64,000 nt of DNA from Vermamoeba vermiformis (Eukaryota): assembly GCA_045837725.1 (NCBI GenBank), contig JBEWZL010000006.1, positions 248,001 to 312,000 on the forward strand. Direction: 5' to 3'. This document shows, piece by piece, positions 1-64,000 of this stretch. The notes under the pieces were generated by a model. That model was not told where the DNA came from, did not search any database, and saw only the letters and a program-made list of their open reading frames with translations. The stretch's first letter is position 1. The number at the start of each line of letters is the position of its first letter. The position numbers and the translations under genes were made by a program.

Positions 1-1
1 T

Positions 2-922
2 TACTTCCGTTCAGGCCTCGACATTGCCTTCGAATTCATACCACAATTGATCTTCATGCTCTCTATCTTTGGCTACCTCTGCTTCCTTATCTTGTTCAAA
101 TGGTTCTTGCCGTACATGCACTACGACATTATTAGCGCCGGCGAGCCTGTGGACCATACTTGTGCTCCTGATTTGGGCAAACTTGGTTGCTCGCCTGCTG
201 GCACTCAATGCGCTCCTGCCTTGCTGAACGTGTTGATTTACATGTTCTTGGCCCCAACGGACGAATGTGCCTCGAAGAACTTGTTCCCGGCCCAAAAAAC
301 CGTTCAACTTGTGCTGATCGTGCTCGCTTTGGTCTCCATTCCTGTCATGTTGCTTGTGAAGCCATTGGTCCTGCGCTACAGACACAACAAGAGCAAAGCT
401 GCCTATGAAATAGTGCGCGATGACGATCTGATTATCAACAAGCAAAATGACCACGATGACTTGCACTCTGCAAGCGAGTCCAAAGATGAAAAATCATCGC
501 AGGGTACCGGCACCGGCGGTCACGGCCACGGTCACGATGACGAAGAATTTGAATTCGGTGAAGTGATGATTCATCAACTGATCGAAACAATTGAATTCGT
601 ACTGTCATCGGTGTCCAACACTGCCTCGTACTTGCGTCTTTGGGCGCTGTCCCTGGCTCATTCCGAACTGTCCACAGTGTTCTGGGACATGCTGCTCGTC
701 AAGACCATCAAGTCGCAGTGGTACTATGCCTTATTTGGCATCGCTGTGTGGATCGGCGTGACTGTCATCGTGCTCATGTGCATGGAGTCGTTGTCCGCGT
801 TCTTGCACGCATTGCGATTGCATTGGGTCGAGTACATGAACAAGTTCTACAAAGGCGATGGCAAGAAGTTTGTGCCGTTCTCTTACAACGCCATTTTGTC
901 TGGTGAAGCGAACGACCAATAA
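2..922 (+). CDS. V-type H+-ATPase V0 subunit a (Vph1/ATP6V0A family), C-terminal part; 5' end lies outside the window
   Basis: Frame open from base 2 (YFRSGLDIAFEFIPQLIFM). Hallmark motifs EVMIHQLIETIEFVL, SNTASYLRLWALSLAHSELS and MESLSAFLHALRLHWVE; stop TAA at 920-922. Confidence 0.97.
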   Translation, partial: YFRSGLDIAFEFIPQLIFMLSIFGYLCFLILFKWFLPYMHYDIISAGEPVDHTCAPDLGKLGCSPAGTQCAPALLNVLIYMFLAPTDECASKNLFPAQKTVQLVLIVLALVSIPVMLLVKPLVLRYRHNKSKAAYEIVRDDDLIINKQNDHDDLHSASESKDEKSSQGTGTGGHGHGHDDEEFEFGEVMIHQLIETIEFVLSSVSNTASYLRLWALSLAHSELSTVFWDMLLVKTIKSQWYYALFGIAVWIGVTVIVLMCMESLSAFLHALRLHWVEYMNKFYKGDGKKFVPFSYNAILSGEANDQ

Positions 923-1050
923 TACCCTGTAGCACCAATAAGGAAATTCTAATCCTCACCAAAACATTTTCGACATAAAATTTCAGTTTCGGACAATTTA
1001 ATCGAATTTGAATTTTGTGAAAAATGATTTAATTACGTATAGTTTATGAA

Positions 1051-2790
1051 CTAATAATAGATGGCTTCAATTTCATACAACTTGGGCAATTTTTCGAATA
1101 TTTTTTGTTGATCCAATCGAAATTCTTTCTCTGAATCCATCGTCACTGCCAAATACTGCAAAGATGTCAAAAGTGTCAAGTTTTCTAATGGCTTGGAATC
1201 ACGCACATCTAAATCCAACCACGTCAATTTGTTCAAATTAGTCCACGTTTCCATATTTGCATTGGCGTTGATGTGCAGCGTCAAATTTTCCAAGTTTGTT
1301 AATTGACCAATCGCATTGCACATTTGGGGAGAGGCATCAAGCAATGATAATAGTGTCAAGTGTTGAAAATTTGTGAGTGCATTGACCATATTTGGAGTAT
1401 CTGGTATTTGAGACAATTGTTCCAAATTTGTCAATAGAACGAGATCTGAAAACGCCACCGGTCCTGGTTTTGCTGAAATCGATTTTAAGGAGGTCATTTT
1501 GGATGCGTCTTCGAAAGTCACGTTGCCTCTCAATGCTGCAATCTCGGTTAATCTCGCCAAAGCAGTTGAAATATTCACTGAAACGTTGTTGCCCGCCTGG
1601 AAAAATTTTACTTCGAGATCCACCAAATTTGTCAATGAATTGATAGCTGCAGCTAATTGTGTTGCATCAAATTTGCCTTCGATATGTAATCTGAGGTATT
1701 CAAGCTTTGTAAATCTCGCTAGTTCGTTGAAATAATTGGATCCAGTTTCTTCATCGATAATTGTCAATGAATTAATGATCAGCTCTTGCAGCCCATTTGA
1801 TTTGATATAAGAGAACAGCTCTTTTCTTTCCGCTTCAGGCCATGATTCGTTGAAATTGATTCGCAGAAATCCCAAATTAGTTAACTTTGACATGTGACGC
1901 GGTGGCACATCCGTAACTGACAAAGAGGTCAGATGAGCTGGATATTCGTCAATATCATGGGCTGTGATGCCAAGTGATTCTAAATTTGTCAATTTTCCGA
2001 CAGAGAATAGCTGTTCTGAGTGCATTTCATCGTAAATAAGGTCTTTTAAGCCATTAACGTACGGATTCAGATCTTCAGGCGTAAATTTGAACTTTTCGCC
2101 AATTGCTATTAATTTCGTCAATATCGATGGGTTGGGTAGGAGTGTGAATGGATTATATTCTTCTTCTTGAAAGGTAAGATCTAGGCTTTGTATTTTTGAT
2201 AAATTTTTCAGGACGTCCAAATCCGCTGCTTTTGTCGGCTTTAATTCTTCTAGCAATGTTAATCCTTTTAAATAGCCATATAAATCGATAGGTACGCTAT
2301 CAGTATTCTGAAGGATTTTCAAGTACTGAAGATCGGTCAAAACTGCCAACGCCATCCAATCCTGAATCGGTGCTGTATCTCTAATGTGCTCGATTTCAAG
2401 GCCAGTTAAATTGCTTAAGTTTGTGATGTGATTTGATACGTCGGAAATTGATCTGAATTTGTTCTTCAAGAAAGACAAGTAGATTGGTTTCGCGCATCTC
2501 GAGAAAGTCTTCACTACTTCTTCAACTTGGTCTGCAGCTACCAAAAAAGTCACAAAGTCTCGCTCGTCGATGAGATTGAACCATTTCTTGTTAATTACTC
2601 GTGCAACTAACTTGGTGTCCGCGTCAAAGAAAGTTATCATCAACTGGAACAGATCGGTTGGCAAATCACCGAATTCCTGTTATTTAATATTAACAAATAA
2701 TTATATGAGTGAATATAAAGGAGAATAAGAACGGCATAATATTATCTAATTAGATTTTCTGAATTATTTTTGTAAGTGAGTCCTTACCAT
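1051..2790 (-). CDS. F-box + leucine-rich repeat protein
   Basis: ATG at 2790 is followed directly by a GTAAGG intron (about 2787-2677), giving MEFGDLPTDLFQLMITFFDADTKLVARVINKKWFNLI (F-box-like). Many LTNLxxLxL repeats follow in the 537 aa ORF. Confidence 0.85.
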
Positions 2791-3407
2791 TTTAAGCTGC
2801 TCTTCTTCAGATTATAATTATAATCTCAATAAACTACAACTTTTTGTCAATTCGTCGTTGGTTTTCAGATTCTGCGATCTGAGAAGGAAATACGTCACCC
2901 AGGTCGACTGTTAGGTGAACCTAGTTATCTTGTTGTTTTAACACTGACTGTAGAGTTTGTAAAACATCGAAATCGCTCCGCCATTTATGACCATGTTTAT
3001 GACACAAGTCTTCTGCCACAAATCGCTTGTGCACGAAAAATCTGGTACCTTGTACACAAGCTTTTGACGATCAAGACCTTCCTCCCCTCACCCGCAACGA
3101 CAAAAACACCTACAAGAAGCAGTCTCTTAATTTTAGAATTAATTTAGACAATTACCTTGAACAACACGTTCCTTTTATTGAAGAAGTCCAAGTTTTGATC
3201 AACAGTGGCAGATCAGATGCCACCGAACCAAAAGAAGGCACAGAATTCCGTTTTGAAAGCAAAAAGTTGGGTGCGACTTGTAAGTCAGCTTCTTCTATTT
3301 TAAGGAATAGTGAGAAAGACACGTGGTTCAAAAAAGTTCATGACGAACAAATTAATCGCGGCTTCGCAGTTGCTTTTGAAATTGAACGTAGTTTTATTAC
3401 TGCTTTA

Positions 3408-5748
3408 TTACCAATCATTTACGTCTAGCGGATAATTGCCCGAGAAACACGCCGAGCAATGCGTGCTCTTATGTTCTTGTTGGTCTTCGATAATTTTCAA
3501 CATTCCTTCGTGTGAAAGGTACATCAGCGAGTCAGCTTCGATAAATTTACATGTTTCTTCCACTGTTTTGCTATGAGCAATAAGTTCCTATATAAATAAG
3601 CACCGTTAGCAATTTAGTTTGCAAGATCGAGATCGGATGTAGCATGAAAAACGCTTTGTGTATGTTTGATTAGTAAATGATATTATACTTACGTCATAAC
3701 TCTTCATATCAATACCCATAAAGCAAGGATGAGCAACTGGCGGAGAGCTTCAGAAAAGTTAATAAACGGATCCGAAATAAAATTTGGATCTGTACCTAAT
3801 TCTGACGTGAATAGACTTAGGCTTGCCTTGTTCTCTAATCATAGCGATTAAACTCTTCAAAGTAGTACCGCGCACGAGCGAGTCGTCAATCAGAACGATG
3901 TTTTTGCCTTCAAGATTCTCGCGCAAAGCATTGTACTTTAATTTTACTCCCTTTTGTCGCAAACTGCTGTCAGGCTACAAAATAATAAATTAAATTAGCA
4001 CCATTTTTTCCTAATTAGGCAAGCGGATCTAATTTTTTTGCCTTACCTCGATAAAAGTTCGTCCAATGTATCTGTTCTTAGTCAAACCTTCAGTGAACGG
4101 CAATTTTGCCTCAATTGCATAACCAATAGCAGCAGGCGTGGATGAGTCAGGCACACCAATGACGAGATCCGCATCTGGTGCCGGCGCATCCTTCGCTAAT
4201 TGTTGACCCAACTTTTGTCGTACTTTGTGAACGAGCTGGTTCTCCATGACTGAATCAGGGCGTGCAAAATAGACGTACTCGAATACGCAGAATGCTTGAA
4301 TTGAAGGCGAGGATTGTCGGCCCTACAAATAAAATTGGATTCGGAGGTCAGATCCGGATCTTCCTAAGCAATATTATTCTAGCTTCACTGATCATACCTC
4401 ATATGAAGTAATACCATTCTTATCGATGCAAATAATTTCTCCGGGATTAACATCGCGCATATGTTGAGCTCCAATTGTGGTAAGTGCGCACGACTCGGAT
4501 GCGAGTGCGTAACCAACCTAAGCATGATATTAGTCCTAGTACTATTTGTATAGTACATATATAATGATATCCATCATATAGTAAAGAGAAAGAAGGTTTT
4601 GTTGAAAAAAATTTGTTACCTTGTCAGTACCGGGGATCGGGATCTTGCCAATGCAAAGAGGTCGCAAGCCATGCTCGTCTCTAAATCCGTATATTTGATT
4701 TCTATTCATCATCACCATCGCATAAGCACCGTCGGATTGTGACATGAACGACTTGATTCTGTTCACCCAATCAGGGCCGTCTTTTTCTTCAAATCCCTCA
4801 GGAGGCGAGCACATCATCTACAACCCATATTAATATATATAATACGTATTATATTACTAAATTTGGAATATTTTGTACCTGCACAATGACTTCGCTGTCA
4901 GTTGAAGTGAACATGCCTGTGCCTCGTTCTAGAAGCTTTCGACGCAATTTGTTCTTCTTGGTAAGCTAGACAATATTAAACATAAGTAAATAATATAGTA
5001 ATAGTAATAGTAATAATATATTATTAATAAAATGCTTCATTATAAATAAATAGTTTCCGATCTGAGCTGAAAACAATGTGATCCGTACTTGTCCGTTATG
5101 GGCTGTAGCAATGGGACCATGCGCGGATTCGAGCGAAAATGGCTGAGCATTGACGAGCGTTGAACTGCCAGCGGTAGAATAACGTGTGTGACCAATAGCG
5201 AGGTGTCCCTTTAGTTGCGCGATCGCATCTTCTGTAAAAGCCTGGAAATGGTCAATTAGTTAATATATTACGTACTATTATTTGCATTAATATAAGTAGT
5301 CATAATAATCACACGGTTTGATGATCTTGAAACGTCAAAAAAATTTGGATTCGATCTGGATCTAGATCAAGTAACTTATTGTCCAATGTAATTTACCCGC
5401 CTTCTTTGTTAAAGATATATCCTAATTAATTAGCTTACTTGCATCACCAGACCCATGGCTTTATGAGAATAATGAGAATAACCAGTGGATGAGACAATGC
5501 CACAGCTCTCTTGGCCACGATGTTGCAACGCGTGCAATGCAAAATATGTTATACGTGCGGCATCGCTAACTTCGGGCAAATAAACGCTTATTTACAACGG
5601 ATTAGCAAAAATTAATAAACGATCGAGTTATGCTTAAAAGGTAAATTTATAAATATACGTGATTGCTTCGAGAAATATTTTTATTTGTATATTCATAGTT
5701 AGCTTACCCAAAAACACCGCATTCTTCGTGAGGCTTATCGAGATCCAT
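3408..5748 (-). CDS. purF: Amidophosphoribosyltransferase (glutamine PRPP amidotransferase), multi-exon
   Basis: Propeptide MDLDKPHEE then CGVFG (Ntn Cys1); [34 protein letters not shown] motif [12 protein letters not shown]; Fe-S cysteines in [20 protein letters not shown] and [10 protein letters not shown]; stop at 3410-3408. Confidence 0.97.
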
Positions 5749-6140
5749 TGTTGTAACGTGCTTGATCTGGGTTATATTATCTATTAGCTTCGAGCCCCGT
5801 TGCAGATATAAATAATTATCGACAAAAATGAAAAGTTTACGGCACCGTTTGGCCGAGAAGACACAAATTATCAATTTTATGATTAACTTTAAGACTTTAC
5901 CGGCTAGTTTATTGAGAAGCACGTTATCGATACGTTTACAGTATTCAGGTTGAGAAAAAGGATGCTGCCGCCCAACTGTTTATTCAGCAGTCGTGTTGAT
6001 GACTTTGAGACCCGGATCCCGCGTGATAAAACAAAAAATATCGGAATGTCCGGTAAAAAGTCTTGCAATTTTTTTTGTTGCATTTTAGGGACATCATTTC
6101 GATCCACCTAATCATACATCATCACCATAAAGCAAAGCAG
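5749..6140. promoter_or_regulatory. Putative bidirectional promoter between divergent purF and purH
   Basis: Only about 390 bp separate the two divergent ATGs (5748 on -, 6141 on +). Promoter function is inferred from position only. Confidence 0.6.
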
Positions 6141-8253
6141 ATGTCGCACAAACGAGCTCTGATCAGCGTTTACAACAAACAAGGCATATTTGAGTTTGCC
6201 AAGAGCCTTCATGATTTGGGCTTTGAATTAATTTCTACTGGCGGTACTTTCCAAAAGCTTAAAGGTAAGTTAGTGACGATCCGTTTTGTTTTTTGAAAAG
6301 TTTTTGATCCGATCCGACTACGATATTTACGCTTGATAATTTGCCAATATCAGTGATAAATATTCTTTGATTTATTTTTGCATTTGTTTAATCTATTCAT
6401 GTTAAGAGGGCGGACTTCCAGTGCACCAAGTTTCAGATGTGACTTCATTCCCCGAGATCCTCGGCGGACGTGTCAAGACTCTCCATCCCTCGGTATGTAT
6501 GACATAAAACATCGTTTAATTCTCGAGACTTGAATTTTAATGATAAAATTGATCTAGATCCACGGAGGTATTTTGGCTCGCCGCACAGAAGAACACTTGA
6601 AGGAACTAGAAGCTCATAAAATCACTCCCATTGACCTCGTAGTGTGCAATCTTTATCCTTTCGAAGAGGTAATTGTTTATTAGGTGGATGTGATCTGATC
6701 ACGTGTCTCCTTTTCAGACCATCAAGAAACAAGGTGTGACTGAAAAAGAAATCATCGAAGAGATCGATATTGGTGGTGTCACTTTATTGCGCGCTGCTGC
6801 CAAGAACTTTGAATCCGTAGTCGTTGTTTGCGATCCTGCCGATTACACTTCGATCGCTGAAGGTATTCGCTCTAATAACACCTTCTACCGTCAATAATAG
6901 TACACTCATAATTATCTTTACATAGATTTAAAGAATGCCAGCGGAATCAGCGTGGAAAACAGACGCAAGTTCGCACTGAAAGCCTTCAGACACACCGCTT
7001 GCTACGACGCTGCTATTTCCAACTGGTTCACTAAGCAAGTTGAAGGACCCAACACTTTGCCCAGGTAAGACATATCAAAGTGACTGTTCGAATGTCCGTC
7101 TTCTAATTTTTTTGTAGCGAGTTGATCTTGACTGCTGAACGCGCTCAAACCCTCCGCTACGGTGAGAACCCTCATCAACAAGGTGCTTGGTACTACTTCA
7201 AGGGTGTTCAACAACCCTTCTTGCAACTCCAAGGTCAAAAGGAGTTGTCCTACAACAACATTTGGGACATGGAAGCTGCTTGGGCTATTCCGAAGGAATT
7301 CGTAAGTAACAAAATATCATTTTATAGTAATTTATCTAGGGCCTTCGTATAATTACTTTACGGGAACTGTTTTCTAATTCATCTCGTATTTCTAGAAAGA
7401 GCCTTGCTGCGCCATTATCAAGCACTGCACTCCTTGCGGCTTGGCCATTGCCGATACCTTAGTGAATGCCTACAAGTTGGCTTTCGAATCAGACACTGTT
7501 TCTGCGTTCGGATCCATCATTGCTGTCAACAGAGAAGTGGATCAAGCTTTTGTCGACGCCGTTGGTTCTCTCTTCGTTGAAGTATTGGTCGCTCCTTCAT
7601 TCACTCCGGAGGCTTTGCAAACTTTGACGCAAAAGAAAAAGAACTGCCGTATTCTCCAAGCCAACCCCGGTGCCACCGAACCAGGTCTTGTCATTCACTC
7701 AGTTTACGGCGGTTTGCTCGTACAAACTCCTGACTTGGCTGGTACATAGCTCTAAGCGCCTAGTTATCATTATTCTAATTATTTACAGGCGTTGATTTCT
7801 CCAAGTGGAAGGTTGTCACCAAGAAACAACCCACTGAAGAGCAGAAACAGTCATTAGCCTTCGCTTGGCTCGCTACCAAGCACGTCAAATCTAATGCCAT
7901 CGTGTTAGTCCAGGGTACTGCTACCGTTGGTGTTGGTACTGGTCAACCCAACCGTGTGGACTCTGTCTGGTTGGCTGCCAAACGTGCTGGTGAACGCGCC
8001 AAGAACTCCGTATTGGTACGTTTCAGACATTACCGCATTGGTTCTCGGTCACTACTCGAGTAATACTAACGACCTATTATAGGGCTCTGATGCCTTCTTC
8101 CCCTTCCCTGATGGTGTTGAGGCTGCTGCTCAATCTGGCGTCATTGCTGTGATCCAGCCCGGTGGTTCTGTTAAAGACCAAGAAGTTATCGATACCGCTG
8201 ATAAGCATGGATTGATTATGGTATTCACTGGAGAGCGCCACTTCAAGCATTAA
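6141..8253 (+). CDS. purH: Bifunctional AICAR transformylase / IMP cyclohydrolase, multi-exon
   Basis: [91 protein letters not shown]; ends RHFKH* at 8253. Confidence 0.97.
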
Positions 8254-8463
8254 ATAAAGTAGCCTTTGCGAAAATTTTAAAATACGGGTGGTGTACCTTC
8301 CTTGCTTGATACGGGAGTATTTTACTCCCGAAAATTGCTTTCATGTGGAGCGGCAATACGCTAAGGTTGCCATGTGTACCTTCGGTTGAAATGACGAGAT
8401 TGCACGGGAGATTAATTTTTATTATAACCGTTTAATTTTTTTGGTTATTTTGATGTATTTACA

Positions 8464-11400
8464 ATGGAGGAGCACGAGCACAAAGAAGAGGATGGGCCTT
8501 TACCGCCGATAGTAATACCGGTGGTATTGCCGCCTCCACCAAAACCAACATTTAACATCCCGCTTCAAAAGACGGCGCTATTGAACAGATTGAATCAAGA
8601 TGCGCGGGATTTAACAGTACCAAAATCAGCAAGCGCTATTGCATTACGACCGAGAAAGCTTACTGTATCGTCAACGCAGACTACACCTCTAAAACCACGA
8701 CGTAATATTAGAAGAGTAAAATCCGACTCTGAATTGAAGCACTCGTGGGACTACAGCCGCTATATTAATTTTAATTCCAAAAAATACAAAGATTCACCAA
8801 CATCAAACAACAACAGTAATTCGTCAAGTCCGACTGTTCCAAGAGCAAATCCAGAAGAAGTTCCAGATGCAGCTTCCGCTCAATCAAAGCTACCTCCAAA
8901 ACCACAGCATATTTCATTAAATTTAAATTCAGTAACGAGGGGCACGACAGATGAATTTTCACCGGTTGTAATAGCGAGGAGCGGATCTTCTGGTGCTTTA
9001 CCTGACAAAAAGAAAAAGAGCTCGTGGCGCAAATCGTTGAAGAAGGAGAAAGAAAAAGATAAAGATCCTAAGCCGTCGCTACCAAAGGTTGAAGAAAACA
9101 GTAGTAGTGATGGACCTAGTTCACAGCCATCGATGATGAAGGCTTCGAAGTCAGATTTCCTTCGAAGGTAAATTACAAAAATTTAGATAAAAATTTCGAA
9201 TAATATTAACCAAATGGCATTATAGTAAAAAGAAATCAACCTTCCGCAAATCAGAAGTTCCAGCAAATAGGAAAAAACCAGCAACAAATAGGCTAACTGA
9301 GTCGTTGTTATCACCACACTTGGACGTCGAACAAAAAGACTCGCCGAGAAAAAATGCAAATGAAGCAGAGGACCTCGTATATTTAAATTACCACGAAGAA
9401 CGGGTATGTAACTTAATACTTTTGGCTAGAGAATGGACTTGAATTATTCCGTTAATTAATATTTAAAATTTTTACAACATCGATCGAAAGGCTATTATAC
9501 TATGCACGAGGCAGTATTATTTACCGTGGATTATTATTTTTTTAAATTTATTTCATGAATTGGAAACTGACTGAATAATTTGATTAACGTATTTTCTTAG
9601 CTGATGGCCGCAGGATCGATCGATAGTTTACTGAAATTTATGATCGAAACCATTCAAGATACAACTTTTGTCAAAACGTTCTTGCTGACGCATCGCCACT
9701 TCATGACATCAGAGGATCTGCTCAACAAAATGATTGCGACGTATAAATTAGCACGCGACAATCCCGTTAAGGAAAAAGCAAATTTCACGCAGATGAGGTG
9801 CGTACAAAAACATTATTTTTAACATTGGCCGGTTCACTGAAGATTAACCGTGGGATCTGTGATATTTCCCTTTGAACGCACATTCCGGCATTTGGCACAA
9901 GTTTTATCAATATGATTTACCCGAGTGTATATTAACTGCTATATGATAGAGTCGTAAACGTGATCAAGCGCTGGATCCAGTTCAGTTCAGTGGAGTTCGT
10001 GCGCAGTCAATCGTTATTGCCAATTTTGAAAGCGTTCATCGTGGAATTGAACTGCGGCAGTGATTTGGACATCAACTTCTCGGGAATATTATACACGACC
10101 ATCAATGAGATAGCAAAAGACATTTTGGGCAAGCCGGTAAGTACACATCTAGCGCACAGTTAAAATTAGCAGCGCACTCCGCACGAATCTCAAATGTGTT
10201 TCTCGAGCTAAATTTTATGAAAATATTACGTATACGTATACCCTGGAGTAATTGCGAGTATTTTTCTTAGATGACAGACGCTGAGCTGGCAGATGCGCCA
10301 TCGCCCGTGCTGAACCGAAAAATTAAATCAGCCGCCAAGCAAGAAGCAAGGAACCTGGCCTTCCTTGTAAGTTATATACGCGTAGTTTTCGTTTTCCGGA
10401 TTTTTTTTACGATTGCTTAATTAATTTTAAGAGTTTTTACGGTTTCGAACGAAATAAATCGGAAAGGTGTATGATCCACGCACTTTTCGTTGATAGTAAA
10501 TCGAACACCGTTTTTGTGAGCGAAAATAACCATGATTGTGCTTAGGATATCGATCCCAAAGAGCTTGCTCGGCAGATGACGCTGTTTGACTTCACGCAGT
10601 TCAGCAAGATTCGACCGTGGGAGTTGCTTGACAACAACTTTATGAAGAAAGAAACGTCGCCTAATATCGCTTTTATCGCCGACAGATTCTCTCAGGTATG
10701 TTCCTCGGAGAACTACGCGATTGAGCTGCTGTCTAACTAACTAGTTTTCAGATCTCGAGGTGGATCGCATCCGAACTCTTGACGACACCTAACAGCAAGC
10801 AGCGCTCGAAAATTATTAGTCAATTCATAACTCTGGCGCAAGTAAGTTCTTATTCCGAAATACAAAAAAAAGCTCACAAACAAAAACTCACAATTATCTC
10901 GAATGCCGAGATCCAAGCTCAACAATAATTTTTGTGAATCTTTCAGTAATCTAAATTTATCCTAGCGTCTGGTCGAACTCCAAAACTTCCATACTGCGCA
11001 CAATATCATCGCGGCGTTGTCCCAAACAGTGGTCACGAATTTAAAATGGGTAAGAGCGTAATGCCGACAATTTTATAACACCAACGATTTTTTAAAGTAT
11101 TAAAGCGGTGCACATAAGACAGAAAAGACATTAATAGTTGTAAAAATAGGATGTGTCCTCGTCCACAATGTCCAAGTACGCGACACTCGAAGAGTTGTTC
11201 AGCCCTCTTGGAGGCTTCAGACACCTGCGGCCTGTTTATGAAAGCGCAAAACCGCCATTTATTCCGCCATTAAGTACGTGTTTCGAAACTAATTTTAAAC
11301 TTTATTCCGCTGACACTTGCTGACTTGTACTGTGCCAGATCTGTTGCTAAAGGACTTGGCTATGATAGAAGAGGGTAATCCTACCTATTGGAAGCCACCA

Positions 11401-11640
11401 GAGGAGCCAGATCCAAACGTTTCTGTACCAAAGAACTACGACCCTGAGGTCAAAATGATTAACGTGCTCAAGATCCAAATGCTCGGAAAGATCATTTCTA
11501 ATCTGCAGCTGGCGCAGGAATTCAAGTTTGTTATAACGCCTGTGCCCGTCATTCAGGAATATCTCCGATCAGGTCTATTTTGCCTGTCAGATCAGGAGTT
11601 CCAGAACTACAAAAACAGACAGAAGCGAATATCGAGCTGA
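8464..11640 (+). CDS. RasGEF (REM + CDC25 domains) with low-complexity N-terminus, multi-exon
   Basis: REM: AGSIDSLLKFM...FVKTFLLTHRHFMTSEDLL. CDC25: IDPKELARQMTLFDF, ELQNFHTAHNIIAAL, LLLKDLAMIEEGNP. Confidence 0.92.
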
Positions 11641-12030
11641 AAAATCATAAAGGAAAGAATCGGTTTCCTTTTGTCGTATGTACACTAGTCACGTCATAAA
11701 TCCGAGTGTAAATAAAGTTGTAAATTAGCTTAATAAAGTAAAGTCATTTCGAACCGAAGGATCCTGACTCCAAAGCGGAGAAAGCGAGGAAAAAAGAACG
11801 ATATTAGTACCGAATTCCATTAGGAGTATTTCCTCCAGGATTAATTATAATTTGCATCGTGGATACAGAATCCTTGGATTACAAATCTCCCGGGTATCTC
11901 GCGACGCACGTGCGGAGAAAAAAATTCTGCCAACACGATGATAAAAACTGTTACGGAAGATCGGCATTTCATTGATTGATTGGCGAGTGAGTACCACGAC
12001 TCCCCATTTTTTATAATTTTTAGATTCAAG

Positions 12031-12807
12031 ATGGATGCTGATCCGATAGCAGCTTTCATCCACGAAAAGCGACGGATAAAACAAGCTGCTTTATTTAATG
12101 AGCAGGTCGAAGAAACTCTCGGACACAAGCCGCAAGTTTTAAAACGATTCGGCGAGGTTATGAACGATTTTGCCGCGAACAAGTAAGTGTTGTTGGCACT
12201 CAGATGCGTTGATCGACAAACTAAAGAATTTCACCTCAGGATCGATATTCCAACTACTGTCCAGGAAATTCTATATTTATTCCATGGATACCCTCACTTA
12301 TTGCATCATTTTAATCAATTCCTACCGGTGGAAGCGCGGATTCCCGTCGAAGATTACGTCAGACAGATCCCCTTTCACTACGGGCCCTGCACGTGCGATG
12401 CACCAGTTTCCGCACCATATAATCACCCCGTGGCACCTCATTTGCAAGTACCGAATCAAGTCGCTCGCCCGCAAGCCCGCAATCCAGCAAGTCCAATTAG
12501 CAATTTCACCGACGCAGAACAATTTATCCTGACAGTGAAGGTAATCCTAATTATAGCGCTTACATGAAAAATTCGTGCATTTTTCTGACGAAATCTTTTT
12601 CAGAATCGTTACGAAGACCGACCGCAGATCTACAATATGTTCGTGGACATCTTACGCAGCTTTAGAAAGCGAGAATTAGGCGTAGTAGACGTATATCATC
12701 AAACAAAAAGCTTGCTGCGAGATACTCCTGAGCTATTTAATGACTTTTTGCGATTTTTGCCGAGCGAAGAGAGCGCAATGTTAGTAACTAGCACATCTGA
12801 AAGGTGA
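12031..12807 (+). CDS. Small Sin3-like protein consisting of two PAH (paired amphipathic helix) domains
   Basis: PAH1: F..QVEETLGHKPQVLKRFGEVMNDFAANK|IDIPTTVQEILYLFHGYPHLLHHFNQFLP. PAH2: AEQFILTVK|NRYEDRPQIYNMFVDILRSF...LLRDTPELFNDFLRFLP. Stop TGA at 12805-12807. Confidence 0.85.
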
Positions 12808-12917
12808 CGGCAGCGTAAAATTAATTAATTGTATTTATTGATGTAAATAAACCGGCGGAACGCTTGTACATACCAAATCAAGGCATATTAGGTCACGAAA
12901 AGTTTATTTAAAAGTAT

Positions 12918-13451
12918 TTACACGGAGTCCACGAGAGCGGCGAGATCGTTGAATTGCTTTGCAAAATTCTGCTCAAAATTAATACGATGCGAAATCCAGT
13001 AACTCGAAATTATACAAAAAAGTATATTTTAGCAAACGGGTATCGATGAAATGAGAAATTTGCTGAATTTAGTAAAATGCAAGGATCTACTTTTAGCCTG
13101 TTACGCGCGTGCTTACCTGAAATTCAGTAACATTTAATTCGAATGTGTGCGTTGATATGCGTTCGTCACTATCTGAAACACGAAGAGAAATCGTCACGAA
13201 AGGGCTGTTAAGCTTTTGGCAGTGGCTAGATTTGGTTGATACTCCGAGCTTCCAATCGAAAGATATCAGCTGGCCAATTTTAAATATTTTTTTGATGTTA
13301 TCCTAATTATAATACGATTAGTTTTGATCAATATGAGGTATAGAACCGGTTATTAATTATTATCATAAAAAATCGGCCGAAAGTTCTGAAAGCAAGCTAG
13401 CCAGTAAAAACCAGTCATATTTTATCTACGTACTGCTGATGACGACGCCAT
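12918..13451 (-). CDS. COMMD6: COMM domain protein 6 (three exons; absent from the ORF track)
   Basis: Spliced product MASSSA|LISFDWKLGVSTKSSHCQKLNSPFVTISLRVSDSDERISTHTFELNVTEFQ|NFAKQFNDLAALVDSV*. This is a COMM-only protein of about 73 aa, matching the COMMD6 pattern (WKLG...P.V...FE....FQNF). Confidence 0.9.
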
Positions 13452-13589
13452 ATTTTATAATACAAATAAATATCAAAATTAAGATAGCCTCGTGGGCTTT
13501 CGTCCTTTGCAAAAGTGAAGTCACTGAAAAAACTAATTTTTGTTATTTTATAACGAGCACACGAACCCTATAACACAGTTCTATTGAAA

Positions 13590-14706
13590 ATGTTTTGTGC
13601 TCGTGCAAGTTCTTTATTTATTAAAACCCTGACGTCCAGCCAAGCTCCGATCGGATTAACAAGCCGAATCGCGTCCAGAAGCTTTATCACCAACGCCAAA
13701 AAATTCAATAATATTAAAACAACGAACACAAAGGTTCTTATAGCATGCGGCGCACCCAAATCATTATTTTCGAATAAGGCTATCAGAGCCCAGCTCAGAT
13801 CTGGCTCGATCAACGGAGTCCTCATTATGCAACGCAGAAACTACACAGAACTCTCCGAAACCGAGAAAAAAGAAAAAGCACAAATAGCAGCACGCAAACT
13901 TGGCCGCGGACTCATGACACTGGCTTTCTGGGGTGGTCTCACGTGGCTCGTGTTCAAGTACCTGCATCCAGTCGCAATTGGCATCTATTGCGTTGGTGCT
14001 GGTCTATATTGGCTAGCTAAGGGCGCGTCATTCGGATTCCAATACTACCTTCGAAAACGACTGGCAGAGGATGTCCATCTGTTGCCAAATCTGCACGATA
14101 TATTGCGACAAAACAGAGAGCTATTGTCCAAATCGATCGGTAATTTTACTATGCCCCAAATGGAGCAAATTGTTTCGTGGCGAGCTCGTTCTCCTGGTGC
14201 TCCATCTACCGAGCCCGAGTTTTTGCATTACACTACCTATGTTAAGGGAGACAAGAGTCGTTTATGGCTGCGTGCACGAGGTAATTATCATAATTAATAG
14301 AAATACTCGAATTGGAAATCATTGAAACGAGATCTGCATCTGCGATCTTCTCGGACCGTTTCTTCGCTTACAGTTCATTAACCGTTCCTATGAATGCATA
14401 GGCTTCCAACAAGGCGACACTTGGGTCTTAGAAAAGGTCTTAGTTGACGTACTCACCTCAGAGGCTGACAAAAAGCTCCGCAAAGAGGAAGAAGAGATCG
14501 AGGCTGGCACTTACAAGCGCGAAGATAACGAAGACAAGACTGAAGAGGATCCTCGTGCTTACTTCACTAGCGAGACTATTACTTTGTACGACCTTAAGCC
14601 TGAAAGCAAGGTCGTTGATTTGGATGCTGATCAGATCGAGGTGCTCGAGAAAGAAACCAAACAAAAGATTGAGCAGTTGAAGAAGGACGACGAATTCAAG
14701 GTCTAA
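13590..14706 (+). CDS. Probable mitochondrial membrane protein (presequence + two TM helices); possibly Tim21/Coa1-like C-terminal fold
   Basis: Arg/Ser-rich, acid-free N-terminus; hydrophobic segments LMTLAFWGGLTWLVF and VAIGIYCVGAGLYWL; intron at about 14281-14401; beta-rich YVKGDKSRLWLRARGFQQGDTWVLEKVLVDV. The family assignment is a weak inference. Confidence 0.6.
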
Positions 14707-14796
14707 TTCGGCGAATAAAATGATGTAATTAATAAAAGTAAGGTTGCGGTTATAAGGCTGAGTTGAAAATTCCTTGTTTTTGAACGAATTGCGCGA

Positions 14797-17125
14797 ATGG
14801 AACACCACGCATCCGGGCCAGACGAGGATAATAACAATAACAAACCAGATGGATATACTCAAAAGGCATACAAAAATGAGGAAGAGGCCCGGATTATGCA
14901 AGCAAAGGCCTCAATTCTGGATTTGAACAAGTTTTCCTCCATCCACTTTAATCTAACGCTGAGCGACATAGATCAGCCTTGGTTTCATCGGAACGCGTCT
15001 CGCGATGATGCCATGGATAGATTAAAGGACCAGGATATCGGCACGTTCTTAATCAGGCCTAGCTCTCATCCTGGCTGCTATGCAATGTCGTGGGTCGACG
15101 AGAAAAGCCAAATCCGTCACAACTTGATTTATAACAAATACCCTGGCTTTACATTGAATGTAAATAACGGCGGTGAAGATCAAATATACGCCAGCTTAAC
15201 ACAACTCGTGCAACAAAGCAGTTTTTTGGCCAAGTACATCCCTAACACAGAAAATACAAGCAAAAATTTGACTAGATCAAGGTAAGCATAATATTAAAAT
15301 ATATATTGAATTTTTATGAGGGTACGTCTTTATGATTGACCGGATTTCGGATCTCCGAAAAAATCTTCCGTTATTTTAGCTTTGTGCAATTACAAAAGTA
15401 TTTATAACTCAATACAATATTTTTTAAATAATATACACGAGTAATTTATCACAACATTTAATTAAAATAGTCGGTTGTATTGACCCTTTTTTAGTGGCGA
15501 GCTCGTTTCAAAAATCATAGAGAAGACAGTTCAAAATGAAGAAGCATTTAAATCTTTAACATGGGCGCTGACCATATTAGAAGGTAATCATTTAATTAGC
15601 CATCAATGTATATTTTCGGCTCGATCGGCGTAAAATTTGTCTCATTTTTGGACTTCGTTGTCCATTCGCGTAGTAGTAGTATAGCAGTATTAATATCTTA
15701 TACAACGTGCATAATATTTTTAAATTTATCGGTCTCATAATTGGAGATTGGATCCGATTTTTGCCATGATTAAAAAAACTGAAACGATTTGTCGATAATA
15801 ACGGTATTTTTATTTTACTACTAGGCCCTGATACATATTCGAAACCTGAAAAATGCGAAAAGCGGACTTACATCCGATGCTGTGAAGAAGAATACGTTGC
15901 ACCGGATCTTGTCAAATTTGATAGGTTTCTAGCAAAAGCAATATTTAAGCCACTGCGACACAACACGAATTTGACTTCATTAGTGCTGAAAGGCCACGAA
16001 GGATTTATGCGCGTGAATTTTACGCCGAATATTGGTGACGAAGAGATGAAATATCTATGTAAATGCTTGCGATGGAACAACACAATTACGCATTTGGATT
16101 TAAGTTCGAATAATATTGGCGACTCTGGAGCAAAGCTATTGGCGGCAGTATTAAAAGAGAATAGGCAGAGTCGATTAAGAAAAATCAATTTGAAACAAAA
16201 TTTCATCAGATCTGCTGGATTAGCAGCCCTAGCAGAATCATTAAGCAGCAATAAGAATATAGAAGTATTAGAACTAGGCAATCAATTCACCATCAACACA
16301 TTGACAAAGTCAGTGACACTAAGTTCAGATCGATACGAGAAGTTATTGGTCTCATTGATAGAAGACACGTTAGAGAGAAAACGAGAATTATTATCGGACA
16401 ATAATTGTTTTCATCGATATTTGCAGCCATTTGAAGCCGAAGAAAAAGTACGGAACCAAAATGCCGTGGGGACATTTTTGTTCTACATCAAACAATCAGC
16501 TCCCGGAATTATTTTCGTCTGTTATTCGACGTTAGATGATAAGAAACAAGTCCAATATGTCCATAAGGTAAGAAAATATTTTTAAATTTAAATTACAACA
16601 TTTTCCAGATCCAAATATTTTTTGGATCAAAAACTAAATCCGCTACTTAGAGGCACTATTTTTACCAATTAAAGTCCCATTACATATATTGTTATTGTCG
16701 TATTATTTTGGGTGCTAACGAGCGTTGTATTATTTTAGGAAATCTTTAGGACGACTTGCGGCTACAGTTTCATTAGGCACGACAGTACTATTAGCGTGCA
16801 CAGTCTATTTGACACGTGTGCGTGGTACATGTGCGCATTGCCCGATTTGTCATTATTCCTGGATAATTTTCCTGGAGATATCGAACAAAAAGTAGGCGAG
16901 ATGCAAGATCTGTCTATTTTATGGGCCATTAGAGGCGTGCCTGATCAAAAAGTGGATCCTATAGCCTTTAGGAAGGGTTCATATCCTACTTTAAATTATT
17001 TAGTACAACGTAACATCAGCTCGTTGCGACATCCGGTGGCGGTAACGTCAAAGAATACTAACGATAATACGAACGGTGATGGACTTAATAATGTTAATAA
17101 GAGTTTGCGAAACTACTCATTGTAA
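14797..17125 (+). CDS. SH2 - RI-type LRR - divergent SH2 protein, multi-exon
   Basis: SH2: WFHRNASRDDAMDRLKDQDIGTFLIRPSSHPGCYAMSW. LRRs: ITHLDLSSNNIGDSGAKLLA, LRKINLKQNFIRSAGLAALA. Second SH2-like segment: CFHRYLQPFEAEEKVRNQNAVGTFLFYIKQSAPG. Confidence 0.85.
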
Positions 17126-17273
17126 AAATTTTGTTAAATAAACCTTCAGACAATACAAAATAAATTTCGTAAGGCGATTTTATTTAATTTTTATTTGAAA
17201 ACAATACAACAACCGTTGGCTTGTATTTTTAGTTTTATTGAATCAACTTGCAGTAGGAGACAATATATCAAAT

Positions 17274-19218
17274 ATGAGCCATTATAACGAGCTTGTAAAA
17301 GGTAAGCAACGGCAAGTTTAAAAAAAAACGTTCAACTTGATCTAACCTCAATTCTAGTGCTTCTAATTGGCGATGAGCAAGTCGGCAAATCCTGTATTTT
17401 ACATAGATTTTCAGACGATAGCTACTCGGACCAGTATATTTCTACAATCGGAGTTGACTTCGCGGTGCGCGCACTAATGACAACAGGCACAAACAACTTT
17501 GACTCTAGACCCAAAAAAATGCAAGTATGGGATACAGGTAATTTTATATTATTTAAAACTTATTATCTGCAATTAAGGACCATGAATCTGAAGAAATTTA
17601 ATTTTTTTTTATTTATTTGAACAGCCGGCCAGGAGAGATTTCGTACCATTACATCTTCGTACTACCGTGGAGCACAGTTTGTATTTGTGGTCTATGATAT
17701 TACCGTTAGAGCTACGTTTGAGAACATACAGACCATTTGGTTGAACGAAGTTTTCAAATTCGCCCATGAATCGGTACAAATCGCATTGGTCGGCAATAAA
17801 GCGGGTAATTATAATCATAGCTAAGATATTATAATTGTCTTCGAAAGCTCTAATTTTGAAATTTTAAAATTTAGATCTTCGTGATTTACGCCAGGTCCCA
17901 ACTGAAGAAGCTGCTGAATGGGCTGCATCTAAAAATATTCAATTCATTGAAGTTTCCGCGAAAGACGGTCAAGAAGAAGGAAGAGTCTTGCAATTATTTC
18001 AATGGGCTGCTGACGGTAAGTCTTGGATGCGGTTCAAGTTAATTTTTCAAATAATAAATCTAATAAATTCGTCATTGTATAGCATCGGAAACGACCACCA
18101 AAAAATTATCGCCCTCGGTGGTAGAAGAAAGCACACATTGGATCAAAAAAATTCTGCCGTTCTTCGATCAATTCAAACACTACAAGCCTTTAGCCAAGCT
18201 CACCGCTCCTAAATTGGAAGACCCGAATGTGCAGCAATGGATCGAAATGAACGCGCAACAATTGACGCCAGAGGTACTCACGAAGATGTACCATGCTGTG
18301 CATCTAGGCACGTACGACAGAAAAGGCGTGACCGTCCAACAAGCCGTCTATTTGTGCTTGTTGGGTTCAGCTATAGGTTGCGACCAGCTAGCGGGAATAG
18401 CGCTGAATGATTTGGAGCGGTTGCGCGCTGAAACGATAGATGTGATGAGCGTGCCCAAGTTGATTGAAGATTCTTCCGTAGTTAATACCCAGCTGGCACT
18501 CACAGCGATTACCACGCAATTGAGTGTTGCGCTTGCTGCTGACAAACGAGGAAAGATTCCGGAAATTCCAAAGTTCGAGCAACAATGGCGCCAGCTGATT
18601 GGTCGATTGTACGATGAGCGAGATTCAACGGGAGATGTCACGGTGATTGTAGAAGACAAGGCATATAAGGCACACAAATTGGTTCTTATTTACAACTGCG
18701 ACTTCTTTGCCAGCTGTTTGATGAGTAATTTCATCGAGGCCGACCGAGGTACTTTGCGCCTATAATGCTCGTATCCTATAACATCTATTAATATGTTATT
18801 TCTAGCCGAGGTTAAGCTCGACAATGAGGTCACAATAGCTGCTTGGGAGAGTTTGTTGAATTACTTCTACAAGTTTGACATGGCACACATTACCGACACT
18901 AACATTTGTTTGGAAATTTTAACCTGCGCTCCGTACTTGATGCTGACTAGCGAGGCCAAGTCCCCCGTCACTCACATCAGTCTTTTGAAGCACTGCGAGG
19001 ATACTGCTTACAATAGCATTACTGATGAAACTGCCTTAGAGCTGTTATTGTCCGCGCATCAGAACGAAGATCAGATCGCCAGAAAAGTGGTGAAAAAGTA
19101 CATTATCAACAATTACTTCAGGTTGTTGGATACTTACGAAAGCGAATTCACAAAGTTGCCGAAGCCTTTGATGTTTTCTGTGTTGAACGATCTGATTTTG
19201 CAAACAGCGAAGAAATAA
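17274..19218 (+). CDS. Rab-type small GTPase fused to BTB/POZ domain(s) (paralog A)
   Basis: Exons give [45 protein letters not shown] and EVSAK, and splice in frame into the 18118 ORF with BTB motif [37 protein letters not shown] and [10 protein letters not shown]. No stop between the domains. Confidence 0.88.
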
Positions 19219-19326
19219 TAAAAGGGGCTGAAAAAGCAAATCTTTTTTTGTCAACTTAATCGTGTGATACAACGACAGTATATTTAAGTTCAATACATAT
19301 AATTTCAGGCACTAGAGGCCTTTAAA

Positions 19327-21005
19327 ATGGTAATGCTGCTTACTGTAACGAACGGATTCGATAATTTTATTAATTACCCTGTTAACGCTATAAAATGAGA
19401 TTTTAATTTTTAAAATAGAACAAACTTCCTAGAGAGATTTTAGTTCATGTATTGCGCTTTTCAGAAGAGCCATCTGCCACAAAAAATTGTCGATCGACTT
19501 GCAAAACACTTTATCAGCTCTTGATGGCCGAAAAATCGCAATTTATAATCAAAGCAATGCCAGTAAATGCATTAGAGTCATTATCAGCGATGTTGACTAG
19601 ATCCACAAAGAAAATCGAGTTGATCCTTCGTGCACCAACCCTTGCCGTGCAACGAGTGCCCAACAAATTCATGAATGGACTGACTAGCTTGACGAACTTA
19701 ACGGGATTGGATATTTTAGAGTGGCGAAATCTCCCTAGAGCTGCTCTAATGAAACTTTTGCAAATGACAAATCTTGAACGGCTATCAATGAACCAATCGG
19801 ACATCAATCTATCCTCATTATATAATATATCACAGCTGGAACTGCATCGCATTCCTGTGTTTCCCAAAATGCCGCTGCCCTTCACGAATCTGCAGGATCT
19901 TACAGTAACGCCCATTTCTCCAGATCTCATCGAAGGGCTTTCAGGCTTTTCAAAATTGACGCGATTGCATCTAGGTTGTGATTGGGGCAATGACGTACCT
20001 GTTGCTGTATTTAATTTGATGGCAATGTCGAAGTTGAAAGATCTCAACATTTCATCAGTCCAAGAATACCGATTACCAAAAATCAAATTGATAGCGTCAT
20101 GCACGACACTAGAGTCATTAGATATGGACCTTCACGTTGAAGAAGTTGATGTCGATTGGATCTCGTCTAATACACAATTAACGAGGTTTCATGTCAGATG
20201 TGATTACAGCGATCCAATGAAATTTCATCCGTTGACGAGATTACACAATATATCATCAGCACGATTCATTCATGAAAATGCAGCGAGCTTATTAGGCAAT
20301 TGTAGACTGAAGACGTTGGATCTCGATTTTTATTTTTCTCACCATGCGAATTTGCATGGCTGTATTACCTGCACTACAATAGAGTCGTTAAAATGCAGAT
20401 CTTATCCGAGCCATTTATCAACGTCATTATCAAACCTAACGGAGTTGATCTGCTACAATCACTATCCGTCCCCACCAACGAGCTTGAAAGTATTACGTGC
20501 AGATCGAGAACCCAGCAATATTTTGCAAATGACGAGACTAGAGGCGCTTAGTTATAGCAGTTTAGTGGACGATACTCTTCAATTTGAGGCTCAAAAGTTT
20601 ACGCATCTGACACGAATTGAAGTTATGCTCAACACTGAACGATCGTTTCTAGCGCTGAAAAGTTTATCCAATACATTGTCGCTGAAAGAACTGTACATTT
20701 CAATGAAAGAGAAATATGATTGGTCGAATCTTCGCCCCCAAACATATTTTTTGACGACATTAACCAACTTGGAAGTACTCCATACATGGTCGTTTCACAT
20801 ACCATTGGCAGTATTCGATAACATCGTCGATAGTCATACTAAATTAACGCGACTACGAGTCAATTGCAGCGAATCAACCGGATCCAATTTGACGCGATTG
20901 ACGAACTTACAAGAATTGGTTTTTTATTCAGCGCGTCCAATGAAAGGATTGAAAATGATTCTCGAAGAAAAATTGCCTCGTTTATCTGCGGATATACAAG
21001 TATAG
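19327..21005 (+). CDS. F-box + leucine-rich repeat protein
   Basis: ATG at 19327, intron 19330-19418, then NKLPREILVHVLRFSEEPSATKNCRSTCKTLYQLL (F-box-like) in frame with the 517 aa LRR ORF (LTSLTNLTGLDI, LTTLTNLEVL, LTRLTNLQEL). Confidence 0.85.
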
Positions 21006-21205
21006 TACTGAAACTTGATTTAAGAATAAATCATAATTTTTATCTCGTTTTGTTCAAGATCTGTGTGGGAAGTTCCCAAAAAGAATGAATTTGTTTAAAC
21101 TACTCTTACGTAAGGATTCCTATTAGTGAATGTGTAAGCATCTTTAATGCGGAGAAATCCTTTCGATTTACGAGAAAAATCAATTCTTTTATTATTGCAT
21201 CCAAG

Positions 21206-21727
21206 TTATTGATTAATGGGCAAATTTGATGTCATATTTCTTGTTGGCTCTCTTCTTCCAACGGCTTTGTAGATAAATTTGATATCGGGCAGAGCCGGGC
21301 GTCGAAGAATTTGAAGCAGATCTAATACTTGTTGCTTAAGCCCAGGGTTTCCTCCAGTACTCATTACTTGTCGAATTAAGCTGTCCATTTGAGCTGATCT
21401 GAACCTGAAAGAAAAGCGGTTAATTGCCGCCCATCAAGACTGTCAAAAATAGATTGATTGACGCAGAATTGGCGTAAAACACCAACGGTTGTTAAAAGCA
21501 TTATTCTAGAATATTAATATTACTGATAGTCACCTTAGCGATAGCTCACAGCGTTCCTTCTCTTTCACTAGTTTCTTTATCAGGCGAGACATGTTTGGTA
21601 GGTTGGATTCGACGATAACTCGAAACCCTTCAGCTACTGCTTGATTAATACTAATAACGATCTTATTGGTATATTTCGCCATGCTCTTCACCATGGTCTC
21701 TTCCCATAGCTGCAGTTGGTCGCTCAT
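21206..21727 (-). CDS. Hypothetical small protein (two exons)
   Basis: MSDQLQLWEETMVKSM...CELSLR joins in frame through a GTGACT...TTCAG intron to FRSAQMDSLIRQVMST...NLPINQ*. No domain recognised. Confidence 0.45.
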
Positions 21728-22363
21728 TGTTGCTTTTGTGGTGTTGCGTCTTGTTGCTTTGGCAAACTTCTGTTTGTGCGCGGTATTTATGTCTGGCAAA
21801 AGAAAAGAAGTATATTTAGGTTAAATATCGTATTCTTCACGTTGGTTTGTTGTGTCGTTCTATTCCGAATGCATCTCGGACTTAACCTCCGAGGAAAAAA
21901 TTCCTCCCCTAGGGCCCTTTTGACGTTGCGCTAGACCTACGTTGATGGAATGGTCATACCTATACGGCGAATAAACGTAGAATGATACGTAAGTGTGTAG
22001 CTGTGGTAGCAGTGCGGCACAACGCTGTTCCTAAATGGTTAACGTTAACTTCACTTCCCGATCATCAACTCAACGAGCTGCACCATTTCAGGCCTTCAAA
22101 TAACACGTATTGGATGACATTGCGGTCTAGTATTCATGCTCAGTTGAGGTCTCGTGATAACTTTGCCTGAAATGCCGAACACGTAATTAATTTTTGACTG
22201 TGTTCTTCTATTTTTTGTGCCTCGAGTTGTGAAACTTGTCATGTCCTGCGTCAGTCAACTTTGATTATATTATCAGACTACCAATTATAATTAAGTGTAA
22301 TATTCAATGGGAATTTATCTGCTCGCTATTCAAATAGAATCATAACTAGATCAATATTGCGCG

Positions 22364-24564
22364 TTAAATTTTTCCTTTCGTGGCTGTCTCGTGCTGAATG
22401 ACGCGGCTCATCAAGGAGAACATAATGCTCTTTGGCAATGCAGCCAATTGATTCTCGTACTTGGCAAATAACCTCTCGTAGTTAGTAACCCAATATTTCA
22501 TCGTGATTGATTTGTCGACCAGATCTCCTCTGTTCACAGCTGCCACGAGTCTATCCAAGGCCGTATCATCAGTAATACTACTGAATACTAAGTTGTGGCA
22601 ATGTTGCATCAAAAGCGTGTGATCACGTGACGGAAATGTAGGGGCGTTATTTGGATCAGTTAAAGTCAAGTACGAGCCAATGCTAAGAATTTCCAAGCAC
22701 TCCATGGGGTCAGTAATCGCTTTGAAATCACGTGTGTAGAAGTATTTTAGCAATTGTTCCCATGCACTGTTCGAAATATCTTTTTCAATTCTAACTTCCG
22801 CTGTGAAAAAAATAATCCGTCAATTTTTTGTTCAACGACCACCACGGAGAAACTAAATTTGTGCATTATAATGATTTATAAGAAGTTTTGAGTCAGAAGT
22901 ATACGTAAGAATAGATCACGTGCCGTGAATTTTTGGGAAGAATTCGAAAAGAAAAAAGAATCAAAATGTACGAATAAAATATAATTTGCATTAATTAATG
23001 TTCGAATATAGCAATGAGAATAGAGGGTGATTATTATAGTCGTTATATTAATATGACTTACTATGGTTGGGTAGTTCAAAGAACGGCGTTGCAAATGCCA
23101 AAATGACTTTGTGTGCCTTGTACTGGCGCGTATTGACAATCACAGTGAAATCTCCCGTTGTATCTCGCTCAGAATACAACTGACCAATCATATCGCGCCA
23201 TAATTCTGCACAATGTTTTCGTTCTTTCGGTTCAAATTCATAAACGCGTTCGATTAATAAATTCGCGGCTTGATTGAGGTCGACCACGGAATTATTCGGA
23301 ATTAATTTCGGAGAATTTTTGACCACGGCTTCAATCTCTGCTGCTCCGTCTCTTTTTGAACCAAAGTACTCCACCACTTTGTCGCCTAATAAGTCAAATT
23401 TGCAGGCGTGAGATACCAAATATAGATGCACCAAGTTATCATAGGTGGCACCTTTTTTCTCAAAACTGAAAAAATGAGCCATTGTCGCGAGTCTCTGAAG
23501 CACATCCGGGGTCAAAAAGTCATGGTTCCACGCAATCCAATCGATCACTTCCTGACGCAGCAATCCAGGGGCTATTAACTTCACGATTGGCTCGTAGATC
23601 TGCAAACCGGAATAATTGCGGAATAACTCGGGATTTTTCAACAATCCGATCATTCTATTGGTCCAAACTGTGTCTTCGGTCTCGAGCATTAAAATCTTTT
23701 TGCGTTCTTCTACGGGCAGTTCTAACACTAAGATAACCATACTTAGTTAATAAATTACTACAAGTAAACTACAAAGAGAAAAAATACGTTTTTTGAACGA
23801 GCGAATCTGGATCGTTACTAAATTTAAAAATAAATATTACTTACAATCGACCACCCACTGGAACAATTTAATCACTCCTTCTTGACCCTCTTTCGCGGAA
23901 ATTTCCATAAAGTGGCATTGGTGCTTGGCTGCTAATGCTTCGCCTTCTTCTGACTTGACTTGTCTTTTTTTGCCCAGATCTAGCAATAGTGTGTTAGAAT
24001 TAACTTAGGTAACATTGTATATAATATGTTACCTATCTTATTTCCGACGATGAATACTGCTGTGTTTGGACCCGCTTGTTGTTTGGATTGGTTGATCCAA
24101 TGATTTTCGATTGACTCGAAGGATGATCGCTCAGTGACGTCATAAACAAGAATTAGTACAATAGAGCCGCGCACATAGGAGGTTGTTATGCTTCTGAAAC
24201 GTTCTTGGCCGGCTAAAGGTACATCCGTTAATCAAATTTAAATTTTCAAATAAATCCTAAAATTATTACAAAAATATTACGATCACTTACCAGTATCCCA
24301 TATTTGCAATTTTCTAATATTATTTCTGTTTTGCGTACAGCGAAGCAGTTTTGTTTGAAATTCAACGCCGATCGTTGAGACGTAGGCCTCGGTAAAAGCA
24401 TTTACAGCAAATTGATTGGCAATATTACTCTTGCCTACACCTGCATCGCCCATAAGGCACACTAAAAATCGAATTATTTTACGTTTTCGATCGAGTCTTC
24501 AGCAGCTGAACTTACTTTTTAACGTTGTAGCGTTATTTCTTTCATCCTCGGTAAACTCCTCCAT
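22364..24564 (-). CDS. Rab-type small GTPase fused to BTB/POZ domain(s) (paralog B)
   Basis: [59 protein letters not shown]; then LYSERDTTGDFTVIVNTRQYKAHKVILAFATPFF and AWEQLLKYFY. Clearly homologous to paralog A. Confidence 0.88.
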
Positions 24565-24684
24565 TTGTGGATATTACTAGTTAATAATATTGTAATAAGT
24601 TCCAAACGTCCCTCAATTTTTTTACGACTTTTTTTTCAAGCGATTTTCAGATAAAGGCGAGGTCTCAAAAAAACGATTATTTGT

Positions 24685-25576
24685 TTATAAACGCTTGCTT
24701 AGGGCATATATGGTTAATACATGACGCAGGGCAAAGCCTAACATGAGATTGGAAGCTGCTAAGCCGTAATGAAACAAATCTACTCTTTTCAGCGATCCGA
24801 TCTTGCCTTCTGTTCCAATAGCGAGTCCTGATACGACGTATAATACAGCTCCTGCAACTCCGAGGTATTGTGAGGTCAATACAGACTAAAACGGTAAAGT
24901 TAGATCTCGATCGAGAAAAAAAAGTTCAGTACTTACGCCAGCAATAGCACAAATAATACCAATTAATGGAGCAAGTGTTTGCCAGCCATTGAATTTTAAA
25001 TAATAGAAAAATGCTGCGGCCAAGCAGAAAGTGATGGCGAAATAGACCGACAACTTCAACGTGAGCATATCTTTTTCAAAGTGGAGGAAGGCGATGCCCA
25101 TTAATGGTACTCCTATGGTAGTCGCGGCTATACTGCTCACATACAATGTTAATACGAATATTGTAATGCTTTGAAATACCGTAATTGAATTTCGAAAGTG
25201 ACATCCAATTTTTAGTTGCGTCATGAAGCAGTAAAATAAAATAAAATAGTATACAAACGTAATATTATTCATAATCACGATAAAATATTAAGTAGATCGA
25301 TTACCTTGCAAGTTTGTGAAAGAGATTCAGCTGATGCAGACCAGAAAATTTGAATACGCCAATAAACGCGGCCAGGCCAATAATTAAAAATCCAAAATAT
25401 CCAATAAAGGTATTAAGGTTCATGAATGCGCAGCCAAAACTTGCTATTGCTAAGACTGCATCTGAAATTGCTGTTGATACTTGAGGTGCTGTTTGTTTGA
25501 TTTCATCTTTGACCTCTTTAATGGCACTAGCGGCCTCTTTCTTTAAATTTGCGATTTTTCTCGCTCTTGAGGACAT
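24685..25576 (-). CDS. Multi-pass membrane protein (DUF6962/TMEM276-like), three exons
   Basis: STAISDAVLAIASF, GFLIIGLAAFIGVFKFSG, several further hydrophobic helices and C-terminal VDLFHYGLA. Family assignment from remembered motif resemblance only. Confidence 0.6.
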
Positions 25577-25660
25577 TGGTCCCTTTGTGTAATAATTTAG
25601 TCGTTTTTTTTTTAATCACACAAAACCCGCCATTTTAATTTGAAAGATCCAAACGCGAAG

Positions 25661-28600
25661 ATGAAGAGAAAAATTGATGAATTGGGTCAATATGCATATA
25701 ATAATTATGCGAATAAACGGCAGAAGACGGAGGAGCCCGTGAAACGAGGCAAAAAGCGGGGTGTCGATCTAAGCGAGTTAAATCAAGATCAGCGGGCTGT
25801 TTTGGACGCTGTATCGGCGGGAAGAAATGTATTTTTCACTGGTAGTGCAGGTAAGTAATATTAATATCTAAATTATCAATAATATTCTTGCTGAATTAAT
25901 TTCAACTTTTCTGTTCGAATTAGGAACCGGCAAAACGTTTCTGTTGCGTAAAATTGTCGAAGTACTACGTGAAAAGCATACTAAATGGAGTGATATAGCT
26001 ATTACTGCCTCCACAGGTAATTTTGTTGATTTTTTTGGTGGCGATCTAATTGATCGTTTGAAATACTAGGTATTGCTGCTGAACAAATTGGCGGCACGAC
26101 CTTCCACTCATTTGCAGGCGTTGGTGTACCTAAAAAGATGTCTGATTTTGACAAGATGTGGTACGCCCGCACCAAGTAAGCAAAAATAATTTTTGGTGGA
26201 TCCCGATCTGTAATAATTACTCATTTACAACCGTTTAGATGGCGAGATGCAAAAGTGTTAATTATAGACGAGATATCAATGATTGCAGGAGAGTTATTTG
26301 ATATGGTTGATAAGAAGGTGCAACAGATTCGCCAATCAGATCATCCTTTTGGCGGTGTTCAAATCATAGCTTGCGGTGTAAGCAACGAATCTAACCTGCT
26401 TTAAATTTACTATTAAATCCATAATCTTATAGCGTTGCATATTTATAACTATTCGTTATTAGGACTTTTTTCAATTGCCGCCAGTCGCGAGTGTCCCTAA
26501 CGAATTTGAACGGCAATTAAGCAATGACTTTGCGCCATCTAATATAACCGAAGATCCATCGGCAAATACACCGTTTATTGGTGTCAAGCAATGCTTTGAA
26601 GGCAGAAGCTGGAACGAAACTTTTGAGCCACAAGATCACTTCGAACTAACGCAGGTGTTTCGTCAAGACGACGAGGACTTTGTGCGCGTATTGAACGAGC
26701 TTAGGTACGGCGTTGTAACACCTACGGCAGTAGAGATGCTAAAGAAATGTGATAAGCCACTCAATCACGGTAAGATCCGGATGTAGCACGTGATAACTCG
26801 AACAGTTTGACTAATGCCCTCTTTTGGCTTATAGATGATGGTATTGAACCTACAAAGTTGTTTTCATTGAATAGAGATGTTAATACGATCAATAACGCCA
26901 AGCTGCGAGAACTTAAAGGAGAAGAATTCGAATTCAGCGCAAACGACTTTTTACTGCCGGGAGATTATCCATTTATTTCACTGAAAGAAATTGTTCCTGA
27001 CGGTGGATTTTTTGGAGAGGAAGACGAAGAGGAGGAAAAACCGCGCAAAAAATTAACTTTGGAGAGCGTACTTGACGCAGCCAAGAAATGCATTGCAACG
27101 TTTTATAATAAGAGGAAAGATATGTGGACATATAGAGCAATTAAACAAAACGGAGATGAACGAGATCGCGACAGATTGTTGCAAGATCCGTTTTGGAAGA
27201 ATTCACAGGCCGTAGAAAAGTTGCTTTTGAAAGTTGGCGCGCAAGTGATGCTGCTCAAGAACCAAGATTTTTCGAAAGGACTCGTTAATGGTTCACGAGG
27301 TACGTTGCAAGAAAGTTTTTTAATCGGACATTTTGACACTCGTCACTTCTTCAATACTGCACCTTCAAATTAATTTTTTACTCGGTATTATAATATAATA
27401 TCGTATTAAAATACGAATTGCCCTATTCTTGCAGCCAAGTCTAAGTCTACTTTGGCACGTGTGATTTTATGTCTAAATCTCGTCACTGAGTCTTGGATTG
27501 AATTTTGCTTTGACACAAGAAAACTTGAAGTATAATACTATGAGAATATGAACTGATGTTACTGTTTTTCTAGGTGTGGTTACAAGATGGGAGTCGCGAG
27601 GCACGGTGTTGAACAGACTACTGAACAAATTGACAGCGCTGAAAGGTGAAAATGAAATGATGATCAAAGAGCAAATATTCAACACGCTCGCTCAAATGGA
27701 GACGCTGATGATTACCAATCAACCGCCGCACATTCCAATCGTGAAGTTTGTTAACGGTGAAGAAGAGGCTATTTTGCCTGGTACGCTACTTAACTATAAT
27801 GTGGCTCCGTTTATGCATATTTATTAATTTTATTAATTTGCAGCGTCGTTCTCGTCGGAGAATTCTCTTGGCAAATGCGTCCGATTCCAGATCCCGCTGA
27901 AACTTGCTTGGGCCTTGACTATTCATAAGTGCCAAGTACGACTCATTAATCTAACTTCAATAGTCATAATATGTTAGTATAGCTGAATGAGCTAATGAAT
28001 TTTTTGTAGGGTATGACATTGGATCGAACAATTGTGTCGCTCGACGGAGTGTTTGCAAAAGGCCAAGCATACGTAGCACTCAGTCGTGTGCGTTCACTGA
28101 AAGGTTTGCAGCTGTTGGGATTCAGTCCCGCAGTGGTCAAATCGAATGAAAGTGTTTTGAACTGGATGAAGCGAAAATTCTCGAAAAACCCTGATGGAAG
28201 TAGAATATTCATACAAGAAGAGGATAATAGTAATCAAATTACTATAAGCGATGACGAATCTGAAGCAAATAGTGCGCCAAACTTGCCTAAAAAGGAAATC
28301 ACGATTAAGAACGAAAATATTAATACAGCGAACTATCAGCGACAACTGGATAACTATAATAGACCTACTAATTATAGCGCTCAACCTATTAAGCGAGAAA
28401 AGCAAGTTATTCACGTCGACAGGCCGAAGCAGATCGGATCTACTCCGCCAGTGACAGATTATTTCTCGCAGATCTATTCCAATCAATCTAATGGCTATAA
28501 CAACAAGCCGCCCATGTCGATATTTGAAGCAGCAAAGAGTCTAAGCAGGAATGCAGGCGCGGCTAAAGGAGGCCAGCCGTGTTTCAAGTGCAACAAATCC

Positions 28601-28696
28601 GGACATTGGGCCAGAGACTGTCCGCAACAGAAACAAATGCAGTGCTTCAAGTGTGGTCAAGGAGGCCATTTTGCAAGTAGTTGTCCTAAGAGATAA
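25661..28696 (+). CDS. PIF1: Pif1-family 5'-3' DNA helicase with two C-terminal CCHC zinc knuckles
   Basis: NVFFTGSAGTGKT, TASTGIAA, GGTTFHSFAG, LIIDEISM, PFGGVQIIACGDFFQLPPV, LTQVFRQ, GAQVMLLKN, LVNGSRG, QIPLKLAWALTIHKCQGMTL, GQAYVALSR; knuckles CFKCNKSGHWARDC and CFKCGQGGHFASSC. Confidence 0.95.
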
Positions 28697-28977
28697 TTAA
28701 ATGCTTTAACATGTTAAGCGCCGGACAAAAAGTTCGATCCATTTTTGTATCTTTTAGATCACAGTCTTTTGTTCTGAAACTGCCGTATTACCGCTCTGAT
28801 CCGCTATATTTGACTATAATAAGGGTTTTACACTCAGATTTTTAATTTGGGACGTGACATTGTCATGTGTGATTCTTTTTCGAGAACAAGATTTTTTATC
28901 TGGCTTGTAAATTGTATTTATATGAAGAGAATGATATACATAGAATATTTATATTGATATATACTTAATTAAGAATT

Positions 28978-31900
28978 ATGGCGAGTCAAGAAACTAAAAC
29001 AAACCCGGATGGAGCGGTGAAGGAACTCTCCGCAGCGGATTTGCAAAAACGCGCGGGATTAGTGAAGGAGTTAATTAATACAGAAGAGAATTATATTGAG
29101 GATTTGAAAATAATTATTGAGGTAAGTTCTCCAGCAGATTTAAATTATTTTACGATTTTATTTGTGAACTATTTTCGAATTAACTTTGCCCTAATTCGGC
29201 ATAATATTATGACTAGCCTTAACGCTTTATTTATGTCGATTATAATCGATACACCACGCAAAGATTTGATTCTGCCGATAGATCTAATTTTAAAAATTTG
29301 ACAGGTATTTATGCAGCCCTTGAAAGAAATATTGAGCAAGCAAGAAATGGCGATGTTATTTTCCAACGTTGAAGGTACGTAATATTAATCACAAATAGCG
29401 GAATTAAAAAAAATTATTTTTGCGCTTGACCCAATAGATCCGATCCAAAATTTCTAACTGCCTTTTCTTTATTAAAGCCTTATTACCCATCAATCAAAGT
29501 TTAATACAGGTATGTATTCATATTATCTATATTCGCGATGGGACCTAAATTTCATTTTTGGCAGAGTTTGCGAGAAGCGGATGCACCAGAGAATATTGGA
29601 CGCATATTTGCAGAAAAAGGAGATTTATTTAAGATATACGCGGTATATTGCAGCAATCAGCCCAATATGGCCTCACGTGTTCGAGAGTTCTCTCAAAAAT
29701 ACAAAGCCTTCGCGGATTTAGTCGAGGTAGGTTTCCTTTTGTCATAATAATGGGCTCTTATTATCATTTATCGAGTATTATAGTCATATTTAATATATTA
29801 TTAATGAATAAGTGCTTACACAATTGAATTGAGCGGATCTATCACATTCTAGAATTTTCTCTGTCCGTTTAAATAATAATGTTACTGAATTGTCTTATCG
29901 CTCTTATACTAATATTTTTCTTATATAGAAATCATATGATAACCCTCGATGTCGATCATTAGGTCTTGACAGCTTTTTAATTGCGCCAATGGTAAGATCC
30001 AAAAAATAAATTTCAACCAATAATTTAATTTTTAATTACAATGCCATTACTCAATAACATTATAATACTAATAGTCTTATATATATTAACATTTATTTAT
30101 GTTTTGTAGCAACGTTTAACCAAGTATCCGATATTTTTGAGCGAAATTTCGCGGAAGACATTGCCAAGCCACGCAGACTACGAGAATTTGCTGCAAAGTC
30201 ACAAATTAATTAAGGAGATTGTTGATTTGATCAATGAACGCACGAGAGTCGTCGAAAAGATTGACCGATTGACAGTACTGCAGAATAAGTTGATCGATTT
30301 TGAATTCGTAAGTAGTTCTGGTCTATATAGTCTAGATTATATGTATTAATATTTAAATGGGAAAATAATTCGCTAATTAACCCGTTTTGGTAAAAAGAAA
30401 ATTAATTTAAGAATTAAATTCCATTTATTCTATTTTTGCTCGCTACATTTAAGTTAAACGGATTAATAGTATTATGCACCGCATTATATTAATTATGTTC
30501 CTATAGAATCTTGTTGACAAAAATAGAGATCTACTGCAACAAGGACAATTAATGGATCTTGGCAAAAAATCGAGCCAATCACCTAATGGCGGGCCAGCAT
30601 CACCGCCATTGACTTTAAACCACGCTTTTCAAAGCCCGACATTTTATTCCTTTTTATTCAACGATTTTTTGCTATTTACTTTGGAAACGCCCGACAAGAA
30701 GTACGCCGTCAAAAAAGTGGTGCATTTAATGGAAGATTACTCCAAAATAGTCGTGGTGGATGATGTAGAATGGGGTGAAGCACAGACTAGTATATTAACA
30801 CCGAGGAGCAAAGCCCCATCGAATTACAATGCAGATCTGGCGTTTCAAATTATTTGCACTAAAATTGGCAAAGGAAAAGAAAAAAAATTCAAATTGCAAG
30901 CAGCGTCAAAAGCAGATCGAGATTTATGGGTCCATAATTTCAAACTAGTAGCTAAAGCTATTGCAGACCACCAAGAACAGATCGGATCGGCAGATTCAGA
31001 TTCCGAATCCGCAACTCCACGCGGCGCATTAAGTACTAGTAGTGACGCACCTACTCGCGAAAAATCATTCAATTTGAAACATTCCCTGTCGAATCTAAAG
31101 CAAAAAATGAAAGATTTGTGGAACGACAACGGCAGCGGCAAGTCCGGGGAAATCAGTCCCCGAAATCCAACTAGTCCCCCGCTCGCGACCGCGCACCCGC
31201 ACCCGACAGTAACAGCCGGCAAGGGCGAGACGACCCCGAAGAAATTGCCCGTGCCACCTCCCGTGGCTCGTACTACTTCAGCTCCCCAAAGTCAGGGTCA
31301 AATTGCTGGTGATCGCAGATCTGGTTCATTTTTGGGTACGTACCATTAAACTCACTTATACTAGATGTAATGCTCGGCAATCAAATATTTAACATATATG
31401 GGCCGTGGATAACTGACCGTGAAAAATATGTTTTGACACGTGTCACCGATATTTGTTTCACGTGTCAAATTCAGCTCGAATTGCAATATCAGATCAATAC
31501 ATTACATTGACACGTGTCATTTCCAAAATTTGATCAATCAGCGTTTTGTTTTTTTTATCATCCGAATGGAACTGAAACCAAATCACGTGTCAGTTTTTCC
31601 GATCATTTTGATAACGCCATAGTGCTGCCTGTCTAACCGGAATATTTGCAGGCTCAGCACGTGCCAGTGTAGCACTGTCCTCAGCACCCAAACAATTGAC
31701 AGCCACGAACAACAGTCCGAGCAAACCAATGCCGCCACCACGACCACTGCGCTCTCGTTCGAGTGTCGTACGACAGCAGTTGAGTACTGTGGATGAGTTG
31801 AAGCAAGAGAACAGATTGCTCAAGACCGTACGTACCTGTGCATCCGGATCAAGATCCAATTTTTTTTACTTTAATATTCGAATTTCTCCTAATTATACTA

Positions 31901-33003
31901 CAATTAGTACAATAGTATTAAGATAATATAATTGATTCATATTAATATTTGATATTCGGAGCATTATACCAGTTATTTTTTGAGCTGAGATACGGATCTA
32001 ATTTTGGGTTTATTTTGTAGGCGTTGGTGGAATTGTTCGATTTATATGACGCGACAGAATCTATCAACAGGAGACTACTAGAGCTCAATGCAGGCACGCA
32101 CTCACAAGACATGGATCTGCTCACAATTTTGACGCAAATTCCGATGTTCGACAAATCCATTGAAAAGGCCGTTGAAATTTTGTACCGTGATTCGAAGAAC
32201 GTTGATGACCCGACCTTGCCCGTATTTAATACGGAGATATCCTTTTTAACACTATTTTTGAACTTTTTTAGCTACATCCGCAAAATTTACTTTTTTCTAA
32301 TTCCTTATTTCTTATTAATTTGACAATCAACCTTTTATATTATCTTTCTTATAATCATCTTGTGTGCTAGAGGATTAATATTGTCAAATTTAATTTGTTT
32401 TTCAACGGAAATTTTTCCTTAACAACTACGCACAAGAAGGCATTGATCGAAAAAATGTACGACAAGGTGAAGCAACTGTCCGATCTCGACACCTCAGAAG
32501 CTGAGAGCTTGAGTCTGACTTCCACGCCGCGCGAAGAGATTGCAGCCAGTGACGCACCTGTCAAGCCGGCACCTCCGCCAAAAGTGCAACGAACACCGAG
32601 GGAAGAACCGACTGGCCCGCCAGCACCACCGCCAAAAATCAATCGAGAACAACATAATTCCGCGCCTATTCCACATCCAGTATTAATCCGCAATGTCAAC
32701 TCAGCGGATGCACCGATCACGTTGAACTCGAGTGGAGATCTGCATTCTTCAGGAAGTGCTACGTACGTGAGCGGAAATATTCATTTAGAATCTCCCGTGG
32801 GATCTGTTGGCCGCGATCGATCGAGTACGATGGCCAGTGGTTTGTTGTTGGGCAATGCTAGGGCTACATTTTCATTGCGTAATTCGATGGACGATTCAGC
32901 ACCCACGAGCAGCGAGACAAGTTCAAATTCGAATTCGAATCAGAATGAGGATGTAAATGTTCATGAGGACCTCAGTAATAATACTAACAAAGAGTCGCCG
33001 TGA
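28978..33003 (+). CDS. RhoGEF (DH-PH) with proline-rich / coiled-coil C-terminal region, multi-exon
   Basis: DH: RAGLVKELINTEENYIEDL, LFSNVE, YAVYCSNQ, FLIAPMQRLTKYPIFL. PH: FLFNDFLLF...FKLQAASKADRDLWV. PxxP tracts downstream. Confidence 0.92.
31434..31592. promoter_or_regulatory. Intronic cluster of four CACGTGTCA (G-box/E-box) motifs
   Basis: TGACACGTGTCA palindromes at 31434 and 31508; TCACGTGTCA at 31458 and 31583; all lie in one RhoGEF intron. Confidence 0.55.
32237..32433 (+). other. U12-type (minor spliceosome) AT-AC intron in the RhoGEF gene
   Basis: 5' site ATATCCTTT at 32237; branch TTCCTTAAC at 32415-32423; 3' AC at 32432-32433, 10 nt after the branch motif. Removal joins the two ORFs in phase 0 (PVFNTE|KKALIEK). 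Confidence 0.9.
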
Positions 33004-33281
33004 GCAATGTAATTAAAATGTTTATTCCAAACTTGGACCAACATCGCTTAATATTCTGTATGAGGATTCGTCTTGACCTGATGTCAATTTTTTGATAAAG
33101 TGCCCTCTTCAATTTTTTTCCAAAGCGTGTCGCAAGTTGTGCAAATTTTTGGCTCCAAAATGATTAGCATCTGCATTTTGCCCCATCGGAGACAGTTTCA
33201 TCCTTAGAACCAATACCATGCTTAATGATTGCATATTATAATTGATGCGGCCTTCGTGCGATTTATGAAGCTCGCAAATCG

Positions 33282-35509
33282 TTAATACTCAAAAATTCTG
33301 CTTGGATCTGGTTGTTTCGGTTCGTTCTGTTGTTGCTGCAACGCTCCAATTCTTTGTGCAATTATATCGCGAATCATCGATACGACTTCTGTTGTGCCTG
33401 GAGGGGCGATAGGCATTTGAGTATTATAAGGCATAGGGGGTGCATGCAACTGCGCCGGGGCTGAAAAAATCTTGGATCCGCATTCGGTTGCGGGAGAAAG
33501 TGTGGTACAGGCTGTTGTGTTGCTGGACTTGGTATTGACGGATATAACGGTGCATTTTGATATGCCTGCTGATCGTCGTAATACTCATTTTGATGATACC
33601 GATTGCCCGCACGATATCTTCCGCTATTATTCCGCCGACCTCTGAATGAAGCTCGAGACTGACCTCGACCTCGATGTGGACCTCTATAGGCACTTGTTGA
33701 TGGTGCTAAAGCATCGTTATATTACTTACTGCGAATGAATTTAAATTTCACGGCCGTACCTTGTTCTTGAGTCAAATCAATCGTCTCTGGTATTAACTGC
33801 GCCTTTGCTTTATCTTCTTCAAGTTGCTTCTCCGCTGCACGAAAGAGTTAAAACGCAAAGAGAAAAAAAGGAAAACAGCGAAAATGAAGCTTACCGACCA
33901 ACTTCTTGAGGTTCTTTTGATGCGTTTTGCCATTGATGTGCATGTCCCAGTTCTGCGGGTACATGTGAATCTTGCATACATCACACAACAGCCACTGATG
34001 TTTGCCGTCGGGAGGTAATGGAACTGGTGCTAGTAGCGGCGGCTTGATCTCACCTTCTAACCAATCATAATATTAATATAGTCCTCAAGTATTATATATT
34101 ACAATCGTACCTTTCGTTTGATCAGCTTTAGTGTCGGTCTGAACTTGTGTTCCAGACTGAGGTGTCGGGGTGACTTGCGTCAGTTGTGCCACAGTTGACT
34201 GAGCATTTTTAGGCGTCACAACTGCTGTGCTATTTACAGGGACTGGCCTAGGCATAGGACCAATCAACTTGGGTTGTGAAGTGCTATTTTGAGTGGCGGC
34301 ACTGCTGGTCGAAGTGACCGGTGTACTCGTGTTTTTTTGAGCCGGTTGTGCAGGATTATTTTGTCCGCTAGTATTTACAGCATTATTATTATTTACATTA
34401 ATATTGATATTATTTGTATCATTCGTATTATTGGCGTTATTATGGATTATATCGACCGGTGAATTTTCATCGTCTTTTGACTCCTCGTCTTCGTCCAACA
34501 ATTGATGCCGTTCTTCAGGCAACAAATGCGGCGCTAATTGTTCCAACATTTGCACGTAATGCACGCGATGCTTGTGTTTTTTGCCGTTCAAATGACTCGC
34601 CCAACTGGCTTCAGGAATGATCTTGTTGCAAACTTCGCAGAAATTATGGACTTGTGTGTCTTGTTTAGTCTTTGAACCAAGTCCTTTTTGGTTATTTTGA
34701 ACGATCGGGATCAGTGGTTCGATCATGCCTAAATTAGGAAAAAATAAGTAATCTTTCGAAACGCAATTCTATTCAAATCGTATTTCCTTTTATAGCGTAT
34801 TAAGTGTAATTTATCGATTTACTATGTATAGCAAATCAAAAATACCATTTTCCTTGCGGCCAAGACCTGAATTTTCGCGCCAACCGATCCGTTTCAATAA
34901 TTGATGGCCCTTATTGTCCTCTTCAATAGGAGTTCCTCGTCTAGACTCTGGCTGAGCTCTCTTAACTATAACTTGCACTATATTTTCATCGTTGCTTAAT
35001 GTAATCGATGCGTGGGACGAATCATTTGGGGTTACAAGCGGGATCGAGTGAAATTTTCGTTTCTTTTGGCGATGAGCAGTGCTTTCATCCTAGACATAAT
35101 TAGGTGAGTATTAATATGTTGGTATATATAAAAATAACGAGACTACAGCGTAGATCCTGATATTCTCACTTGAATTCATTTTAAAAAATTCTCAAATATT
35201 AAATTACCATATGCAATGTTTCGCCTAAACACCAAGCCTTCCTTTTAATAGTCTCTATTCGCTGTTTGAATTTTTCTGGGTCAGGTGGGTCCGATCTCCT
35301 TCCGTTACTAGTGTTATTTGCATTACTAGGTGCGTCATTCAAATAATTTTGCGCTTCTTGTGCTTGTTGAATTTCTCTGCGACGTAATTTTTGCAATAAT
35401 TCTTTCTTCTTCTCTTCGAGCTTGACTCGCAGCTCGATCTCACCTAAAAGGTCCCTTTAAGAACCAAATGTGAGCAAATTCATTATTTTATAGCGTATAC
35501 GTACTCCAT
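33282..35509 (-). CDS. G-patch + two U1/matrin-type C2H2 zinc finger protein (RNA processing), multi-exon
   Basis: G-patch PIEEDNKGHQLLKRIGWRENSGLGRKENG|MIEP; fingers FCEVCNKIIPEASWASHLNGKKH and LCDVCKIHMYPQNWDMHINGKTH; RG-rich segment; ends PDPSRIFEY*. Confidence 0.85.
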
Positions 35510-35940
35510 GATTAATGCTTGATGGGCACATTCGTGTTGTTCTGTTTGGATTTGAAATTAACACTGAAATGAGTCCTGTCCTTTGAACGAGCGCTGCGTA
35601 TAAGACTTAGACTCATATTAGTATAATAGGTCGCTAATTAGTAGAGGAAGTAGCAGCTTTTGGATCCAAAGTGCAGATCTGGATAGCTCGTTTGAACAGA
35701 TCTTTGTTCGTTTATGATGTCGGCCAAATGGCTAGCCATGACTTATCTAGAAGGTCGATGATTGCAAATTAGTTAATCGTAGCCAATATTCCAATCTCGT
35801 GCGGAGATTTTTGACGAGATTGGTAATGGCGCAAAATCCTCGTTTTATTGATTCGAATTAGCCAAGTTGCACACAACAGCATTGAATTCCAAAATTGACT
35901 AGCTGTAATTTTATATATTTATTTATCCAAGTATTTTGGA

Positions 35941-38900
35941 ATGGTAAGTTAGAATAACCGAAACAGATTGCATGCAGATTTGAACTAATAAACAAAATCA
36001 GAGCTTGGACGATATATTTGATAAGCAAGAATTAATTGGCAAAGGCTCCTTCGGTGAAGTCTTCCGAGGGAGAGACAAGAAGACTGGGGAAGAAGTCGCC
36101 ATCAAAGTGGTAGATTTGGACGATGCAGAAGACGAAATTGAAAGCATTCAAGGCGAAATATCAATTTTATCACAATGCGCGTGTCCCTATATTGTCAAAT
36201 ACTACGGCTCGTATATTAAGGGCACCAAACTGTGGATTATTATGGAATTTATGGGTGGAGGTTCAGCGAAAGATTTTCTCGATGATACTGGCCCAATTGA
36301 TGAGGTATTTAATATGCCTATCATAGGCTCCTCATATACGAATTTTGAATTTTTACAATTTCGTTTTGCCTCGCGCCATCCGTTTATTAATTTTTTATCT
36401 TGCAGCCCTATATCGCTATCATCCTTCGCGAGACACTATTGGCGTTAGATTATTTGCATGGAGAAGGCAAAATTCATCGTGACGTGAAGGGTAAGCTAGA
36501 TCAATACTTTTTGTAACGTCGGTTTCAAAAAATTCAGATCTGAAAAAGCAAAATTATTTAAAAATATCTATTTCAGAATAGATTAGAATATTGCATTAGT
36601 TATCGGCAAAAGATTTTCTTTTCGTTACCCAATTCGGTAAATTTCCTTGTATTTTTTTGTCGATCGCAAATTACGAACTTGTGTACAATTTCCATCCTAT
36701 TTTTACGATATTTAGAGAATATTATTTAAAATAGATAATAAAAATCAAGCGAACGATATAGTGCTAATTAAATTTGTCTCGTAGCTGCCAACATTTTACT
36801 TTCTGCGCAAGGAGAGGTCAAGGTAGCCGATTTTGGAGTTGCAGCGCAAGTTAATGAAAAAATATGTAAGTATAGGGCCACTAAATAGCCACAAATCAAT
36901 GCTAGCAGAATTTTTTTATCAAATTTTCTTTCGCGGATGCTGACAAGAATTCTCGTAGGTCAACGCAGAACACTCGTTGGAACGCCAAACTGGATGGCAC
37001 CTGAAGTATTCAGAGGCGTAGGATATAATTCTAAGGTAAAGAGCGCATCAATATTGCTAGATCGCCGGATTGCGAATTGGCGCGATCCGAGTAAACAATT
37101 CTCAAAATGCTCATTTATTTATATTTCTGTTTCAGGCCGACATTTGGAGTTTAGGCATCACAGCTATTGAAATTGCTCGTGGTCTGCCGCCTTATTCAGA
37201 CTTGGATCCGATGCGCGCGTTGCACGTGATTGACAAAGGTCCAGCACCTAAACTAGAGGGCCAATTCAGTCCTGAATTCAAAGACTTCGTATCACACTGC
37301 TGTCAGAAGGTAAGATTAGCAATATGGTGCTTTACAATGCAAATGCAACCATTTTACTACCGGTACAACTTAGCACATCCAAAAATTGAAATATCATCAA
37401 AATATTCTCATAAATTTGTGCATATGAAATTATCGTTAATTTTGAGTATGGATATCAAAGAGAAGTGATTAGAAATTCTAATTAATTTTTTTGTTCAGAA
37501 TCCGTTGGATCGACCTTCAGCCAAACAACTTTTGACCCACCCATTCATTAAAACCGCTGGAACACTCGATAAAATGCTTGAATTAGTCGATATGAGAAAC
37601 AAGGCACGAGAGGAACAACGAAGACACTTGAGTAAGAGCGAATCCATCAACTCGATTTCTGAATCTACCGTGCAAGACAAGACTTCCGATAATGGTGACG
37701 ACTTCCCTGAATGGTAAGTCTATATTTAGTATTTACCGCAGTATCAATTGAATTGAATGCACGTGCTAGTCGATTCAGCGCAAATAGACAAAATCAGCTT
37801 GATACGGCACAAATCGATTCAAATTCCAGATTCTTCATTCAATTTACGTTTCGAATTGAATAGAAGATCTATATATCAAATTTAGATGACTAGTGCGGGT
37901 GGCAAAGCGGCAGGTACTAATTTAGATCGATTTTAGGGATCTGAGCGGTGAATCTGACTCTGAAGAAACAGACAATGGTCCTTCCTCTTTGGGCATGAGC
38001 TCAAATAGCGTATCTAGCGAGTAAGTACATATTTTGATTTATTTAAAGGATTACAATGCTATCTTTGAATCGTCGCTCGATCCAAAAACATTTTGTAACG
38101 GCTCTAATCTCGGTCCCTTGTAGTCATAGCGGTCCCTCAATCGTCATTGACAAGTCAGATGACGCAGTACCAGCACCTTCAGGCAACGGCACTACCCCTG
38201 CAGTCACGAGTCCTTCAGGTCTATTGCGTCGATCGAGCAGCAAAGGCACTTCGAGTTCGAGCTCAAAATCGAAAGATAAGCTGAAACGCGACATGTCCAC
38301 TGGTTCAGAAAAGAAGGACAAAGACAAGGATAAGGACAAGAGTACGTAGTTAAAATTAATTTTCCTTTATTCGAATCCAAATTTACGAATCCGTTTTTAT
38401 TGTACAGAGCGAAAAGAAAAATTGGAGAAGAGAAAGAGTCGATCAGGTTCACTCACTGGCGGAGATAAGGTCGATAAGAAAGCCAAGCGAAAGAGTGTTA
38501 AAGCCCCGCCTATTTCAGTACCGCCGACCAACACCGCGCAAACTATGAGCCCAACTCCGACGCGAACTGCTCCAACTGAAACCACGAAGAAGAAAGATAA
38601 GACTAGTAAGTATTAAGAATATCTTACAGCCATTTGTGAGGGTTAAAATTAATTTTTTGTTGTTAGATGTGAGCCCGATGCTGTTGCAAGTGATTTATCC
38701 TACAATGACTGAAATGCTCAAAAATACGAGCAGTGAAGCTACTATTGACGCTGTGTATCATTTGAAGAAGTACTTTGAAGGTAAGTAATAAGACTAAGCG
38801 CTTAATTTCATGACTGGATCTTTTGGTTGGATCGGATCTTGAGCTAACTTTTTCTTCGAACAGCTGCTGAGAATGATACCCCGGGCTTTGCGTTCAACAT

Positions 38901-39156
38901 GGTCTCGCTGATGATTAAGCAGTTGCAAGCCAACAACGACGGCAGTGCAAAACAACCCGTGAATTTTGTGCCGGGAGTGCCCAACCCTGCCACGGTGCCT
39001 AAACGCAGTGCCGCGACGAACTATTTGACCAAACAATGGCAGAAGAAGTTCGATACCGATGGTTCATTGAGCACTCTCGCTTCACCACGACCACCGAGTG
39101 CTACACCTGCGGTGTCGAGCAGCGGATCTCTTAAACGACAATCGTTGAAACTTTAA
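35941..39156 (+). CDS. STE20 GCK-III (MST3/STK24, SvkA-like) serine/threonine kinase
   Basis: GKGSFGEV, VAIK, KYYGSYIKGTKLWIIMEF, IHRDVK|AANILL, VKVADFG, GTPNWMAPE, ADIWSLGITAIE. C-terminal helical segment MLLQVIYPTMTEML...FEAAENDTPG resembles the GCK-III dimerisation domain. Confidence 0.92.
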
Positions 39157-39449
39157 ATACTAACAAGAATACTAATGTAAATAAACTGAACCGCTTATTT
39201 TATTTTTGATATCAAGCAAGACAAAATCATACTGATTCGTTTCCGTTTACTTCTCTTTGGTTGGCACAGGTTCAGTTTTATTTTGCCGTTAAATAATCTT
39301 GTAATACAACACAACACCTGGCACAAAAGATAGAAGAAAGCGTGTATGAGCGCTATGTTAAGTCTGCGCCGCCGCCGAAAAGCCAAAAAGGAAAGCAAAA
39401 AAAAGAAAATTAACGAAAAAGGGCAAGACACGCGAGCAGAAAAAAAAGA

Positions 39450-39700
39450 ATGCCTGAGGGGGACCTCGGAAGGTTAAGAAGGGGTTGTCGGCGCTCTAGG
39501 CGCCTGCGCCTTTGCCGTTGAAAGAAAAAACTCATCAAGCGGGCCCGGCTCTCGGCTAGGGGTTATGGTTGAGGACTCTCCCTGTTACTTCACTTAAATT
39601 GCTATTCTTGAGCGGCTGATGGTGAGTCCTCAATTTCAGAAGGAAATGTCAACAGCCCCTGCAGAAATTCCTTTTGTGCTGATTTCTACTGCATGTCCAA
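39450..39700. ncRNA. Candidate structured non-coding RNA / GC-rich element of unknown class
   Basis: Hairpin CTGAGG-GGGA-CCTCGG (39454-39469, GNRA loop on +); GGCGC/GCGCC (39490-39504); perfect 10 bp stem TTGAGGACTC (39569-39578) / GAGTCCTCAA (39624-39633); CAGAAGGAA/TTCCTTTTG (39637-39676). Lies between two convergent gene ends. Confidence 0.4.
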
Positions 39701-39853
39701 ACAAAGAACTCTTAAGTGCACTAGATACTCCAGAATATGTGCAATTTGGCCTGGTGGCAGCAGAGAATTGCAGAAAGTATTTGGAGCCATTTATTTCAAG
39801 CCAATCCCAATTAAATGGCATTTGAATTGTTTGTAGTGAGAATAAAGAACTTG

Positions 39854-42800
39854 TTAGATAGCTAGTTTGGCAGCTGCTGCAATAGATGCTAAGTGTGCCA
39901 AAATCCATTCACGAAACAACAGCACTGCTTTGTGTTGTGGTTGAGTGGCAAATAACAGTTGTATGGATTTGGGGTTGATCAAATCCTCTTCCAAAGCAAG
40001 ATTTTGGGCACTTGCAACGAAATCTTCAATGATTGTCTCTGCTTTTGGCAATTCTACTCCTGTTGACATAATAAAAAATTAAATTGGTTTTTTAAAATGA
40101 TTGTGTCTTACCATAGTGGTGAATGAAGGCACTAACAAAGAACACAACATTGAACTTTAACAATGTTGAGTCAGATCCATTGTACAACTCCACAAGCTTA
40201 TTGATCAAACTGGAGTCTTTCTGGAAGACATCTAAGTTGTAATATTAGATACAATAGCCCTTAAGCACTTACAACTTACTGAAGTGTATCAAGTGGGCTA
40301 AAAGAGCTACAAAAGATGGTGCCACGTCTTTTTGGGCAGTTGCCATGTCAACATCTTTAAGAAATGCTTTTGTTTATTCATACACTTCACAAAGTTTGTT
40401 GGAACTCAAGCTTGATGCTGCACAAAATGTCACCAACTTTGCATCTTTAAAACATGACTTACAGTTGAAGAGAATCAGTGCAATTAACAGCTCTACAGAT
40501 GAATCTTGAAGAGCCATCTGTTCTGCTAACACATCTCCATCAACTTCACTGTTGTTCTCAGAAGCTTCTTCTTCTTCATTGTTGTCATCCTCATCATTAT
40601 CTTCCTCATCCTTGTCTTCACTTTCATTTTCAGCAGTCTCTTCATTCAATTGAACAATTTGGTTTGCGCAAAGCGTTGTCAATTCTGCCAACATCTGTGG
40701 TGTCAGAGTTGGCTCCACTATTAAGAAAGTAAGTATGAATGATTAGCAAATGATGCAGAGCTTACAATCTAAACAGCTTATCCAGAACTTATTTTGCTCT
40801 ATTTTTGTTTCATATGAAAGGTTTTTGTCTGTTTGAAGTAGTTTGGCATCAATAACTTTGTCCACTACTTCATTTCTGGCTCCTAAATGCACGATTAATT
40901 ATTGCCAGAGAATGTTTTGGCTACCTTTTTCAAGAGCAATAATGTTTAATGTTCTCAGGATGCAATAAATTTGGTATTTTTTCCAGTCTGTGTCTCTAGC
41001 ATATTTTTCTATTTCAACATCAAATATTTCAATCAACTCATCTATCATTTTGTATTTCCAGAACATCTCTTGTCCACTCTCTAGAAAAAAAATATTAGAT
41101 CTATATTTACATACAAAGGTGAACTTACTAAGTTTAAGAATGCTTCTAATCAACTGGAGCAGTGGATTGACATTTTTTCCATTTTGCTCCCAAATATTAG
41201 CAATGGCTTGCATAAATTCTTCATTACTGGCAAAAAATTCCTTTGCATTATCTGCAAAAATGTTAGTCGGGGTTTATCAAATCAGTTGCACTGCACCTGA
41301 ATTCCATGCAGATTCCTCTAAGGCAACGCAAATAGGTCTAGCATATTTGACATTTAAATAAACTTCAATCAATTCAGCCAGCTCTTCATTGTTGTCGCCT
41401 AACAATGAAATTAAGAGCTGCCACTTTAAATCACAGGAAACTCACCAGGCCAATGCAAGTGTTTTGCAGCAGCAACCATTTTTAGTCGGCCATACTTGGT
41501 TTCAGGACACTTTTTCATCACATCAATGAAAATCTTTCTGAGTCCTGCATCTTGTTTGATAGTCTCATTCTCTGTCATTGACTGTCAGTTATTGCAATTC
41601 CCAAATTAATTAATATTACCTATAGGATTTGATAGCAAAATAGTCAAGCAATTGTTTGCTATTTGTTCATCTTCATCCCAGTTTTCAGATGTGTCAAACT
41701 TGTGTTTATGCTTAAGAATGCTGAGAACTTTATCCCAAATGGCAAGTTTGGTCCAGACAGCAGGATGGAAAGTTGCACGGTGGTCATAATAATTATCAAC
41801 CATTACTGTCATATTTTCAATTACTAAACCACAGTATGGTGATTCAACGTGCAGGTGATCAACCATTAAACTGAGTGAGCCCAGGGCAACATTGGTGGCA
41901 GGAAAATCAGAGAGGTTATTGTACAAATATTTGCCAAGCCCTGATAACGTTAGAAACGGAGGAGAGCGAGGGAAGGATAGAATGACCTACTGTGCATGTG
42001 CAAGTGCTCCATCAGCTTTGGGTGTTGCTTCAAATGTGGTGCAAGGAATGTCACAACTGTGTCCAACAACACTTCTGTGCTTCCTAGCTCTAGTCCATAG
42101 AAAATTAACTTGACAACTTCTTCAACTTGATTGATGTTGGTTGGAGGGTTAGTCAAGAGGTAGTAGAACGGGTTGAATTGTGGCTTGAACTCGTTTTCGT
42201 CGAACATATGCTTGAACTTCGGGTGTATTCCTTGGTATTGGTCCTCGCCAAACATCTCCCAGTCATCCATGTCAATGCCATAAACTTCAGGAGGGGTTCC
42301 TACTGAGGGCTGCTCGTCGTTATTGTTGTCGTCGTCATTGTCTGCGTCAGTGAATCCATCGGCTTCATCATTCAATCCATTGGCTTGGTCCGTGGATGCG
42401 TCAATTGTCTCAGGACTAATTATTCCGCTGGAACGTTCTGACAAATTGGCCATAAAATCTGAAATGTCCTCGTACTGTTGAGCGGAATCATTCTTAGCGG
42501 CTCCCTTCCTTGCTTGCATGGTTGCACGAGCGTTTGGTAGATCAATCTCTAACTTTCGTTCATTTGATGCTTCGTGGCTTGCTTCTTTTTGTTTGGCTAA
42601 TGCTGCCTCAATACGCTTCATAAATGAGGTTTCCTTCAAGTACCGATTGATGTATAACGCAGGCCAATCCCTAAAAAGAATAAAATTGTCAATTATTTTT
42701 TATTTGTGAATTAATTCGTTCAAATATGAAATAATAGCTTACATGTCATAGCAGGCGAGCTCGTAATCATTTAGGTGGTATTTTCTTGCGTATTTTTGGC

Positions 42801-42948
42801 GCCATTGGTCGTTTGTCAGATCTCGGAAGCTAAATAATTGTTTATTTGTCGCGCCAAACCTCCAGAGCGAAATTGGGTCTAAAAATGAATAAATGAGAGC
42901 GATTTCTTCATTTGAAAGCCGCTGAAACGGGTCTGATTGTTGTGACAT
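39854..42948 (-). CDS. F-box protein with long alpha-helical (ARM/HEAT-like) C-terminal region, multi-exon
   Basis: N-terminus PFQRLSNEEIALIYSFLDPISLWRFGATNKQL...QWRQKY (F-box); acidic linkers; helical exons joined by 45-50 nt GT-AG introns, in frame where checked. Confidence 0.75.
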
Positions 42949-43323
42949 GGTTGCGCGAACAAAACAAGATCAAAGCTCACAAAAAAATGGTTATTAAATT
43001 TAGTTAATGTTCCTTACTCGAATATAACAATCTTTTGCCTGGTATTCATCGAAATACCACCAGGAGCCAAACGAATCCATCCGGTCTGTTATCCTTGAAA
43101 ACTTTCAAATCTAGCTACGACATGATTATTTGTAGTTGTATTATATTCGCCAATTGTTGGGACTTAACGAGATTTAAAAACCGGCGCCGACTTTCGTAAT
43201 TTGATTTTTGTCACGTGCTGCCGTGTCCGGTAAATTTTGAATAACCACGTTTTCGCAGTGTATTTATTATTTGTAATATATATAACACTACCCAATACTG
43301 AACTTGTTGTATTTTCCAACACA

Positions 43324-45944
43324 ATGAGCTCCACGAAGACGCAAGACAAATCCGCTGCACAACCACAGAAAAACGGCCAAGGTCGACGTTACCTCAACGG
43401 CGCTATGAGTGGTATTGTAGAAGTAAGTATTGTATTCTGTACAGACGTTCTTTTTAAGGGTTTGCAATCTCGGTTAATCCGGTATTTTACGTTCTCCCTT
43501 TTTAAATCGAATTTAAAATTTAAAATTAAATTATGTATAAGTATTTGACCACATGGTTTGCTATATGCGCGTGTAGCGCCGTCAAATTGACCGGATCTAA
43601 CAATGTGCATCGTTAGATGTCGCTAACATTCCTTCAAAAAATTCCTAAAAATGACTCTATATACGGAATGTGCTATACGCATCTATATTAATCGAATTTT
43701 AGTGATATCAAATCATTTTATTGTGGTTCAAATGAAAACCCAATTGTCATTTTACGCGGTCTTAAACTCCTTAGGCAATCCTTTAGAGCTCGATTTCAGG
43801 TGTCTAAAGGAAGCTACTTGGTCATATTTAATAGTCTTGTATCGAGTTCGGATATTGGCGCGCGATTATTTGTGAATCGTCGTTTTGACGAATTGAAAGG
43901 TGATTACGCGCCAGATCTTATCGATGCGTCGCTTCCTAAAATCTCTAAATTTATATGACCGCTTTATATACTCATATTAAATATTATCGGAGTGAAATCA
44001 AGAGGAATATGACGCGTTTAATTATTAACGTCAGCTTTATTAATTTTCAAGAACCGATCTCGTAACTTTCATTGAATTAAAATGACTAGGCAAATCTTTA
44101 ATATCACTCTATTAATATGGAACTAACTCAGATTTCGTTAGGTCACTTTGACGCACTGGATCGACGTCTTGAAGACCAGGTGGCAAGCTGAGGCCAAGAT
44201 GGGCCAAGCTAGCGCTAGCACCAAGTCGCGCATTGCTGCTATTTACAAAAATGAAGGATTTAAAGGATTTTACAAGTAAGTTAAATTTCAAGCAATTGTA
44301 CCTGACTTCGCGGTACCTCGAAGATCTAAATTTTTTTCTAAAAATCTGGATTAACGAGTTTACACGGACTATATTTACTATTAATACGAGACATATTAAT
44401 ACTATACGTTAATAATATTAATTTTAATAAGTACGGCAGTAGCTCCGAAAATTTACCACCTCGTCCTAGTGAATTCAAGTTAGACCAGAAAATTATTGCG
44501 ATAAATGCTTATTATAATATTAGATCGTTTTATTGATTATTATACTGATAAAAGTTCATGCAAAATTTAATTTTGGTCCAATCACGAATACTTTTCGGAC
44601 TGATCTCCGAAGCGCTAAATTAACCGTACTTTTTTAATCACTAGGGGCTACGTCTCTCGTGTCATTGGTATTGGACCAATGAGAGCAGTCTATTGGGGCA
44701 CTATGGACCACATGACTAACCTTCTCTCGGGCTACCAAAATCTTTCACAGACTCAACGACTGATGCTCGCAGGTCTCGGCGCTGGTGCCGTCCAATCACT
44801 CGTTGACGTGCCCATTGAAGTCGTTAAAACTCAAGTACGTTACACCGTAATAATACGTGCATAAGCGGAGCTGCCGCCGATAATTGCTCGTTGAAGATTA
44901 TACGCTCCGTTTTTACGAAGCTAATAGATCCTATTTAAATTATAATATATGATCCTAATTAACTGGTATTATTTGCAGTTGATTACTGGTGGAAGCAACA
45001 AACAAGAAGTCATTAAAGTAAGTTTTTTCAATTGCGCACGATGTTTTTTCGCTTTATTTGTTCGTTTTTGCAACGATATTAACGTATCCTATTATTATTA
45101 TAGCAAGCACTTCAATTCAGAGGCTTCAAATCGACTGCTTTGAGAAACATGGGCTTTGCTTGCGTCATGAACTTTGGTTTGAACTACAAGTACGTAGATC
45201 TCGATTTATATCGCGATAACGCACTTGGTTTCACGTGTCATTGAAGCGCAGTTATCAATTATAGCGTTAAGAGTGATTAGTAATTAGTCCCATATTTTTT
45301 GTTTTTATGATTAGAATTTACCGATGAAAAGCGATTCTTGATACAGATCTACGAATAGATGCTAATAACTCGCATAGGCGAACTGACCAAACGAGTTACA
45401 TGGAGACTTACTTGCGCAGTATGGCCTCGGGCTTCGTTGCTGCGTTCACTACTCAACCGTTAGGTACGGATTTGATAGATCAAGTCTTCGATTGCTCTTC
45501 TGAGCTGCATTACATACGCATCGAAATATTACAGTACGGAAATGTTGAAAACAGGTTGTACTGTGCCGCAACGATGCAATATTTCTTTTATTTTTTTGGT
45601 TCTTGGATCGCGTGTCGCGTACTTTATTAATTTGTTGTTACTTTCGTAGACTATGTTAAGACCAAGCATCAACAACACGGTGGTGGTCCTCAAGTTGGCA
45701 TCATTAAGATGTTGGTTGATATCGGAAAGAAGAATCCTACTATGTTGTGGAGTGGAGGTAAGATCCGATCTCGATCTGAATCAAAAATTTGAAATTTTGA
45801 TCCTAATCAATTATATTACTAGGTGTATGGCGTATTCTCTTGTCTATGTCTACTATGAGTGTCGGTGCTACTGTCTTTATCTTCTTGAACTCCTACCAAA
45901 AGCAGAAGACTCCTTTGCCCGTCCTCGAAGAGCCTATCGAATAA
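43324..45944 (+). CDS. Mitochondrial carrier (SLC25) family protein, eight exons
   Basis: Three signature repeats THWIDVLKTRWQ, VPIEVVKTQL and QPLDYVKTKHQ; EGFKGFYKG. Contact-point pattern (PMRA, LRN, R) is reminiscent of keto-acid/oxodicarboxylate carriers. Confidence 0.9.
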
Positions 45945-46266
45945 GCTACTGTTCATAATAAGAAAAACAATTCAACAAATGTAATCTTTAATATCAATAT
46001 AAAGACCTATTTATGCAACACGAGCGACAAGATGCCGATCCAGTTTCACCCGTCCACGTTTCTGTTCTATTTTGGGACAATGTCGTTAGAGAGAGTAGTT
46101 ATTAATTAAAGAGTATTCTTTCAGTCATTCAATTTCGAAGGAAACATTGAGCCACGTGGTGAGATCGCGTGGCGGTTTTGTTCGCGCTTTTTTTTATGAA
46201 TCGATTTATCTTTGTTAATTTGGCCACAATTTACACTTCAGGTGCTGTAATATATACCTTGCTATT

Positions 46267-49200
46267 ATGGAGCTGAACACCGAAGTGGTATGTTTCTATT
46301 TTGATGGATTTGTCGGGTAGATTTACTCGTGATGTTATATTTAATTCATTTAATGCCATATTATGCTCTCGGCAAATTTTATTTAAGCGAAAATATGACT
46401 TTTACACCGAGATCTGCAGCAGGAATGAAAATTGCTGCCTCGGCCAATTTATTAATTCAATATCGTTATTTTTGCGAATTAATTTATTTTTTAATTGTAC
46501 AATTGCAATTTATTATATTCACGAAATAATTTTAATTTTGCGACACGTAGATCGAATACAAAGTGACCGTTGTGCCCATCCAAGGCGAGAAAGGCAAGAA
46601 GGGTTTTAAGCCTATTCCATTGAAGAACCCCTTAGGCTTAACACTCGATAACGAGGGCAATCTTTATTTTTGCGACTACAATAACCGAATAATTCGAAAA
46701 TTGATCACATCCACCGGCGAGCTGCAATTGCCCAATGGAATCAAGAACTCAAAAATAAGCAACCCTACTGGCGTTATCTTAGACAAAGACGGCAATATAT
46801 TTTTCAGCGATTGGTCAGATCAAACTGTCAAACGCTTGGACGCTAAAGGTAACCTAAAAAATACCTAACAATAACTTCAAAAATATTTAAATAATTATTT
46901 TCTTGCAAAAATTGCGTCATAATATTGCAATAGAGCATTTAGCAAATGTATTCGTTTGCCGCAGCTTCTTGTATCACCACTCATTTTCTTTCCTTTTTTA
47001 GCCCAGACATTGATTGCAGCTGGTATTCCGGGCAGTTACGGCAAACAAGACGGCACTGACTCGCGATTGAACGGCCCCTTTGGCATTACAATGGACAAGG
47101 ACGGCTTCCTTTACGTGTGCGACACGGGCAACCACAGCATTCGAAAAGTGGACCGCAAGGGCTACGTGACAACAATTGCAGGCACATCTGGCAAGCCTGG
47201 CTTCCGTGATGGCAAGGGCGCTAAGGCTCGATTCAACTTGCCCAAGGGCATCACGTGTGACAAGGACGGAAATATTTTTGTGTGCGACAGCGGCAACCAC
47301 ACCGTGCGCAAGATCGATCCCATGGGCGTTGTCACGACTGTCGCTGGTGTCGCTGGCAAGAACGGCGCTATTGACGGCCCTGCGCTTGAAGCCAAGTTCA
47401 ACGAGCTCCGAGGCATTGCTGCTGACGACCAAGGCAACCTATTCGTGTGCGACAGCGGCAATCACACCATTAGACGAATTACTCCCGCCGGCAAGGTGTC
47501 AACTGTCGCTGGTGTCAATGGCAGAAAAGGAAACAACGAAGGTCGTGGCAACACTGCGAGATTGTCAGCTCCGTACGGCATCACGATCGACAAGCAGACA
47601 GGTGTAATGTACGTGACTGAATGGGACAGCCACTTGATCAAGAAATTGACGCCCGAGAACACAATGATTTACAAGGCCATCAGAGAAAATGACTGGGAAC
47701 TCGTCGAGTCGTTATTGCACCATTACTTGCGCCAGCTGCCGTTGGAAACTGAGCTCAACAACCAGTTTTCACTGAACGCCATTTTGTTCGCTGGAAAAGT
47801 ATTCAAGAACAGATTGGTTGAATTGAGAGAGAAGCTCACCACGACCATTCCGTTGTTCGGCGAGACATTGCAACAAATCGACCAACAAATGATTGATACG
47901 CAAAACCTTCGCGATCAAAAGCGAAAGATGATCGAACAGTTGCAGCGCGAAGTTGCCGAGTTGGACACTGTGGAGAAGAACCTCATCGAGCACACGCGCA
48001 CTGTGCTGATCCAACAGGCCAACAGCGAGGACGACTTGGAATGTGTCAAGAAGAAGATGGTAGAGACCGATCAGATGGTCGATCGCACTGAGACCAAGAT
48101 GAAGTTCTGGTCCGACATTTTGCGCGACAAGTCACTTGACACGTGGACCCCGCAAGAAGTGTCATTTTTATTGCAAGAATTTGGCTTGCAGTTCTACGCG
48201 CCCATCTTTGAGAACAAGAAGGTCACTGGTGCTCAGTTGCTTCAATTGACCACGAGCCGATTAAGAAATGAAATGGGCATGAGTTACAACGAGGCTAAGC
48301 GTGTGCAGCGAGCAGTGCAGTTAGTGCTCACAAAAGCAGATCTGTATCAACCGTTGAAGGGCATTCAGACTTGGCAGAACGGAGAGGTCGTCGACTGGCT
48401 CGTTGCTAACAAGTTGAACGGTTGCGTGGAGCCTTTCAGAACTAACGAGGTAAGTCAGATCTGACCAACTTCCAAAAATGGAAATTTCAAAATATGAAGG
48501 TTGTCCTTTATTATTTGTCGATATTAATCATATTTTTAGGTTAATGGTGAGACATTGTCATATTTGTCGACTATTGACTTGAACGAAATGGGCATTGAAA
48601 CAATTGAACAAGCCCGACTTTTGGATGCGATCCAACAAACCTCTCGCGAGTTGGAAGCCAAGCATATTCAAGACCAAGAAGAAAAGAAGAAGAAGAAGAC
48701 TTTGATGGAGAAATTGAGCGTTGACAACATCACGCACAACATGGACAAAATGGCATCCAAGTTGAAGATCGACAAGATCGCGGAGAAAACTGACAAAGTT
48801 GCTGCAGACATGAAAGAAAAAATCAACGAGGTCATTCAACCTGCCAAAATTGGCAAGTCTATCACTGGCTTCTTCAACGAGGTCTCGCAGCAGGCCGAGA
48901 AATTGACCCAAGGCGCGTTGAACTCATTGCACACCGATCACGCCAAACTAGCCCCTTCAAATATGCCTAATGTTGCTGGTCCTAGCGAATTAGACCACTC
49001 AGGTCTGCAACGACTTGGCGACATTAGACCGGATCAGCCCTCAAAAACAACGACACCTGTCACGCAACCAATGACACCTGTCAATCCCGAGCCGCAAGTC
49101 CAAGTCCAGGCTCAACACTCTGAAGTCGTACAACCACCTCAACCTGAGCCTATTGTGCAACAACAACCTCAAGGTGTGTCACATCCAGTCGTCAATAACG

Positions 49201-49886
49201 AGCCCTTTCGTCAACCTGAAGTAGCACCGCAAGAGGTGCAGCCAGTCACAGGGAGTTCTAGCTCAACTGCAGTAGTGTCACACGTTCAATCTCAACAAGT
49301 CTCACAACCGCAAGTTGTGGTCCCTCAAGTCACACCTTCAGTTCCATCACCTGTCATTCAACACGTCGAGCCAGTTGTTCCCACTCCTTCTGTTCCTCAA
49401 TCTCAGCTTGTAGAACAACCTATTGTCACCCCTACTCCGCAATCTGTCGTCGTTCCTGAACCACAACCAGCAGTGACGCCTCAAGTACCTATCGAGCAAC
49501 CTCAACATGCCCAAGTCCAACAGCCGATTGTTGAGCCTACAGTCGTGCAACCACCTCAACCAGAACAGCCTCAAGTCCTGGTACATCCAGTCGTCACCCC
49601 TGAACCCGTGCATCACCCGCAAACAGTGCCTGAGTTAGTGACAGCTGTCAACACTGAACCTGAACCAGTGCAACACCCAACAGCCCAAACAACTGACGTT
49701 GAAGAGAAGCAACACGATGACAATGAACACGTTGGATCTGACAACGAACATGTTGGTGACGACGAGCCACCGCGTCAATCATTCTTTTCAGTAACTATCG
49801 GGGATGATGACGACGATGATCAGTCCTATCAACACGACTCAACGAAGAGCACTCCCGATAGCATGTTTAATGTAACAATTATTTAA
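46267..49886 (+). CDS. NHL-repeat beta-propeller + coiled coil + two SAM domains + P/Q/V-rich tail
   Basis: Repeats such as FNLPKGITCDKDGNIFVCDSGNHTVRKID; SAM-like WTPQEVSFLLQEFGLQFYAPIFENKKVTGAQLL and WQNGEVVDWLVANKLNGCVEPFRTNE|VNGETL; low-complexity C-terminus. Confidence 0.88.
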
Positions 49887-49935
49887 ATTATTCTCTGTTT
49901 ATAAATGCAATTTAAACCTTTTCCAACGGATCCGA

Positions 49936-52900
49936 TTACAAAGTTCCGTCGTTCGAAAAAACGACGTTGTCAACGTAATAATTGTTAGTTTGACCACTGT
50001 TTTGACCGATTTGAATAGCCAACAGGGTAGCTGGCGTTGAGATCGAGAACTGACTGACCGGAATGTTGAACGTGTTCCACTTGCCAGGCGTGACTGGGAT
50101 AACTACGGCGGGAAGATGGCTGTTCCAAGTGCCGCTGTAGAGCTGAACTTGTGCCAAATACACGTCCTTCTCGACGTACACTTCGAGGTGCAAGTACTGC
50201 CATGAGGGGCTGATGCTGATGCCAGTGATGTCGATGTGGAACCAAGTGTCAGTGATGGAGCTGAATTTCATCGAGTATGACTCGGAGTTGACAATAGTGG
50301 TCTCGGAGGTCCAAGTGGTCGGCGAAACTAAATTGAAAATTGTTAGCGAAGGGCTGGATAGCGGTGCAGAAATGTTAACGTACTTGTGCTGACAGTGCAG
50401 CCTGAGCACAAAGTGTCACGATAAATGTATTGATAGTTCGTCGTGGCAAAAGCGAAATCATCAATGTAAACAGCGTTTGCTTGCGCGGGTTGTTGCACAG
50501 CGAGCACAATCCAAGTGATCTTCGTGCTCAATTGGAACTGTGACATTTGAATCGTGAAGGTCTTCCACTGACCAGCAGCAAGAGATCCTAACCAGACTGC
50601 GGGCAGTGAACTCGACCATTGACCTTTGTACATTTGCAATTGAAGGCCACTGACAGCTTGCTCGGCGTAGACTGTGATTCTGACAGTTTGGTATTTGGAC
50701 ACGTCGAGGTCACAAGCGAAAAAGTTGATGGTGTACCACGTGTCAGTAAAGCTCGTAATTTTCAGCGAGGTAGATTCTTTGAACTTGAGAGCGGAGGTGA
50801 TTTGGTAAGGTCCTACAAGGATTATTAATTAAAAGCTTTTGAATGACACGTGTCAACTTACTGTCAACCGACCAGCCCACAGCAAAGTTGTCTCTGAAGA
50901 TGTAGTACTCAGCAGCTGTTTGTTGATAGCGATAAGAAGACACAGGGTACAACGGCTGGTTGAAGATAGGAGTGGTGGTTGGGCACGTGATCGTAACACC
51001 GGGTGTCGAGGTGTTGGTTACGAGGACTGACACGCCCAATGGGTAACGGCCATTCGCGTCTCTGCCAGTGATTGCGAGTGCCAATGGAGGTCTGTAGCCG
51101 TTGCGGTCAAGCACGGTCAAATAAGCTTTGTACAAGCCAACAGGGACTGATGCACTTGCCAACTGGAACGAGTTGGTGTAAGTGTACGAGGCCAAGTCAG
51201 GGAAGACGTTAGTGATCTCCAGGACATTCGGCGATCTGTACGTGGTCGAGCTAGTCACGAAGCTACCAGTGCAAGCAGAGACATCGTAAACAGAGTTGCG
51301 CAAACTGCCGCCACATCGTTGAGTAGCGTCACCAACGCATGCAGTCACGCACTGAGTTTCAGCTTGTTTAGCGTACTTTCCGTAAGAATTTCCGCACGTG
51401 CAAGTGTTTCCCGACTGAAGACCTGCGTACTTGTAACCAGCGCTCTTGCAAGTTGATGCGCAAGAGTCAATGGTCATCGAGGCACTCGTTGTCAATGAAC
51501 CAGTCAGATCGCGGCTAGTGCTCACATCAGTCCAGCAGCCAACGTATTTAGCGCAAGTAGGACGAAGTTCGATGACTGTGTTCCAATCGTCGTAGATTCT
51601 GCTCGTGCCTGTGTTCGACATGTTCAAGCCTACGACCATGCAGTTGTCTTGGTCCACGTGTGAAGACAATTGGATCGAGTTGACTGCAGCAACAAATCCG
51701 ATGATCTTGCCGAGTTGTGCGAGATCAGCGAGCTGTTGTGAAGTGTAGCCACTGCTGGTGTAAGGAATATTTCCGTTGCCAATAGTCGAGAAGTGGTAGT
51801 CACGTGCTTCACGTTGAGCTTCAGCAAAGTTGTACGTGGTAGGATCGCCTGACGCGGTGAACTCAGCGAATGAAGGCGCAGTTCTGTAGCGGTACTGACC
51901 GAGTGGCCAGAATCGTGAGTTGTCCCAGTTCCAAATTTCTGAAAACACGTCGTTTCTGATACCAACTTTCTGTGACTTTTGAAGGGCGTAACAAATACCG
52001 TCATCATCATTCGTGTTGATCGTGAAGTATTTGCTGGGGAACGCGTTGACAACGATGTCAATGTAGGCTTGTTTCGTGGCCAAAGAAGCACCAGGGTCGT
52101 TAGTGCAGACAGACGAAGGGTGCCACTCGCCATAGTCACCAATCATGCCAATATCGATCCATCCCAAGCGAGAGTCGTTGCCGTATCTGTTCGAGAGGGC
52201 GTTCCAAAGTGCTTGGGCTCGTTGTCTCATGAAAGTATCTTCCCAGTTAGGTACATAAGTGTCAAGTGCACCGTTGCCGTCAGCATCGCAGTTGAGTGCG
52301 CCACCTTGGCTTTGGAAGATGTAGTTGGGCAGACCAACTCCTTTAGCCCAAGTGTCGAGAATCATAATTCTGAAACCAAACTTGCCGCCGTTAGTAGCGG
52401 CCTTGGCGAGTTCGTTGTCGATGGCAGTCCAGCTGTAGACGCCTTGTGAAGTCTCAATTTCCTTCCAAGCGTATCTTGTGTATGAATCCTTGTAAGGACC
52501 AACGGACTGGCTGATGACAGTGTAGTCCGAGCCGAGCCAGTTGTAGAAGCCGCGGTAAGGGTTCGCTTGAATGGTGGAGAGGGCGGTGGGACGGACAGTC
52601 ACTTCAGCGTCCATCACTGAGCGCTTGACATCGTCGTCTTCAGCCTCAACCTGCACACTAACAACTAGACGGCAAGTGTAAGTATTGGCTGCGTTAAGTA
52701 TATGAACGTGTTGCCTTACCTGAGCAGTCTTGGCCTGAGAAACCAGTGTTGCACGTGCATTGACCTGTCAACTGATCACAGATGCCACCAGCACTGCAGT
52801 CGTTCGGGCAGTAAACTTAGCTATTGCCTGCCAAGCTGACCGACACTTGACCAAAAGCGAATTGATACGGCACGTAAACGTGAACATCAGCGCGGATGCA

Positions 52901-53569
52901 GCTTTCGTCTTTGGTGTTGACGCGCACAGCCAACGAACACAACAGCAACACGGCAAAGACCCATCGCAAGGAGGCCTTGTTGATGAAGAGCATTGAAGGG
53001 AGCAAAGTAGCAAGTGTCAAGTTGAGCAAAAGTGATGTAAATGATTGACGTGACGTTGCTGCGGAAATCTGTTTCAGTGAACGATGAGCTACTGAAGTTG
53101 CACAAAATATGTGAACTACAAGTAACTTACCTCTTGAGTATTAGCATCAATAAGAAGAGACAATCCGTCAACGTGTGCAAGGGATAATGACACGGGATCT
53201 GATTGATCTGCTGAAGAGCTGATCTGCACCACAAAGGTTACGTTGGCGGTGGATCCTGCTCGGAAGTAAACGTTTCCCTGTTAAAAATAATTAGATGCTT
53301 GTAAATGGGGTAAAACAAACACATAAATTGCAAATATCTTTGATCCGATTCTGGCAATCGCCATAATTTGGTGTAAACAATAAGGAAACAATCTATGAAG
53401 TATATAATGCGTTTTAAGTACTTACCGGGATCCGAGACAATACGTTCAAATTAGTGCCAGAAACCACTCGAGCCTCCAAGATTTTCTGCGTCACCACATT
53501 GCACGATGACACGGCGTAGACTACGCAACAAATACTCGCTAATAGCGCGAGAACCAATGAATGTCTCAT
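49936..53569 (-). CDS. Secreted modular carbohydrate-active protein: signal peptide, EGF-like module, GH-A-like (GH42/DUF4832-type) domain, WSC domain, two CBM-like repeats; contains an in-frame TAA (possible pseudogene or assembly error)
   Basis: MRHSLVLALLASICCVVYA; CPNDCSAGGICDQLTGQCTCNTGFSGQDCS; NPYRGFYNW, RYAWKEIETSQGVYSW, DIGMIGDYGEWH; WSC YVGCWTD...CASTCKSAGYKYAGLQSGNTCTCG; two similar beta-sandwich repeats ending VYIDDFAF and YYVDNVVF. TAA at 52819-52817. Confidence 0.8.
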
Positions 53570-53819
53570 TTGGTGTTGCTTAATGAAAGTGAAATGAAAA
53601 AACACTGTAAACTCAGAACCGCTTTATATTGACGGCCTGTCAAATCAACGCAGTGTCACTTGTCAAGCTTTAATTGCGCGGCTGTGGAATGATTAATTAA
53701 TCAATCCTAATTGAAGTGTCGCGAGTTACTTACTTGGGCGGATAAATGACAGTTAATGTACGCATTGATGGCAAGTTATGTAGTTATTGTTGCTTATACT
53801 GTTGAATGTAGAAATGTCA

Positions 53820-55545
53820 TTAATGTGACTCTTTCAAGCGCTGCAGAAATACGGATCCAAGATCGCGTGAGACTCCGGGGATTTTCAAGTGCCCGAAGAC
53901 ATTGGCCCAGATCTCCAGCGGCAAAATAAACGAAGCAGGTTTTGATGTTATCATTGCGATAATCAAAATAGTTCTTCTAATAGCCTCTTTTTGTCGTTCT
54001 TTGTTACTCTTGAGAGCTTTTGATACCATTGGAAATTCTATGTACGCAATTTTTGTGATACTTTGATTGGCGTGCAGTAGCTGAACAAGTTCATTTTCCA
54101 GCTGCAAACTAGTCAATTGTGATGTCGGCAACGAGTGGTTTTGGACGCCTAAGTCAAGGCACGTGATAGACGCATTTGACCGTAGTGCCGAGCAAAGCGT
54201 TATGACTGTCAATGCTGAAGCCGTTCTAATTGCAAGACGACGTAGTGTTGAGTTGAATAACACTCCATCTGAAATATCTCGCACAAAATGTTCGTTGGAG
54301 AATTGACTGATTGTCTTCACGCTCAATGAAGTTATGCCCTCGTTCTTCGTTATCAATTGATTCAATGCGCTGCCGTTGAGCATTATTGATTGGTAATTCA
54401 AGTCTAAGGAGGTAAGCGTAGTGTTGTTAATAAGGTCCTGACATATCTTCGTGCCAGTGAGTCGATTGGAGGCGAGTGACAGGTGCTTCAATGAAGTATT
54501 TTGATCGAGTTGAAAATAATGACTGTCTTCTTCTAGCACACCACAATCGCTCAAATTCAACGACGTGAGCGTGCTATTCACTTTCAATACGTCACCAATA
54601 AGCTGCATTTTGATTCGTGAATTGGACAGATCCAGTTTCGTGATCGAGGTGTTCTGTTTGAGTGACTCGGCAATGGTTGGTAATGCTGAAATATTCGTTC
54701 GACTCACAGTCAATGCTTTTAATCGACCGTGAGCTATGATTGCAGCTAGAGCGTCCATGTCTGATTGGGATAATTGACACGCGACAATTGCCAATGAAGA
54801 CACTTGCTCGTTAGTTCTAAGAGCCTGTTCCAAGTACGTCAACTGCAAGCCAGATTCGTGGTTGATTTCCAAATTTGTGATGCTCTTGTTGATTTGCAGT
54901 GCCTCACAGAGCAAGATCCACTCGTGTGCAGAAATGTCAGCTTCGTCCAACACAAGTCTTCGTACACCACGTGACGTATTTAGACCGCTGCAAAACTCTT
55001 TAATGTCGCCTGTTTGTGGCTTGTAGTTCAAGTATTGAAAGCGCAACGTGATTTCTTGAATTTTTGTGTTTTGTTGGATGGCGCGTGCGATTGTTGGGAG
55101 GACCGTAGTACTCATACATGTCACAGATCTGATCGTTTTGTTGTTGACAAGACACGAGTATAATATTTTCAGCGATTTTGGTGTCCAAGCGCGCCGTAGA
55201 AAACAGACATTTCGAATTGAAGTGTCGTGCTCGAGCGCATCTAGCATGTACTTCGTTCCTCGTATAGTTATATCGGGCAAAGAGAGTGTACGAAAAGCAT
55301 TTGCAGCAAATCTGAATTTTCTTTTGGCTAGAATGGCGTCTTGGAGTTCTTCGGTGTCATTAACCAAAATTATCTAAAATACGGCAATTAATTCCAAAAA
55401 TATGAGCGTTATAAATTAATGCTAACTATTTACTTAATAAATATTCTAGAACACTTACTGATTTTTTGCTAAGCTTTTTAAACTCTTTCACCTTTTTTCG
55501 GTCCGAAACAGCGTATTTCGAGCCCCAAGTCGGAATACGAAACAT
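53820..55545 (-). CDS. RI-like (NLRC3-type) LRR protein with a C-terminal F-box-like motif
   Basis: Repeats LKQNTSITKLDLSNSRI, LKVNSTLTSLNLSDCGV, LDQNTSLKHLSLASNRL; C-terminal FILPLEIWANVFGHL; short first exon MFRIPTWGSK...KKS. Confidence 0.8.
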
Positions 55546-55736
55546 GACTCTTTACGTGACAGTAGCGATAGTGAAAACATTAATAAAAAAAATTGCGAAG
55601 TGGCGTGACGTGTGTTGCGCACGAAGTTTCGATAATTTTTATTCTTCCTCCCAATTCCAAACTTTAGGAAGCATGCACAAATGAACCCATATAAACAATC
55701 CATGGACTGATGCGTAGTTAGCATAGGAATATTAAA

Positions 55737-57340
55737 ATGGCTCGGTTTTCTTTTCCGTCTTACGCCTGGTGGAAAACGTTTATCGAGGAGAAGTACGAGG
55801 GGACTACCAGCATGCCAAATAGCGATGTAATTCAACACATACACTCGTTTATTCCAAATAATAGTGCTGTAGTAATTGGTAAGCCTCACATTCAATCCGA
55901 AAAATCGATCTTTATTCAAAAATGTTTGTTTATTTAACTTAATAATTATTACATGTAATCCTACCTGTACGATATAAAATTGTGAAAAGATTTAATTGAG
56001 ATATTTTTAGACACGGGATCGGGATTTTTGAAAGCTGGATTCGCCTCCGATAATGCACCTCGTCTCGTATTACCAAATAATTCGTAAATATAAATATATG
56101 GCAATTTTATGGTACTAATCTTAATCAAAACGCAGGTCGCTGTTGGATCCAGCAAATTTCGATTCTCCAACTCGCGCGATGAAGTCAAACCACGTCGAAG
56201 ATTGGGATTTGATGCAAAGTATATGGCAAAATGTTATTTGCGAGCATATGAGCGTGGATGCTAGCTGTAATGCATTCTTACTGTCGCACTCGAGGTAAGA
56301 TTTTTCTTGATCAAACCTTGATCTGAGTTTTCTTTACTTATTTATTTAGTTTTGCAAGCGATTCTGATATCAATAAGATCAAAGAAATATTTTTCGAAGT
56401 ATTTCGTGTTCCCGCACTATTACTAGCCGATGAATCGTTGCTAGTGATGTCCCTCGCTGAAAAGCAAACTGGTAAGCGCGAATAGCCCTAAACTATCGTT
56501 CTGACGTTTAAATAGGACTTGTGTGCAATATTGGATATGATTGTAGCACTGTAGTGCCTATTATAGACGGTAAGTTCTTCCTCGATCTGAAGTTATTTGT
56601 GTTAAATCAGTTCATTTAAAGGCCAGCCCATAGTCGATACTGCCAATATTTTATCAGTTGGAGGAAAGACTATTAGCGATACTTTGGCGCAATCAATAAT
56701 CAATGAAGCGCCAGATCTGCAGGTTACAAACGAGCTTATCGAGGAATTAAAACTCAACTTTCTTAAAATTAACAAACTAGAATAGTACGTGCCTCAATAT
56801 TATTATAACGTTTATTTAATCAATATATTTAGTCAAAGCAGTCGCAACAATCTTCAGTATCATTACCGAGGCCAACAGTACGCAGCAGATCTGTTCGAGT
56901 ACGCAGCCGAAGCACTAATCCAGCCTTACTTTGCTAACGTGAACTCACATGGCATTCATTACACGATCTTTACCTGCTATCAAAAGTTCAAGAAGCAAGC
57001 ACCTGAGATCCGGAACGTTTTGCTGACAGGAGCCTCGTCTTTGATTCCGAGTATGTAGCCGCGAAACTAACTATGGAACTACTTGCTAATAATATGGCTG
57101 CACATGATAGATCTGACTGACAGAATTCGACGAGAGCTGACGTACTTGTCCATGCACGCGCCGTTTCAATTGACCAGCTTCAATTCACCGCACATTGTCT
57201 GGCACGCTGGTGCTGCTTTAGCTGCACACGAAGACTTTGCGCAGTTGTGGACTACGAGACAGGTAATACAGTGCAAATCAAATCGATTTATTGACAACCG
57301 AGTTATCATGCAGGACTATGAAGACAGTAGAAGCTATTAG
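55737..57340 (+). CDS. Divergent actin-related protein, multi-exon
   Basis: AVVI|DTGSGFLKAGFASDNAPR, VEDWDLMQSIWQ, IKEIFFEVFRVPAL, TGLVCNIGYDCSTVVPIIDG, VGGKTI, NVLLTGASSLIP, VWHAGAALA...WTTRQ|DYED. Confidence 0.88.
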
Positions 57341-57342
57341 AC

Positions 57343-58547
57343 CTAAATGAGATAACCAGTCTCGCGCTCCTTGTGGCACCATGCCTGTTGTCTACACTTG
57401 ACTATGACACCTGCGTGGATGGTAAGGTGCAACTCTACAATTTGGTGGAAAGCGAAGACTCTTTCACACTTTGAATCATCGCAACACAGTAGACTCTTGC
57501 GACCCGACACTCTGGCCATTATCATTACAACAAAATTTCCAGTGACGGGAGCTTGCTTATCGCTAACTCTCCACACTACTCGAAAGTCCTTGGATTTGGT
57601 GCTGAATGCTTCTATGGCTATTTCATCATTGTCGAAAGAATTCATCTCCTCCCAACTGCACAATTTTCCATCGGATCCATAGTGGCACATCTCAACTTGC
57701 CAGCGGTGCATACTCAGGTAATGCGCTTCTACTAATTCTGTATTTACAGCCCGTTTTGGGTTGGTGTTTCTGACCTTTGAATTGAAAAATTAGAAGTTGC
57801 ACGTATAACTGATGATTACAACCTTATTAAGAAATCCCTCAGGAACTCTCACAGTCAAGCTCCGTGTATTGTGCCAGTAGTCGAAGGTCGTTTCAAAGAA
57901 GGCACGCGGGCTCTGTTGAGCGGAACTCGTATCTGACCTTTCAAGCGTCTCAGCTCCGGATTGGTTTGCGCGATGTTTTTCGGTATGTGGTGCATGCTCC
58001 AACGGAACGTAGTCCAGATTCCTGACGTGCAGAACAGGGACTCGCAAGTCGAAACTGGTGATGAACCACATAGGGTTACGAGGTTCAAAACCACGAGTAG
58101 ATGTAATGCCCCAATGCGCGTGAATTAGAAGATTGATGCAGCTTCCCATGGTGTCGCTCTCCAGCTTAGTTTCGGTTCCCACTTGCACTGCGATAAAGCA
58201 TTTTTTCTGCTTATGGTAACTTGAGTCAATCTGAAGCGTAGTAGGACGAGCCATATAACGTAAAGCAGCGTCTGAAACAGTTGTAAATATTATGTACTTA
58301 AATTATTAGCCGCTGCTATACCTGGTTTGATAGAGTATTTTTTGCCAGTTTCCAGCTCCATGACAGTGTGCAGTGTTCCTGGTCCTTGTTGGTCGACATT
58401 CACTTCCTCAAAAAAGAAATTCGAATTATGAAGATTGAGCGAGGTACGGATCAAAGCCAAGCGACTCTCAGCAGAGTCTCCCGGAAAAAAATATAAATAA
58501 TGATCAGAATTATTCCAGATTAATGTAACATAATTCATTGGTTGCAT
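57343..58547 (-). CDS. Hypothetical protein (three exons)
   Basis: ORFs 58547-58290, 58254-57790 and 57711-57343 are separated by short AT-rich GT-AG segments. No domain recognised. Confidence 0.55.
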
Positions 58548-58772
58548 TTTGGTGCAGCAAGAATGTATTAATAATTAAAAATGACGGTATTTTATTCGCA
58601 CAATTATACCGGATTTCCCGAGTATTTCGGTTTAAAATAAAGGGAAAAGCGCTTCACAATTTCTCTCGTATTTACAAATTAGTACATTGGAATTGATTTC
58701 ATTAACCTCTTTTAAGGCTGGGACGTTTCGTTATAATAAAATGTTTCCGTAAATCAGTAATAGACATCTTGT

Positions 58773-60921
58773 TTATACAACGTTTTGTCCGAGGATGATT
58801 AAATAATACAAGTCGATGAATATTTGTGCAGCAGAGAACAGTCCAACCGAGATTAATAAAATTAAAACTGCTACTTTCCAGTTGCTAATAAAGCCCTGCG
58901 GGAACAAATTGACGAATGAAGTTGGCTTGCCAAAGTCCTTTGTAGCCACATATTGCGCCTTGAAGTATATAATTAACGGGAATACGAATGCTGTAACGCC
59001 CGTAAATAGTAAAGAGCACCAGGCGAGCAGATCCGCAAAAGTTTGACCAGCGTTGAATAACCATGCCAAAGTCCACGGCAAAACATTCTAATCAAAAATA
59101 AAATTAATAAAAATTATAATTAGCGTTAATTATTGCATTTCTTCGCTTACGCCAAAAAATACGCTAGTTTTTCTACCACAAACTCGACCCGTGTACAAAT
59201 TATTACGGACAGTAATGCACATCACAGGAATACCTAGTATTTGATCATATGTTAATACGAGTATACTGTATTATATTGTTAGAGACGTACTCGATGAAAT
59301 AACGGCGAATGTGTACAAATAAGTCGTGATCCGCGTCAAAGGTCCACTCAGCGATAAATACTGCAATAAATCATCGCTGTCGAGCTTAGGATAGCACCAA
59401 GCACCCAACAGACCAATTGCCAAGTTGCAAAAGAATGAAACTCCTGCAGCAGCCCACAACACTTTGCTAATCGACACCTCTTCTTTTTTCTCGTTGATCC
59501 ACGAGGGCACCTATCAAAAAAATATCAATACAACTTTCTTATCATAAAATTATTAAGCATTCTACTATATTTCTAGGCTTAACTTAAAATTAATAGCATT
59601 TTTACGTAAATAGAATATCGGTACCGAGATCCGATCATAATTTGGGTGTACGTACCAGTGAAGTGTAGGCAAGTGTAAATATGAATATACCAATCACTTG
59701 CGTGTATTCAGTACCCACAATAGGAACAGCATCAAAGTGCAGTCCTTTGTGCAAGTAATGATATATGAACTCGATCACGCCCAAGAACATCAATACGACT
59801 GATACGTATTGTGCCTTAATATTCGACTTTAAGTTCATGAATCCTAACGGCAAAAATACCGCCTAAATAGAATATAAAAAAATTAATGTTGTTACAAAAA
59901 AATTGGTTTTTAATCTAAAACTTGTTTATGGTTATTTTGTGGCAAATTTTTGTTACTTACTACTAATAGGACGTATCCTAAAGAAATAGCCAGATAAATG
60001 GTGTTGCCGTAGAATTTGACTGCGTCGTTTGTCTCAATGAAGGCAAACGAAGGGTAAAATTGAACGAAGAATGTCTTCTTGAAGATGAAAATGAGCAAAC
60101 TATCCACTTGCTAATAATAATAATATTAGTACCATATCCAACGTACCGTAACAGATTTCCGTTTAGGAAAATTCATTAAAAGTTAAATTACCTGAGCGGA
60201 CACTCGAATGCTAGCCAAATTGCTACTGCTTAAATTAGCAGCTAACATAATTTGAAATACATAATAGGCCTTTTTTCCGAAATAATATTCAACCAAGTTG
60301 ACAAACTCGATCCGTCGTTGATATTTATCGTTTCCTGGGATGAGTGCCATCGCTTCTGCCACTAAAAGTGGACATACTGTCGATATTAATGTGAAGTACA
60401 CTAAGAACAGTGTAGTAGGAACCAAGCCAACTAAAAGATCCAAGATCAGCGTCGTTTAGAAAAGTAAGAGCAAAAATCACATTAATTCTCGTTTTTATTG
60501 AAATTTACTCTTAAAAATTAAAGTGAATTAAATGACTAGATTAAAAAATCTATGACGAGCAATATGGTGATAATTACCTTGCTGATAAACGATCGGGATC
60601 GCCAGAACTCCGTAACCGTAGCTTTGAATCAGTACATATACAAATGAATCTAGGGCACCAATATTTTTTTCCTAATGATGATCATTAGATTTTGCGATTT
60701 TAATGGATTTTCTTTGTTCCGACATCTAATCTAAATTGCACATTCGATACAATAAGTTGATTATCACGATAAATCTGCTGTAAAAATTTTAAATAGGTAT
60801 TTTAATGCGAAAATACCTCCGATTTTTGGGTTCGATTATTTAGCTCGCGTAGATCACGCCGTCCGCCTGGAGCATTGATCGCGACGTTCGCAAGCAAAGG
60901 CGACTCTTCACTAAGCGACAT
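58773..60921 (-). CDS. Amino acid transporter (Aa_trans/AAAP family), probably lysosomal/vacuolar
   Basis: MSLSEESPLL (acidic dileucine), NIGALDSFVYVLIQSYGYGVLAIPIVYQQ, EAMALIPGN...RIEF, PSWINEK, about 11 hydrophobic segments, FVFPLIIY. Confidence 0.88.
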
Positions 60922-61221
60922 TTAAATACTCGTCGTAGTCTCCAATGAATTGCATGTAACAAAGTGGTGTAAATGATTTCTGCGCGAAAAAGGGACCAAA
61001 AACGGTCAGAATCCGAAATACAAATAATGTTCGCCGGATAACGTTATTCTTCATTAGCTTCGTATACATGTTATACATGTACATAGTGTAATTAAGGTAA
61101 ATACTACGATACTTCTTTGATACAACCCACAGCACACTTCAAACAGATTCACGAATGATCTGTATATAAATTAACATGCTTACTAATCCTTATTTAAACA
61201 GCAATAAACAATCAATACACG

Positions 61222-63110
61222 ATGTTGAGAATTTGCACGCTCTCAGCTCGACGGTTGTGCAGATCTAACAATGGATCGCGTCACACTGTCGCACAGTTAA
61301 TTCAGAAAAATAAATTAACGAGGTAAATACGCTAAGCATATATATTTACATGTGAGAGAAGCAACTAGAATTTTTTCTGGCGATTACAACTGAACTCACT
61401 GTCAGATCTGTCGATCAGGACCGTTTTAAAAAGCAGCGTATCAAATAGCCTGAATTTATTCTTCATAAATTAGTATATTTACATACGGCTCTATTTGATA
61501 TTTAATGTGTTTGGATAATCGATCTGATCTTTTTTACGGCAGCACCCCAACGAGCCGAGCGCTATTTGCACGATTATTTTCAACGAGTAAAATTACCAAG
61601 CAAGAAGACGAAGAAGAGAATTATATTAACAGATTGATCGAACGCAAGAAGATTTACGACGAACAAGAGCAGATCCCAGCCGAACAAAAGAAAGACCCGT
61701 GGGACATTTATAAAAATGCAAATACGCCTCAAGAGAAGAAGCCTCGTATTAGAACATCAGAAGGATTTAATAAGGAGCGCAGATCCAGCAGGAAAAAGTC
61801 AGACGAAGAGGAAGGTGAACCAGAAGAGCAATTAAAGCCTGTTAATAAAGAAGGAGGCACAGTGCCCGGTGAAAAGCCAGCGAAAAAGACGTGGAAAGAA
61901 AAATTGCAAGAAAAAAGAGATAAAATTCAAACGAAGCACGGCAAACTTGTCGATCCGTCAGATCTAGATCTGCATTACAAGAACAAAAAAGTTAACGAGA
62001 TGAAAGTATATGGCAGAAACGCATGTCTTAGTATATTTGAACGAAGAAAAGAGGATATTATTAAATGTATTATTCTTGAAGATCTGATGGAAGACAAACG
62101 ATTCAGACCGCTGTTCAGATACATGGCGGAAAGAAAATTAACTTATAGAGCTGCGGAAGAAGAAGATTTAAGAGCATTTTCTGACTCTATTCATCATGAA
62201 GGCATAGTCATGGTTACTAAACGACCTGAAGTTTTGGATGTGGATCAAACTATCGAAATGATTCTTTCAAAGTACAATCAATTCGCTAAAAATAAGCGCG
62301 AAAAAGCTATTCATGAAATTAAGAATGATAAATATGCATTAGAGAATGAAAATGAAGATGAAATTCAGCGTGAAGAACTGGATGTGGAGGAGGAAGAAAC
62401 TGCTAACAAAGAATCTGCTAGTGCTCAATCATGGGACTATCAAACAATAGCTATGCTTGAAAACGTGCAAAATCCGCACAACTTGGGTGCATTAGTCAGA
62501 GTTTTAGCCTTTTTTGGAGTCAAGATGGCGTTCGTCGCGAATTTGGACGCTTATAACACTCAAAAAGATACGTAAGTCTATTAAAACATGCATATTAATC
62601 AGTCCATAAACTAATATTGTCACTTATTATGCAGCTTCAGTGATACAACTCCGAGTTGGAAGTTGAAAAAATTGGCGCAAGAAATGACCGAAGTTCAGTC
62701 TCCAACTGTCTATCGATTAGCACAAGGAGGCATGGAACACGTGACCGTAAGTAACAGTAATATAATATATGTCATAAGGCATTAATATTTGCTTCAAGGT
62801 TGTTCCGATCTTGAATCCGGAAGAATTTTCGCGAGTTTTGTACAAGTTGAAGCGACGAGGCAATTACAAAATTGTTGCCACGTCATCAACAGCACCTCGC
62901 AAAGATTCATTATGGGACGAACGAGTTTTTAACGACTTGCACGACAAAAATAGAATATTGTTGTTTGGATCTGAAGCTGAAGGTTTGTCTCGTCGCGTAT
63001 TAAACTCCGCAGATTACATCGTTGAAGTTCCTGGCGTAGGAAATATTGAAAGTCTTAACGTGGCGACTTCAGCGGCTGCTGTATTGACCATGTTAAATCG
63101 ACCAAAATAA
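61222..63110 (+). CDS. SpoU/TrmH-family 2'-O-ribose RNA methyltransferase, probably mitochondrial (MRM1/RlmB-like)
   Basis: Arg-rich presequence; VYGRNACLSI...HHEGIV (substrate-binding domain); LENVQNPHNLGALVR; LLFGSEAEGL; ESLNVATSAA. Confidence 0.92.
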
Positions 63111-63225
63111 AGATCTAACATTAAAATTATGGCAAAGATCGTTTTAAATTAGCCAAAATACAATATACAACAATAATTCGCGTTAAATTTCGAGGTCTAT
63201 CTATATATTAATGAATAGTATTATC

Positions 63226-64000
63226 TTATTTCTTAGTCATTTGCGAGCGAGTGTATTCGTAAGCCAAGAAGCAAGTAGCATTAGCCACGAAAGCTCTGAT
63301 TAAGCACGGTGTAAAGCCCTTGAAAAACCCTCCAATGCCCGAGCGTTGATGAATTTTCTTGGCGCAATCGAGCACGCCGTTGTATTTTCTCTTGGACTTG
63401 TCGGGGTTGTCTGCTTGAATTGAGGACTTGATCACGTCAATGGGGTACGTGGTCAACCTACAAATAGGAAGTACTCATTAGCGTCTGTAGATCCGTGACG
63501 TCAAAAATTTCGATCGGATCCAGTGAACGATTCGTGCTAATTGTATTGAAAATTCGATGACTTAACGTATTACAATAATATGCGTACCAGAAACCAACAC
63601 CACCGAGACCACCAGCCAAAAGTACTTTAGACATGGGCAACTTATCGACAGTTGAGTCCTACGAACAAATTATTTTCAGCACTACAGCCTCGTCAAATTT
63701 TATCAATTTTATTTCTAATTTCTTACCTTCGGCGTCATCCATCGACGAGTCAGTTCGTAAATACCAAAATAGGCGCTGTTCGCGGGAACGTCACGCAATA
63801 AAGTAGGAATCATACCCTAGAGTCGTATTAATACCTCGTATATGCATATCAATATTGTTTAATAGTACCTGGAATGCACCAGACACTCCGTAGTGTTTAA
63901 TAATTGACGAGGCACAGTGCACGACGTTCTTGTAAGCAGCTGCAGATCCGCCCTAAAAAATTTTACGATTAAAATAATGATCTTAATAACGATGACACGT
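63226..64000 (-). CDS. Mitochondrial carrier (carnitine/ornithine carrier-like), 3' part; 5' end lies outside the window
   Basis: LLRDVPANSAYFGIYE, LLAGGLGGVGFW, YPIDVIKSSIQAD, FFKGFTPCLIRAFVANATCFLAYE. Confidence 0.9.

What the first reader, a model, noticed from the sequence alone, without database searches (positions are those of the whole stretch)
39620..42130. Sharp, one-sided CpG-depleted domain starting at the structured element
Seen: by eye only about 15 CG dinucleotides in about 2.5 kb, with many 60-nt lines having none, whereas flanking DNA typically has several per line. TG and CA look abundant. Depletion covers exons and introns of the 3' two-thirds of an apparently intact F-box gene, begins right after the GC-rich element and fades near 42.1 kb; the 5' part of the same gene and DNA left of the element are normal. 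Known: long-term 5mC causes CpG loss by deamination. Inference: a locally targeted methylation domain, for example from antisense read-through of the element, a centromere-like or heterochromatic site, or a segment acquired from a CpG-poor donor.
Basis: partly seen in the sequence, partly recalled or inferred. Interest (0 to 1): 0.72.

Follow-up and report, generated by a model that had tools for sequence, protein, structure and literature searches.

The report
CpG-poor block inside one expressed gene
A sharply bounded 2.5-kb stretch covering the rear three quarters of one expressed gene has lost about 85% of its CG dinucleotides, which is the mark that long-term cytosine methylation leaves, in a protist-like genome that otherwise shows no such loss.

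Summary
There are 15 CpG in window 39614-42168 (2555 bp), o/e 0.17, against 1.20 +/- 0.13 in other 2.5-kb windows (minimum 0.85). Both edges resolve to under 100 nt, and it is the only such block in the 64 kb. The missing CpGs (about 92-120) are matched by about 120 extra TpG+CpA. K-mers without CG/TG/CA look like the rest of the window.

The block is single-copy DNA, and an independent DNA run bridges the right edge. It runs from inside exon 2, about 1 kb or more downstream of the transcript start, to just past the 3' end of a minus-strand 12-exon gene. That gene has a weak F-box and an orphan helical domain. Spliced transcript contigs from two other studies cover it. Arg content and CGN/NCG codons have collapsed, but no TGA stops arose, so decay was slow and under selection.

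Best reading: a locus-specific, long-lived 5mC domain with gene-body geometry. Methylation itself was not measured, and no genome is held.

The "structured element" at the left edge folds no better than shuffles. In another DNA run, 1879 other bases stand in its place. Centromere, contaminant, repeat and antisense read-through get no support.

The parts
39614..42168 (.). CpG-depleted block: 15 CpG in 2555 bp, o/e 0.17, with TpG/CpA excess
   Evidence: Edges from the change-point fit are 39549-39637 and 42096-42190.
39854..42948 (-). Coding region of a 12-exon gene with a weak F-box at the N-terminus, an acidic linker and an orphan helical C-terminal domain. Exons: 42948-42743, 42670-41991, 41940-41620, 41571-41446, 41398-41297, 41251-41129, 41080-40925, 40882-40766, 40717-40463, 40417-40280, 40231-40112, 40059-39854.
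   Evidence: Nine of the 11 CDS introns are seen as GT..AG joints on the minus strand in spliced contigs of X5 (three also in X10). Introns 41296-41252 and 40765-40718 are predicted only. The model was checked. Pfam F-box-like E 0.045 and F-box E 0.056, both below the cut-off. The Atlas feature search of exon 3 gives ARM/HEAT/TPR-like clusters at 0.90-0.93, a lead only.
42169..43153 (-). 5' part of the same transcription unit with normal CpG (exonic o/e 1.08): exon 1, the first 502 nt of exon 2, and a 5' exon upstream of 43018
   Evidence: The X5 joint 42878/43018 has 136 letters on its shorter side, so the transcript reaches at least about 43153.
42879..43017 (-). 139-nt intron used in X5 transcripts. 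It removes the ATG at 42948 and the first 23 codons (half of the F-box). No in-frame upstream ATG was found.
   Evidence: joint, depth 11.2, one contig.
40374..40376 (-). In-frame TAA at codon 710 of 849. It is removed only if a 36-nt GT..AG intron (40390-40355), which has no RNA support, is spliced out (the product is then 837 aa).
39364..39595 (.). It varies between samples.
   Evidence: the X1 contig (2366 nt, depth 290) matches 39206-39363 and 39596-39902 with 1879 other letters between. X1 depth in bin 39407-39607 is 17.3; fold z +0.96; no Rfam family.
35984..39156 (+). Convergent neighbour, a protein kinase gene with normal CpG up to its 3' end. Its last introns are 103, 66, 61 and 83 nt.
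   Evidence: Pfam Pkinase E 5e-21; spliced joints in X5, X10 and X19; CpG profile.

Best explanation
The block is the mutational footprint of cytosine methylation at CpG that has sat on the body of this one gene for a long evolutionary time. Methylated C deaminates to T, so CpG turned into TpG or CpA in exons, introns and 3' UTR alike. The block starts about 1 kb or more downstream of the transcript start and stops just past the 3' end. The promoter side and the neighbouring convergent gene are untouched. The gene is still transcribed, spliced and kept open by selection. That is the geometry of transcription-linked ('gene-body') methylation, in which the 5' end is protected by promoter-proximal chromatin and methylation fills the rest of the unit. 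Here it is confined to one gene in a region, and probably a genome, that is otherwise unmethylated. Shown: the composition, the mass balance, the edges, the single-copy state, the linkage to both flanks, the transcript structure, and the erosion of Arg and CpG codons without nonsense mutations. Inferred: that 5mC was the cause, that it acted in place, that chromatin of the transcription unit sets the edges, and that it may still be there. The confidence given is for this whole statement; that 5mC-driven decay of some kind made the block I hold at about 0.75.
For: 1. CpG o/e is 0.17 against 1.20 +/- 0.13, and it is the only such block in 64 kb.
2. Mass balance: TG is 212 seen against 166 expected at the background ratio, and CA is 230 against 156. 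That is 120 extra, against 92-120 missing CpG. GC is 0.373 now and would be 0.409-0.421 if restored; the rest of the window is 0.403.
3. K-mers without CG/TG/CA are ordinary: 42 of 140 (k=3) and 33 of 140 (k=4) other windows deviate more.
4. Exons, introns and 3' UTR are all depleted, so codon or amino-acid choice is not the cause.
5. Edges are sharp. They coincide with the transcription unit: the right edge is at least about 985 nt from the most upstream RNA-supported base, and the left edge is 240 nt past the stop codon.
6. The gene is expressed. Ten minus-strand GT..AG joints are listed in X5 contigs and three of them also in X10, from two studies. X5 covers the bins across the right edge.
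7. Decay was slow and under selection. Arg is 1.6% (10 of 614 codons) against 4.6% in 17 other ORFs. CGN makes up 3 of 10 Arg codons against 177 of 276. NCG codons are 1 of 115 against 343 of 1481. The C|G codon-boundary o/e is 0.16 against 1.09. There are no TGA stops, although CGA is the commonest CGN Arg codon in the neighbours.
8. It is single copy and truly linked. X1 depth is 290-660 inside the block and 277-807 in the flanks apart from the spacer bin (17.3). X1 record 4 (41690-42276) bridges the right edge. X1 record 2 links the block to the kinase side.
9. The same exon 2 across the edge exists in a relative (P0032, 91% identity).
10. CpGs next to or inside the block differ between lineages. 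X5 lacks the CpGs at 42192/3 and 42201/2. P0032's read-through of intron 41990-41941 implies that 2 of its 3 CpGs are absent there (inferred from residues).
11. Precedent: sparse, local CpG methylation in an amoebozoan (1.3% of CpGs, 2.4% of genes) and 5mC rising towards gene ends in Cyanophora (PMC12344493, section 6 read). In species with gene-body 5mC, 6mA holds the 5' end and 5mC starts where it fades (PMC12695648, passages read).
Against: No methylation was measured, and no DNA methyltransferase could be looked for because no genome is held. Only 1 of the roughly 18 gene regions in the window is affected. True gene-body methylation systems mark many genes, typically conserved housekeeping ones, whereas this gene is an orphan. 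The exhaustive HMMER search of exon 3 gave only 2 spurious hits, and exon 2 had no longer homologue. The published amoebozoan methylome lacks gene-body methylation and marks silent genes including their promoters (PMC12344493). The left edge coincides with a structural variant, and the right edge lies about 10 codons from a protein-domain boundary. Intron length also changes there: 42-52 nt inside against 61-139 nt in the six RNA-supported introns outside. The edges could therefore be historical breakpoints rather than chromatin boundaries. PMC12695648 notes that CpG depletion and 5mC level do not track each other well across protists genome-wide. The polarity of the substitutions could not be tested, because too few differences were listed.
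Confidence: 0.55

Rival explanations
1. A small repressive (heterochromatin-type) methylated island nucleated in the variable spacer at the left edge, for example by a mobile element in the 1879-nt allele. It would spread into the gene's 3' part and be halted by active chromatin near its 5' end.
For: The left edge falls on the breakpoint of the spacer variant. Depletion is deepest near that side: 6 CpG in 39614-41267 against 9 in 41268-41967. Known amoebozoan 5mC is repressive and tied to transposons and foreign genes (PMC12344493, section 6).
Against: The gene is transcribed and spliced. The kinase gene, about 200-450 nt on the other side of the spacer, is untouched. The spacer allele in the window is CpG-rich, not depleted. 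The block is single copy, with no repeat in the window. The 1879 letters could not be read, so a mobile element there is a guess.
Confidence: 0.17
2. Chimeric history: the 3' part comes from a different source. Candidates are an old in-frame fusion with a neighbouring gene that was fully methylated, gene conversion or introgression from a CpG-poor copy, or transfer from a CpG-poor donor. The depletion would be inherited, the right edge would be a recombination breakpoint, and nothing need be methylated today.
For: CpG content, intron length (42-52 nt for all 10 introns inside; 139 and 72 nt in the 5' part) and the start of the helical protein domain all change within a short distance of 42169. 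The C-terminal domain has no detectable homologues. A Vermamoeba genome paper reports much gene trafficking in such amoebae (PMC7125106, passages read), but the organism here is not identified.
Against: K-mers without CG/TG/CA match the host. Introns use the same branch-point and splice motifs as the host. Depth equals that of the flanks. Predicted host introns of 48-58 nt are common. No viral or phage relatives were found. The junction is shared by a relative at 91% identity, so any event is old. Even then the depletion still needs methylation in the source.
Confidence: 0.13
3. A centromere-like or other chromosome-structural site, one per chromosome.
For: Only that it is unique within 64 kb.
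Against: It is 2.5 kb of unique, spliced, expressed coding sequence with an open frame under selection. There are no repeats.
Confidence: 0.02
4. An artefact (mis-assembly or contaminant DNA), or a burst of repeat-induced (RIP/MIP-like) point mutation.
For: None beyond the abrupt edges.
Against: An X1 contig (41690-42276) spans the right edge, and another links block and kinase side. Depth is even and single-copy. RNA contigs of two other studies carry it, and a relative shares the exon across the edge. A burst would have made TGA stops from CGA codons, and none is present. An old paralogue pair in the window (34% identity) has normal CpG.
Confidence: 0.02

Closest known systems
Gene-body CpG methylation and its CpG-depletion footprint. 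Low-CpG o/e gene classes of honey bee, Ciona and sea anemone are recalled from memory; 5mC in gene bodies of plants, animals, chlorophytes and the ichthyosporean Amoebidium is from PMC12695648, passages read.
   Same: It is confined to the transcribed body, spares the promoter and the first roughly 1 kb, and ends at the 3' end. The gene is expressed. Exons and introns are both affected. CpG is lost to TpG/CpA.
   Different: Here 1 of about 18 gene regions in 64 kb is affected and the rest of the window has CpG o/e above 1. The gene is a lineage-restricted orphan, not a conserved housekeeping gene. Methylation itself is unmeasured.
Sparse repressive hypermethylated regions of Acanthamoeba castellanii: 966 windows, 3.4% of the genome, 2.4% of genes (PMC12344493, section 6 read).
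   Same: A mostly unmethylated, gene-dense protist genome with a few small, sharply local CpG-methylated regions. The window's gene content (SH2, an LRR gene adjacent to an SH2-like ORF, F-box-LRR, BTB) looks amoebozoan; that reading is my inference from Pfam and from recall.
   Different: Those regions cover promoters as well, mark silent genes, young retrotransposons and viral insertions, and carry H3K9me3. Here the promoter side is spared, the gene is spliced and expressed, the DNA is single copy, and no viral relative was found.
[quoted passage not shown]
   Same: A 3'-biased position within an expressed gene.
   Different: That is a different lineage with a heavily methylated genome (32% of CpGs). 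No CpG-decay footprint is described in the part I read.
Repeat-induced point mutation / methylation induced premeiotically in fungi (recalled).
   Same: Local C-to-T hypermutation with sharp edges.
   Different: These need duplicated DNA and produce many nonsense mutations. Here the DNA is single copy and there are no TGA stops. The classical Neurospora context is CpA, not CpG (recalled).

Membership tests
5mC-driven CpG-decay domain | CpG observed/expected far below the local background | tested here: met
   0.17 against 1.20 +/- 0.13; z -7.7; Poisson P 1e-22 or lower.
5mC-driven CpG-decay domain | Reciprocal excess of TpG and CpA that accounts for the missing CpG, with the rest of the composition unchanged | tested here: met
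   120 extra TpG+CpA against 92-120 missing CpG. K-mers without CG/TG/CA are typical.
5mC-driven CpG-decay domain | 5-methylcytosine present on the DNA, and a CpG methyltransferase encoded in the genome | not testable with these tools
   No genome is held. No methylation-aware reads are available. No paper on cytosine methylation in the guessed genus was found: one search gave 2 papers holding both terms, 1 listed, and it is unrelated.
Gene-body methylation (plant/animal type) | Restricted to the transcribed region, sparing the promoter and 5' end and stopping at the 3' end | tested here: met
   The block starts at least about 985 nt from the most upstream transcript base and ends 240 nt past the stop codon.
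Gene-body methylation (plant/animal type) | The marked gene is transcribed | tested here: met
   Spliced contigs in X5 and X10. The expression level is unknown. Raw RNA run X19 laid no read on the gene, but it is only about 90% alike on the neighbouring gene.
Gene-body methylation (plant/animal type) | Affects many genes, mostly conserved and broadly expressed ones | tested here: not met
   All 17 other long ORFs have CpG o/e 0.79-1.34. There is a single block in the window. The gene has no homologues beyond close relatives.
Repressive methylated region (Acanthamoeba type) | Silent gene, promoter included, repeat or viral origin | tested here: not met
   The gene is expressed and spliced, the 5' part has normal CpG and depth is single-copy. 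No relative was found in viral contigs and only weak PHROG hits from the acidic stretch (E 0.004-0.007).
RIP/MIP-like repeat-induced mutation | Duplicated target and a mutational burst leaving many stops | tested here: not met
   There is no second copy in the window and depth equals the flanks. There are 0 TGA stops and 1 TAA in 849 codons.
Foreign (transferred) segment | Composition, splice signals or copy depth unlike the host | tested here: not met
   Intron length (42-52 nt) is at the short end of the host range, which is a weak hint only.
F-box protein | F-box domain recognised by the family profile | tested here: inconclusive
   PF12937 E 0.045 (14 bits; cut-off 24.3). PF00646 E 0.056 (13.8 bits; cut-off 20.5). 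One transcript form splices out its first half.
Structured RNA element at 39330-39640 | Folding energy beyond shuffles, or a match to a known RNA family | tested here: not met
   z +0.96; 80 of 100 shuffles fold at least as well. No Rfam hit at gathering score. Best E 0.34 at the permissive threshold.

The most novel reading that the evidence does not exclude
In a free-living amoeba-like protist whose genome is otherwise unmethylated, a single expressed orphan gene carries a transcription-unit-shaped 5mC domain. The domain has been inherited with edges stable to under 100 bp for long enough to erase about 85% of its CpGs and two thirds of its arginines. On this reading it is a natural, evolutionarily stable 'epiallele-like' gene-body methylation domain outside plants and animals, showing that gene-body-type targeting can exist gene by gene in a lineage thought to have only repressive 5mC.
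Probability: 0.2. Interest if true: 0.75.

Novelty: new member of a known kind. Interest (0 to 1): 0.45.

Why it matters
If 5mC is confirmed, this block is a clean natural example of how precisely a methylation domain can be kept in place over evolutionary time. It also shows what that does to a protein, with arginine loss driven by mutation pressure while the frame is kept open. It would place gene-body-shaped methylation in a protist group where published methylomes show only repressive methylation, which bears on whether gene-body methylation is ancestral to eukaryotes. Practically, a CpG o/e scan of this genome would be a cheap way to map its methylated regions before any methylome exists. 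If the block proves to be a fossil or a fusion scar, it is an ordinary footprint of limited interest.

Tried and rejected
- Whole genome for a genome-wide CpG distribution: none is held.
- Rfam at gathering score and tRNA scan of the window: nothing.
- Repeat of the block elsewhere in the window by blastn and tblastx: nothing significant. Direct, inverted and tandem repeats in 38500-43500: only chance-size matches and a 15-nt acidic-codon array.
- Homologues:
  - Exon 2 against longer proteins: none.
  - Exon 3 ORF against 1.84 billion representatives: 2 hits, both spurious (a repeat protein and a zinc-finger protein).
  - Pfam on 8 exon ORFs: only the sub-threshold F-box and low-complexity hits.
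  - PHROGs: two weak hits from the acidic stretch.
  - Viral contigs: none.
  - Atlas: ARM/HEAT-like leads only.
- Metagenome contigs, by exon 3 protein and by a 30-nt DNA pattern: nothing.
- Sequencing runs: no listed holder is on record as RNA. X5 and X10 proved to be transcript contigs only through their spliced joints. X19 raw RNA laid no reads on the gene, which is not used as evidence.
- Polarity of CpG changes from strain differences: 15 listed differences in the gene, of which 2 destroy and 1 creates a CpG. That is too few, and 247 further differences were not shown.
- Strand asymmetry of decay (sense TG 1.58 against CA 1.39): other ORFs show the same slight bias (1.20 against 1.15), so it was dropped.
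- Earlier findings of this scan: three look-ups, nothing returned.
- Taxon: the Atlas search on the V-ATPase fragment was uninformative. My guess of a Vermamoeba-like amoebozoan is unverified and carries no weight in the verdict. It rests on the window's GC of 40% against a published 41.7% (PMC7125106), an SH2 domain and an LRR gene adjacent to an SH2-like ORF, holders labelled as several other organisms, and water and air samples.
- Supplements of the papers were not opened. DNMT tables there might list the relevant lineage.
Full report
**1. The observation**

Window 39620-42130 holds 15 CG dinucleotides, CpG o/e 0.173, with TG o/e 1.41 and CA o/e 1.57. The whole window has CpG o/e 1.16 at 40.3% GC.

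The block is bounded by the CpGs at 39613 and 42169, so it spans 2555 bp. The seven longest CpG-free gaps of the 64-kb window (202-376 nt) all lie in it; the next longest is 159 nt. Other 2.5-kb windows have o/e 1.20 +/- 0.13, with a minimum of 0.85.

Against all other windows of equal size the z-scores are: CG -7.7, CA +5.0, TG +2.2, AG and CT +2.5, GA -2.8, and nothing else beyond |2|. From base composition 89 CpGs are expected (107 at the local ratio), against 15 seen; Poisson P is 4e-22 or lower. Among 500-bp windows only one merged block falls below o/e 0.55.

A two-change-point likelihood fit over 36000-46000 gives P(G after C) of 0.032 inside and 0.261 outside, with a log-likelihood gain of 78.8. 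The edges fall at 39549-39637 and 42096-42190. Both edges are sharp; the right one does not fade.

**2. What lies there**

A minus-strand gene runs from an ATG at 42948 to a stop at 39854 in 12 exons. Spliced contigs from runs X5 and X10 (two studies, organism labels different from the best DNA holder) show GT..AG joints on the minus strand. These give introns:
- 42742-42671, 41990-41941, 41619-41572, 41445-41399, 41128-41081, 40924-40883, 40462-40418 and 40111-40060;
- roughly 40279-40232 (the X5 joint has three extra letters there);
- a further 5' intron at 43017-42879.

Two more introns (41296-41252 and 40765-40718) are predicted only.

The resulting frame has 849 codons with a single in-frame TAA at 40376-40374. 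It is fully open (837 aa) only if a 36-nt GT..AG intron without RNA support is removed.

The N-terminus matches F-box profiles below threshold (E 0.045 and 0.056). The X5 transcript form that uses the 139-nt 5' intron removes the ATG and half of that motif. An acidic linker follows, then about 600 residues with no Pfam family. A language-model feature search of exon 3 points weakly to ARM/HEAT/TPR-like solenoids.

The C-terminal part is an orphan. An exhaustive HMMER scan of 1.84 billion representatives with the exon 3 ORF gave two spurious hits. Exon 2 found no longer protein. Viral contigs and PHROGs gave no relative: no tblastn-confirmed match in viral contigs, and only two weak PHROG hits (E 0.004-0.007) from the acidic stretch. 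The only relative found is a 216-aa NCBI protein from a 1.4-kb contig, 91% identical to exon 2's reading frame and running across the CpG edge.

The right edge of the block (42169) lies inside exon 2: the exon's o/e is 0.98 before it and 0.0 after it. The edge is at least about 985 nt from the most upstream transcript base seen (about 43153). The left edge lies 240 nt past the stop codon, at the spacer that separates this gene from a convergent protein kinase gene with normal CpG. Within the block, exons (o/e 0.15), introns (0.39; 3 of their 5 CpGs sit in one intron) and the 3' trailer (0 CpG in 240 nt) are all depleted.

**3. Not an artefact, not a repeat**

Logan contigs of DNA run X1 differ from the window at several fixed positions, so X1 is not simply the source sample. 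They cover 38000-44000 at word depth 277-807 everywhere except one bin. One contig (41690-42276) bridges the right edge. Another (2366 nt) joins the kinase side (39206-39363) to the block (39596-39902). Depth inside the block equals that of the flanks, so the block is single copy. No second copy exists in the window, and there are no notable repeats.

**4. The 'structured element'**

The exception in X1 is bin 39407-39607, at depth 17.3. There the X1 contig carries 1879 other letters in place of window 39364-39595.

The CpG-rich element is therefore a spacer allele that is rare or absent in that sample. It folds no better than dinucleotide shuffles (z +0.96) and matches no RNA family. It is not CpG-depleted: 19 CpGs lie between 39341 and 39613. 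So it lies outside the process that shaped the block, or it is young. I could not read the 1879 letters.

**5. Why 5mC decay, in place and slow**

*Mass balance.* TG is 212 against 166 expected at the background ratio, and CA is 230 against 156. That is 120 extra, against 92-120 missing CpGs. Putting them back raises GC from 0.373 to 0.41-0.42, against 0.403 for the rest of the window.

*Host-like composition.* Once k-mers containing CG, TG or CA are set aside, the block's 3-mer and 4-mer spectra are ordinary: 42 of 140 and 33 of 140 other windows deviate more. Introns inside and outside share a CTAAY-like motif upstream of the acceptor. This speaks for long residence in this genome rather than recent import.

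*Effect on the protein.*
- Arg is 1.6% (10 of 614 codons) against 4.6% in 17 other ORFs and 4.7% in the gene's own 5' part.
- CGN codons make up 3 of 10 Arg against 177 of 276.
- NCG codons are 1 of 115 against 343 of 1481.
- C|G across codon boundaries has o/e 0.16 against 1.09.

CGA is the commonest CGN Arg codon in the neighbours (only AGA is more frequent), yet the block has no TGA stop. A sudden RIP-like burst would have left several, so the decay was gradual with selection keeping the frame.

*Instability of remaining CpGs.* CpGs at or near the block differ between lineages. X5 lacks the two at 42192/3 and 42201/2. The relative P0032 appears to lack two of the three in intron 41990-41941, inferred from its read-through residues. 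With only 15 listed differences this is anecdotal, and polarity could not be tested.

**6. Mechanism**

The geometry is that of transcription-linked gene-body methylation: the promoter and first kilobase are spared, everything up to the transcript's end is affected, and the gene is expressed. In species with gene-body 5mC, 6mA occupies the 5' end of genes and 5mC rises where it fades (PMC12695648, passages read). In Cyanophora, methylation accumulates towards the ends of expressed genes (PMC12344493, section 6).

Against simple membership: only one of about 18 gene regions in the window is affected, with all 17 other long ORFs at o/e 0.79-1.34. The gene is an orphan rather than a conserved housekeeping gene. 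The one amoebozoan methylome in print shows sparse repressive 5mC on silent genes, promoters included, and no gene-body methylation (PMC12344493, section 6).

I therefore hold 'long-term 5mC on this block' at about 0.75. I favour the transcription-unit-shaped mechanism but do not consider it established.

**7. Rivals**

- *Repressive island.* An island seeded in the variable spacer would explain the left edge and the deeper depletion on that side. It does not explain an expressed gene, the spared kinase gene at the same distance, or a CpG-rich spacer allele.
- *Chimeric history.* This reading is kept alive by three features that change together near 42169: CpG content, intron length, and the start of the helical domain. 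All 10 introns inside are 42-52 nt, against 139 and 72 nt in the gene's 5' part and 103, 66, 61 and 83 nt in the kinase gene. However, predicted host introns of 48-58 nt are common, first introns are often longer, composition is host-like, and the junction is shared with a relative. Even then the depletion needs methylation in the source.
- *Centromere, contaminant, mis-assembly, repeat-induced mutation.* These are contradicted by the results in sections 3 and 5.

**8. Organism**

The window is gene-dense with short GT..AG introns. It encodes:
- an SH2 protein and an LRR gene next to an SH2-like ORF;
- F-box-LRR proteins and BTB paralogues;
- an NHL-SAM protein and a Pif1 helicase with zinc knuckles;
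- a WSC-domain protein.

Relatives of the WSC gene exist in NCBI (68% identity) and JGI data (92%, on contigs up to 520 kb). I read this as an amoebozoan, possibly Vermamoeba-like: GC is 40% here against a published 41.7% (PMC7125106, passages read), and holders are labelled as several other organisms and as water and air samples. This is a guess that no call tested, and the verdict does not depend on it. One search for papers joining that genus with cytosine methylation found nothing relevant. A search for CpG-depleted domains in unmethylated protist genomes found none. Supplements were not seen.

**9. Verdict**

The finding is a real, statistically extreme, sharply bounded CpG-decay block on the body of one expressed orphan gene. 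The most likely cause is a long-lived local 5mC domain. This is a known kind of footprint, seen here in an unusual one-gene, gene-body-shaped form. Interest is moderate until a methylome or a genome-wide scan exists.

Noticed in passing
window 39364-39595: Spacer allele polymorphism. DNA run X1 has 1879 other letters here and only depth 17 for the window's version. The alignment is also ragged at 39326-39341 and 39613-39622, so the true breakpoints may be about 39325 and 39625.
   Followed up: partly
window 40374-40376 (minus strand): An in-frame TAA lies 140 codons before the end of the gene, directly followed by AATAAA-like sequence. The downstream frame stays open and is spliced in X5 transcripts. 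Possible explanations are a 36-nt mini-intron, a truncating allele in this strain, or a sequencing error.
   Followed up: partly
window 42879-43017 (minus strand): A 139-nt intron in X5 transcripts removes the predicted start codon and half of the F-box-like motif. No in-frame ATG lies upstream in the 5' exon.
   Followed up: partly
window 39854-42168 versus 38021-38861 and 42671-43017: All 10 introns in the CpG-poor block are 42-52 nt. The six RNA-supported introns next to it are 61-139 nt.
   Followed up: partly
window 18067-19218 (+) and 22364-23746 (-): Two BTB-domain genes in inverted orientation flank an F-box-LRR gene. They are 34% identical over 180 residues (E 3e-31), so they are old paralogues, and both have normal CpG.
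   Followed up: partly
window 46900-53500: A GC-richer stretch (46-52%) has raised TG/CA and CpG o/e of 0.78-1.07. It holds an NHL-repeat/SAM gene with a long Pro/Gln/Val-rich tail and a WSC-domain gene with a DUF4832-like part. The depletion is much milder than in the block and was not analysed further.
   Followed up: no
window 38000-39200 in run X19: Raw RNA reads filed under the same species label as the best DNA holder are only about 88-95% alike on the kinase gene. They carry many fixed third-position-like differences, so that label seems to cover clearly diverged lineages.
   Followed up: no
window 41689, 42500, 42508, 38292-38734 in run X1: Variant letters occur at about one third to two thirds of the depth (for example 348 of 570 and 156 of 474). 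This suggests several haplotypes, polyploidy or a mixed culture in that sample.
   Followed up: no
window 14767-16585 (+): An SH2-domain ORF (Pfam E 3e-13) is followed by an LRR (RNI-type) ORF whose end looks SH2-like by eye. The LRR-plus-SH2 arrangement is recalled from dictyostelid proteins and was not tested.
   Followed up: no
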